A stretch of 36,984 nucleotides of DNA. Origin: an uncultured Bifidobacterium sp. (GTDB lineage: Bacteria > Actinomycetota > Actinomycetes > S36-B12 > UBA5976). The stretch spans positions 1 through 36,984 of the forward strand of contig CAYXYW010000003.1 in assembly GCA_964469855.1 (NCBI GenBank), written 5' to 3'. Every line of letters begins with the position of its first letter. Position 1 is the stretch's first letter. The notes under the pieces were generated by a model, which searched no databases, was not told the DNA's origin, and saw only the letters and a list, made by a program, of their open reading frames with translations. The translations under genes and the position numbers were made by a program. Positions 1 to 36,984 of this stretch are shown here, piece after piece.

Positions 1-45
1 GAGCTAACTCAGCTTCTAATTTCTGAACCCGATCAGTTAATTCAT

Positions 46-1140
46 TCATCGCTGTTCCAAAAATTCAATAATTGCAGCAGCTATCCGCTCACCAGCATGG
101 CCATCCCATAGCGGTGGCACAGTGTCGTTAGGCGTTGGTAGTGCAGCCACTTTCTGCACTAAATTTTCAACTGTTACTAATTGATTGGTGCCATGAGTAA
201 TTGTGATCGGCCGCTCGGTGTTTGGTCGCAACGTTAGGCAAGGTACCTGCAAAATAGTAGTTTCCTCTTGCACGCCACCTGAATCTGTTACGACAAATTT
301 GGCACCCTTAACTAAAGAAATAAAATCAATGTAATTAAGTGGTTCAATCACTTTTATCCGACCATAGTCACCAAGTCCAGCGTTATATAGTGATGTTTTG
401 CCACGTGGGTGAAGGGGTAGCACGATTTGAGTTCGCTTCGACACTTCGCCCAGCGCTGCAACAATTGTTTTTGCTGTCGCTAAATCATCCACATTGCCAG
501 GGCGATGCAACGTTGCAACTGCGTAATCTCCAGTTAAATCTAATTCTGATTTGATCTTTGCTGAATCAAATTCTGCTAGATGAGAAAGCAGCGTATCTAT
601 CATTGAATTGCCAACAAAAACAATCTTACGATCGGCTAATCCTTCATGCTTTAAATTCTGCTCCGCTTCCGGACTAGTGATTAAAAGCAGGTCTGAAAGC
701 TGGTCGGTTAATTTGCGATTTATCTCTTCCGGCATAGATAAATCAAAGCTGCGCAATCCTGCCTCAACGTGCGCTACAGGAATTTCTAATTTGGCGGCAA
801 CTAATGCGGCTGCAACAGTTGAATTGACATCTCCATAAACCACAATCATGGCCGGCTTCACATCAGCAATTGCCTTCTCAAATCCAATCATGATCGCTGC
901 AGTTTGACTCGCATGCGAACCAGAACCCACTCCCAAATTAAGGTCAGGGGTTGGCAGGTTTAGTAATCTGAAAAACGAGTCGCTAAGCGCATCGTCATAA
1001 TGCTGACCGGTGTGGATTAGTTTCTGTGCAACTCCGGCCTTAGCTAACGCAGCAATCACTGGAGCGGCTTTTGGGAAATTGGGTCGCGCCCCAGTAACGT
1101 GGATGACATCGCCACTGTTAATTACTGCCTGCTGCGTCAC
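46..1140 (-). CDS. wecB: UDP-N-acetylglucosamine 2-epimerase (non-hydrolysing)
   Basis: 364-aa ORF with family motifs VTGARPNFPKAAPV, HTGQHYD and HVEAGLRS. GTG start at 1140 is preceded on the minus strand by GGAGAG. Confidence 0.9.
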   Translation of the reverse strand: MTQQAVINSGDVIHVTGARPNFPKAAPVIAALAKAGVAQKLIHTGQHYDDALSDSFFRLLNLPTPDLNLGVGSGSHASQTAAIMIGFEKAIADVKPAMIVVYGDVNSTVAAALVAAKLEIPVAHVEAGLRSFDLSMPEEINRKLTDQLSDLLLITSPEAEQNLKHEGLADRKIVFVGNSMIDTLLSHLAEFDSAKIKSELDLTGDYAVATLHRPGNVDDLATAKTIVAALGEVSKRTQIVLPLHPRGKTSLYNAGLGDYGRIKVIEPLNYIDFISLVKGAKFVVTDSGGVQEETTILQVPCLTLRPNTERPITITHGTNQLVTVENLVQKVAALPTPNDTVPPLWDGHAGERIAAAIIEFLEQR

Positions 1141-1190
1141 TGCGCTCTCCTAAGCGTGAGAAACTTGGCTCTAGCCGTGAGTATTCCACC

Positions 1191-2639
1191 ATGGCATGGG
1201 AAAGTAGGACAGCGTTGCGCTACTTAACTGGGTTGCGAGCCCTGCCATGGGCAATCAGCACCATATTGCTGCGGCTGCTTCGATCCCCCCGGCTAACTCT
1301 AGAAGCCCTGCTGCGAAAGGCTGGGGTAAATCTCCGCAGTAATAAAAAACCAGCCAGATCCCAAGACTTCCCGACAGCAATAACCCGCAACCCAGCACAC
1401 CGCAGCATTAATCCGAAACCAAACTCAGTGTTGCACTTCGTAACAAACTCGCTGCCCTATACCCAAGCCGGCTATACCATTAGAACTCACAACATAATTG
1501 CAGCACAACTAGCAGCTGGCATTTCAGCAGCAGCAGTTACGCGTTATGGCTACCCAATCAATATCGGTAATTTTAGTTCTGGCCACAAAACAGAGTTTGT
1601 AAGTTTTTCTAGCGAGCAAACAATTACTTACCACCATTTAATTCCTAAGAGATTGGCCAGCACTGCAGAATTAGAAGTAGCTGCTACCTCAGCGACAAAA
1701 TTAGTTGCCAAACTTCGACCAAGCGTGCTGCATGCTGCCACCGATTTTGTTAACGGTGAAATTGCTGCTGCTGTTTCGGCAGCAACTGATTTACCGTTTG
1801 CTTATGAAGTGCGAGGCTTTTTAGAGCAGTCTTGGCTGACAAAATCGCCAAGCAACACAATTGAATCAGATTTTTATCAAGAATTTCTGCGCCGCGAAAC
1901 AAACGTAATGCGAAAGGCAGCAGCAATTACCACGCTGAGTGAAACCATGAAAGCTGAAATCATTAAGCGTGGTGTTGCCGCGGACAAAATTCATTTAGTG
2001 CCAAACGCAGTATCAGATCAGTTACTAAAGGAAGTGAAATCAGCAAGCGAAGCAAGAGCGCAACTGCAGCTGCCAGAACTTCCAACGTTTGGCATTGCGA
2101 CAACGCTTTATCCGTTTGAAAATGTCAGCTTGCTAATCACTACCTTGGAACAGTTATGGCAAGACGGCAAACGGGCGCAGTTATTAATTGTGGGTGACGG
2201 ACCAGAATTTGATAATTTAACAGCACAGGCAAACTCCAGCGCAGTCGCTGAACACATTCACTTAGTTGGCCGTAAACCATTCGAGCAAACCATCACTCAT
2301 TATCAAGCGATGGATGTATTTTGTGTGCCACGAACTCAGTCCTTAGTGACTGAGCTAGTCACACCGCTTAAGCCAATTGAAGCTATGGCGCTGGGCCGGC
2401 CAGTTATTGCCAGCAATCTGCCTGCACTTGCCGAGTTAATCAACCATGAACATACCGGATTGTTGGTAGCAGCAGATTCCGCCGCTGCGCTAACCGAAGC
2501 CATCAGTGGACTTCTGTACGATTCAGGGCATCGCCAGCGACTGGCTGCCGCGGCGAAAGACTGGGTGGCAGAAACTCGAACCTGGTCCCAGGTAGCAAAG
2601 ACTTATCAGCAGGTATATCAACAGCTAGGCAAGCCGTAA
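1191..2639 (+). CDS. Glycosyltransferase family 4 (GT-B fold) with Arg/Leu-rich N-terminal extension
   Basis: The C-terminal GT4 signature is EAMALGRPVIASNLPALAELINHEHTGLLV. The GT core starts near residue 79 (VLHFVTNSLPYTQAGYTIRTH). The first ~78 codons are basic and low-complexity, and there is no SD before ATG 1191, so the start is uncertain. Confidence 0.8.
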   Translation: MAWESRTALRYLTGLRALPWAISTILLRLLRSPRLTLEALLRKAGVNLRSNKKPARSQDFPTAITRNPAHRSINPKPNSVLHFVTNSLPYTQAGYTIRTHNIIAAQLAAGISAAAVTRYGYPINIGNFSSGHKTEFVSFSSEQTITYHHLIPKRLASTAELEVAATSATKLVAKLRPSVLHAATDFVNGEIAAAVSAATDLPFAYEVRGFLEQSWLTKSPSNTIESDFYQEFLRRETNVMRKAAAITTLSETMKAEIIKRGVAADKIHLVPNAVSDQLLKEVKSASEARAQLQLPELPTFGIATTLYPFENVSLLITTLEQLWQDGKRAQLLIVGDGPEFDNLTAQANSSAVAEHIHLVGRKPFEQTITHYQAMDVFCVPRTQSLVTELVTPLKPIEAMALGRPVIASNLPALAELINHEHTGLLVAADSAAALTEAISGLLYDSGHRQRLAAAAKDWVAETRTWSQVAKTYQQVYQQLGKP

Positions 2640-2657
2640 CGCTTGCGCGGAGGATTA

Positions 2658-3917
2658 ATGAAGAAGGATCTAGCAGTAATTGGGTTGGGCTATGTTGGCT
2701 TGCCACTCGCCCAAGAAGCAATACGCGCTGGACTGTCAGTAGTTGGTTATGACGTCAGCGATCGAGTGATAACTGGATTAAATGCTGGTAAATCCCATGT
2801 TGATGACTTATCCGATGCTGATATCCAAGCGATGCTGGCTGGCGGATTTTCCGCAACTAAAGATGATCAAGTGCTAGCCGATGCAAAAGCTATTGTGATC
2901 TGCGTTCCAACTCCGCTATCAGAAGATGGCGGACCTGACCTATCTGCCGTGCTTGGTGCAACCCAAGCGGTGGCAAAGAATTTAACTAAGGGTCAACTTA
3001 TAGTTTTGGAATCAACAACTTACCCAGGCACTACCGAAGAAGTCGTACAACCAATTTTGGAAAAAGGAGGGTTGCGCGCTGGTGAGGACTTTTATCTAGC
3101 TTTCTCGCCAGAGCGAATCGATCCGGGCAACAAGAAATTTGGAATGCGCAATACGCCAAAAGTTGTTGGTGGCATAAATCAAATTAGCACTGATAAAGCA
3201 GTTGAGATGTATGCCAATTTTGTTGACACCGTAGTTAGAGCAAAAGGTGCCAAAGAAGCAGAGATGGCAAAGCTGCTAGAAAACACTTACCGTCATATCA
3301 ATATTGCGCTAGTAAATGAAATGGCGATGTTCTGCAATGACTTGGGAATTGATTTGTGGGATGTCATCAGGTGTGCTTCCACTAAACCATTTGGTTTCCA
3401 AGCGTTTTATCCAGGGCCTGGTGTTGGTGGGCACTGCATTCCAATTGATCCAAACTATTTATCTCACCAAGTTAAAACTAACTTGGGATATCCATTTAAG
3501 TTTGTTGAGTTAGCCCAAGAAATAAACGCAGGTATGCCCAACTATGTAATTCGCCGAGTGCAAGATCAACTCAATTCCGTAGGTAAAGCACTGAACGGAG
3601 CTACCGTGCTGTTACTGGGAGTTACCTACAAACCAGATATTGCGGATCAGCGTGAATCCCCCGCTATTCCAATTGGTTTAGGTTTACTGGAAAAGGGTGC
3701 AAATGTGCTGTTCCATGATCCGATGGTAGAGATCTGGCGATTAGAAGGAAAAGAGCTGTCACGAGTGCCAGATCTAGCCAGCGCATTGGCGCAAGCAGAC
3801 ATAACGGTGATGTTGCAAGATCATGCTAGTTATGACTCCGACTTATTGATTAAGAATTCAAACTTGTTATTTGATACTCGAGGAAAATTAGATCACCCAG
3901 AGGTGGAACGACTGTGA
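2658..3917 (+). CDS. UDP-N-acetyl-hexosamine (GlcNAc/ManNAc) 6-dehydrogenase, WbpA/WecC family
   Basis: ATG 2658 is preceded by GGAGGA at 2649-2654, so the TTG 2643 start in the ORF track is probably too early. The N terminus carries the NAD fold VIGLGYVGLPLA. The catalytic-Cys motif GGHCIPIDPNYL is typical of UDP-HexNAc dehydrogenases. Confidence 0.85.
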   Translation: MKKDLAVIGLGYVGLPLAQEAIRAGLSVVGYDVSDRVITGLNAGKSHVDDLSDADIQAMLAGGFSATKDDQVLADAKAIVICVPTPLSEDGGPDLSAVLGATQAVAKNLTKGQLIVLESTTYPGTTEEVVQPILEKGGLRAGEDFYLAFSPERIDPGNKKFGMRNTPKVVGGINQISTDKAVEMYANFVDTVVRAKGAKEAEMAKLLENTYRHINIALVNEMAMFCNDLGIDLWDVIRCASTKPFGFQAFYPGPGVGGHCIPIDPNYLSHQVKTNLGYPFKFVELAQEINAGMPNYVIRRVQDQLNSVGKALNGATVLLLGVTYKPDIADQRESPAIPIGLGLLEKGANVLFHDPMVEIWRLEGKELSRVPDLASALAQADITVMLQDHASYDSDLLIKNSNLLFDTRGKLDHPEVERL

Positions 3918-4750
3918 GTGAATCTCACCAACTAAAACCAGTTGGTCAAAAACTAAGCCTTGGCGCATATCTTAAGGATTTGTGGAAACGCAGATTCTTT
4001 ATGATGTCTTTCGCCCGCGCTCGAGTAGAAGGACAAAACTCCAGTGCCGCACTTGGTCAGTTCTGGTTGCTGCTAACACCGCTGCTAACTGCTGCAGTTT
4101 ATTACTTGTTGTTTGGTGTGATTCTTGGCGTCTCTCGCGGTATTGAAAACTTTATTGCGTTTTTAGTTATTGGCGTAATGATGTTTCGCTTCACCTCAAA
4201 TAGCGCAAATGCAGGATCATTAGCGATCATCTCCAATAAAGGATTAATTCGCTCGTTACATTTTCCGCGAGCTTTGTTGCCAATATCCGCTTCGCTGCAA
4301 CAATTTTTGCAATTTCTCCCTTCTTTTATTGTGGTATTGATTGCGGTAGTTGCAACTGGCGAACCCATTAGATGGACCTGGTTGCTTATAGTTCCAATTG
4401 TTCTAATTCAATTTATTTTTAATACCGGACTTGCGCTACTACTGGCTCGCGTAGTTAATAAGGCGCGTGATTTGGCAAAACTAAGCCCATTTTTGATCCG
4501 AATGTGGGGATATTTAAGTGGAATCTTCTTCAGCATTGAACTGTCTAAGGAGCGATTCCCAGCCGCAATTGAACCGTTCTTGAGTTACAACCCTGCACAT
4601 ATTTTTATGCAGCTAACTCGAAGTATCTTTATTGAATCGATTGATTCCTCAATGCGAGATTGGCTATGGGGAATTGGCTGGGCGATTGCAGTTTTCATTA
4701 TTGGCTTTTATTTCTTCTTCAAGGGTGAAGGCAAGTATGGCCGAGATTGA
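3914..4750 (+). CDS. ABC-2 type polysaccharide/teichoic-acid export permease (Wzm/TagG-like)
   Basis: 278-aa protein with about six hydrophobic helices. The N-terminal motif LKDLWKRRFF is typical of the ABC-2 family. The GTG start overlaps the upstream stop (GTGA) and lies downstream of GAGGTGGA. Confidence 0.85.
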   Translation: MSESHQLKPVGQKLSLGAYLKDLWKRRFFMMSFARARVEGQNSSAALGQFWLLLTPLLTAAVYYLLFGVILGVSRGIENFIAFLVIGVMMFRFTSNSANAGSLAIISNKGLIRSLHFPRALLPISASLQQFLQFLPSFIVVLIAVVATGEPIRWTWLLIVPIVLIQFIFNTGLALLLARVVNKARDLAKLSPFLIRMWGYLSGIFFSIELSKERFPAAIEPFLSYNPAHIFMQLTRSIFIESIDSSMRDWLWGIGWAIAVFIIGFYFFFKGEGKYGRD

Positions 4751-5498
4751 TAACCGGACGGTGGTTGTAGACGATCTTCACGTCTATTATCGAATTCGAA
4801 CTAAAGTCAAAAGTAAGCAGATTGCCGCGAAGCAAAATATGCTTGATAAAGCACTGCGCCGTACCCGCAAAGTTCCGCTAAAAGAAGTGCATGCACTTAA
4901 AGGAATTAGTTTCACCACACATCAAGGTGAAGCAGTTGCCATTATTGGTCGAAATGGTGCCGGCAAAAGCACGCTGCTGCGGGCAATTGCTGGATTGATC
5001 CCAGCCCGCTCTGGCTCTATTCTCACCTCGTCTCAACCATCATTGCTAGGTGTTAATGCTGCATTGATGAATCACTTATCCGGTAGACGAAACATTGAAC
5101 TGGGTGGCCTAGCACTAGGAATGACGCCGGCTGAGGTCGAAGCAAATATGGAAGCCATTATTGAGTTCTCTGGATTAGGGGAATTTATTGATCTGCCGCT
5201 GAGCACTTACTCTTCTGGCATGGGTGCTCGATTGCGTTTTGCAATTGCATCATCCGTACCGCAAGAAATTTTGATGATCGATGAAGCGTTAGCAACTGGT
5301 GATGTTAACTTTAAAAAGCGCTCCCAAGAGCGAATCGCTGAACTCAAAGCAAAAGCTGGTACGGTCTTTTTAGTTAGCCATTCGCATTCAGTAATTCGGG
5401 AAACCTGTACCCGCGCCATTTGGCTTGATAAAGGCAATTTAGTTGCTGATGGACCAATGAATGAAGTTCTAACCGCCTACGAGGAAGCGACCACTTAA
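4737..5498 (+). CDS. Polysaccharide/teichoic-acid export ABC ATPase (Wzt/TagH-like), short form without C-terminal carbohydrate-binding domain
   Basis: Walker A is GRNGAGKSTL, the signature is YSSGMGARL and Walker B is ILMIDEAL. ATG 4737 (MAEIDNRT) lies behind GAAGG and overlaps the permease stop by 14 nt. The 4632 start in the ORF track runs inside the permease gene. Confidence 0.88.
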   Translation: MAEIDNRTVVVDDLHVYYRIRTKVKSKQIAAKQNMLDKALRRTRKVPLKEVHALKGISFTTHQGEAVAIIGRNGAGKSTLLRAIAGLIPARSGSILTSSQPSLLGVNAALMNHLSGRRNIELGGLALGMTPAEVEANMEAIIEFSGLGEFIDLPLSTYSSGMGARLRFAIASSVPQEILMIDEALATGDVNFKKRSQERIAELKAKAGTVFLVSHSHSVIRETCTRAIWLDKGNLVADGPMNEVLTAYEEATT

Positions 5499-5500
5499 TC

Positions 5501-6583
5501 GTGCGGGTGTTGGTAGTGACCGTGGTACACCACCCACAAGATGCACGAATCTACTTCCGTCAGATCGCCGCATTACTCGCAGATGGACATCAAGTTAGTT
5601 ACGCCGCACCATTTGATTCATTTCCAATCACTCAAGTTGATTCCAGAATTGAGACCATAACTATTCCGCGGGCTACCGGAAAACGACGAATTTCAGCACT
5701 GCTTGCGGCAAGGAAACTGCTCCGCACCCGTTCTGTAGATTTTGATGTTGTATTAATTCATGACCCAGAACTGCTGCTAGCGGCAAGCTGTAGCAAAGCT
5801 CCCGTGGTTTGGGATGTTCACGAAGACACTGCTGCTGCAATCTCTGCTAAATCATGGTTGCCAAGTATTTTTCACAAACCTGCTATGAAATTTATCGCTA
5901 AGTTAGAGAGCAAAGCCGAACAGCGCTATCACTTATTGTTGGCTGAAAGTGAATATCAAGCAAGGTTTACAAAATCTCACCCAGTTATTCCAAATACCAC
6001 CGCAGTTGCAAATTACAGTGAAACAGAGCCAACTGATTCGGTTATCTATTTAGGCAATATCACCACACTGCGCGGTGGAAAGACTTTGCTTCAGGTTGGC
6101 AAAGCGTTGAAACAGCATGGTATTTCTCTTGAGTTAATTGGCAGCTGTCCGGAAACTGAGTTGAGCAAACAACTAGTTGCTGCGCAGCATGCTGGGGAAT
6201 TGATTTGGCATGGCTTTTTACCGAACGAGAAAGCAAAACAACTGCTGCCTGGCAAATTGGCAGGGTTGTCGTTGTTGCAAGATCATCCAAATTATCGGGT
6301 AAGTCAACCATCTAAAATTTATGAATACATGGCAGCTGCAATACCAGTGATCACAACTAAATTACCGCATGCGTCACAACTAATTGAAGTTGCAGCTGCT
6401 GGCGTAGTGGTTGAATTTGATAACCCAGAGCAAGTTGTTGCTGAAGTCTTAAGAATTGCTGGCGATTCAGCAAGATGGAAAACATTCAGCAAAAATGGTC
6501 ACAGTTATGTATCACAGCACCACAATTGGAATGTTGATCAGAATAAATTTATTAGCGCGCTCGAAGGTTTCGTGGCGAAGTAA
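5501..6583 (+). CDS. Glycosyltransferase family 4 (GT-B fold)
   Basis: 360 aa with the classic MRVLVVT N terminus. The C-terminal donor-binding region is PSKIYEYMAAAIPVITT...AAAGVVVE. The start lies 2 nt after the wzt-like stop. Confidence 0.8.
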   Translation: MRVLVVTVVHHPQDARIYFRQIAALLADGHQVSYAAPFDSFPITQVDSRIETITIPRATGKRRISALLAARKLLRTRSVDFDVVLIHDPELLLAASCSKAPVVWDVHEDTAAAISAKSWLPSIFHKPAMKFIAKLESKAEQRYHLLLAESEYQARFTKSHPVIPNTTAVANYSETEPTDSVIYLGNITTLRGGKTLLQVGKALKQHGISLELIGSCPETELSKQLVAAQHAGELIWHGFLPNEKAKQLLPGKLAGLSLLQDHPNYRVSQPSKIYEYMAAAIPVITTKLPHASQLIEVAAAGVVVEFDNPEQVVAEVLRIAGDSARWKTFSKNGHSYVSQHHNWNVDQNKFISALEGFVAK

Positions 6584-7553
6584 GAAATCCAACACCCCAG
6601 CAGGTATGCATGGTCAGCAACACTACTGGTTGCCAAAGTAGTGAAGAAAGTTTGCGCTTATTAAAAATAGCTAATGAGCCGACCAAAATTAATGACAGAT
6701 AGCCAGCAATCGGTAAATAAAACAGCCAAGACCAACTCTGGCCAAGCAACGACGTCAAAAGTAATAAACTAAAAGAGGTAGTTAACGCCAACACCGTAAA
6801 AGGTGGTGCCAAATACCTAAGCGATTTAGTTTCTGGATACGTTCGTGCAACTTCTCGTCGCCATCTGCCATATTCAAAATATTGCTTTGCCAGTGCTTTA
6901 ACTGATGACCTGGGCCTGTAAGTAACTTCCAATCTGGGATCAAACCAAACTTTGCCACCTGATTGCCGGATTCGATAATTCATTTCCCAATCTTGAGCTC
7001 GAATGAAAGATTCGTCATAGCCGCCAACCCGCTCGATTGCGCTTCGTCTAAAGACACCTAAGTAAACAGTCATTGTTTCACCTGCGCCGCCACCTGTGTG
7101 AAATCGTGCTGGCCCAACTCCTAACACGCTCCGCATTGCTGCAGCTACTGCAATTTCAAACTTAGTTCTGCCGGTTGCTGCCATCACACCACCTACAACA
7201 TCTGCTCCTGTTTCCGCGAGCACTGCAGTTGCGGTTTGGATGTAATTTGGTGTCAGCAGCGAATGCCCATCAACCCGAACGATCACGTCATATTGTGATT
7301 GTGCAATTGCTAAGTTCAATGCGGCAGCTGTTTTACCTGATGGATTTGCCACTAATTTCACTCGAGGATCTGCCGCGGACATTTTTTCGGCAATCTGATT
7401 AGTGTTATCGACCGAGGGGCCAAGCGCCAAAATCAGCTCAATTGGACCGGGCACATTCTGGGTCAAGATCTCAGTCACCGCAGCAGCCAGATGTTTTGCT
7501 TCATTCAAAACTGGCATCACAACGCTAACTCCAACTAGCGGCCCGGTGTTCAT
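6552..7553 (-). CDS. Glycosyltransferase family 2 (GT-A) with C-terminal transmembrane segments
   Basis: GT2 hallmarks are VSVVMPVLNEAKHL, VRVDGHS and AQDWEMNYR. The C-terminal ~90 aa are hydrophobic (3-4 predicted helices). I chose ATG 7553 (MNTGPL) as the start, not the longer ORF reaching 7622. Confidence 0.8.
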   Translation of the reverse strand: MNTGPLVGVSVVMPVLNEAKHLAAAVTEILTQNVPGPIELILALGPSVDNTNQIAEKMSAADPRVKLVANPSGKTAAALNLAIAQSQYDVIVRVDGHSLLTPNYIQTATAVLAETGADVVGGVMAATGRTKFEIAVAAAMRSVLGVGPARFHTGGGAGETMTVYLGVFRRSAIERVGGYDESFIRAQDWEMNYRIRQSGGKVWFDPRLEVTYRPRSSVKALAKQYFEYGRWRREVARTYPETKSLRYLAPPFTVLALTTSFSLLLLTSLLGQSWSWLFYLPIAGYLSLILVGSLAIFNKRKLSSLLWQPVVLLTMHTCWGVGFLTSPRNLRAR

Positions 7554-7578
7554 GGTGTAAAACCTTAGCGGTGAGAGA

Positions 7579-8703
7579 ATGTGCGCCGTAACCAGAAGGG
7601 ACAACGTGTCGGACCAATCCAAGATCGTGCTTCACATTGGAACCATGAAGTCTGGCACCACCTACTTACAGCATGGATTGCTTAATCAATCCCAACAGTT
7701 GACTGCGAATGGCTGGCTTTACCCAATGATGTTCGCGCCAGCGCGGGGTGCAATTAACCATGAGCGTGCCATATATGGCTTAGTTGGCAATCACATCCCA
7801 TGGGTAGATAGCGCAACACAACAGCGGATGGCGCCGCAATGGCAGAAGTTAATTGCAGAAATTTCATCCACTGACAAGAATGTTCTAGTCTCAGCAGAAG
7901 CAGTTGCTTCGATGCTAGAAGACGGAATTGAACAATTAGTTGCAGCACTACCAAATCGAGAAATTGAAGTAGTACTTACTGCTCGCGACTTAGCCCGGGT
8001 GTTGCCATCATCATGGCAACAAAGTGTGCGCAATGGTAGACCGTATGGATATGAGGAATATTTTGATCGAATTAAAAGAGCTAAGGAATTGCCAATAACT
8101 GAATCAGTTGGTAGTAACTTTTGGCGCAGCTATCAATTAAGCGATGTAGTTAACCGATGGCAGAAATTCATCCCGCTCGAAAAAATATCTATTGTCACCG
8201 TTCCAGCAAAAACCAGCACCGACACACTATGGCAGCGTTTTGTCACAGCGCTGCAGTTGCCGCTAGAAACAACTGAACCAAAATTCGATGACAAAAAATC
8301 ACACACTTCCATAACTTGGCCAGAAGCTGAAGTGTTAATTGAGCTGAATCAAAAATGGGCAAGACAGCGAAAATCTAAAAAAGTGCAAAATCAATTACGG
8401 CGCAGAATTGTGCAAGAAGGTTTTCAGCAGCGCAGCAATCGTGGTCGTGCCATTGGCTTAACTGCGCCATGGCTGTCGCTAGCGCAGCGCTGGGCGGCAG
8501 CTGATGTTGAACAGTTGTTGACGTCAGGCGTAAACATTCATGGCGACATCAACGATCTGCTGGTATCGCCAGATCAATTAGCTGCTGAGCTTTGTTCCGC
8601 TGCTGAAATTGCTGATGCAGCAGCAGTTGCCTCTCGGTTTCACGATCGATTACGACTACAGGCGATAACCGCCCTTTTTGGCATCTCTGGCAAACGCCGC
8701 TAG
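7579..8703 (+). CDS. Sulfotransferase-like protein (putative PAPS-dependent glycan sulfotransferase) with ~170-aa C-terminal extension of unknown function
   Basis: A 5'-PSB-like loop (VLHIGTMKSGTTYLQ, compare PKSGTTW) lies at residues 17-31. A 3'-PB-like R-x7-S element (LTARDLARVLPSS) lies at residues 133-145. The gene is immediately upstream of ugd-cysD-cysNC on the same strand. An alternative GTG start at 7605 sits behind GAAGGG. Confidence 0.5.
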   Translation: MCAVTRRDNVSDQSKIVLHIGTMKSGTTYLQHGLLNQSQQLTANGWLYPMMFAPARGAINHERAIYGLVGNHIPWVDSATQQRMAPQWQKLIAEISSTDKNVLVSAEAVASMLEDGIEQLVAALPNREIEVVLTARDLARVLPSSWQQSVRNGRPYGYEEYFDRIKRAKELPITESVGSNFWRSYQLSDVVNRWQKFIPLEKISIVTVPAKTSTDTLWQRFVTALQLPLETTEPKFDDKKSHTSITWPEAEVLIELNQKWARQRKSKKVQNQLRRRIVQEGFQQRSNRGRAIGLTAPWLSLAQRWAAADVEQLLTSGVNIHGDINDLLVSPDQLAAELCSAAEIADAAAVASRFHDRLRLQAITALFGISGKRR

Positions 8704-8735
8704 GGTAGATTTAGCCCATCAATCGCTAGGAATTA

Positions 8736-10049
8736 ATGACTACAGGCATGCGGGTCACTGTTGTTGGCTGCGGCTATTTAGGCGCAGTGTTGGCAGCAGT
8801 TTTGGCTGAACAAGGAAATCAGGTAATTGGCCTTGATATTGACGATGCCAGAATTTCCCAACTAAATGCTGGTATTGTCCCATTTTATGAACCTGAATTT
8901 GAATCGGTGCTGCAAAATTCACTAGCAGCTGGAAATTTAACTTTCACAACTAATGCCGAAAGCATAGCAACAAGTGAAATTGTCTTTATCTGCGTTGGCA
9001 CACCACAGCAAAATGGTGGTGCTGCTGATTTATCGCAACTATGGGCTGCTGCTGATTCAATCGCACCACACTTAGCCGAAACTGCAGTAATTGTTGGCCG
9101 CTCTACAGTTCCCGTTGGCACAGCGAGCAAATTAGAGCAACGAATCAATCAAAAATCAGGCCGCACCTACCAACTTGCCTGGAATCCTGAATTTCTTCGG
9201 GAGGGTCATGCAGTTAGCGATACTCGCCTACCCGATCGAATCGTAATTGGCGCATCGTCAGTTAATGTGATTAATAAAATTAAAGAAATTTATCAACCGC
9301 AACTCGATAAGAAAGTTCCGTTCTTAGTAATGGATGTGCCGACTGCAGAATTAGTTAAAGTGTCGGCTAATGCTTTTCTCGCCACAAAAATTTCATTTAT
9401 TAATGCAATTTCGGAAGTTGCTGATATTGCTGGCGCCGACATAACTGCACTAGCTGAAGCTATCGGACTTGATCCTCGAATTGGAAATAAATTTCTTGCC
9501 GCTGGAGTCGGGTTTGGCGGCGGCTGTTTACCAAAAGATATTCGTGCCTTTATTGCCAGCAGCCAAGAGCTTGGTGCTGGCGAGGCGATGCAATTTCTAG
9601 TTGAAGTAGATCGGATAAATCAACGACAGCGAGCACGAGTTGTTGCACTAGCAAAGCAAGCATTAGGTGATTTAACTGACAAGAAAGTGGTGGTGTTAGG
9701 CGCTGCGTTTAAACCAAACAGCGATGATGTCAGAGACTCCCCTGCGCTGGATGTGGCATACGCAATTCATCAGTTGGGTGCCCAGGTTTTTGTCCACGAC
9801 CCAAAGGCCATTGATAATGCCAAGGTCCGCTATCCAGAATTGAATTATGAGCGTGACCTCACCGAGATCTTTAAGAATTCTGACCTAGTATTACACCTAA
9901 CCGAATGGGAGCAATACCGAGAGTTAGACCCGACCAAATTGCTCAGCCAGGTTACAAATGCAGTAATAATTGATGGTAGAAACGTATTGGACTTTAACAA
10001 GTGGCAATCTGCTGGCTGGCAGATTACCGGAATGGGTAAACGAGCTTAA
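8736..10049 (+). CDS. ugd: UDP-glucose 6-dehydrogenase
   Basis: 437 aa. The N-terminal Rossmann motif is VVGCGYLGAVLAAVLA. The catalytic-Cys motif GFGGGCLPKDIRAF is typical of Ugd. Confidence 0.9.
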   Translation: MTTGMRVTVVGCGYLGAVLAAVLAEQGNQVIGLDIDDARISQLNAGIVPFYEPEFESVLQNSLAAGNLTFTTNAESIATSEIVFICVGTPQQNGGAADLSQLWAAADSIAPHLAETAVIVGRSTVPVGTASKLEQRINQKSGRTYQLAWNPEFLREGHAVSDTRLPDRIVIGASSVNVINKIKEIYQPQLDKKVPFLVMDVPTAELVKVSANAFLATKISFINAISEVADIAGADITALAEAIGLDPRIGNKFLAAGVGFGGGCLPKDIRAFIASSQELGAGEAMQFLVEVDRINQRQRARVVALAKQALGDLTDKKVVVLGAAFKPNSDDVRDSPALDVAYAIHQLGAQVFVHDPKAIDNAKVRYPELNYERDLTEIFKNSDLVLHLTEWEQYRELDPTKLLSQVTNAVIIDGRNVLDFNKWQSAGWQITGMGKRA

Positions 10050-10966
10050 TGACTAAGTTATCGGTTAGCACTGATGAAGTGCTTGATGCACTTGAAGCTG
10101 AAGCAATTGGAATTCTCCGCGAAACCGCAGGTGCGTTTAAGAATCCAGTTCTAATGTATTCAATTGGTAAAGATTCCAGTGTGTTGCTGGAGTTAGCTCG
10201 TAAGGCTTTTGCGCCAGCGCCAATTCCATTCACTTTCTTGCACATCGATACCACTTTTAAATTCCGAGACATGATCGAATTTCGAGATCGCAAAGCAAAA
10301 GAGTTCGGTCTAAATCTCATAGTTCACACCAATCCTGAGGGCGCTAACGGCGAAGTTACAGCGTGGACTCATGGCGCACAGGAATACACCAGAATCATGA
10401 AAACTGTTGCACTCCGCCAGGCCTTAGATGCTGGCGGTTACGACGCTGCTATTGGCGGTGCGCGCCGAGATGAAGAGCGCTCCCGATCGAAAGAGCGGGT
10501 ATTTAGTTTGCGTGAAGCTGGGCATCGATGGGAGCCAAGAAATCAGCGACCAGAGATGTGGCGAACTCGCAATACTTCACTTAGCGAAGGTCAAACCATG
10601 CGAGTCTTCCCGCTAAGTAACTGGACTGAAATTGACGTTTGGCGATATGTTCGACGAGAAAATATTGAGATTGTTCCACTTTATTACGCCGCACCACGAC
10701 GCAGCATTATCCGTGATGGCCAAATTTTGGTGCTAGATGATGATCGAATGCCGCTGCTCGATGGTGAAGTTCCACAAGACCGAGTAGTCCGATTCCGGTC
10801 ACTTGGATGCTATCCAGTTTCAGCAGCGATTGAGTCAACGGCAACCACAATTGATGAATTAGTTGCTGAGATGGAAGCGACCAGAGTAAGTGAGCGAGCT
10901 GGCCGGTTAATTGATGGTGATCGCGAAGCATCAATGGAAGCCAAAAAAGCTGAGGGGTACTTCTAA
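10049..10966 (+). CDS. cysD: Sulfate adenylyltransferase subunit 2
   Basis: 305 aa of the PAPS-reductase-fold family. Motifs include VLMYSIGKDSSVLL and HIDTTFKFRDMIEFRD, with the C terminus EAKKAEGYF. The start overlaps the ugd stop (TAATG). Confidence 0.93.
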   Translation: MTKLSVSTDEVLDALEAEAIGILRETAGAFKNPVLMYSIGKDSSVLLELARKAFAPAPIPFTFLHIDTTFKFRDMIEFRDRKAKEFGLNLIVHTNPEGANGEVTAWTHGAQEYTRIMKTVALRQALDAGGYDAAIGGARRDEERSRSKERVFSLREAGHRWEPRNQRPEMWRTRNTSLSEGQTMRVFPLSNWTEIDVWRYVRRENIEIVPLYYAAPRRSIIRDGQILVLDDDRMPLLDGEVPQDRVVRFRSLGCYPVSAAIESTATTIDELVAEMEATRVSERAGRLIDGDREASMEAKKAEGYF

Positions 10967-12804
10967 TGTCAAGAGCAGTAGCCCCATTACTTCGTGTCGT
11001 AACTTGTGGTTCAGTAGACGATGGCAAAAGCACTTTAATTGGTCGCTTGCTTGTTGAGACTGAGTCGGTGCCGCTAGATGAAGTTGAGCGCGCCCGTACA
11101 TATCGCCGTGCTGGCTCAATAATTCCAGTAGGTGAAGTTGATTACTCGCTTCTTACCGATGGTCTTGAAGCAGAACGCGAACAAGGCATCACTATTGATG
11201 TTGCTTACCGTCATCTATTGCTGCCATCCGGTCGTCGCGTTGTGCTAGCAGATGGTCCAGGTCATGAGCAATACACCAGAAATATGGCGGTTGCAGCATC
11301 AGATGCCGATGTTGCGTTATTGCTTGTTGATGCCACCAAGGGAGTGCGCGATCAAACAATGCGCCACCTCACCGTTTGTGCATTAATGAAGGTAGGCACT
11401 GTTGTTGCAGTTATTAACAAACTTGATGCGAAGGATTTTTCTGAACAGCTAGTTACAGAAATTTCAGCGAAGTTGACCGAAGCCGCTGATCGGCTAGGCA
11501 TAAAAAGCTTGGTGATAATTCCAGTTAGTGCATTACTTGGTGATAACGTAATTGAGCGAAGCAATAACACACCATGGTATGACGGACCAACTGTGCTTGG
11601 TGCGCTACAGCAATGGATGCCTGGCACCTCACTAAACAATGCGTCACTTCGCATTCCAGTCCAGACCATTTTGCGTGCAGATGATTGGCGTGGTTATGGC
11701 GGCACTGTGGTTAGTGGAAGTTTGAAACTTGGTGACTCGTTTGTTGTGGCACAAAGTGGTAAGACCGCCAAGATCGCCCAACTTTATGTAAACGGAAAAC
11801 CAGCAGAAGTGGCATTAGCAACTGACGCAGTTGCAATTAAACCTGATGTGGAAATTGATATTTCTCGCGGCGATGTGCTTTGTGCGGAGAATGAACAACT
11901 ACAACCGGCAGATCGATTTTCAGCCGATTTAGTCTGGATTGGCGAAGAGCCATTAGCTCACGGTCGCTCCTATGCCTTAATCAGCGGCCCAACTTCAGTG
12001 AACGCAACTGTTACCACTATTCGACACAAATTAGATGTCAATACTGGCCATGAAGATGCGGCTCGCGTTTTAAACTTAAATGAGATTGGTCGCGTCACAA
12101 TCGCCACCGAGAAACCAATTCCGCTTGATCTTTACAGTGATGTGCGAGATACCGGCGGTTTCTTATTGGTTGATCGAGTAACTAAACACACTGTTGCTGC
12201 TGGCATGGTGCACCACGTGCTACGCCGTTCATTCAATGTCGTGCCGCATGAATTTGAGATAAATAAAGAAGCTCGTAGCAGACTTAAAGCACAAACGCCA
12301 AAAGTGATCTGGCTAACCGGCTTACCAGGTTCTGGAAAATCAACATTGGCAAATGAAGTTGAGCGCCGTTTATATGCCGCTGGCGTTCACACTTATCTGC
12401 TTGATGGCGATAACGTCCGAACTGGATTAAATAAAGATCTAGGCTTCACTGCAACTGATCGGGCAGAAAACGTAAGACGAGTTGGTGAAGTTGCCAAATT
12501 GATGGTTGATGCTGGCTTAGTGGTGTTAGTTTCACTCGTCTCGCCATTTAGAAGTGACCGAGATGCGGTCAAGGAGTTATTCCCTGCCGGTGAATTTGTT
12601 GAAGTATTTGTTGACACTCCAGTTGAGATCTGCGCGCAACGTGATCCAAAGGGTCTCTATGCCAAAGCGCAAGCAGGCGATCTGCCTAACATGACTGGTA
12701 TGGGACAAAACTATGAACCGCCGCTGCATGCAGATTTAGTTGTTGATGGCACAGCAGATTTAGCACAAAGCGCAGCGCTGGTAATTTCAAAAATTATGAA
12801 TTAA
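10966..12804 (+). CDS. cysNC: Bifunctional sulfate adenylyltransferase subunit 1 (GTPase) / adenylylsulfate (APS) kinase
   Basis: The N-terminal half has GTPase motifs [18 protein letters not shown] and NKLD. The C-terminal ~180 aa form an APS kinase with P-loop [11 protein letters not shown] and LDGDNVR. The start overlaps the cysD stop (TAATG). Confidence 0.93.
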
Positions 12805-13306
12805 GTTGCTGCTTAAGTTTTTGCTGTAATTCATCATTTTTGGTAACAACCAAATCAGCAAGTTCTGCCCGATAGCTGTCGAGCTTTGCTTGTAATTGAG
12901 AATCTGTCGCTGCCAAAATCCGAAGTGCTAACAATCCAGCATTTTTAGCCCCATTTATCGCAACTGTGGCAACCGGAACTCCAGCTGGCATCTGCACCAC
13001 ACTCAACAATGAGTCCAATCCATCTAACTGAGATAGCGCAACTGGAACACCAATGACTGGCAAACTGGTAGCTGAGGCAATCATTCCAGGCAGATGTGCT
13101 GCCCCACCGGCACCCGCAATAATTACTTGAATACCTGAATCGGCTGCGTTAGCAGCAAATTCCAACATTTGGGTTGGAGTTCGATGCGCGGAGATGACCG
13201 CAACTTCAGCAGCTACACCAAATTCTTGCAGCGTAATAACTGCAGGCTCCATGGTGAGCCAGTCCGAGTCTGACCCCATTACAACAGCGACTTTAGCTGT
13301 GGTCAT
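12794..13306 (-). CDS. purE: N5-carboxyaminoimidazole ribonucleotide mutase
   Basis: 170 aa with motifs [11 protein letters not shown] and [13 protein letters not shown]. Confidence 0.93.
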
Positions 13307-13323
13307 TTACTTTCCGTTCCGTA

Positions 13324-14475
13324 CTATTCATCAATCTTACCCGCCAAGAAATCAGTGGCATGGGCGATGCGGTCACGAAGGTCAGCTAAGTCAGCACCAA
13401 CTAAATTGATATGACCTACTTTTCGATTTGGCTTGACCTGTTTGCCATATAAATGCACTTTTAGTTCCGGGTCCCGCGCTAAGCAATGCAATAAGCCACG
13501 GTGTAAATCAGGATGGCTGCCACCCAAGATATTTCCCATTACAACAGCAGGTGCTGTCATCGTTGGTGAACCAAGTGGTAAATCCAGCACGGCACGAAGA
13601 TGGTTTTCAAATTGTGAAGTTACCGCACCATCTTGTGTCCAATGTCCCGAGTTATGTGGGCGCATGGCCAGTTCATTCACTAATAACGCACCAGATCCAG
13701 TATCAAACAATTCAACTGCAAGCACACCAATCACATCGAGTTCGGCAGCTATTTGTAGTGCTAACTGCTGAGCTTGAGCTGCTCGATCTGTTGGCAGATT
13801 TGGCGCTGGCGCTAATACCTGAGTACAGATGCCATCTTGTTGCACTGTCTCCACAATTGGATAAACGACTGCTTGATTATGCGGCGATCTAACAACTAAT
13901 GCAGATAACTCCCGTTTAAATTGAACTTTCTCTTCTAATAGCACTGGATACGTCAGGTCACTAAATTCACTTGCATCATGAATTACCCATACTCCCCTGC
14001 CGTCATAACCGCCACGAGGAGATTTTGCAATTAACGGGAAACTAACTGATGCAGCAAATTCCGCAGCAGCTGCTGAATTAGCAACTAATGACCATTTTGG
14101 CATTGGTGCTGATATTTGGGAAAGCCGCGCGCGCATTGCTGATTTATCTGCAGCATATTCCATCGCGGAGCTGGTTGGAAAAACTGTTATTCCGTTAGCG
14201 GTTAAATGAGCCAATGTTTCTACTGGCACTAATTCATGATCAAGAGTGATTACATCAACAGTTTGAGCAAACTTAAACACCGCTGCCAAATCTGTTAACT
14301 CACCAACTGTGGTGTCAGCAACAACTAGTGCCGCACTATCGGAGCTTGATTGAGCAAATACTCGAAGCTGAATCCCAAGCGCACTAGCTGCCTCTGCCAT
14401 CATTCGAGCTAATTGGCCTGCGCCTAATACACCAACAACTAATGTGCCCTCGGGAAACTCAGTTCTTGGATGCAT
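13324..14475 (-). CDS. purK: N5-carboxyaminoimidazole ribonucleotide synthase
   Basis: 383-aa ATP-grasp protein with GVLGAGQLARMM at the N terminus. It lies directly upstream of purE on the same strand. Confidence 0.92.
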   Translation of the reverse strand: MHPRTEFPEGTLVVGVLGAGQLARMMAEAASALGIQLRVFAQSSSDSAALVVADTTVGELTDLAAVFKFAQTVDVITLDHELVPVETLAHLTANGITVFPTSSAMEYAADKSAMRARLSQISAPMPKWSLVANSAAAAEFAASVSFPLIAKSPRGGYDGRGVWVIHDASEFSDLTYPVLLEEKVQFKRELSALVVRSPHNQAVVYPIVETVQQDGICTQVLAPAPNLPTDRAAQAQQLALQIAAELDVIGVLAVELFDTGSGALLVNELAMRPHNSGHWTQDGAVTSQFENHLRAVLDLPLGSPTMTAPAVVMGNILGGSHPDLHRGLLHCLARDPELKVHLYGKQVKPNRKVGHINLVGADLADLRDRIAHATDFLAGKIDE

Positions 14476-15199
14476 TAGCTGTCCTTAAGTGAATTACATC
14501 GCCTGAGATAACCTCAACTAAACCATGGTTAGTTGTAACCACCAGCGCTCCTGTTTCGGTAATCCCTGTTGCATTTCCAGTTATCTGCTCACCTGTTGTT
14601 AGCTGAACTTCAACCTGCTGGCCAATCGTACTTATCGCCGGTGCAATTAACTGCTGCACCTGAGCATCAGTCATTTCACTGCAATCTTCAACTAATTGGT
14701 GCAGCTCAATTAGAAAATCGGCAAGGGCTGGAACATAATCAGTAATGCCCAATTGGGTCGCAGTTTGAATTTTAGGCGCTGCAAAAAAATTAATGCCAAT
14801 TCCGATCACCGCAAAATCTGCATACCGCTCCACCAAAATTCCAGCAAATTTTCCAGTACTAATTAATCCATCATTTGGCCATTTAAGTTGAATTGGTTCA
14901 GCCAGATACTTTTGTAATGAATTCTTCAGTGCGACAGCAGTTAACATACTTAACCAAGTTGGTGCAGGCTTAAATTTAGATAGCCCAATCGCAATTGAGA
15001 TTGGAATTGAGCCCATTGGGCTTTCCCAACTTCGGCCCTGACGGCCTCGCCCGCTTGATTGTTTCGAGGCAATTCGAATTGACCAGGCCACAGCTGTATT
15101 TTGAGCTAATTCAGTTAGTAATTGTGCGTTCGTGGATTCAACCTGCTCTAACCAGGCCAAATCGGTAACCAGCATTGGCTGGGACGCTAATAAACCCAT
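14459..15199 (-). CDS. birA: Biotin--[acetyl-CoA-carboxylase] ligase, group I (no N-terminal DNA-binding domain)
   Basis: Motifs are STNAQL and the biotin-binding loop [11 protein letters not shown]. No wHTH domain is present. The start is uncertain: I used ATG 15199, with GTG 15235 as an alternative. The ORF-track start 15316 would overlap the accD5 start and SD. Confidence 0.8.
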
Positions 15200-15272
15200 C
15201 AGTAGGGGGCGATGTGAACTAATTACCTCGGCCACGCGGCTAGGGTACGAGTTGGGTAGCCCAGGAGGACAG

Positions 15273-16856
15273 ATGAACACCGCTGATTCCCATAATCCCA
15301 GGTCCACAGCAGGCAAGCTGGAGGAGTTGGCGATCTTTCGTGATCATGCGCTGCATTCTGCAACAGCTGCAGCAATTGAGCGTCAGCACAAACGCGGTAA
15401 ACAAACTGCTCGGGAACGCATCGCGCAGTTGTTGGACGAGGGCTCATTTGTTGAGCTCGATGAATTAGTACGACACCGATCCAGCAACTTTGGGTTAGAC
15501 GAAGATCGGCCATTCGGCGATGGTGTAGTTACCGGCTACGGCACCATTGATGGCCGACCTGTTGCCATCTTCGCGCAAGACTTCACCATTTTTGGTGGTT
15601 CGCTTGGTGAAGTTATGGGCGAAAAAATTGTAAAAGTAATGGATTGGGCGATTAAAAATGGTTGCCCAATAATTGGAATTCAAGATAGTGGTGGTGCGCG
15701 AATTCAAGAAGGTGTGTCATCACTTGATCTTTATGGTGAGATTTTCTATCGAAACGTTTTAGCATCTGGTGTCATCCCGCAGATTTCATTGATTATGGGG
15801 CCATGTGCTGGTGGTGCTGTTTATTCCCCTGCGTTAACAGATTTCGTTGTGATGGTGAATGAAACATCCCACATGTTTATTACCGGTCCCGATGTAATTA
15901 AAACAGTAACTGGTGAAGATGTTGGCTTTGAAGAACTTGGCGGTGCAGTTGCGCACACCACAAAGTCTGGTGTGGCACATTACGCCGCAACTGATGAAGC
16001 AGATGCACTTAATTATGTAAAGGCGCTGCTCTCTTATCTGCCAAGTAATAATTTGGATCGAGCACCCGGTTATGACGCAACTGCAGATCTAGAAGCAACC
16101 GACTCTGACCTGGCACTAAACCAATTAATTCCTGATGAATCAAATCAGCCATATGACATGTTCAAGTTGATTGAAGCTCTATTAGATGATGGTGACTATT
16201 TAGAAATTCAACCTAATTTTGCCCCAAACATAATCACCTGTTTTGGTCGAGTAGAAGGTCAATCAGTTGGAATTGTGGCGAATCAACCAATGCAATTTGC
16301 TGGCACATTAGATATTAATGCTTCTGAAAAAGCTGCTCGATTCGTCCGCACCTGCGATGCCTTCAATATTCCAGTTATTAGCTTGGTTGATGTGCCGGGC
16401 TTCTTGCCTGGCACTAATCAGGAATGGGATGGCATCATCCGTCGCGGTGCGAAACTTATTTATGCCTACGCTGAAGCAACCGTGCCAAAAATTACTTTGA
16501 TCACCCGAAAAGCATATGGCGGTGCCTATGTTGTGATGGGCGCAAAGAGTCTGCGAGCTGACATTAACTTTGCTTGGCCTACTGGCCAAATTGCGGTGAT
16601 GGGGGCATCTGGTGCAGTGAGTATCATCCATCGCAAAGAGATTGCTGATGCTGAAGATAAAGAGGCAACTCGCGCTGAGTTGCTACGGGAATATGAAGAT
16701 ACGTTAGATAACCCATACGTTGCTGCTGAACGTGGCTATATTGATCGAATCATTTTGCCCAGTGAAACTCGAGCTGAAATTGTGAAAGCGTTGCGGGCAC
16801 TGAGAAACAAACGGGATCAAACACCTATCCGTAAGCACGGAAACATCCCGCTATGA
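15273..16856 (+). CDS. accD5: Acyl-CoA (propionyl/acetyl-CoA) carboxylase carboxyltransferase beta subunit
   Basis: ATG 15273 is preceded by AGGAGG at 15263-15268. The carboxyltransferase motifs are [22 protein letters not shown] and [13 protein letters not shown]. Confidence 0.92.
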
Positions 16857-17047
16857 GTAAGTTGAATTTGAAAGTGATAAGTGGCAGCGCAACTGCCGAT
16901 GAGATTGCCGCGATCATGGCAGTAGTAACTGCGCTTTCAAATCAGCAACCAAGCGCAGCAGTTCAGAGGTCAAATTGGTCAAATCCTGCACTGCTGCATC
17001 GTCGCCCGCTGCCAGTTAACTGGACCACCAGTTATTTGCCGAGGTAA
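16853..17047 (+). CDS. accE5: Acyl-CoA carboxylase epsilon subunit
   Basis: 64-aa ORF coupled to the accD5 stop by an ATGA overlap. The sequence pattern (ISG..T.DEIAAI.AVV, then W...LL.RRPLP) is typical of actinobacterial AccE/PccE. Confidence 0.7.
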
Positions 17048-17049
17048 TC

Positions 17050-17661
17050 ATGAAATTGATTTTGGCTTCATCTTCTCCTGCCCGCGCCATGTTGATGCGC
17101 AATGCTGGATTAAGTTTTGAAGTCATTGTTTCGCATGTTGATGAAGAAGCCCTGCAAGCAGCAAATTCTGAATTGCTACCGGCTGATTTAGTAGTTAAGT
17201 TAGCTGAGGCAAAAGCGCAAGCAGTTGCATCCCAGGTTTCAGATGCCTTGGTAATTGCTGCAGATTCCATGTTTTTGTTTGACGGTTCGCTCTATGGCAA
17301 ACCACTTGATCCAGAAATTGCTCGAGATCGGCTGCGCCGAATGCAAGGTAAATTTGGCGAGTTAATTACTGGCCATGCTGTGATTGATACCAATACTGGA
17401 ATTTGTGAGACTGCCGTGGCATCTGCCGTAGTTCAGTTTGGTGAGATGACTGAAACTGAGATTTCAGATTACTTAGCTTCAACTGAGCCACTACATGTTG
17501 CTGGGAACTTTACGCTTGATGGTTTGGGGGCAGCATTTATTCAGCAAGTAAGTGGTGATCCAGCAGCAGTTGTGGGGTTATCCCTTTACACCGTGCGAAA
17601 TCTGATTAAGCGTCACGGTTATCAGTACACCCAGCTGTGGCAACTGGGCAGTAACAACTAG
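17050..17661 (+). CDS. maf: Maf-like nucleoside triphosphate pyrophosphatase
   Basis: 203 aa with an ILASSSPAR N-terminal motif and an ADS..L.DG...GKP core. Its position between accE5 and accA3 matches other Actinobacteria. Confidence 0.88.
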   Translation: MKLILASSSPARAMLMRNAGLSFEVIVSHVDEEALQAANSELLPADLVVKLAEAKAQAVASQVSDALVIAADSMFLFDGSLYGKPLDPEIARDRLRRMQGKFGELITGHAVIDTNTGICETAVASAVVQFGEMTETEISDYLASTEPLHVAGNFTLDGLGAAFIQQVSGDPAAVVGLSLYTVRNLIKRHGYQYTQLWQLGSNN

Positions 17662-17690
17662 GGTTTTAATCTTTCACTGGAAAGGCAGTT

Positions 17691-19445
17691 ATGGCATCGC
17701 AGATCAAGAAATTGCTTATCGCTAATCGTGGCGAAATTGCAGTTCGCGTGATTCGTGCTTGCCGAGATGAGCAGATCAAAACTGTTGCCGTTTATTCCGA
17801 AGGCGATCGCAACAGCATGCATGTTGGGTTAGCTGATGAGGCATATTCGCTTGGTGGCAAATCTGCCAAAGACACTTACCTAGACATCGCCAAAATTATT
17901 GCGGTAGCAAAAACCAGTGGTGCTGATGCCATTCATCCTGGCTACGGCTTCCTATCGGAGAACGCTGAGTTTGCTCAAGCCGTAATAGATGCGGGCATTG
18001 TTTGGGTAGGACCACCACCAGCAGCAATCACTGCGTTAGGCGACAAGGTGCAGGCAAGGCATATTGCCCAAAAAGTTGGTGCACCGTTAGTGCCAGGAAC
18101 TAAAGATCCAGTTGCTGATGCCAATGAAGTGGTGGCGTTTGCTAAAGCACATGGCTTGCCAATTGCAATTAAAGCGGCGTTTGGTGGCGGTGGTCGCGGC
18201 ATGAAAGTTGCACGAACCATTGAAGAGATTCCCGAGCTGTTTGAGTCGGCAGTTCGAGAGGCGATAGCAGCATTTGGTCGCGGAGAATGTTTTGTGGAGC
18301 GTTATTTAGATAATCCCCGCCATGTGGAAACTCAGGTGCTGGCCGATAACTATGGCAATGTTGTGGTGATTTCAACTCGTGATTGCTCACTGCAACGGCG
18401 ACATCAAAAACTTGTGGAAGAAGCACCAGCACCGTTCTTAACTGATGAGCAGGTTGCCAGGTTGTATCAATCCAGCAAGGACATTATGAAAGAAGCCGGT
18501 TACCAAAATGCTGGAACCTGCGAATTTTTAATTGGTCAAGATGGCACAATTTCATTTTTGGAAGTAAACACTCGGTTGCAAGTAGAGCATCCAGTTTCTG
18601 AAGAAGTTACTGGAATTGATTTGGTGCGAGAACAACTTCGAATCGCCCGTGGTGAAAAAATTGAATACAGCGACCCGGTAACTCGCGGTCATAGCATTGA
18701 ATTTCGAATTAACGGTGAAGATCCAGGTCGGGGCTTTCTGCCAGCTCCAGGCAAGTTAACTAAGTGGCAGATCCCAGATGGCCCAGGTGTTCGAATGGAT
18801 ACCGGATACCGTGAAGGTGACAGCGTAAGCGGTGATTTTGATTCACTGCTGGGCAAATTAATTATCACCGGTGCTACCAGAGCGCAAGCACTGCAACGAG
18901 CACGACGAGCACTAACTGAGATGCAAGTCGCTGGTATTCCAACCGCACTCACTTTTCACCAAGTGGTGGTAAATGAGCCAGACTTCATTGGCGAGCAAGG
19001 TTTTAACGTGCACACGCGTTGGATTGAAACTGACTTTAATAATGAGATCGCACCGCAAGGATCAACCACATCAGATGACGATGAGTTGGTAATGGATCAA
19101 CCAATTGTGGTTGAAGTTAACGGGAAGCGAATTGAAGTTGCGCTGCCACAGAACCTCGCCATTGGTAGCAAGAAAGCAACTGCGAAAAAACCAGTTCGAC
19201 AAAAAACCAGTGCCGCACCAGCAGCGTCTGGAAATGCAATTGTGGCGCCAATGCAGGGAACTATTGTCAAGATTGCTGTGGCTGCAGGAGCTGTTGTTGC
19301 TGCCGGCGATCTAATTATGGTTATTGAAGCGATGAAAATGGAGCAGCCATTAACCGCTCACAAATCAGGCACCATCAGCAGTATCTCGGCTGAAATTGGC
19401 ATAACCGTGCAGTCTGGCACGGTGTTATGTGAGATTACGGATTAG
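17691..19445 (+). CDS. accA3: Acetyl/propionyl-CoA carboxylase alpha subunit (biotin carboxylase + BCCP domain)
   Basis: 584 aa. The biotin carboxylase N terminus is [16 protein letters not shown]. An ATP-grasp region follows. The C-terminal biotinyl domain carries the EAMKME attachment motif. Confidence 0.93.
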
Positions 19446-19746
19446 TTCGTTGCATCATCCGGCCAACGATATTTATGCCGGCAAAAGCAACTACGAATTT
19501 AATAACTGATAGCGAATCATCAGCAAACCCATTCACAACTGCTGGTATGGACAAAATTGCAGCAAACAACAAGGCATTTCTTACGCTTGCTGCCATCGCG
19601 CCCCAAAGCAGACCAAATACGCTGGCAATCATCAATAGATATGCGTATTCAACGCCAGTCTCTTCAGCATTATTTTGCGTATCAAGCCAGGCAATGAATA
19701 CTGAAAATACCACCATTGCCGCTACCAAAATTGTGTTGCGCTTCAT
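19435..19746 (-). CDS. Small integral membrane protein, unknown function (about 3 TM helices)
   Basis: 103-aa hydrophobic ORF. Its ATG overlaps the stop of the upstream lpdA-like gene (ATGA on the minus strand). The competing + strand ORF at 19475-19768 looks like antisense noise. Confidence 0.55.
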
Positions 19747-21137
19747 TGTTGCTCCGCTCCAGGATTAACTCGGTGCAGTCTACGGGCTGCTTCCGCGATT
19801 GAACCGGTCAAACTCGGATAAACCGTAAAAGTATGTGCCAACTGATCTGTGGTCAGCCGTTGTTCAACCGCAATAGCAATCGGATAAATCAATTCACTGG
19901 CATTGCGAGCAACCACTACCCCACCAAGAATCACGCCAGAATCTGGATTGCTGAACAATTTCACAAAACCATCAGTCTGCCCTTGCATCTTGGCTCGGGC
20001 ATTTCCTGCCAGCGAAAGCGACATGGTGCGAGCGGTAATTTCACCCGAATCTATTTGACGTTGAGTTACCCCAACTGAGGCAATTTCTGGATCCGTGAAG
20101 ACATTGCTACTAACCGTTTGCAGATCAAGCGGTGATACCGCATCACCTAACGCGTGATACATTGCAATTCTTCCTTGCATCGCAGCTACTGAAGCGAGCG
20201 GCAAAATTCCAGTGCAGTCACCTGCAGCATAAACATTTCTAACTGAAGTGCGAGAAACGCGATCAACCTCAATATGTCCGCTATCAGTAGTTTTAACGCC
20301 AATAGTTTCAAGGCCTAGTTGATCAGTATTTGGTAATGACCCAATGGCGACTAATGCGTGTGTGCCAACAATTACTTCACCACTAGCTAGCTTTACTTCA
20401 ACACCAGAGCCAGTATTAACTACTGATGCTGCGCGAGCATTGTTGATTACTTTCATGCCGCGTCGAGCAAAAACTTTTTCCAACGCGGCTGCAGCATCTG
20501 GGTCTTCGCTTGGTAGCACACGATCTCGGGAAGAAATTAAAGTTACATCACTGCCAAGCGCGTTATAGGCAGAAGAAAATTCAGCACCGGTCACACCAGA
20601 ACCAATAACAATTAGTTTTGGTGGTAATTCCGTTAAGTCATATAACTGCTGCCAATCTAAAATCCGATCACCATCGGGTTTGATCTCTGGCATCACACGA
20701 GGGCGTGCGCCAGTTGCGATTAGCAAAACATCAAATTTAAGTTCGTTTTCTCCTACTTGCACCACGCCAGCACCAGCAATTTTTGCTCGTCCAGCAACTA
20801 ACTTAATATTTTCAGCAGTTAGCCTGGAAGTGATATCCGAACTCTGTGCTAACGCCAATGACTTAATTCGTTGATTAATCTGCAGCAGATCAGAGCTCAC
20901 CTGATTTGCAGTTGCAGCAACCCCGGCTAACTTCACGCCAAGCTCGCCAGACTCAGAGGTGGTAGTAATTGATTCTGCAGTTGCGATCAAGGTCTTTGAT
21001 GGCACGCAATCAGTTAGCACTGTTGCGCCACCCATTGCGTCATCACTAACTAGCTGGACTTGTGCCCCTAGTTGTGCGGCAACAAGTGCCGCCTCATAGC
21101 CGCCTGGCCCGCCACCAATGATTACTACCTCAGTCAC
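19743..21137 (-). CDS. lpdA: Flavoprotein disulfide reductase family, LpdA-type NAD(P)H dehydrogenase (single-Cys active-site motif)
   Basis: The FAD motif is IIGGGPGGYEAA. The redox motif GGATVLTDCVPSK holds only one Cys instead of CxxxxC. The C terminus reads TVYPSLTGS instead of HAHPT.SE, so the His-Glu dyad is missing. Mycobacterial LpdA (Rv3303c) shows the same features. Confidence 0.8.
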   Translation of the reverse strand: MTEVVIIGGGPGGYEAALVAAQLGAQVQLVSDDAMGGATVLTDCVPSKTLIATAESITTTSESGELGVKLAGVAATANQVSSDLLQINQRIKSLALAQSSDITSRLTAENIKLVAGRAKIAGAGVVQVGENELKFDVLLIATGARPRVMPEIKPDGDRILDWQQLYDLTELPPKLIVIGSGVTGAEFSSAYNALGSDVTLISSRDRVLPSEDPDAAAALEKVFARRGMKVINNARAASVVNTGSGVEVKLASGEVIVGTHALVAIGSLPNTDQLGLETIGVKTTDSGHIEVDRVSRTSVRNVYAAGDCTGILPLASVAAMQGRIAMYHALGDAVSPLDLQTVSSNVFTDPEIASVGVTQRQIDSGEITARTMSLSLAGNARAKMQGQTDGFVKLFSNPDSGVILGGVVVARNASELIYPIAIAVEQRLTTDQLAHTFTVYPSLTGSIAEAARRLHRVNPGAEQQ

Positions 21138-21194
21138 GGGGGAATTCTGGCAGAGCCTTGCTAACTATCTGGCACTAACGACTAATCTCGGCTC

Positions 21195-21998
21195 ATGACC
21201 GCTGAAATAGACCCCTATCAAGCCGCTGCTGCCGCTGCCCGTGTCCTGGCCAAAGAGACCGGTGTGGTGCATCATGATGTTTTAGTTGTGCTGGGTTCAG
21301 GCTGGACCCCAGCTGCGGATGAGTTTGGTGATCCAACCGCTGAGATCACAGTTACTAACTTGCCAGGTTTTTCCGCTCCTGCGGTTGAAGGTCATGCTGG
21401 AAAGTTGCGCTCGGTTCGAGTGGGTGGACTTAATGTTTTGTTACAACTTGGCCGGACTCATTACTATGAGAAAAATGATGCACAAGCAGTAGTGCATGCG
21501 GTGCGAACTGCGTTGGCATCTGGTGTGAAAACTGTAGTGCTTACGAATGCTGCGGGTTCATTAAATCCAAATTGGACGCCAGGCACACCAGTATTGATTA
21601 AAGATCAGATTAATTTAACTGGTGGAACACCATTAGTTGGTGCCAGATTTGTTGATGTTACTGAAATTTATTCCAAACGGTTGCGCGAATTAGCAAAACA
21701 CGTAAAGCCAGACTTAGTTGAAGGTGTCTATACCGCTTTTCATGGACCGCAATATGAAACTCCAGCTGAAATTGCCATGGTGCGTGCTATCGGCGGCGAC
21801 CTTGTTGGTATGTCAACTGCGCTTGAGGCTATTGCAGCGCGCGAGGGAAATGCTGAAGTGCTTGGCATCTCCTTGGTAACCAATTTGGCCGCTGGTATGA
21901 CCGGCGAAAAGTTAAACCATGAAGAAGTTTTAGCTGCCGGCAAACAAGCAGCAACTGCCATGGGCAAATTGCTGGTTGAGGTTGTAACTAAGTTATGA
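21195..21998 (+). CDS. punA: Purine nucleoside phosphorylase (trimeric PunA type)
   Basis: 267 aa with motifs VLGSGW, GRTHYYE, GPQYETPAE and VGMSTALE. Confidence 0.9.
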   Translation: MTAEIDPYQAAAAAARVLAKETGVVHHDVLVVLGSGWTPAADEFGDPTAEITVTNLPGFSAPAVEGHAGKLRSVRVGGLNVLLQLGRTHYYEKNDAQAVVHAVRTALASGVKTVVLTNAAGSLNPNWTPGTPVLIKDQINLTGGTPLVGARFVDVTEIYSKRLRELAKHVKPDLVEGVYTAFHGPQYETPAEIAMVRAIGGDLVGMSTALEAIAAREGNAEVLGISLVTNLAAGMTGEKLNHEEVLAAGKQAATAMGKLLVEVVTKL

Positions 21999-23644
21999 CT
22001 AACACTGAGCAGTTAATTGAAACTGCTAAATCATGGTTAGCGCAAGATTTTGATCCAGCAACTATTGCTGAGTTAACCCAATTGATTTCAGCTGCAGCAA
22101 CAGACCCAACGGCGTTCGCTGAATTGGCAAGCAGATTCAGTGGTGCGCTGGAATTTGGAACCGCTGGGCTTCGCGCTGAAGTTGCTGCTGGTGAATCACG
22201 AATGAATCGTGCCACCGTGGCAAAAGCAGCGTGGGGCGTCTCGCAGTGGTTAATGGCGTCTGGAAAGCAGAAATTAGTTGTCGGTAATGATGCCCGATTT
22301 GGATCAACAGAGTTTGCCGAAGACACGTGCGGTATCGCTGCTGCGTTAGGACTTACTGTTATTCGATTAGCTGAGCCAGTGCCAACTCCGGTGTTGGCTT
22401 ATGCCGTAACAGAACTTGGCGCGGATGCTGGCATTATGGTGACCGCATCACATAATCCAGCAAAAGACAATGGTTATAAGGTCTATGACCAAACTGGCTC
22501 GCAGATAATTTCACCAAGCGATCAGGAGATTGCGGCATTAAATGCAACAGCACCCGCTGCTAATGAGATAGATCGATCTGGCAAGTACCAAACCGAAGAA
22601 ATGATTGACAACTATCTGCAATACGTGACTTCTTATGCGCTACCAGATCTCAATACTGATCTAAAAATTGCATATACCGCGCTGCACGGTGTGGGTTCAA
22701 TCACTTTTAATAAATTACTTGACCAAGTTGGTTATCGAAATGTGGTTGAAGTTGCCGCACAGCAGCAACCAGATCCGAAATTTCCAACCGTTGAATTTCC
22801 AAATCCAGAAGAAGCTGGAGCGATGGATCTACTGCTGGCTTTGGCCGAAAAAGAAAATGCGGATATTGCTATTGCTAATGATCCGGATGCCGATCGCACT
22901 GCAGTTGCGCTACCCACTGCTGCCGGCTGGCAGATGTTAACTGGTGATGAACTTGGCACGTTATTGGCTTGGTGGTGTATTGAGCGAGCTAAATTAACTG
23001 GCAAGCCAGTAACTGGTGCGATGGCAGCATCAATTGTTTCAAGTTCAATGACGCAACGAATTGCGCTGGCTAACAATTTGAGATTTCAATTCACGTTAAC
23101 TGGTTTCAAATATGTCGGTCGAGTGCCAGACTTAATTTTTGGCTATGAAGAGGCCATTGGATATTGTGTTTTACCAGAAAAAGTGAAAGATAAAGATGGC
23201 ATCTCCGCAGCACTGTTTGTGATAGAGCTTACAAGTTATCTCAAGTCAGTTGGAAAAACACCTTGGCAGCAGTTAGCTCAGCTATATCAAGATCATGGCA
23301 TGGTGCTTACCAAACAGATCACGCTCCGCATGAATGATTTAGCATCAGTAAAAAATAAGCTCACGCAAATTACAAATCAGTTACCAACTGAACTGGGTGC
23401 AATTGCGCTAACGTCAGTAGCAGATTTTGCTAATGGCGTCGATTCATTACCTAAATCAAGCGGGATTAGATTGAGTTTCGCCAATGGTCGAATCATCATT
23501 AGGCCAAGTGGTACTGAACCAAAACTCAAGTGCTACATCGAAGTTACCGCATCCCCTAGCAGCGAGTTGGCCGCGATTTCGGATCAGTTACATAATCAAC
23601 TCAACCAGCTCACCGTTGCATTAACCGAGTTGGTCAACAACTGA
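21995..23644 (+). CDS. pmmB: Alpha-D-phosphohexomutase superfamily protein (PmmB/PGM2-like; probable phosphopentomutase)
   Basis: 549 aa with the active-site Ser loop TASHNPAKDNGYKVY and the metal loop ANDPDADR. The start is coupled to punA by an ATGA overlap. Confidence 0.85.
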   Translation: MTNTEQLIETAKSWLAQDFDPATIAELTQLISAAATDPTAFAELASRFSGALEFGTAGLRAEVAAGESRMNRATVAKAAWGVSQWLMASGKQKLVVGNDARFGSTEFAEDTCGIAAALGLTVIRLAEPVPTPVLAYAVTELGADAGIMVTASHNPAKDNGYKVYDQTGSQIISPSDQEIAALNATAPAANEIDRSGKYQTEEMIDNYLQYVTSYALPDLNTDLKIAYTALHGVGSITFNKLLDQVGYRNVVEVAAQQQPDPKFPTVEFPNPEEAGAMDLLLALAEKENADIAIANDPDADRTAVALPTAAGWQMLTGDELGTLLAWWCIERAKLTGKPVTGAMAASIVSSSMTQRIALANNLRFQFTLTGFKYVGRVPDLIFGYEEAIGYCVLPEKVKDKDGISAALFVIELTSYLKSVGKTPWQQLAQLYQDHGMVLTKQITLRMNDLASVKNKLTQITNQLPTELGAIALTSVADFANGVDSLPKSSGIRLSFANGRIIIRPSGTEPKLKCYIEVTASPSSELAAISDQLHNQLNQLTVALTELVNN

Positions 23645-23690
23645 GCCAAAGTGCTAAGTTTTGACCTAAGCAGCGACTGAAGGCGTGCTG

Positions 23691-24614
23691 ATGAATATTG
23701 CGGTTGTGGGTAGCACCAATATTGACATGGTGACCTATGCCAAAGTGCTGCCAGAATCTGGTGAAACGCTAAAAGGTGACAACTTTTTGCTTGGGTTTGG
23801 CGGTAAAGGCGCAAATCAGGCGGTGATGGCTGCGCGATTTGGTGCGCCAGTTTTTATGATCAACTCAATTGGCACTGATGTATTTGGCGACACCACGTTA
23901 GAGAATTTCAAAAAAGAAGGTGTTGAGACAAAGTATGTAACTCGAGTTGATGGTCCATCAGGTGTTGCACCTATCTGGGTTGATGCGGCAGGTGAAAATC
24001 GAATAATTGTGGTGCCGGGCGCTAATGGCAAAATGACTATATCCCAAGCTGAGCAAGCAATTGCTGAGATCGCTGATCTAGCAGTTGTGCTAGGCCAATT
24101 TGAAATTCCACAACAAGTAACCGCTGCAGCATTTAAGTCAGCACGGCAAAAAGGTGCACTCACGGTATTAAATCCAGCGCCATTTGAAACTGTGTTGCCT
24201 GAACTATTGGCCAATTGCGATTGGATAATTCCTAATGAATCTGAATTCGCTGGTTTGCATCCAGCTGGAAAACAGCCAACAACAGATGCTGAGATAATCG
24301 AATTAGCAAATCTATTAAAAACAAATTTATGCGTTACGTTAGGTGAAGCAGGCGTTGCTATTGTTGAAACTGGAAGCAATGAAGTTATTCGAATAGCCGC
24401 AACTGCAGTTAAGCCGATTGATACCACCGGTGCTGGCGATTGTTTCGTCGGTTCGTTTAGTTACGGGTTAGTTTCGGGGTTAACTCCAGCCCAAGCAGCG
24501 CAATTAGGTACTCGTTGTGCCTCACTTAGCGTGACACGGCTAGGAACTATGGCTTCCTACCCCACAACTGAAGAGGCTGCTGCGCTATTGGCTACGGTTA
24601 GGGTGGGTAACTAA
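23691..24614 (+). CDS. rbsK: Ribokinase / deoxyribokinase (PfkB family)
   Basis: Motifs are VVGSTNIDMV, GGKGANQAV and DTTGAGDCFVG. ATG 23691 sits 7 nt behind GAAGG. The GTG 23685 start in the ORF track is too close to that SD. Confidence 0.85.
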   Translation: MNIAVVGSTNIDMVTYAKVLPESGETLKGDNFLLGFGGKGANQAVMAARFGAPVFMINSIGTDVFGDTTLENFKKEGVETKYVTRVDGPSGVAPIWVDAAGENRIIVVPGANGKMTISQAEQAIAEIADLAVVLGQFEIPQQVTAAAFKSARQKGALTVLNPAPFETVLPELLANCDWIIPNESEFAGLHPAGKQPTTDAEIIELANLLKTNLCVTLGEAGVAIVETGSNEVIRIAATAVKPIDTTGAGDCFVGSFSYGLVSGLTPAQAAQLGTRCASLSVTRLGTMASYPTTEEAAALLATVRVGN

Positions 24615-25573
24615 TGCTAAACAGTAGAACCAGCCAGCCGGCCTCGCTTCGGGAAGTTAGCGCAACTGACGCTAGCTTAAAAACTTTCCTGCACGGTCTA
24701 GCAGGTGTAGATCAAGTTGGTGCAGATGCAAGAGCTGCCATGCTTGGCACGAGATCTATCAAAACATCGGCAAAAAGCAGCGCGATTGATCTGGCAATCA
24801 GCATGATCGATTTAACTACGCTAGAAGGTGCTGACACGCCAGGCAAAGTGCGCACCCTTTGCGCCAAGGCGAAACGACCAGATGCCGAGGACTTAACCGT
24901 GCCAACCGTAGGTGCAGTTTGTGTTTACGGCGATCTGGCACATATTGCCAAAGCAGAATTACAAAATACTTCAATCAAAGTGGCTGCAGTTGCAACTGCA
25001 TTTCCATCTGGCCGTGCCAGTCTTAAAGTTAAATTGCTAGATACCCAAGAAGCGGTTGCTAATGGAGCAGATGAAATTGATATGGTGATTGATCGAGGGG
25101 CGTTCCTTGCTGGACGGTATCTTGATGTGTTTAATGAAATTGTTGCTGTTAAAGAGGCATGTGGGAATGCTCATCTGAAGGTTATTTTAGAAACTGGTGA
25201 GCTGAAAACATATGACAATGTGAAACGTGCGTCCTGGCTTGCCATGCTCGCTGGTGCTGATTTTATTAAAACCTCTACCGGCAAAGTTCAGCCAGCAGCA
25301 ACATTGCCCGTTACGTTAGTAATGTTGCAAGCAATTAGAGATTTTGAGGCAATGACAAACATCAAAGTTGGGATGAAGCCAGCTGGTGGCATTAAAACAA
25401 CTAAAGATGCAATTAAATATTTAGTTTTGGTTAATGAAACTTTAGGTGAGCAATGGTTAACTCCAGATTTATTCAGACTAGGTGCATCCAGCTTGCTAAA
25501 TGATTTGTTAATGCAGCGCTATCGAATGAAAACTGGTCGTTATGCTGGTAATGATTATGTGACGGTGGATTAA
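24614..25573 (+). CDS. deoC: Deoxyribose-phosphate aldolase (long actinobacterial form)
   Basis: 319 aa with motifs IDLTTLEG, EIDMVI and the Schiff-base Lys region FIKTSTGK. Confidence 0.9.
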   Translation: MLNSRTSQPASLREVSATDASLKTFLHGLAGVDQVGADARAAMLGTRSIKTSAKSSAIDLAISMIDLTTLEGADTPGKVRTLCAKAKRPDAEDLTVPTVGAVCVYGDLAHIAKAELQNTSIKVAAVATAFPSGRASLKVKLLDTQEAVANGADEIDMVIDRGAFLAGRYLDVFNEIVAVKEACGNAHLKVILETGELKTYDNVKRASWLAMLAGADFIKTSTGKVQPAATLPVTLVMLQAIRDFEAMTNIKVGMKPAGGIKTTKDAIKYLVLVNETLGEQWLTPDLFRLGASSLLNDLLMQRYRMKTGRYAGNDYVTVD

Positions 25574-25575
25574 TT

Positions 25576-27018
25576 ATGAAATTTGAATACGCACCAGCAC
25601 CTGAATCAACTTCCATTGTTGATATCAAACCAAGTTATGACTTATTTATTGCTGGCAATTTTGTTGCCAGCAAAACCGGCAGAAAATTTGAAACCATAAA
25701 TCCAGCAACTGAAGCGGTGTTGGCTGAAATCACTGAGGCTAGTGACGTTGATGTTGATGCTGCGGTTAAAGCCGCTCGTAATGCATTTAAGTCCTGGTCT
25801 AAATTGCCAGGCACTGAGCGGGCGAAATACATTTATCGAATTGCCCGCATAATTCAAGATCGCGCTCGAGAGATTGCGGTGCTAGAGACGCTAAATAATG
25901 GCAAGCCAATTCGAGAATCTAGAGATGTAGATATTCCGTTGGTTGCAGCACATTTCTTCCATTATGCCGGCTGGGCAGACAAGTTGGAATATGCCGGCAT
26001 GGGGCCAGCCCCAACGCCACACGGCGTAGTAGGACAGATCATTCCGTGGAACTTCCCGATGTTGATGCTGGCATGGAAGATTGCACCGGCATTAGCTGCT
26101 GGAAACACTGTGGTGCTCAAGCCAGCAGAAACCACATCACTAACTGCGCTGTTGTTTGCTGAAATCTGCCAACAAGCAGAGCTACCAGATGGTGTGGTGA
26201 ACATCGTAACTGGCGCAGGAAATACTGGTCGTGCGATTGTTAATCATCCTGACATCAACAAGATCGCCTTTACTGGCTCAACTGAAGTTGGCCGCATGAT
26301 TGCGCAAGCCGCTGCTGGCACGGAAAAGAAGTTGACCTTAGAGCTCGGTGGAAAAGCTGCCAATATTGTGTTTGATGATGCGCCGATTGATCAAACCGTT
26401 GAAGGCATTGTGAATGGCATTTTCTTCAATCAAGGGCACGTTTGCTGTGCTGGCTCAAGATTGCTAGTGCAAGAATCAATTCATGATGAATTAATGGCGC
26501 TGCTCTACCAGCGACTTGATTTGCTGCGCGTTGGCGATCCGCTAGATAAAAATACTGATGTTGGCGCAATCAACTCCGCCGCCCAACTAGCAAAAATAAA
26601 TGAGCTAGCAGCATCTGGCGATGCAGAAGGGGCTCACCGCTGGAGCGCTTCTTGTGCACTACCAGCAACTGGTTTTTGGTTTCCGCCAACTGTATTTACT
26701 AATGTGTCTCAAGCGCATCGAATTGCTCGCGAAGAGATCTTTGGTCCGGTGCTAAGCGTGCTGACCTTCCGCACGCCGGATGAAGCAATCGCCAAGGCAA
26801 ATAACACGCCATACGGCCTAAGCGCCGGCATCTGGACTGAAAAAGGCAGCCGAATTTTGGAGGTGGCCAGCAAGCTACGCGCTGGCGTGGTCTGGGCAAA
26901 CACCTTCAATAAATTTGATCCAACCAGTCCGTTTGGTGGCTACAAAGAATCTGGCTATGGCCGCGAAGGTGGCCGACATGGTTTAGAAGCATATTTGGTA
27001 GCGAGCAAGCATGACTAA
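25576..27018 (+). CDS. NAD(P)-dependent aldehyde dehydrogenase (full length; likely acetaldehyde-oxidising in this context)
   Basis: 480 aa with all ALDH hallmarks: IIPWNFP, VVLKPAE, FTGSTEVG, LELGGK, catalytic Cys in QGHVCCAGSR, and EEIFGPV. Confidence 0.9.
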   Translation: MKFEYAPAPESTSIVDIKPSYDLFIAGNFVASKTGRKFETINPATEAVLAEITEASDVDVDAAVKAARNAFKSWSKLPGTERAKYIYRIARIIQDRAREIAVLETLNNGKPIRESRDVDIPLVAAHFFHYAGWADKLEYAGMGPAPTPHGVVGQIIPWNFPMLMLAWKIAPALAAGNTVVLKPAETTSLTALLFAEICQQAELPDGVVNIVTGAGNTGRAIVNHPDINKIAFTGSTEVGRMIAQAAAGTEKKLTLELGGKAANIVFDDAPIDQTVEGIVNGIFFNQGHVCCAGSRLLVQESIHDELMALLYQRLDLLRVGDPLDKNTDVGAINSAAQLAKINELAASGDAEGAHRWSASCALPATGFWFPPTVFTNVSQAHRIAREEIFGPVLSVLTFRTPDEAIAKANNTPYGLSAGIWTEKGSRILEVASKLRAGVVWANTFNKFDPTSPFGGYKESGYGREGGRHGLEAYLVASKHD

Positions 27019-27847
27019 TCCAATTGAAGTGAAACGGACGGCAAAGTTATTTATTAATGGTGCATTCCCACGCTCAGAGTCTGGTCGTTCCTATCCAGTT
27101 TCCGACAAATCTGGAAACTTTATTGCCAATGTTGCAAACGCCACCCGAAAAGATGCGCGTGATGCAGTCGTTGCGGCAAGTGCCGCGCAACCGAAATGGG
27201 CGGCCGCAACCGCATATAACCGCGGTCAGATTTTGTATCGAGTGGCTGAGATGTTGCAGGGTCGAAAAGAGCAATTTGCTTCGGAATTGAAGGCGGCTGG
27301 GGTTAAGCATGCTGATGCTGAAGTTAATAACGCAATTGATCGAATAATTTGGTATTCCGGTTGGTCTGATAAATTGGCAATGACTATGGGTAGTGCAAAT
27401 CCAGTTGCTGGTCCATATTTCAACTTCTCAATTCCAGAGCCAACTGGCGTTATTGCAACTATTGCTCGGGAAGATGAGCCGCTACTGGCACTTATAGATC
27501 AAATTTGTGCTGCAATTGTTAGTGGCAATACCACTGTGGTGCTTGCACCGCAGGCAGCACCGTTAATTGCAGTATCGCTAGCTGAAGTGTTGGCCACCTC
27601 AGATCTGCCAGCTGGAGTTGTCAATATTTTGACTTGTGACTCGGATGAAATTGCTACTTGGCTTGCCTCTCATTTAGAGGTTGATGGTATTGATTTATCG
27701 GGTGTTACCGATGCAGATTTCAAAGCCAAATTAGAAACTGAAGCGGCAATTAATTTAAAACGCGTGCTGCGTGATTTCGTTGATGGTTACCAAGCCATGA
27801 AGACTTGGTTGGAAATCAAAACTGTTTGGCACCCACAAGGATTTTAG
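27011..27847 (+). CDS. ALDH-like protein lacking the catalytic domain (cofactor-binding and oligomerisation parts only)
   Basis: The 278-aa protein aligns by eye to the N-terminal ~260 aa of the upstream ALDH. Examples are [12 protein letters not shown]...[12 protein letters not shown] and [11 protein letters not shown] versus GNTVVLKPAE. It then jumps to an ALDH-like C-terminal strand (WLEIKTVW). It has no ELGGK Glu, no catalytic Cys and no EEIFGPV. Its start overlaps the upstream stop by 8 nt. Confidence 0.7.
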
Positions 27848-28932
27848 CCAAATTTGGCAATTGCCTCGGTGTAACCTGGTTTGACGATTTCATTAATTAT
27901 TTTTAACCGCTGATCAAACGGAATAAAGGCACTCTTCATGGCATTTATGGTTAACCAACGAAGCTGCTCTAACGTAAATCCTGCCTGGGTGTGAAGTAAG
28001 AACATTTCATTTGACATTGAAGTTTGCGACATTAATCGATTATCAGTATTTACGGTGGCTCGAAAACCTAACTTAGTTAGCGTAGTAATTGGATGCTCCG
28101 CAATGCTTTTAGCAGCGCCAGTATGCACATTAGATACTGGGCATAACTCCAGCGGAACGCGGCGATCTCTCACATAATGCGCTAACTCACCCAATTCATA
28201 ACTGCCATCTGGTTGAACTTTGATGTCATCAATTATTCGAACACCATGACCTAGCCGATCCGCACCACAAACCTGCACGGCTTCCCAGATTGATGGCAGC
28301 CCAAAAGCTTCACCAGCATGAATAGTCATATGAAAATTTGCCCGATGAATCTCATCAAAAGCATCTAAATGTCTAGATGGTGGAAAGCCTGCCTCTTTGC
28401 CGGCAATATCAAACCCAACCACACCTTTGCTGCGCCACCTAATTGCTAACTGTGCAATCTCAGTTGAGCGCGCTGCAGTGCGCATCGCAGTAAGCAAAGT
28501 GCGCATAACGATTGGCTTTCCTGCCTGCGCCATCTCTTTCTCACCTCGAGCAAATCCAGTTACAACTGCCTCAACAATTTCATCAAGCGATAAACCCTTA
28601 AGTTGATGCAGTTCTGGTGCAAATCTAATTTCAGCATAAATCACACCATCATTGGCATGATCAACCGCGCACTCATACGCCACACGTTCAATTGAAGCAA
28701 AGCTCTGCATCACGCCAACTGTGTGCTGGAAAGTTTCTAAATAGGTTTCCAGCGAACCAGAATCACACGCGTTCTTAATCCAAGTAGCCAGCTCAGTTGG
28801 ATCAGTGGTTGGTAATCCTTGATAGCCCTCAAGCACGGCAAGTTCTGCCACTGTCTGAGGACGAAGTCCCCCATCGAGATGATCATGCAGCACTGCCTTT
28901 GGCAGCGTCTTGACCTGGTCCATGGTTAGCAT
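27844..28932 (-). CDS. add: Adenosine deaminase
   Basis: Motifs are [15 protein letters not shown], the HAGE region (TIHAGEAFG) and SVNTDN-like [10 protein letters not shown] chose ATG 28932 (MLTMDQ), which lies behind AGGGG. The ORF-track start 28995 adds 21 unconserved residues. Confidence 0.92.
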
Positions 28933-29084
28933 CTTGCCCCTATCTAAGCCGATGTAACACCTATTTAACACGCCAGCCACCCGCTCAACGCGCAAGTAAC
29001 CTGTCAGAAGTTCTAAGGTTCACCAAACCGGGCTTCCCCGCCCCTTCTCCGGTTTCCAACTTACGAGAAGTCCCAGGAGGACCC

Positions 29085-30521
29085 GTGCTGGAAAGCTTGT
29101 TCAAAATCAAACAACGAGGATCCACGGTCGGAACTGAAATCCGCGGTGGTCTTGTTACGTTCTTAACGATGGCTTACATCATCGTGCTAAATCCGCTGAT
29201 TCTGGGTTACACCCCAGATATCAACGGTGAGTTCCTAGCTGGTGGCGAAGCACCAAACTTGCCAATGATTGCTGCTGCAACTGCATTAGTAGCAGGTGTG
29301 CTAACCATTTTGATGGGAGCGGTTGCTAACTTCCCGCTAGCACTTGCAACTGGATTGGGCATTAACGCCTTCGTTGCTCGAATTGCAGCTAACTACATGT
29401 CTTGGAATGAAGTAATGGGACTTGTAGTACTTGAAGGTTTAATTATTACCGTATTGGTGCTAACTGGATTCCGTGTTGCAGTTTTCAAAGCAATCCCACG
29501 ACAATTAAAAGTTGCCATCTCAGTTGGTATTGGTTTGTTCATTGCACTAATTGGTCTAGTTGACGCTGGCTTTGTGCGTTGGACACAGTCTGCTGTACCA
29601 CCGCTAACACTTGGCGTTGGTGACAAATTAGTTGGTTGGCCAGTAGTTGTCTTCATTCTCGGTGTGCTGACTATTTCAGTGCTTTATGCTAGAAAAGTTC
29701 GTGGTGCTATCTTGATCGGCGTTGTTGGTGCCACTGTGCTTGCGGTTATTTTGGAAGCCGCCTACAAGATTGGTCCAGCATTTGTGTCGCCAGAAGAAAA
29801 TAACCCAAGTGGTTGGGGTCTTAATGTGCCATCAATTCCAGATTCATTTGTTGCAACACCAGATTTTGGTTTGCTAGGTCAGTTTGACCTGCTTGGTGGC
29901 TTTGCCACTGCCGGTTTACTAACCGCTGGTTTGTTGGTGTTCTCGCTGTTGATTACTGACTTCTTTGACACTATGGGAACTATGACTGCAATCAGTGCGG
30001 AAGCTGGTTTAACTGATAGCAATGGCAATATCCCAAGTGCTGATCGAATCTTGTTAGTTGACTCACTTGCTGCCGTTGCTGGTGGTGCAGCTGGCGTTTC
30101 ATCAAACACCTCTTACATTGAATCTGCCTCTGGTGTTGGTGAAGGTGCTCGCACCGGATTGGCTTCAGTAGTAACTGGTGTTGCGTTCTTGCTAGCAACT
30201 TTCTTATCACCATTAGTTGCGCTAGTGCCTTATGAAGCTGCCACTCCAGCATTGATCGTGGTTGGTTTCTTGATGATGACCCAAATTAAGGATATTGACT
30301 GGACCGATGTTTCCATTGCACTTCCAGCATTCCTGACCATCATCTTGATGCCATTTACCTACTCAATTGCAGTTGGTATTGGTGCCGGCTTTGTAACTCA
30401 CGTACTACTTAAAGCATTCACTGGCAAAGCAAAAGACATTCACCCAATGATGTGGGTGGCTGCTGGTGCGTTCTTTATTTACTTTGCGAAGTACCCAATT
30501 GAAATTTTATTCGGTATTTAA
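29085..30521 (+). CDS. NCS2/AzgA-family purine (adenine/guanine/hypoxanthine) permease
   Basis: 478-aa polytopic membrane protein. The N-terminal motif GSTVGTEIRGGLVTFLTMAYIIVLNP is typical of the AzgA/PbuG/GhxP group. GTG 29085 is preceded by AGGAGG at 29075-29080. Confidence 0.88.
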   Translation: MLESLFKIKQRGSTVGTEIRGGLVTFLTMAYIIVLNPLILGYTPDINGEFLAGGEAPNLPMIAAATALVAGVLTILMGAVANFPLALATGLGINAFVARIAANYMSWNEVMGLVVLEGLIITVLVLTGFRVAVFKAIPRQLKVAISVGIGLFIALIGLVDAGFVRWTQSAVPPLTLGVGDKLVGWPVVVFILGVLTISVLYARKVRGAILIGVVGATVLAVILEAAYKIGPAFVSPEENNPSGWGLNVPSIPDSFVATPDFGLLGQFDLLGGFATAGLLTAGLLVFSLLITDFFDTMGTMTAISAEAGLTDSNGNIPSADRILLVDSLAAVAGGAAGVSSNTSYIESASGVGEGARTGLASVVTGVAFLLATFLSPLVALVPYEAATPALIVVGFLMMTQIKDIDWTDVSIALPAFLTIILMPFTYSIAVGIGAGFVTHVLLKAFTGKAKDIHPMMWVAAGAFFIYFAKYPIEILFGI

Positions 30522-30530
30522 TTCGCAGTA

Positions 30531-30572
30531 AAAATAACCGGTGTAGCAGATTTGCTGCACCGGTTATTTTTT
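30531..30572. terminator. Bidirectional rho-independent terminator between convergent permease and cupin genes
   Basis: Positions 30531-30547 pair with 30554-30570 (about 17 bp including one G-U; the GC core is CCGGTG.AGC/GCT.CACCGG). The loop is 6 nt. An A tract lies 5' and a T tract 3', so a U tract follows the hairpin on either strand. Confidence 0.7.
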
Positions 30573-30924
30573 ATTCTTCGCGATTTACTAAATCAGGCGA
30601 AAATGCCGGCAAACAGATTGCAACATATTCAGTCTCAACATCTAATGTGGAATAGCGAATCCGCTCTCCTGCTTTAGTTATTACTGCTTGACCAGCACCA
30701 ATTATGGTTATTCCATCATTGTGTTCTAACTGAACTTTACCTCGCAAGACTAAGGTGATCTCATCAAATTGTGGGGTTTGAAATGGTTCAGTCCAATTTG
30801 GCGGTGCCACCATTTTGGCTACCGATACATCAGTATTGCCAGAATTAACTAACCCAACAAATTCCAATATCTCTTTACCACCTGGCACTTCAATTGCAGT
30901 TGCTGCGGTGATTAACTTTGGCAT
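30571..30924 (-). CDS. Cupin-domain protein, unknown function
   Basis: 117-aa ORF with a beta-rich, cupin-like core (EITLVLRGKVQLEH.DG...AGQAV....GERIRY). Its start shares a nucleotide with the deoA stop at 30924. It is the last gene of the nucleoside operon. Confidence 0.65.
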   Translation of the reverse strand: MPKLITAATAIEVPGGKEILEFVGLVNSGNTDVSVAKMVAPPNWTEPFQTPQFDEITLVLRGKVQLEHNDGITIIGAGQAVITKAGERIRYSTLDVETEYVAICLPAFSPDLVNREE

Positions 30925-32213
30925 TATGCTCCTATTCGACCCAAGATTAATTCTGGTTTGGAAACAGTTTGACTGCTGGAAATCTCGATTGCATCAGTTA
31001 GCGCAGCTAACGCTGATTCAAATCTAGCTTCGTCATCGGTATGGAGAGTTAACATTGGTGCACCAGCGGTTATCTTTCCGGCCAACTCAATTTGCCAAGT
31101 AACACCGGCAGCGGCCTGCACCGAATCTTCTTTCCGAGAGCGACCTGCGCCCAATCGCCAGGCTGCAATTCCTACTGCCAGCGCATCAAACTTGGTAATG
31201 GTGCCAGTTGCTGGCGCCACTACCTGATGGGTGAATTTAGCTTTTGCTAGCGGCTGCGACAGATCGCCATGCTGTGCCTTGATCATTGCTTCCCATTTAG
31301 CTAAGGCTTTGCCGTTAGTTAAATTATCAGCTGGGTTAACTCCAGAAATGCCAACCAGGTTAAGCATCTCAGTTGCTAGCTCTACAGTTAATGCCACTAC
31401 ATCCGCTGGACCATTACCGGATAAAACTGCAATTGCTTGCTCTACTTCAAGTGCATTACCTGCGGCCCGGCCCAGTGGTTGTGCCATATTCGTTAGCAGC
31501 GCCTTAGTCTTCACGCCAGCAGCATTACCAATCTCAACCATCGTTTTGGCTAATTCTGTTGCTTGATCTAGCGTCTTCATAAACGCGCCAGAGCCAACTT
31601 TCACATCAAGCACGAGTGCAGAAGTTCCTTCTGCAATTTTTTTACTCATAATTGATGATGCGATTAGCGGAATTGCTGGCACCGTGCCCGTCACATCGCG
31701 CAGCGCATATAGTTTTCGATCTGCGGGCGCCAATCCAGCACCTGCGGCACAAATTACCGCACCAACTTCTTTCAGCACCGAAAGCATTTGATGATTAGAT
31801 AAATTTGCCTGCCAACCTGGAATCGCTTCTAATTTATCTAATGTGCCGCCAGTGTGACCTAATCCGCGACCTGAGAGCTGCGGCACTGCCGCACCAAAAG
31901 ATGCAACCAACGGTGCTAGCGGCAACGTAATCATGTCGCCCACCCCGCCAGTTGAATGCTTATCAACGGTAGGTGCTGCCAAACTAGAAAAATCTAATCT
32001 TTCACCGCTGTTGATCATGGCCTGAGTCCAGTCCACAATCTCACGCATCTTCATGCCATTTAACAAAATTGCCATCGCCATCGCTGACATTTGTTCGTCG
32101 GCTACTACGCCTCTAACATAAGCATCAATCATCCAGTTAATTTCAGCTGTGCTGAGCTCACCAAATTCGCGTTTGGTGGCGATTAAATCAACCGCAGAAA
32201 ATGGTTCAATCAT
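30924..32213 (-). CDS. deoA: Thymidine (pyrimidine-nucleoside) phosphorylase
   Basis: 429 aa with motifs DKHSTGGVGD and SGRGLGHTGGTLDKLE. Confidence 0.92.
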   Translation of the reverse strand: MIEPFSAVDLIATKREFGELSTAEINWMIDAYVRGVVADEQMSAMAMAILLNGMKMREIVDWTQAMINSGERLDFSSLAAPTVDKHSTGGVGDMITLPLAPLVASFGAAVPQLSGRGLGHTGGTLDKLEAIPGWQANLSNHQMLSVLKEVGAVICAAGAGLAPADRKLYALRDVTGTVPAIPLIASSIMSKKIAEGTSALVLDVKVGSGAFMKTLDQATELAKTMVEIGNAAGVKTKALLTNMAQPLGRAAGNALEVEQAIAVLSGNGPADVVALTVELATEMLNLVGISGVNPADNLTNGKALAKWEAMIKAQHGDLSQPLAKAKFTHQVVAPATGTITKFDALAVGIAAWRLGAGRSRKEDSVQAAAGVTWQIELAGKITAGAPMLTLHTDDEARFESALAALTDAIEISSSQTVSKPELILGRIGA

Positions 32214-32614
32214 GAAGTGCTACGAGTTGCTAAATCATCTGGCCCAAATGCATCTGGCAGCAAGGTGGCAAATGGAATTGGACCAGTGCTGGTCATGATC
32301 TGCATAGTTTTGCCGCCGTGTTCCCAAAGCAGCTGTCGACACCTGCCACATGGCGCAACTGGTTGGCCATCGCTGGCGACAACAACTAACGCTGCCAACG
32401 TGCCGCCACCTTTGCTGGCTAAATCACTAACTAAACCGCACTCAGCACAAAGCCCAAGTCCATATGAAGCATTTTCCACATTGCAGCCAGTAATTAATCT
32501 GCCATCGGTAGTGAAGGCGGCAGCGCCAACAGGAAAATTGGAGTATGGGCAGTAAGCAAACTTCAACATTTCTCTAGCTTGCTGCCAAAGAAGTTCCCAA
32601 TTTATCTCACTCAT
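32210..32614 (-). CDS. cdd: Cytidine deaminase
   Basis: 134 aa with zinc ligand motifs CAECG and PCGRCRQ. Confidence 0.92.
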   Translation of the reverse strand: MSEINWELLWQQAREMLKFAYCPYSNFPVGAAAFTTDGRLITGCNVENASYGLGLCAECGLVSDLASKGGGTLAALVVVASDGQPVAPCGRCRQLLWEHGGKTMQIMTSTGPIPFATLLPDAFGPDDLATRSTS

Positions 32615-33852
32615 TTGCTCTCCCCTTTTCGGTAAGGGATGCCATCAGCAGCAGGTGGTCGTAACCGCTGTGAGGCAAATGCCAGCACCAACAGCGTTGC
32701 CAGATAAGGCGCAACCAGCGCAATCTCACGTGGTAGTTGAGTGGTAACTAGGAACCAACTAATCAGCGCTGCTGAAATCACACCTAAACCAAACATGGTC
32801 TGATAGCGCTTCGCTCGCAGGGCAAAAATTGCTAGCGCAAACAGCACTAGCGCACCAAGTAACACAACCGCGCGCATTGCAGTGCCGTTCGCATCGCGTA
32901 GTTGCAGCGCATCGATGTAACCAAACACACCAGCACCAATAGCAGTGCCACCAGGCCGCCAGTTGCCAAAGATCATGGTTGCTAAACCAATAAAGCCGCG
33001 ACCGCCAGTTTGACCTTCTCGGTAAACCCCGCTTGCTGCAATAGCCAAGAATGCACCGCCGAGCGCAGCAAGCATGCCGGACATCAGTACTCCGATGTAC
33101 TTATACAAATAGACATTAACGCCTAATGAATCCGCGGCATGGGGATTTTCACCAACAGAACGAAGTCGAAGGCCAAATGGCGTTCGCCATAGCACATAAC
33201 TTGTTGCCACGAACAACCCAGCTGCAATTACCGTGAGAATTGAAAGTCGGAAAAACACACCTGAGATGAATCCGGCTATTTCCGAAATCATGAAATAACC
33301 AGAGCGGTGAATCTCCACCAACGGATCTGATAACGAATCAAACGTAAATGTTGGTAGTGGTTCAATTGATGGCGATTGCGTTGGACCACCACCTGGTGCT
33401 TTCGCAAAAGCTATCTTGGCAAAAAATTGTGCGAAGCCCAGACCCAAAATATTCATTGCAGTACCGGCAATAATTTGATCAACACCGAAGGTAATTGTGG
33501 CTAACGCAAAAATTGCTGCGCCCACTAAACCAAATACCAGCGCACCGGCTAAGCCAGCCCAGGGTCCGTACTGCCAACCCATCCAACCAGCACCAAATGT
33601 GCCCAGAATCATCATGCCTTCAAGGCCAATATTGACTACCCCAGCACGCTCTGCCCAAAGTCCGCCAAGTCCCGCTAACCCAATTGGTACTGCCAATCCA
33701 AGCGCGGCAGAGATAGTTCCGCGACTAGTTAGATCTAGCACATCGGCCCAGATTCGAACTAATGACAGCGTTGCTAAAACTGAGATAAGTGCAACAAACA
33801 ATTTAACTTTCTTTGAAGCGCTGCTGCGCCAAATTGATATTGCTGCAGTCAT
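32611..33852 (-). CDS. Nucleoside (BMP-type) ABC transporter permease
   Basis: 413-aa polytopic membrane protein of the BPD_transp_2-like class. Its start and stop overlap the neighbouring genes. Confidence 0.85.
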   Translation of the reverse strand: MTAAISIWRSSASKKVKLFVALISVLATLSLVRIWADVLDLTSRGTISAALGLAVPIGLAGLGGLWAERAGVVNIGLEGMMILGTFGAGWMGWQYGPWAGLAGALVFGLVGAAIFALATITFGVDQIIAGTAMNILGLGFAQFFAKIAFAKAPGGGPTQSPSIEPLPTFTFDSLSDPLVEIHRSGYFMISEIAGFISGVFFRLSILTVIAAGLFVATSYVLWRTPFGLRLRSVGENPHAADSLGVNVYLYKYIGVLMSGMLAALGGAFLAIAASGVYREGQTGGRGFIGLATMIFGNWRPGGTAIGAGVFGYIDALQLRDANGTAMRAVVLLGALVLFALAIFALRAKRYQTMFGLGVISAALISWFLVTTQLPREIALVAPYLATLLVLAFASQRLRPPAADGIPYRKGESK

Positions 33853-34913
33853 TATTGGCCTGCCGATCCAACAGCAGTTTGCTGTCTTCTCACTTTAATT
33901 CTTCTAGTCACTTCATAAGCAATAACCACGCTAAGCACAATCACACCTTGCATAATCACAATAATTTCTCTAGGCACGCCAATTAGATCAAGAATCTGAG
34001 CGCTTACATCAAGGAAAGCCCAAAGCAGTGCGCCAAAGGCAATGCCAACTGGGTGATTTCTGCCAAGCAGTGCAATAGCAATGCCAGTAAATCCATAATT
34101 ACCTGGGAAATTAACTGTGAAGGTGTATTGCGCACCAAGCAACAACGGCAAGCCAACTAAACCAGCAACCCCACCAGAGAGCAACATGGCATACACCGTC
34201 ATCCGCTTCACGTTTACGCCGCTAGCAACTGCTGCTGTTGGTGACATTCCGACTGCGCGCAGATCAAATCCAAATCTGGTGCGGTTGAGCAGATACCAAT
34301 AACCAAATCCAAGTGCAATGGCTAATAGCAGCATGCCATAGACCGGAATAGGTGCTGACCCAAGAGGTATACCAGGAATTCGATTTCCCTCAGGAATAAT
34401 TGGCGTGCCAATCACATTCTCTGCAGTTTGCACACCTAGCACCGACGGTGCCATTAAATATGCAATTAGGCCAATTGCGATGAAGTTCAACATAATTGTT
34501 GAGATAACTTCACTTACACCCCTAGCTACCTTTAGCCAAGCTGCAATACCAGCCCAAGCAGCACCAACTAACATCGATATGAAAATGATAATTGGAATTC
34601 CGATATAACCTGGAAAAGTTATATATCCGGCAACCAACGCAGCAACTGCAGTTGCTAATCGATACTGACCATTTACGCCAATATTGAACAAATTCATTTT
34701 AAAACCTATAGCAACTGCAACTGCACTGAAGTAATAAGTTGTTGCGCTATTGAGAATTAGTGCGGTGCTTCTTGGAGTTGTGGCATACTCAAACATTCGC
34801 TGAAATGTTGAGAGTGGATTTGCACCAAAAGCTATTAAGATCAATGATGCAAATACCACCGAGAACAGCACCGCAATCAATGGTGCAATTAAGGTATCTA
34901 GTTTCTTCAGCAT
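33852..34913 (-). CDS. Nucleoside (BMP-type) ABC transporter permease
   Basis: 353-aa polytopic membrane protein paired with the downstream permease. It is coupled to the ATPase stop. Confidence 0.85.
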   Translation of the reverse strand: MLKKLDTLIAPLIAVLFSVVFASLILIAFGANPLSTFQRMFEYATTPRSTALILNSATTYYFSAVAVAIGFKMNLFNIGVNGQYRLATAVAALVAGYITFPGYIGIPIIIFISMLVGAAWAGIAAWLKVARGVSEVISTIMLNFIAIGLIAYLMAPSVLGVQTAENVIGTPIIPEGNRIPGIPLGSAPIPVYGMLLLAIALGFGYWYLLNRTRFGFDLRAVGMSPTAAVASGVNVKRMTVYAMLLSGGVAGLVGLPLLLGAQYTFTVNFPGNYGFTGIAIALLGRNHPVGIAFGALLWAFLDVSAQILDLIGVPREIIVIMQGVIVLSVVIAYEVTRRIKVRRQQTAVGSAGQ

Positions 34914-36430
34914 TATTTCTCAACCTTTACTGCACCAGTCATTGCATTACCCAATTCTTGGGGAGTAACGGTTGCTGGATCAGCATCAGCAACAAATTTA
35001 CCTCGCAAAATAACCTTAATGGAATCACTCATTCCGATCAGTTCATCCAAATCAGCTGAAATTAGTAGCACTGCCAATCCCTTTTCTCTAGCAGCGCGCA
35101 ATTCATCCCAAATCGCTGCCTGTGCACCGACATCAACACCTCGAGTTGGATGAGAAGCAATCAGCAAAATTGGATCGCCAGACATTTCTCGTCCAACAAT
35201 AAACTTTTGTTGATTTCCACCTGAAAGTGCGCTTGCCAACACATCAACGCTTGGTGTTCTAACATCAAATTCTTTAATAATTCTCTTTGCGTCTTCACGA
35301 GCCAGCCGAGGCGTTAACCGAAAGCCGATGGCATTTGGTTTCTTAGTTTGATGGCCCAATATTCGGTTCTCCCACAGCGGCGCATCAAGCAACAGCGCTA
35401 ATCTGGAGCGGTCTTCTGGGATGTACGCAACTCCTAGTTCCCGACGTTTCCTAGTTCCCAAATCTGAAACGTCAATACCATTGATCTCAATCGCACCAGT
35501 TGCTGCTTTTGTTCCCATGATGGCTTCCACTAAATCTGATTGGCCATTACCCTCAACGCCAGCAATTCCCAATATTTCGCCAGCATGAATTTTGAAGGTC
35601 AGGTCTGAAATCTCAGCTTTACCATCTTTATTAACTGCAGTAAGTCCAGTCACGGCGAGCACCACTTTGTCAGTTACGGTGGAGCCGCGAGTTTCTGGTG
35701 TAGGCAGCTCGCTGCCAACCATTAATTCAGCTAATTCTTCGGCAGTTACTGCTTGCGTCTTCAAATTTATTGTGGTCACTGTGGTGCCGCGCCTGATTAC
35801 GGTAATTTCATCCGCGATCTCAAGCACCTCGTCTAGTTTGTGGCTGATGAAGATGATGGTGATGCCTTCTGCTTTTAAGCCTCGAAGCGCTTCAAACAAT
35901 TCATCAACTTCATGTGGCACTAAGACTGCGGTTGGCTCATCCAAGATGAGAATTCGTGCTCCTCGATAAAGCACCTTCAAAATCTCAACTCGCTGTCTAT
36001 CTCCAACGCCAAGATCGCCAACTAAACTGTCCGGATCAATATCTAATCCGTAATTTGTTGATATCTCATTAATTTTTGCTTTAGCTAGCTCGAAATCGAG
36101 TGATCCAGCTTTGCGCGGCTCGCTACCTAACACAACGTTTTCTAACACCGTGAAATTGTCAGCCAACATAAAATGCTGGTGCACCATGCCGATGCCAACA
36201 TCAATCGCATCTGATGGCGAATCAAAAACAATCTCGTTGCCGTTTACTGAAATTGTGCCTTCATCGGCTTTCTGCATGCCGTAAAGGATTTTCATCAAGG
36301 TGGACTTGCCAGCACCATTTTCACCCACGATGGCATGGACCGTGCCAGCTTCGACTTTCAAGTTGATGTCACTGTTAGCAATCACACCAGGGAATCGCTT
36401 CCAGATTCCCTGCAACTGAACTGCGAGCAA
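34913..36430 (-). CDS. Nucleoside/sugar-type ABC transporter ATPase (tandem ATP-binding cassettes)
   Basis: There are two cassettes. The first has GENGAGKSTL, a LGVGDRQRVEI signature region and ILILDEPT. The second has a degenerate GVEGNGQS, LSGGNQQK and LLIASHPTRGVD. I chose TTG 36430 (MLAVQLQGIWKRF) as the start, 7 nt behind AAGGAGAAG. The ORF-track ATG 36505 lies inside a terminator hairpin. Confidence 0.88.
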   Translation of the reverse strand: MLAVQLQGIWKRFPGVIANSDINLKVEAGTVHAIVGENGAGKSTLMKILYGMQKADEGTISVNGNEIVFDSPSDAIDVGIGMVHQHFMLADNFTVLENVVLGSEPRKAGSLDFELAKAKINEISTNYGLDIDPDSLVGDLGVGDRQRVEILKVLYRGARILILDEPTAVLVPHEVDELFEALRGLKAEGITIIFISHKLDEVLEIADEITVIRRGTTVTTINLKTQAVTAEELAELMVGSELPTPETRGSTVTDKVVLAVTGLTAVNKDGKAEISDLTFKIHAGEILGIAGVEGNGQSDLVEAIMGTKAATGAIEINGIDVSDLGTRKRRELGVAYIPEDRSRLALLLDAPLWENRILGHQTKKPNAIGFRLTPRLAREDAKRIIKEFDVRTPSVDVLASALSGGNQQKFIVGREMSGDPILLIASHPTRGVDVGAQAAIWDELRAAREKGLAVLLISADLDELIGMSDSIKVILRGKFVADADPATVTPQELGNAMTGAVKVEK

Positions 36431-36452
36431 AATTCTTCTCCTTGCTGCCGCT

Positions 36453-36495
36453 AAAAAAGTAGGCCCGGACTGACATAACGCCAGCCCGAGCCTAC
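36453..36495 (-). terminator. Intra-operon rho-independent terminator/attenuator after the binding-protein gene
   Basis: On the minus strand there is an imperfect hairpin. GTAGGC (36459-36464) pairs with GCCTAC (36490-36495), and CGG/CCG and CTG/CAG extend the stem. T6 (36453-36458) follows immediately. The element lies between the BMP gene stop (36526) and the ATPase SD. Confidence 0.6.
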
Positions 36496-36525
36496 CGCTA
36501 AGCACTCTATGAATGCTCAGCCAAA

Positions 36526-36984
36526 TTAGTCGAGCGTGCTGCTTACAACGATTTCACCGCTGATGATCTTTGCGGCATATTCGTCAGCAACAGTTGCCAA
36601 TGGGGCCACAGCTGGGTTTGATGATGAGTAACCCACACCTTCACGGCTTAGATCGAAGTTCACGATACCTGATAGTGGAGCACCATCTACCACGCTCTTG
36701 ATTACTTCGTAAACAGATACATCTACTCGCTTTAGCATTGAGGTGATGATGTTGTCTTTGAACTCAGCACGTGCTGGTAGCACGTATTCGTCTGAGTCAA
36801 CACCAATGCCCCAGTAACCAGCGGCAGAGCCACCAGCACCAGCGATTGCCTGATGCATACCAAGTCCTGATCCACCAGCTGCTGCGTAAACAATGTCTAC
36901 GCCACTGTCGATCATGCCTTCAGTTGCAATCTTGGCACGGTCTGGTGCGTTCCATGCGCTGTTGTCACCAGCTGGACCCATGTA
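36526..36984 (-). CDS. BMP-family (PnrA/Med-like) nucleoside-binding lipoprotein, C-terminal part; the gene continues beyond the window
   Basis: The 152+ aa fragment carries the BMP-family region DIVYAAAGGSGLGMHQA...GIGVDSDEY. The N-terminal lipoprotein signal is absent because the window ends. Confidence 0.85.
   Translation of the reverse strand, partial: YMGPAGDNSAWNAPDRAKIATEGMIDSGVDIVYAAAGGSGLGMHQAIAGAGGSAAGYWGIGVDSDEYVLPARAEFKDNIITSMLKRVDVSVYEVIKSVVDGAPLSGIVNFDLSREGVGYSSSNPAVAPLATVADEYAAKIISGEIVVSSTLD

Follow-up and report, generated by a model that had tools for sequence, protein, structure and literature searches.

A candidate gene cluster for a sulfated uronic-acid cell-wall glycopolymer with ABC-transporter-dependent export in a freshwater Nanopelagicales actinobacterium

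What polymer is made, by which route, and where the product comes to rest are the questions raised by a compact acidic-glycopolymer gene cluster found at positions 46-12804 of a contig from an uncultured freshwater actinobacterium of the order Nanopelagicales. The window analysed here is that entire contig of a metagenome-assembled genome (MAG), 36,984 bp in length. A preliminary description of this DNA had proposed an acidic polymer that is finished in the cytoplasm and exported by an ABC transporter, and this proposal is supported by the gene content and by the homology of the exporter. Every gene that it named is present where it was placed, with strong family matches, and three further genes in the span were missing from its gene list: a 374-aa open reading frame, CysD and a CysN-CysC fusion. 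The reading that we favour, with moderate confidence, is that the locus is a sulfated uronic-acid cell-wall glycopolymer cluster that uses the ABC-transporter-dependent route and whose product is probably ligated to peptidoglycan; the chemistry of the polymer and its linkage to the wall are what we infer. To our knowledge, no member of the phylum of the host has so far been shown by experiment to make a sulfated wall polymer.

Sugar nucleotides, glycosyltransferases and export

The epimerase WecB/MnaA (46..1140, minus strand), a non-hydrolysing UDP-GlcNAc 2-epimerase (PF02350, 4e-99; TIGR00236, 302.7 bits against a cut-off of 210), would convert UDP-GlcNAc to UDP-ManNAc, which would be oxidized to UDP-ManNAcA by a WecC-like UDP-HexNAc 6-dehydrogenase (2643..3917, plus strand) in which all three UDPG_MGDP_dh domains are present. 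Judged by its sequence, the latter is most probably a UDP-ManNAc dehydrogenase: the NCBIfam models for that enzyme score 264-269 bits and TviB scores 213, all under the equivalog cut-offs, and the best PDB matches are Cap5O (2e-64) and the Pyrococcus UDP-ManNAcA dehydrogenase. The wecB-wecC pairing is found again in dozens of loci. A UDP-glucose 6-dehydrogenase, Ugd (8736..10049, plus strand; Pfam domains at 7.9e-58, 1.9e-29 and 3.6e-28), would supply UDP-GlcA; it matches best to UGD 4a7p in the PDB (2.9e-92) and scores 392 bits with the TuaD model, under the cut-off of 700. The two enzymes group with UDP-ManNAc and UDP-Glc dehydrogenases, in agreement with the specificities first proposed for them, although their substrates are not fixed by this, because both score under the NCBIfam equivalog cut-offs.

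The span holds three glycosyltransferases, the number previously described, of which two are GT4 enzymes and one is a GT2 enzyme. The first GT4 (GT4a; 1191..2639, plus strand; 482 aa, about 53 kDa; Glycos_transf_1 at 3.9e-28, Glyco_trans_4_4) opens an operon divergent from wecB, has stp3 as its top NCBIfam match (272 bits, under the cut-off), and is conserved in further loci, those of Nocardiopsis among them (38-41%). The second (GT4b; 5501..6583, plus strand; 360 aa; Glyco_trans_1_4, Glycos_transf_1, Glyco_transf_4) belongs to a conserved core module and is kept at 40-46% in other lineages. The GT2 (6552..7553, minus strand; Glycos_transf_2 at 1.7e-20, Glyco_tranf_2_3, GT21) has 333 aa, the listed reading frame to 7622 being too long in comparison with relatives of 333-334 aa; it carries two to three C-terminal membrane helices, with hydrophobic segments at residues 248-298, and its NCBIfam matches, to MftF, EpsD, PgaC and HpnI, are weak.

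The exporter consists of a Wzm/TarG-type ABC-2 permease (3914..4750, plus strand; PF01061, about six hydrophobic segments) and a Wzt/TarH-type ATPase (4737..5498, plus strand) that has no C-terminal carbohydrate-binding domain. The ATPase was listed from 4632, but its true start at 4737 gives the 253 aa found in all relatives; an identical 253-aa product is on record, and one member of its cluster carries the name teichoic acid transport ATP-binding protein. The best PDB matches are TarG 9cfp (2.3e-13), Aquifex Wzm and the Mycobacterium tuberculosis galactan permease (RfbD) for the permease, and TarH 6jbh (5.6e-50), TagH, Aquifex Wzt and M. tuberculosis RfbE for the ATPase. In NCBIfam the ATPase reaches 167-181 bits with the models of TagH and galactan Wzt, compared with 86 bits for the DrrA model. 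A grouping of the exporter with non-glycan ABC-2 transporters, which would have spoken against the proposal, is therefore not supported: its closest solved relatives are all exporters of cell-surface glycopolymers, and the TagH/Wzt scores point the same way.

Hydrophobic segments within positions 1-12804 occur only in Wzm and in the tail of the GT2, and since no other reading frame there is polytopic, neither Wzx nor Wzy is encoded in this range. A Pfam scan of all large reading frames of the window likewise returned no WecA/MraY-type, WbaP-type, WecG/TagA-type or LCP domain. Both results agree with the preliminary description, which had reported no flippase or polymerase, priming enzyme, TagA-like enzyme or LCP ligase.

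PAPS synthesis and the candidate sulfotransferase

The small subunit of sulfate adenylyltransferase, CysD (10049..10966, plus strand; TIGR02039, 444 bits against a cut-off of 397), and a CysN-CysC fusion of the GTPase subunit with APS kinase (10966..12804, plus strand; APS_kinase 1.5e-64, GTP_EFTU; bifunctional model NF004035, 746 bits, above the cut-off of 715) would convert sulfate to PAPS. Sulfation that depends on PAPS had been raised only in passing in the preliminary description, and genes for PAPS synthesis are now found in the span. Because cultured Nanopelagicales do not have assimilatory sulfate reduction (PMC5301498, PMC12817590, bioRxiv 10.1101/343640), it is more likely that PAPS serves here as a sulfuryl donor than as an intermediate of assimilation.

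The gene that heads the operon with ugd-cysD-cysNC, the last three genes of which are translationally coupled with spacings of -1 nt, encodes a 374-aa protein (7579..8703, plus strand) that, from its motifs, fold and context, is predicted to be a soluble PAPS-dependent carbohydrate sulfotransferase. It has no membrane segment and no Pfam or NCBIfam family match, and it is assigned by prediction to a large unannotated sulfotransferase-fold family outside both collections. In the family alignment an invariant K24 lies in a 5'-PSB-like motif, HIGxxKSGTTYLQ, and R136...S144 lie in a 3'-PB-like motif, TARDLARxLPS. The AF2 model (pLDDT 91) has as its top Foldseek matches HS 3-O-sulfotransferase-5 with PAP, the sulfotransferase domain of NDST1 and a bacterial sulfotransferase, with modest TM-scores of 0.34-0.53 and with P-loop kinases also among the matches. 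Weak Sulfotransfer_3 matches occur in 12 of 43 family members and weak Sulfotransfer_1 matches in 8; a significant link of the family to known families at the sequence level was found neither by a profile search against PDB sequences, which gave no match, nor by hhalign against a canonical sulfotransferase alignment (E 0.079). Loci of the L086 type carry two paralogues from the family, together with a canonical gene of the Sulfotransfer_1 type, directly beside the same wecB/GT4/wecC/wzm/wzt/GT4/GT741 module. Some distant members are found outside glycan loci.

The lack of a significant sequence match to known sulfotransferases, the kinases among the Foldseek matches and the distant homologues in non-glycan contexts could all be accommodated if the 374-aa protein were a P-loop kinase or some other protein and CysD/CysNC served sulfur assimilation or another sulfation target, so that the polymer would be unsulfated. 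This is distinctly unlikely: the xKSGTT motif belongs with PSB motifs rather than with Walker A (GxxxxGK[ST]), the top structural matches are carbohydrate sulfotransferases with bound PAP, the gene heads the operon of Ugd and PAPS synthesis, its paralogues adjoin canonical sulfotransferases beside the same module, and the lineage is reported to be without sulfate assimilation (PMC5301498, PMC12817590).

Extent of the cluster and fate of the product

The right-hand boundary of the locus is purE (12794..13306, minus strand; AIRC 7.3e-64), which overlaps the stop of cysNC by 11 nt in a junction that recurs in three relatives (L001, L002 and L003). It is the first gene of a conserved backbone that continues with purK, birA, accD5, accE, maf and accA3, in keeping with the purEK-birA neighbourhood noted earlier. 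At the other end, bases 1-49 (minus strand) hold the N-terminal 16 codons, MNELTDRVQKLEAELA, of a conserved protein of 209 aa to which no function is assigned, in a gene truncated by the contig end; in L001, the product of the 209-aa gene that follows wecB starts with exactly these residues. The 209-aa gene is the next member of the wecB operon, and the assembly break therefore cuts the cluster, which would measure about 17 kb and of which the window would carry the right-hand two-thirds, an estimate that shares the moderate confidence of the favoured reading as a whole.

Five related metagenomic lineages extend the cluster leftwards with the 209-aa gene, a 742-aa double glycosyltransferase (GT741) and an LCP ligase, beyond which lie ManC, PMM and SahH, as in the mycobacterial Rv3248c-Rv3267 backbone. 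In these relatives the genes run from sahH through PGI/PMI, PMM, ManC and LCP to the locus, which is followed by purE. It had been suggested that the system was either incomplete here or used components encoded elsewhere, and both hold, given that the contig cuts the wecB operon and that the relatives have the LCP gene further left. Of the components looked for upstream, the LCP gene, with an LCP + LytR_C architecture, lies three genes past position 1 in the relatives; no priming transferase is encoded within 10 kb upstream. The suggested mycobacterial cell-wall neighbourhood near purE agrees with the order in the relatives, whose backbone also agrees with that of the mycobacterial manB-wbbL-rmlD operon (PMC9366312); Rv3267 is itself an LCP (PMC7831098).

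All five lineages share the complete gene order, with sulfotransferase identities of 56-80%, the genes GT4a-wecC-wzm-wzt-GT4b are tightly packed and translationally coupled (spacings of -14 to +3 nt), and a GC content of 0.461 within the locus compares with 0.468 outside it, with similar GC3. Because the gene order is constant across lineages and the base composition is native, the locus is not a hypervariable island; the variability across related genomes that had been entertained gives way to conservation within the clade. The core module is also present in Nocardiopsis, Kineosporia, Bifidobacterium and Chloroflexota, and the GT2, sulfotransferase, ugd and cysDNC genes are clade-specific additions between it and purE. 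This placement, together with the membrane tail of the GT2 and its weak similarity to lipid glycosyltransferases, would suit two products, a ManNAcA polymer from the wecB...GT4b core and a sulfated glucuronosyl lipid or glycolipid anchor from the added genes, but such a division is very unlikely in view of the L086-type loci, where the sulfotransferase family accompanies the core module although neither GT2 nor ugd is present, and of a Kineosporiaceae MAG in which a 53% GT2 homologue adjoins the core module.

In the favoured single-polymer reading, a WecA/TagO-type enzyme from an unlinked gene would begin the chain on undecaprenyl phosphate. The two GT4 enzymes would lengthen it on the cytoplasmic side together with the membrane-anchored GT2 and with GT741, encoded just past the contig end, and the 374-aa protein would sulfate it in the cytoplasm with PAPS. 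The TarGH-like Wzm/Wzt, whose Wzt is without a cap-reading domain, would then move the finished lipid-linked polymer over the membrane, and the LCP/LytR_C ligase that adjoins the locus in the relatives would transfer it to peptidoglycan.

This last step bears on two further possibilities. The neighbouring LCP is probably an orthologue of the general actinobacterial ligase of the Rv3267/LcpA type, and because it is also convergent with the cluster and not co-transcribed, its place beside the cluster may be due to backbone synteny alone. The same polymer might accordingly be released as a capsule or exopolysaccharide, or stay lipid-anchored, with the LCP, in a backbone position common to mycobacteria (PMC7831098), acting as a housekeeping ligase; the weak resemblance of the GT2 to membrane-embedded lipid-acting enzymes such as HpnI, GT21 and CruG points the same way. 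We regard this as unlikely, since monoderm TarGH-like exporters, the closest relatives here, hand undecaprenyl-linked polymers to LCP ligases, and the LCP gene adjoins the same module in four further lineages (L036, L038, L051 and L055). Transfer by the LCP to a surface protein, as in Actinomyces oris, where the actinobacterial LCP LcpA glycosylates the protein GspA (PMC7831098), is highly improbable: no candidate acceptor protein or sortase is encoded in or near the locus, and the LCP + LytR_C architecture is that of corynebacterial and mycobacterial wall-polymer ligases (PMC7831098).

Comparison with known glycopolymer systems

The teichuronic acid of Micrococcus luteus, [ManNAcA-Glc]n, is started from UDP-GlcNAc and elongated from UDP-ManNAcA, at the cytoplasmic membrane, by membrane-associated glycosyltransferases (PMC3005890). 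The predicted product resembles it as an actinobacterial wall polymer with ManNAcA for which no TagA-type ManNAc transferase is needed, and GT4a is near in size to the TUAS subunits of M. luteus (52.5 and 54 kDa), in a comparison of molecular mass. What the locus has in addition is a supply of UDP-GlcA, the synthesis of PAPS and a candidate sulfotransferase, features that are not known for the M. luteus polymer, and the predicted sulfation is what separates it from classical teichuronic acid. The tuaABCDEFGH system of Bacillus subtilis likewise makes an acidic uronic-acid wall polymer with a UDP-glucose dehydrogenase (TuaD) and GT4/GT2 enzymes. In that system TuaB is a Wzx-like flippase and TuaE a Wzy-like polymerase, which have no counterparts here, and the reading frames of the locus reach no more than 17-55 bits with the models of TuaC, TuaG and TuaH, whose cut-offs are 400-550.

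Both exporter subunits have their closest solved relatives in the wall teichoic acid pathway (TarGH/TagGH). That pathway has WecB/MnaA in common with the locus and follows the logic predicted here, in which the polymer is completed in the cytoplasm on undecaprenyl phosphate, exported by an ABC transporter and ligated by an LCP enzyme. Its polyol-phosphate genes (TagD, TagF, TarIJL) and TagA are absent here, and the predicted glycan would be acidic through carboxylate and sulfate rather than phosphate. The mycobacterial arabinogalactan linker/galactan region (Rv3264c-Rv3267) has the same backbone, sahH...PMM...ManC...LCP...purE-purK-birA-accD5-accE-maf-accA3 (PMC9366312, PMC7831098), and the exporter is similar to the mycobacterial Wzm/Wzt (Rv3781/Rv3783), but mycobacteria have wbbL-rmlD where the cluster separates LCP and purE here, and the sugars differ. 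Gram-negative ABC-dependent O-antigen systems (Klebsiella O2a, Escherichia coli O8/O9a) share the presence of Wzm/Wzt and the absence of Wzx/Wzy, and GT741 of the relatives, a multi-domain glycosyltransferase, is a candidate polymerase. In E. coli O8/O9a a chain-terminating cap is read by a carbohydrate-binding domain of Wzt, which the Wzt of the locus lacks, and there is no WbdD-like terminator here; the host is monoderm, and the predicted endpoint is peptidoglycan, not lipid A-core.

The predicted supply of PAPS by CysD and CysN-CysC to a dedicated sulfotransferase encoded with glycan genes follows the pattern of other PAPS-dependent glycoconjugate sulfation systems, with parallels in rhizobial NodPQ/NodH and M. 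tuberculosis CysDNC/Stf0. For polysaccharides, the parallels are the cyanobacterial synechan cluster xss and the predicted wps-1 of Actinoplanes, both of which are Wzx/Wzy-dependent and have Pfam-recognisable sulfotransferases (PMC8205485, PMC13390465), whereas the locus described here combines the ABC-dependent route with a candidate sulfotransferase from an unannotated family.

Gene content of the locus and its truncation at the contig end

The gene set that the preliminary description assigned to positions 46-12804 is borne out by ORF listing and by Pfam and NCBIfam scans. It begins with wecB on the minus strand (46-1140; TIGR00236 at 302.7 bits, above the cut-off) and continues on the plus strand with a GT4 glycosyltransferase of 482 aa (GT4a, 1191-2639), a WecC-like NDP-sugar dehydrogenase (2643-3917), the ABC-2 permease Wzm (3914-4750), the ABC ATPase Wzt (4737-5498, 253 aa) and a second GT4 glycosyltransferase of 360 aa (GT4b, 5501-6583). 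A GT2 glycosyltransferase of 333 aa with two to three C-terminal membrane helices lies on the minus strand (6552-7553), and is followed on the plus strand by a 374-aa protein (7579-8703), a UDP-glucose dehydrogenase (8736-10049), CysD (10049-10966; 444 bits against a cut-off of 397) and a CysN-CysC fusion (10966-12804; 746 bits against a cut-off of 715 for the bifunctional model NF004035). The 374-aa ORF and CysD/CysNC had been omitted from the original gene list though they lie within its bounds. Intergenic distances inside the locus range from -32 to +50 nt, and both of its plus-strand operons are translationally coupled.

Next to cysNC, and overlapping it by 11 nt, lies purE on the minus strand, to the right of which follow purK, birA, accD5, a 64-aa accE-like ORF, maf and accA3; the remainder of the window consists of nucleoside salvage genes. 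The window as a whole has a G+C content of about 46%. The accE-like ORF (16853-17047, plus strand, between accD5 and maf) fell below the 100-aa threshold of the ORF listing, and an ACC_epsilon (AccE) gene occupies this place in relatives. The longest-ORF starts of wzt (4632), GT2 (7622) and accD5 (15132) are over-extended with respect to the lengths in relatives (253, 333-334 and 527 aa), and thereby seem to overlap adjacent genes by 100-185 nt. A 278-aa ORF (27011-27847, plus strand), perhaps the remnant of a gene or a truncated paralogue, comes immediately after a full-length aldehyde dehydrogenase gene (25576-27018), matches only the N-terminal half of aldehyde dehydrogenase (profile positions 14-232 of 461) and overlaps an adenosine deaminase gene at its end. 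Scans for promoters and terminators yielded fewer matches than shuffles did, and Rfam and tRNA scans gave no matches.

A priming enzyme, a TagA-like linkage enzyme and an LCP protein (a LytR-type wall-polymer ligase) had been reported as missing from the window, and no WecA/MraY, WbaP, TagA/WecG or LCP domain was found in it. The suggestion that the system is either incomplete here or uses components encoded elsewhere can be taken further at the contig end. Read on the minus strand, bases 2-49 encode MNELTDRVQKLEAELA, and a 209-aa gene located 3' of wecB in a relative begins identically; the truncation is therefore due to an assembly break and has no biological cause. Since the window is one entire contig of 36,984 bp, the flank upstream of position 1 is known from relatives only. 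To the left of wecB these carry, in order, the gene of the 209-aa protein, which has no assigned function, a gene for a glycosyltransferase of 741-742 aa with two glycosyltransferase domains (GT741), and a convergent LCP + LytR_C ligase gene, beyond which lie a SpoIID-like gene, a ManC-type nucleotidyltransferase, a phosphomannomutase, a PGI/PMI-type isomerase and an S-adenosylhomocysteine hydrolase. On a 6-kb contig whose WecB is 91% identical to that of the window (L088), a GT4 gene and wecB are followed by the 209-aa gene, GT741 and LCP. The locus is thus incomplete in the window, and an LCP and a further glycosyltransferase are encoded upstream in relatives, where no priming transferase occurs within 10 kb of the locus.

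The adjoining LCP + LytR_C gene of the relatives is also the sole pointer to a covalent phosphodiester linkage of the predicted polymer to peptidoglycan. The rival readings at this point are that the product is released or lipid-anchored, or that the glycan goes to protein; a peptidoglycan-linked polymer is the reading followed below.

A putative sulfotransferase family

The 374-aa protein is likely to be a carbohydrate sulfotransferase dependent on PAPS. The protein has no Pfam or NCBIfam match even at E <= 1, and accordingly no significant match to a sulfotransferase family in either collection. An alignment of 43 diverse family members contains a HIGxxKSGTTYLQ motif, in which K24 and T28 are invariant and G26 and T27 are conserved in at least 90% of the sequences, and a TARDLARxLPS motif, in which an invariant R136 is followed eight residues on by a Ser (S144); S105, E107, W146 and R220 are also invariant. 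The first motif is of the type found in the 5'-phosphosulfate-binding loop of sulfotransferases and not a Walker A GxxxxGK[ST], and the spacing of the second is that of the 3'-phosphate-binding Arg...Ser. The protein has no membrane segment. In its AlphaFold model (pLDDT 91, pTM 0.88), both motifs occupy strand-loop-helix elements, and model and alignment together put R136 where strand 128-135 ends and S144 inside helix 138-151. The leading Foldseek matches in the PDB are human heparan sulfate 3-O-sulfotransferase-5 with PAP (3bd9), the NDST1 sulfotransferase domain (1nst) and a bacterial sulfotransferase (3rnl), with probability 1.00 and TM-scores of only 0.34-0.53; P-loop kinases rank after them.

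Sequence comparisons give the assignment weak support. Sub-threshold matches to Sulfotransfer_3 occur in 12 of the 43 members and to Sulfotransfer_1 in 8 of the 43. The family profile searched against PDB sequences gave noise only, with no sulfotransferase match, and hhalign comparisons of the family with a single canonical sulfotransferase and with a six-sequence alignment were not significant; hhalign places TARDLARxLPS on YRDPRDVVAS of the canonical enzyme, again without significance. According to published work, cultured Nanopelagicales are without assimilatory sulfate reduction and depend on reduced sulfur (PMC5301498, PMC12817590, bioRxiv 10.1101/343640), which favours a use of PAPS as sulfuryl donor. 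Sulfation of the polymer is the preferred reading, its rival being that the polymer is not sulfated.

At 50% identity the family comprises 2,378 clusters with E <= 1e-30, a number that rises to 8,108 when the limit is set at E <= 1e-10. The 2,378 representatives include tandem fusions of about 750-800 aa, and many of the top matches to the family profile (P0121-P0133 and others) are about 700-850 aa long with two matched stretches, that is, a tandem-duplicated or fused domain. For the protein of the window there are 151 indexed homologues, none of them functionally named (unnamed or hypothetical), the nearest being in Nanopelagicales-type MAGs at 97% (partial), 80% and 67-70% identity. Distant members are not always within glycan loci; in Motilibacter aurantiacus (L085 10001-11185), a 37% homologue stands alone beside accA3 and near maf, in the same backbone region, with no glycan genes.

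Sugar supply, polymerisation and export

Uronic acids would be supplied by two NDP-sugar 6-dehydrogenases, of the WecC and Ugd types, both of which score under the equivalog cut-offs. The second is a typical UDP-glucose dehydrogenase, and the first has its closest matches in S. aureus Cap5O and in the UDP-ManNAc dehydrogenases of archaea and E. coli. Because its nearest kin are UDP-ManNAc dehydrogenases and because it is linked to wecB across phyla, the best guess from sequence is that the first dehydrogenase yields UDP-ManNAcA. A rival reading assigns the locus two separate products; a single polymer is preferred here. The candidates for its cytoplasmic polymerisation are the three glycosyltransferases of the window and the 742-aa two-domain glycosyltransferase encoded just past the contig end in all relatives. 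For GT2, the first GT4 and GT741, searches of PDB sequences produced nothing beyond generic matches, and no donor or acceptor is assignable from them.

The proposal of ABC export by the Wzm/Wzt pair agrees with the best PDB matches of the two subunits, which are glycan exporters: TarGH/TagGH are closest, followed by Aquifex Wzm-Wzt and the M. tuberculosis galactan exporter. The Wzt protein is without a C-terminal carbohydrate-binding domain. All ORFs of at least 60 aa in the locus are accounted for, and only Wzm and the GT2 tail are hydrophobic; the locus therefore encodes no Wzx- or Wzy-like protein, as had been stated, and none was found in the upstream 10 kb of relatives either. Genes for polyol-phosphate or sugar-phosphate polymerases (TagF/Glyphos_transf, TagD and TarIJ domains) were found neither among the locus ORFs nor in the upstream flank.

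In the best-supported model, the product of which is wholly predicted, the locus enzymes would furnish nucleotide sugars and PAPS, an unlinked WecA/TagO-type enzyme would initiate the chain, GT4a, GT4b, GT2 and GT741 would elongate it in the cytoplasm, where it would also be sulfated, the TarGH-like transporter would export the polymer, and the neighbouring LCP would ligate it to peptidoglycan. The overall interpretation given in the preliminary description holds. It gains, above all, a predicted sulfation module, the break at the end of the contig, the LCP and GT741 genes found upstream in relatives, conservation at the level of the clade and the wide spread of a core module.

Conservation, distribution and comparison with known systems

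The gene order of the window from wecB to accA3 is exactly matched in related contigs, in which the 374-aa protein is 80% (L001), 67% (L002/L090/L093), 64% (L089) and 56% (L005/L094, UBA959 type) identical. The cluster is a stable, native piece of the chromosome in this clade. Recent arrival as a horizontal-transfer island was rejected because the locus does not differ from the backbone in G+C or GC3 and because five lineages keep one gene order. A hypervariable glycan island was likewise rejected for the clade, the sole difference in content being an extra SAM-methyltransferase gene in the UBA959-type lineage. This gene (L005 1579-2430, plus strand, identical in L094) lies on the opposite strand between the sulfotransferase gene and ugd. 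The PNP, Cdd and CysD proteins of the window share 90%-identity clusters with proteins from MAGs deposited as Candidatus Nanopelagicales bacterium, Actinomycetota bacterium and freshwater metagenome, and near-identical DNA is found in many aquatic and freshwater metagenomes. One lake RNA-Seq run gave scattered contigs of 90-95% identity at low depth, with possible DNA carry-over, which amounts to weak metatranscriptome support.

A core module of wecB, GT4a, wecC, (wzm, wzt), GT4b and GT741 recurs elsewhere at 38-71% identity, its carriers, named as deposited, being Nocardiopsis, Streptomonospora, Allonocardiopsis, Plantactinospora, Kineosporia, a Bifidobacterium breve MAG, other freshwater actinobacterial MAGs and Limnocylindrales (Chloroflexota). 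LCP genes come after GT741 in several Nocardiopsis-group loci and in L038. In loci of the L086 type, the module stands in another neighbourhood (ribF-rpsO-pnp-dapB) and is flanked by two paralogues of the 374-aa family and a canonical membrane-anchored Sulfotransfer_1 protein. In L086 itself (7942-11065), these three sulfotransferase-type genes stand in a row beside wecB/wecC/wzm/wzt, the third being the Sulfotransfer_1 gene with its C-terminal membrane anchor, and homologous stretches occur in L011, L016, L024, L028, L040 and L043, all from other actinobacterial MAGs. A 1081-aa fusion of a GT741-like double glycosyltransferase and a Methyltransf_21 domain adjoins sulfotransferase-family genes in L087 (3789-7034).

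Bacterial sulfated polysaccharides are considered rare, those of actinomycetes were still merely predicted in a 2026 paper (PMC13390465), teichuronic acids have been termed poorly characterised (PMC13274773), and the transport and genetics of the Micrococcus luteus polymer are not settled in the accessible literature (PMC3005890). The locus offers a complete, testable gene set for a predicted sulfated wall polymer that would contain uronic acid and be exported by an ABC transporter. It also offers a candidate for a new sulfotransferase family, whose members number in the thousands, and a rationale for the retention of PAPS synthesis in a lineage that reportedly cannot reduce sulfate. A bolder reading, tentative and somewhat short of an even chance, is that the 374-aa protein founds a very large carbohydrate sulfotransferase family absent from annotation, that streamlined freshwater Nanopelagicales, which do not assimilate sulfate, retain CysD/CysNC for the sole purpose of sulfating a wall polymer that resembles teichuronic acid, and that wecB/GT4/wecC/wzm-wzt/GT4/GT741 is the long-missing actinobacterial gene set for teichuronic acid of the ManNAcA type. 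If this were true, sulfated wall polymers would be common in abundant freshwater bacterioplankton and many soil actinomycetes, and would be a determinant of surface charge and of interactions with phage and grazers as well as an overlooked sulfate sink. Given that Nanopelagicales rank among the most abundant freshwater bacteria, their surface chemistry matters for phage adsorption and protist grazing as well as for what dissolved organic matter is composed of.

The mycobacterial purE gene is Rv3275c. The likeness to a mycobacterial cell-wall neighbourhood, pointed out in the preliminary description, agrees with the literature, the position of the locus matching that of the manB-wbbL-rmlD operon (PMC9366312) and the LCP gene Rv3267 (PMC7831098). 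The locus is not a member of the Bacillus subtilis Tua system, since it has no TuaB (Wzx-like) or TuaE (Wzy-like) gene and the TuaC, TuaG and TuaH models score far under their cut-offs on its ORFs, and it is unlike the Streptomyces utr cluster (PMC13274773). The predicted sulfated-polysaccharide clusters of cyanobacteria and Actinoplanes are Wzx/Wzy-dependent (PMC8205485, PMC13390465), whereas the present locus is ABC-dependent. Its logic is the same as that of the routes to wall teichoic acid and to mycobacterial galactan, and of those ABC-dependent O-antigen pathways of Gram-negative bacteria that have no cap-reading domain. The sugar chemistry of its predicted polymer recalls the teichuronic acid of M. 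luteus, whose synthesis starts with UDP-GlcNAc and draws on UDP-ManNAcA and UDP-Glc for elongation (PMC3005890).

Follow-up and report, generated by a model that had tools for sequence, protein, structure and literature searches.

A putative sulfotransferase gene in one operon with ugd and PAPS-synthesis genes in a glycan export locus of a Nanopelagicales actinobacterium

In mycobacteria, CysD and a fused CysN-CysC protein make PAPS for the cytoplasmic carbohydrate sulfotransferase Stf0 of sulfolipid-1 synthesis, and the assimilatory intermediate is APS, not PAPS. The acceptor of Stf0 is trehalose, within a glycolipid pathway, rather than a polymer; stf0 lies outside the cysDNC operon, and mycobacteria also assimilate sulfate, which cultured Nanopelagicales are reported not to do. 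Likewise, rhizobial NodPQ is a dedicated ATP sulfurylase/APS kinase pair that feeds the carbohydrate sulfotransferase NodH, whose gene lies in the same region; NodH acts on a secreted lipo-chitooligosaccharide signal, and the genes are plasmid-borne duplicates of the housekeeping cysDN(C). A closer precedent than NodPQ/NodH for the locus described here is the capsule cluster of Vibrio sp. KMM 8419, which carries its own cysN/cysD/cysC copies. Its sulfate ester was chemically verified, and its authors regard PAPS and sulfotransferase genes in a glycan cluster as a hallmark of sulfated polysaccharide synthesis (PMC11641403). The two loci share nucleotide-sugar genes, glycosyltransferases, an ABC-type exporter and sulfotransferase or sulfotransferase-like genes. 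However, the Vibrio cluster specifies a Gram-negative Kps-type capsule within an 80-gene region, its host has a further set of cys genes and assimilates sulfate as well (the order of our host is reported to lack assimilation), and its sulfotransferases were found by standard tools (eggNOG, antiSMASH), whereas the protein studied here is invisible to Pfam and NCBIfam. Conversely, in our locus a 5.2-kb operon couples the PAPS genes to ugd, and the sulfated product is predicted from the genes.

Among actinobacteria, a sulfated glycan was proposed in 2026 for the wps-1 EPS of Actinoplanes missouriensis, where AMIS_7390, a CysNC-family gene beside wps-1, is needed for the same phenotype as the cluster (PMC13390465). 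The first-pass annotation of our locus had known of no described actinobacterial example; this statement needs updating in view of the Actinoplanes proposal, although that proposal comes without chemical proof. Common to both systems are an actinobacterial EPS-type cluster, predicted sulfotransferases and, close by, a gene of the sulfate adenylyltransferase/APS kinase family. They differ in that wps-1 uses a Wzx/Wzy pathway rather than ABC-transporter export, and in that WpsB and WpsH are recognised by InterPro families. A. missouriensis is a large-genome soil actinomycete in which the glycan has a developmental role in the sporangium matrix, and a ugd-cysD-cysNC operon is not described there. 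The design of PAPS genes, sulfotransferase and exporter is thus already known from the Vibrio capsule and proposed for Actinoplanes.

The window, i.e. the whole 36,984-nt stretch of DNA analysed, contains four + strand ORFs between 7579 (or 7606) and 12804, the coordinates of which were checked: a sulfotransferase-like gene (7579..8703, 374 aa), ugd (8736..10049, 437 aa), cysD (10049..10966, 305 aa) and cysNC (10966..12804, 612 aa). Direct reading of the sequence confirmed the co-directional layout originally described, with a single 32-nt gap ahead of ugd (8704-8735) and TAATG stop/start overlaps at the ugd/cysD (10047-10051) and cysD/cysNC (10964-10968) junctions. The ugd ATG is preceded by an AGGA Shine-Dalgarno-like element 4 nt upstream. 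No terminator-like site was found at any of the operon's junctions, and promoter and terminator counts were lower than in shuffled sequence. As judged from the sequence, the PAPS genes appear translationally coupled to ugd, and all four genes would be co-transcribed. Translation of the first gene may begin at either ATG 7579 or GTG 7606 (365 aa). The former creates a 44-nt overlap with a divergent GT2 gene. Gene calls for an ortholog of 67% identity give a protein of 365 aa and a GT2 of 334 aa, and leave a divergent spacer of 53 nt; the equivalent start in the window is GTG 7606 (MSDQSKIVLHIG...). The AlphaFold model has low confidence at residues 1-10, and the GT2 gene probably starts near 7556.

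The assignment of the three downstream genes to UDP-glucuronate supply and to synthesis of APS and then PAPS was borne out by profile searches. Ugd, a UDP-glucose 6-dehydrogenase-type protein, contains three UDPG_MGDP_dh Pfam domains and scores 435 bits against TIGR03026 (cutoff 190); its best equivalog model is TuaD (392 bits, short of the cutoff of 700). CysD, the sulfate adenylyltransferase small subunit, exceeds the cutoffs of both TIGR02039 (444 bits, cutoff 397) and NF009214 (440 bits, cutoff 413). CysNC, the GTPase subunit fused to APS kinase, scores 746 bits against NF004035 (cutoff 715) with intact GTPase motifs (G1 GSVDDGKS, G3 DGPG, G4 NKLD). Its APS kinase domain (residues 445-594, 12298..12747; PF01583, 217 bits), responsible for the PAPS-forming step, retains both the P-loop and the LVSPF segment.

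The first protein belongs to a family of at least 2,441 unannotated, mostly actinobacterial proteins, and its linkage to the PAPS genes was followed in an ortholog set of seven loci from species-representative genomes (56-80% identity). In all seven, ugd and cysD lie directly downstream and a wecB/dehydrogenase/glycosyltransferase/ABC-exporter cluster adjoins ugd-cysD; cysNC is also present in the 6/6 loci with a long enough contig, that of L004 stopping at cysD. Given this retention of the layout, the four genes are not side by side by chance. In the reverse test, all close CysNC relatives with sufficient upstream flank have a family member and ugd upstream, so that co-occurrence of the orphan protein with cysNC in glycan loci, a check suggested at the outset, was positive in both directions. 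Furthermore, in two distant loci, L016 (36% identity) and L093 (CysN 57%), the family member and cysD are divergent neighbours, which represents an independent arrangement. Across the family, cysD is within reach in just 8/79 loci, most members not being found beside cysDNC.

These data bear on whether cysD-cysNC merely provides ordinary sulfate activation for assimilation, passing APS to CysH in an incidental glycan neighbourhood. CysDN does feed assimilation too in Actinobacteria that have an APS reductase, and most other Nanopelagicales keep cysD-cysNC in a housekeeping neighbourhood (infC-rplT ... pheST), away from glycan genes. Still, we regard this explanation as most improbable: the stop/start overlaps tie the pair to ugd, the layout is kept down to 56% identity, and the adjacency to cysD recurs in independently rearranged form in L016 and L093. 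The APS-kinase domain, unnecessary for the APS-reductase route, is intact. No cysH or sir was found beside cysD-cysNC in any locus examined, including four other Nanopelagicales lineages. The closest loci belong to Nanopelagicales MAGs, in agreement with the streamlined freshwater actinobacterium envisaged as host, and none of the cultivated Nanopelagicales/acI genomes has complete assimilatory sulfate reduction (PMC12817590; PMC5976882; PMC5301498). Consequently, PAPS is probably made for sulfation alone, and the host would lack cysH and sir. A point against this reading is that the 37-kb window encodes no sulfate transporter.

The identity of the first protein was addressed via fold, motifs and relatives. 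The window protein gave no matches in Pfam (E up to 10), NCBIfam or PDB sequence searches; the Stf0 model PF09037 is thus among those that it fails to match. The proposed HMM check was therefore negative for the protein itself, although 29/65 relatives weakly match Sulfotransfer_3 and 13/65 Sulfotransfer_1, the sole recurrent Pfam families; one paralog aligned to positions 5-182 of 216 in the Sulfotransfer_3 profile. The AlphaFold (AF2) model is confident (pLDDT 92.2, pTM 0.89), and the Foldseek search, set beforehand as the decisive test of the sulfotransferase assignment, placed 3-OST-5, the NDST1 sulfotransferase domain, 3-OST-5 again and SgdX2 at PDB ranks 1-4, with modest scores (E ~2e-3, TM 0.36-0.56). 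Further sulfotransferases (CurM ST, 3rnl, TPST1 and an insect SULT) appeared in the top 50. The matches to the heparan-sulfate enzymes 3-OST-5 and NDST1 have a Foldseek probability of 1.00 and a target-normalised TM of 0.49-0.56. The substrates of these enzymes are polymers that contain uronic acids, and their K-x-G-T loop and R-D...S motif are of the same type; however, they are eukaryotic Golgi enzymes of 10-14% identity to the window protein, which has an additional ~130-residue helical C-terminal region (residues ~240-366) with no assigned counterpart. The PAPS-binding motifs noticed in the first-pass annotation were found, conserved across 65 sequences of 25-80% identity. The 5'-phosphosulfate-binding-type loop, G21-T-M-K24-S-G-T-T-Y-L30 (7639..7668), has the family consensus G-x-P-K-[ST]-G-T-T-Y-L-Q, with K24 invariant and G26, T27, T28, Y29 and L30 conserved at ≥90%. 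In the 3'-phosphate-binding-type motif, R136-D-L-A-R-V-L-P-S144-S-W-Q147 (7984..8019), R136 and W146 are invariant and D137, L138, R140, P143 and Q147 reach ≥90%; in the model this R-D-x6-S-x-W-Q element follows a β-strand (128-135) and leads into a helix (138-151).

The fold alone cannot tell a sulfotransferase from a kinase, as the E-values are only ~2e-3 and thymidylate kinases, zeta toxins and adenylate kinases were also matched with TM values in the sulfotransferase range. With every curated sequence model failing and an hhalign profile-profile comparison to the neighbouring bona fide Sulfotransfer_1 group not significant (E 0.064), the protein might be another P-loop-fold enzyme, e.g. 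a glycan-phosphorylating kinase, or an inactive structural relative. We consider this very unlikely. A Walker A reading of the K-[ST]-G-T-T loop was ruled out, neither GK[ST] nor GxxxxGK[ST] being present, and its lysine occupies the sulfotransferase position; a strand precedes the conserved R-D...S motif, as it does in a 3'-phosphate site, the four top-ranked structures are all sulfotransferases, no kinase Pfam family recurs among the 65 members, and genetic linkage ties the gene to PAPS synthesis. In combination, the modelled fold and the motifs point to a divergent protein of sulfotransferase type, which would be PAPS-dependent and, having no hydrophobic segment, is predicted to be cytoplasmic.

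The remainder of the locus resembles an ABC-transporter-dependent glycopolymer cluster. At its outer edge lies a wecB/mnaA-type non-hydrolysing UDP-GlcNAc 2-epimerase gene for UDP-ManNAc (46..1140, - strand; Epimerase_2 E 4e-99; TIGR00236 302.7 bits, cutoff 210), in the same position in orthologous loci. It is followed on the + strand by a GT4 glycosyltransferase (1191..2639; Glycos_transf_1 and Glyco_trans_4_4, NCBIfam matches sub-threshold only) and a second, WecC-like nucleotide-sugar dehydrogenase (2643..3917; TIGR03026 429 bits, above cutoff), which would make UDP-ManNAcA; its best equivalog-type matches are UDP-ManNAc dehydrogenases, below cutoffs, and it is 67-92% identical in related loci. 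Next come a Wzm/TagG-like ABC-2 type permease (3914..4750, +; ABC2_membrane, weak Wzm/RfbD galactan-permease match) and a Wzt/TagH-like ATPase (4632..5498, +; ABC_tran) with no C-terminal carbohydrate-binding extension, the best NCBIfam matches of which (teichoic-acid export TagH, galactan Wzt) are below cutoff. Its true start is probably ~100 nt downstream of 4632; an ortholog is called at 253 aa. A further GT4 gene (5501..6583, +; Glyco_trans_1_4, Glyco_transf_4) precedes the divergent GT2 gene (6552..7622, -; Glycos_transf_2 E 1.7e-20). The latter is present in 7/7 ortholog loci and the rearranged L016, and absent from paralog-type loci; it is co-inherited with the sulfotransferase/ugd/cysDNC module. 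The gene set recalls the teichuronic acids of Bacillus subtilis (tua) and Micrococcus, phosphate-free anionic wall polymers with GlcA or ManNAcA made with a Ugd/TuaD-type dehydrogenase. We know of no sulfation of these polymers. The window's Ugd is nearest to TuaD and its exporter is TagGH-like, with all equivalog cutoffs missed, and tua has a Wzx-like flippase where the window has an ABC-2 exporter.

A true sulfotransferase that draws its PAPS from the neighbouring genes could instead modify a lipid, menaquinone-type cofactor, small metabolite or nucleotide sugar, as Stf0/Stf3 do. Sulfolipid and sulfomenaquinone are the known actinobacterial uses of CysDNC-derived PAPS, and many family members in other Actinomycetota stand alone amid housekeeping genes and away from glycan genes, e.g. 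beside a biotin carboxylase gene in Motilibacter. One paralog group lies among glnA, glnE, PLP decarboxylase and NAD synthase genes rather than glycan genes. Taken as a whole, the family may thus use other acceptors. For the window protein a non-polymer acceptor is nevertheless unlikely. All members of the ortholog group have GT2 on one side and ugd on the other, at the border of the glycan/ABC-export cluster; even the rearranged L016 keeps the sulfotransferase-like gene together with GT2, ugd and cysDNC; and 36/72 paralog loci adjoin the same core glycan cluster. Of these 72, 40 are beside a protein above the Pfam Sulfotransfer_1 threshold. Elsewhere in Nanopelagicales, paralogs are paired with such canonical Sulfotransfer_1 genes beside that cluster.

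We therefore favour, as the probable reading, a wall or surface glycopolymer cluster whose PAPS-fed sulfotransferase sulfates the polymer, with PAPS serving sulfation only. CysD and the CysN GTPase would convert sulfate and ATP to APS, which the fused CysC domain would phosphorylate to PAPS. WecB and the WecC-like dehydrogenase would supply UDP-ManNAcA, and Ugd UDP-GlcA, for an acidic, teichuronic-acid-like polymer built on a lipid carrier at the cytoplasmic face by the two GT4 enzymes and the divergent GT2. The soluble 365/374-aa protein would then O-sulfate the lipid-linked polymer before export by the Wzm/Wzt transporter; we infer both the glycan acceptor and the site of sulfation. The presence of this operon in a glycan export locus predicts a sulfated cell surface in a Nanopelagicales actinobacterium.

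The four co-directional genes described in the first-pass annotation can all be read in the plus strand of the window, where the six-frame ORF list gives a sulfotransferase-like gene (7579-8703, 374 aa), ugd (8736-10049, 437 aa), cysD (10049-10966, 305 aa) and cysNC (10966-12804, 612 aa). The 32-nt gap and the two stop/start overlaps are likewise found as described. The spacer between the first gene and ugd spans 8704-8735, with an AGGA four bases 5′ of the ugd ATG, while TAATG at 10047-10051 combines the ugd stop with the cysD start and TAATG at 10964-10968 the cysD stop with the cysNC start. The one uncertain element of this layout is the first start codon. ATG 7579 would impose a 44-nt overlap with the divergent GT2 gene, and residues 1-10 are of low confidence in the structure model; an ortholog of 67% identity has gene models of 365 aa for this gene and 334 aa for the GT2, separated by a 53-nt spacer, which makes GTG 7606 the equivalent start in the window. 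A promoter/terminator scan revealed no terminator-like sites at any operon junction, and the counts of promoter-like and terminator-like sites in 6400-13500 were lower than in shuffled sequence. The scan is compatible with a single transcript, with no power to prove co-transcription. Rfam and tRNA scans of the window were both empty.

The Ugd protein contains three UDPG_MGDP_dh domains and scores 435 bits against TIGR03026 (cutoff 190); its top equivalog is TuaD, at 392 bits versus a cutoff of 700, and it is clearly distinct from the WecC-like paralog encoded at 2643-3917 (26-29% identity by tblastn). CysD passes TIGR02039 (444 bits, cutoff 397) and NF009214 (440 bits, cutoff 413), and CysNC passes the bifunctional model NF004035 (746 bits, cutoff 715), with an APS_kinase domain at 217 bits. 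By these curated thresholds CysD and the fused CysN-APS kinase are predicted to constitute the CysD/CysNC sulfate-activating complex. Fused APS-kinase-like domains are degenerate in some proteins, and the catalytic motifs of CysNC were examined for this reason. The GTPase motifs G1 (GSVDDGKS), G3 (DGPG) and G4 (NKLD) are present, as are the P-loop and the LVSPF serine segment of the APS kinase; with these motifs intact, it is plausible that the operon encodes a catalytically competent sulfate-to-PAPS pathway.

The 374-aa protein is, with high confidence, a PAPS-dependent sulfotransferase, as judged from its fold, two binding motifs and recurrent weak Pfam matches among its relatives. An AlphaFold2 model based on an alignment of 65 homologues reached a pLDDT of 92.2 and a pTM of 0.89. 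Its architecture is the alpha/beta type of the sulfotransferase superfamily, built on a central parallel sheet and akin to P-loop kinases. Foldseek searches of the PDB with this model placed human 3-O-sulfotransferase-5, the NDST1 sulfotransferase domain, 3-OST-5 again and the bacterial SgdX2 at ranks 1-4 (probability 0.98-1.00, TM(target) 0.38-0.56, E-values of about 2e-3), with CurM-ST, an Alicyclobacillus sulfotransferase, TPST1 and an insect SULT also among the top 50. The sulfotransferase-fold match that the first-pass annotation proposed to look for is thus present, the four best matches all being sulfotransferases, albeit with modest scores. As P-loop kinases reach similar TM values, the fold by itself is not discriminating.

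The PAPS-binding motifs noticed at first reading are present and conserved (residues counted from ATG 7579). In the model the first loop, G21-T-M-K24-S-G-T-T-Y-L30, comes straight after strand 15-21 and runs into helix 27-36. K24 does not vary across the 65 sequences, conservation of G26, T27 and T28 reaches at least 90%, and PK[ST]GTTYLQ is the reading in many members. To judge from sequence, the loop has the form of a sulfotransferase 5′-phosphosulfate-binding loop, and as it contains no GK[ST] it is not a Walker A motif. The 3′-phosphate motif of sulfotransferases consists of an Arg at a strand end and a Ser some 8 residues on in the next helix. In the model the invariant R136 ends strand 128-135 and is followed by the segment D-L-A-R-V-L-P-S144-S-W-Q, with S144 on helix 138-151; RDLxRxLPSxWQ is conserved in the 65 sequences, and the R136...S144 arrangement would be of the 3′-phosphate-binding type. 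Candidate catalytic base residues are found in the invariant S105-x-E107 after strand 101-106 (SHE in many members) and in the partly conserved H61.

Conversely, the matches to Pfam Sulfotransfer_1 (PF00685), Sulfotransfer_3 (PF13469) or Stf0 (Pfam Sulphotransf, PF09037) that had been suggested as a check were not obtained. The gathering thresholds of the first two were missed and the protein had no Pfam match, Stf0 included, at E up to 10; NCBIfam gave no match at E up to 1, and the PDB nothing meaningful by phmmer or family-profile hmmsearch. Stf0 is also absent from the recurrent Pfam families of the 65 members and from the top 50 fold matches. With the Pfam thresholds tested and missed, the protein is filed under no existing Pfam family. 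A single-sequence search finds 151 members of its own family and a profile search at least 2,441, with named sources overwhelmingly in Actinomycetota. Almost all members are annotated as hypothetical, a few bearing the automatic UniRef name "Sulfotransferase family protein", and none has a precomputed Pfam domain. A profile search with the 65-sequence alignment in a database of 5.8 billion proteins gave, as its best 120 matches, only further unannotated members and no bridge to annotated families. When the 65 members were scanned singly against Pfam, Sulfotransfer_3 appeared in 29 (best E 1.2e-4) and Sulfotransfer_1 in 13; every other Pfam family was limited to at most 2 of the 65, and kinase families did not recur. 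The Sulfotransfer matches of these relatives all lie below threshold (18.7 bits versus a cutoff of 27 for a paralog in locus L028), one paralog covering Sulfotransfer_3 profile positions 5-182 of 216. Comparison of the alignment by hhalign with a genuine Sulfotransfer_1 protein (E 0.09) or with its 26-sequence profile (E 0.064) was not significant. It placed both PAPS motifs in register, with the RD segment against T-x-RD-P-x-D-V-x-A-S of the Sulfotransfer_1 protein, but is counted as non-evidence rather than as support.

The region directly upstream of the operon encodes wecB (TIGR00236, above cutoff), a GT4 and a second nucleotide-sugar dehydrogenase (most similar to UDP-ManNAc dehydrogenases), and also an ABC-2 permease and ATPase (best matches Wzm/Wzt and TagH), another GT4 and the divergent GT2, while housekeeping genes (purE, purK, birA, carboxyltransferase, maf, biotin carboxylase) follow from 12794. 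Flanked in this manner, the operon sits at the distal end of a glycopolymer locus of the ABC-transporter-dependent type. The proposal of a PAPS pathway inside a polysaccharide export locus is borne out by the gene order, since wecB, two GT4, the GT2, two sugar dehydrogenases, the ABC-2 permease and ATPase, the sulfotransferase-like gene and cysD-cysNC are contiguous at 46-12804. The sugar genes predict ManNAcA and GlcA, i.e. an acidic polymer resembling teichuronic acid. In the ABC-transporter-dependent pathway the polymer is finished on the cytoplasmic face and then exported, which fits a soluble PAPS-using enzyme; the 374-aa protein has no hydrophobic segment. That sulfate might end the chain as a WbdD-like cap recognised by a carbohydrate-binding domain of Wzt was considered and rejected, the ATPase being short (~253-288 aa) and devoid of such an extension. 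The listed TTG start of the ATPase at 4632 entails a 119-nt overlap with the permease gene (4632-4750); the ortholog, at 253 aa, places the start about 100 nt later, leaving only a short overlap.

The right half of the window (21195-36981) resembles a nucleoside and deoxyribose utilisation region, with a PNP_UDP_1-family (purine-nucleoside-phosphorylase-type) protein, a phosphoglucomutase/phosphomannomutase-family protein, a PfkB kinase, a DeoC aldolase, an aldehyde dehydrogenase, an adenosine deaminase, a nucleobase permease, a pyrimidine-nucleoside phosphorylase and an ABC importer (two BPD_transp_2 permeases and a double ATPase). Directly after its full-length 480-aa aldehyde dehydrogenase gene (25576-27018) lies a 278-aa ORF (27011-27847) that matches only the first half of the same family (profile positions 14-232 of 461) and may be a truncated duplicate or a pseudogene.

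In the proposed mechanism, sulfate would enter the cell by a transporter encoded outside the window and be converted to APS by CysD/CysN and to PAPS by CysC. WecB and the WecC-like dehydrogenase would supply UDP-ManNAcA, and Ugd UDP-GlcA, from which the GT4 and GT2 enzymes would build the polymer on a lipid carrier. The sulfotransferase-like enzyme would then O-sulfate the polymer in the cytoplasm before Wzm/Wzt export, wall attachment requiring enzymes not encoded in the window. That the operon sulfates the glycopolymer of its own locus is probable, everything past gene identity being prediction.

The conservation of this arrangement was surveyed with a tight 19-sequence family alignment and one genome per species, giving 391 stretches with relatives, and 79 loci were compared with the window proteins by tblastn. 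In all seven orthologous loci (56-80% identity; Nanopelagicales or unclassified Actinomycetota MAGs) the core glycan genes, the GT2, ugd and cysD occur in the same order, and cysNC and purE are found in the six whose contig reaches that far, the contig of L004 ending at cysD. Carriers of the operon include GCA_016870575.1 (contig VGBH01000002.1) and the MAGs of L005, which comes from Lake Mendota, L006, L008, L009 and L010. In the reverse direction, the close metagenomic CysNC relatives with enough upstream flank (L084, L086 and L088) all have a family member, ugd and cysD upstream. The suggested co-occurrence of the family with cysNC in glycan loci is therefore confirmed for the orthologs from both sides. 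Two loci are rearranged: in L016 (36% identity) cysD and cysNC run divergently from the family member, with ugd and the GT2 on other strands, and in L093 (CysN 57%) the family member is divergent from cysD. These independent rearrangements indicate that GT2, sulfotransferase-like gene, ugd and cysDNC move together as a module. The co-inheritance of ugd and GT2 with the sulfotransferase-like gene makes GlcA or its neighbour the likely sulfated residue, an assignment that is speculative.

In the closest relative, L005 (12397-17279), ugd has a first cysD (321 aa, PAPS_reduct 163 bits) immediately behind it, and ~3 kb of unrelated genes (a DUF6671 protein, a small HTH protein and isocitrate dehydrogenase) precede a second cysD-cysNC. 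An independent metagenome contig, L083, has ugd at 5 and cysD at 4659; given this similar gap, the arrangement in L005 is probably real and not an assembly artefact. Two family loci, L012 and L067, belong to MAGs labelled Limnocylindrales (Chloroflexota) and Rubricoccaceae (Bacteroidota), reflecting either horizontal transfer or mis-binned actinobacterial contigs.

Among the 72 paralogous loci (30-38% identity), cysD is within reach in L016 only. Half of them (36/72) adjoin the same core of wecB, GT4, dehydrogenase, ABC-2 permease, ATPase and GT4, and in 40/72 the next gene downstream encodes a protein that scores above the Pfam Sulfotransfer_1 threshold (53 bits, cutoff 22), after which a second family member (hhalign probability 100%) often comes. 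This conserved three-gene set (family member, canonical Sulfotransfer_1 protein, second family member) is seen at L028:9938-13201 and in about 40 other loci; many Nanopelagicales MAGs carry it at the variable end of the core cluster, with ugd, GT2 and cysDNC all absent from the vicinity. As far as gene neighbourhoods indicate, the presence of sulfotransferase genes at this variable end accordingly appears widespread in the order. A further paralog group is located among glnA, glnE, a PLP-dependent decarboxylase and NAD synthase, and a Motilibacter member beside biotin carboxylase, so that members of the family also occur outside glycan loci. These contexts bear on the main rival explanation, in which the sulfotransferase acts on a non-glycan acceptor. 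For the operon of the window, with its orthologs in the same glycan gene order in 7/7 loci, this is considered unlikely, and sulfation of the locus glycopolymer is the preferred reading. The first-pass interpretation of a PAPS-fed sulfotransferase operon in a wall-glycan locus is, with these caveats, supported.

The assimilatory reductase of Actinobacteria uses APS, and a conserved APS-kinase domain consequently points to sulfation. Assimilatory sulfate reduction is reported to be lacking, and reduced sulfur to be needed, in all Nanopelagicales isolates, including the new genus Aquilimus (PMC12817590), in cultured acI/Nanopelagicales genomes (PMC5976882) and in four complete acI genomes (PMC5301498), the last report leaving cysD, cysN, cysH and PAPS unmentioned. 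Bifunctional CysNC is common in Nanopelagicales MAGs; matches crowd into a tier at 63-65% identity, and the index of the contig collection lists one cluster in 142 blocks. Four other Nanopelagicales lineages carry cysD-cysNC at a fixed housekeeping site (infC, rpmI, rplT, SpoU methylase, a ~270-aa gene, cysD-cysNC, pheS, pheT), with neither cysH nor sir near it. The ~270-aa gene (L097:8175-8981, L100:8241-9011, L102:4241-5050, L106:4195-5013) is always directly upstream of cysD-cysNC. Its product (256-272 aa) is devoid of Pfam domains and, by hhalign, has no relationship to the sulfotransferase-like family (probability 0.08); an HRDD...H pattern may recall Fe(II)/2-oxoglutarate dioxygenases. 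A MAG with both a paralog-type locus and cysNC elsewhere was sought in the records of both, and none coincided. At the level of the order, Nanopelagicales seem to retain PAPS synthesis for sulfotransferases, the window lineage seemingly being the one in which PAPS supply and use are physically fused.

The overall design, combining PAPS genes, sulfotransferase and exporter, is not new, the rhizobial NodPQ/NodH and mycobacterial CysDNC/Stf0 systems being older analogues. The capsule cluster of Vibrio sp. KMM 8419 contains sulfotransferases, its own cysNDC and ABC export, with the sulfate ester verified by NMR, and PAPS genes plus sulfotransferase genes in a glycan cluster are regarded as the hallmark of sulfated-polysaccharide clusters (PMC11641403). 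The window locus holds all four gene classes (PAPS genes, sulfotransferase-like gene, glycosyltransferases and exporter), and sulfation of its product is predicted. The view that no actinobacterial example had been described needs qualification, as a sulfated EPS was proposed in 2026 for Actinoplanes missouriensis, whose cluster has two InterPro-recognised sulfotransferases and where deletion of an adjacent CysNC-family gene disrupted sporangium formation; the authors stress that sulfation is unverified (PMC13390465). Our literature search retrieved no paper naming both Nanopelagicales and sulfotransferase. The window system differs from these precedents in its unclassified sulfotransferase-like family, in its Gram-positive setting with a TagGH-like ABC-exported wall polymer, in the translational coupling of ugd, cysD and cysNC within one compact operon, and in a host lineage reported to be unable to assimilate sulfate.

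Among bacteria, sulfated polysaccharides are regarded as rare, and one 2026 paper continues to give cyanobacteria as their only known source. If the present reading is correct, a large family, almost entirely annotated as hypothetical and covered by no Pfam or NCBIfam model, would gain a function; at least 2,441 proteins belong to it, and at least 391 species-representative genomes encode it. New polysaccharide sulfotransferases are moreover wanted for heparin-like materials. The Nanopelagicales (acI) are the most abundant freshwater bacterioplankton, a Gram-positive lineage that sometimes makes up a large share of the community in lakes. A sulfated wall polymer would alter the view of their cell surface with respect to charge, phage receptors, grazing resistance and metal binding, and would open a further path by which sulfate becomes part of dissolved organic sulfur. 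Built from uronic acid and sulfate, it would need no phosphorus, which fits oligotrophic, P-limited lakes; the teichoic-to-teichuronic switch and sulfolipid substitution are parallels. It would also explain an oddity of the order, for which dependence on reduced sulfur is reported, yet many members encode a complete sulfate-to-PAPS pathway.

More tentatively, sulfation of a phosphate-free uronic-acid wall polymer could be a general, unrecognised trait of Nanopelagicales, carried out by the unclassified family together with canonical Sulfotransfer_1 partners, with the window lineage holding the whole pathway in one operon and sulfate serving as a phosphorus-sparing surface charge and a variable determinant facing phages and grazers. 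A general trait of this kind would explain why cysD-cysNC with an active APS-kinase domain is kept in genomes lacking sulfate assimilation. No single element is unprecedented; the gain is a testable function for an orphan family and a possible reason for PAPS synthesis in abundant freshwater bacteria.
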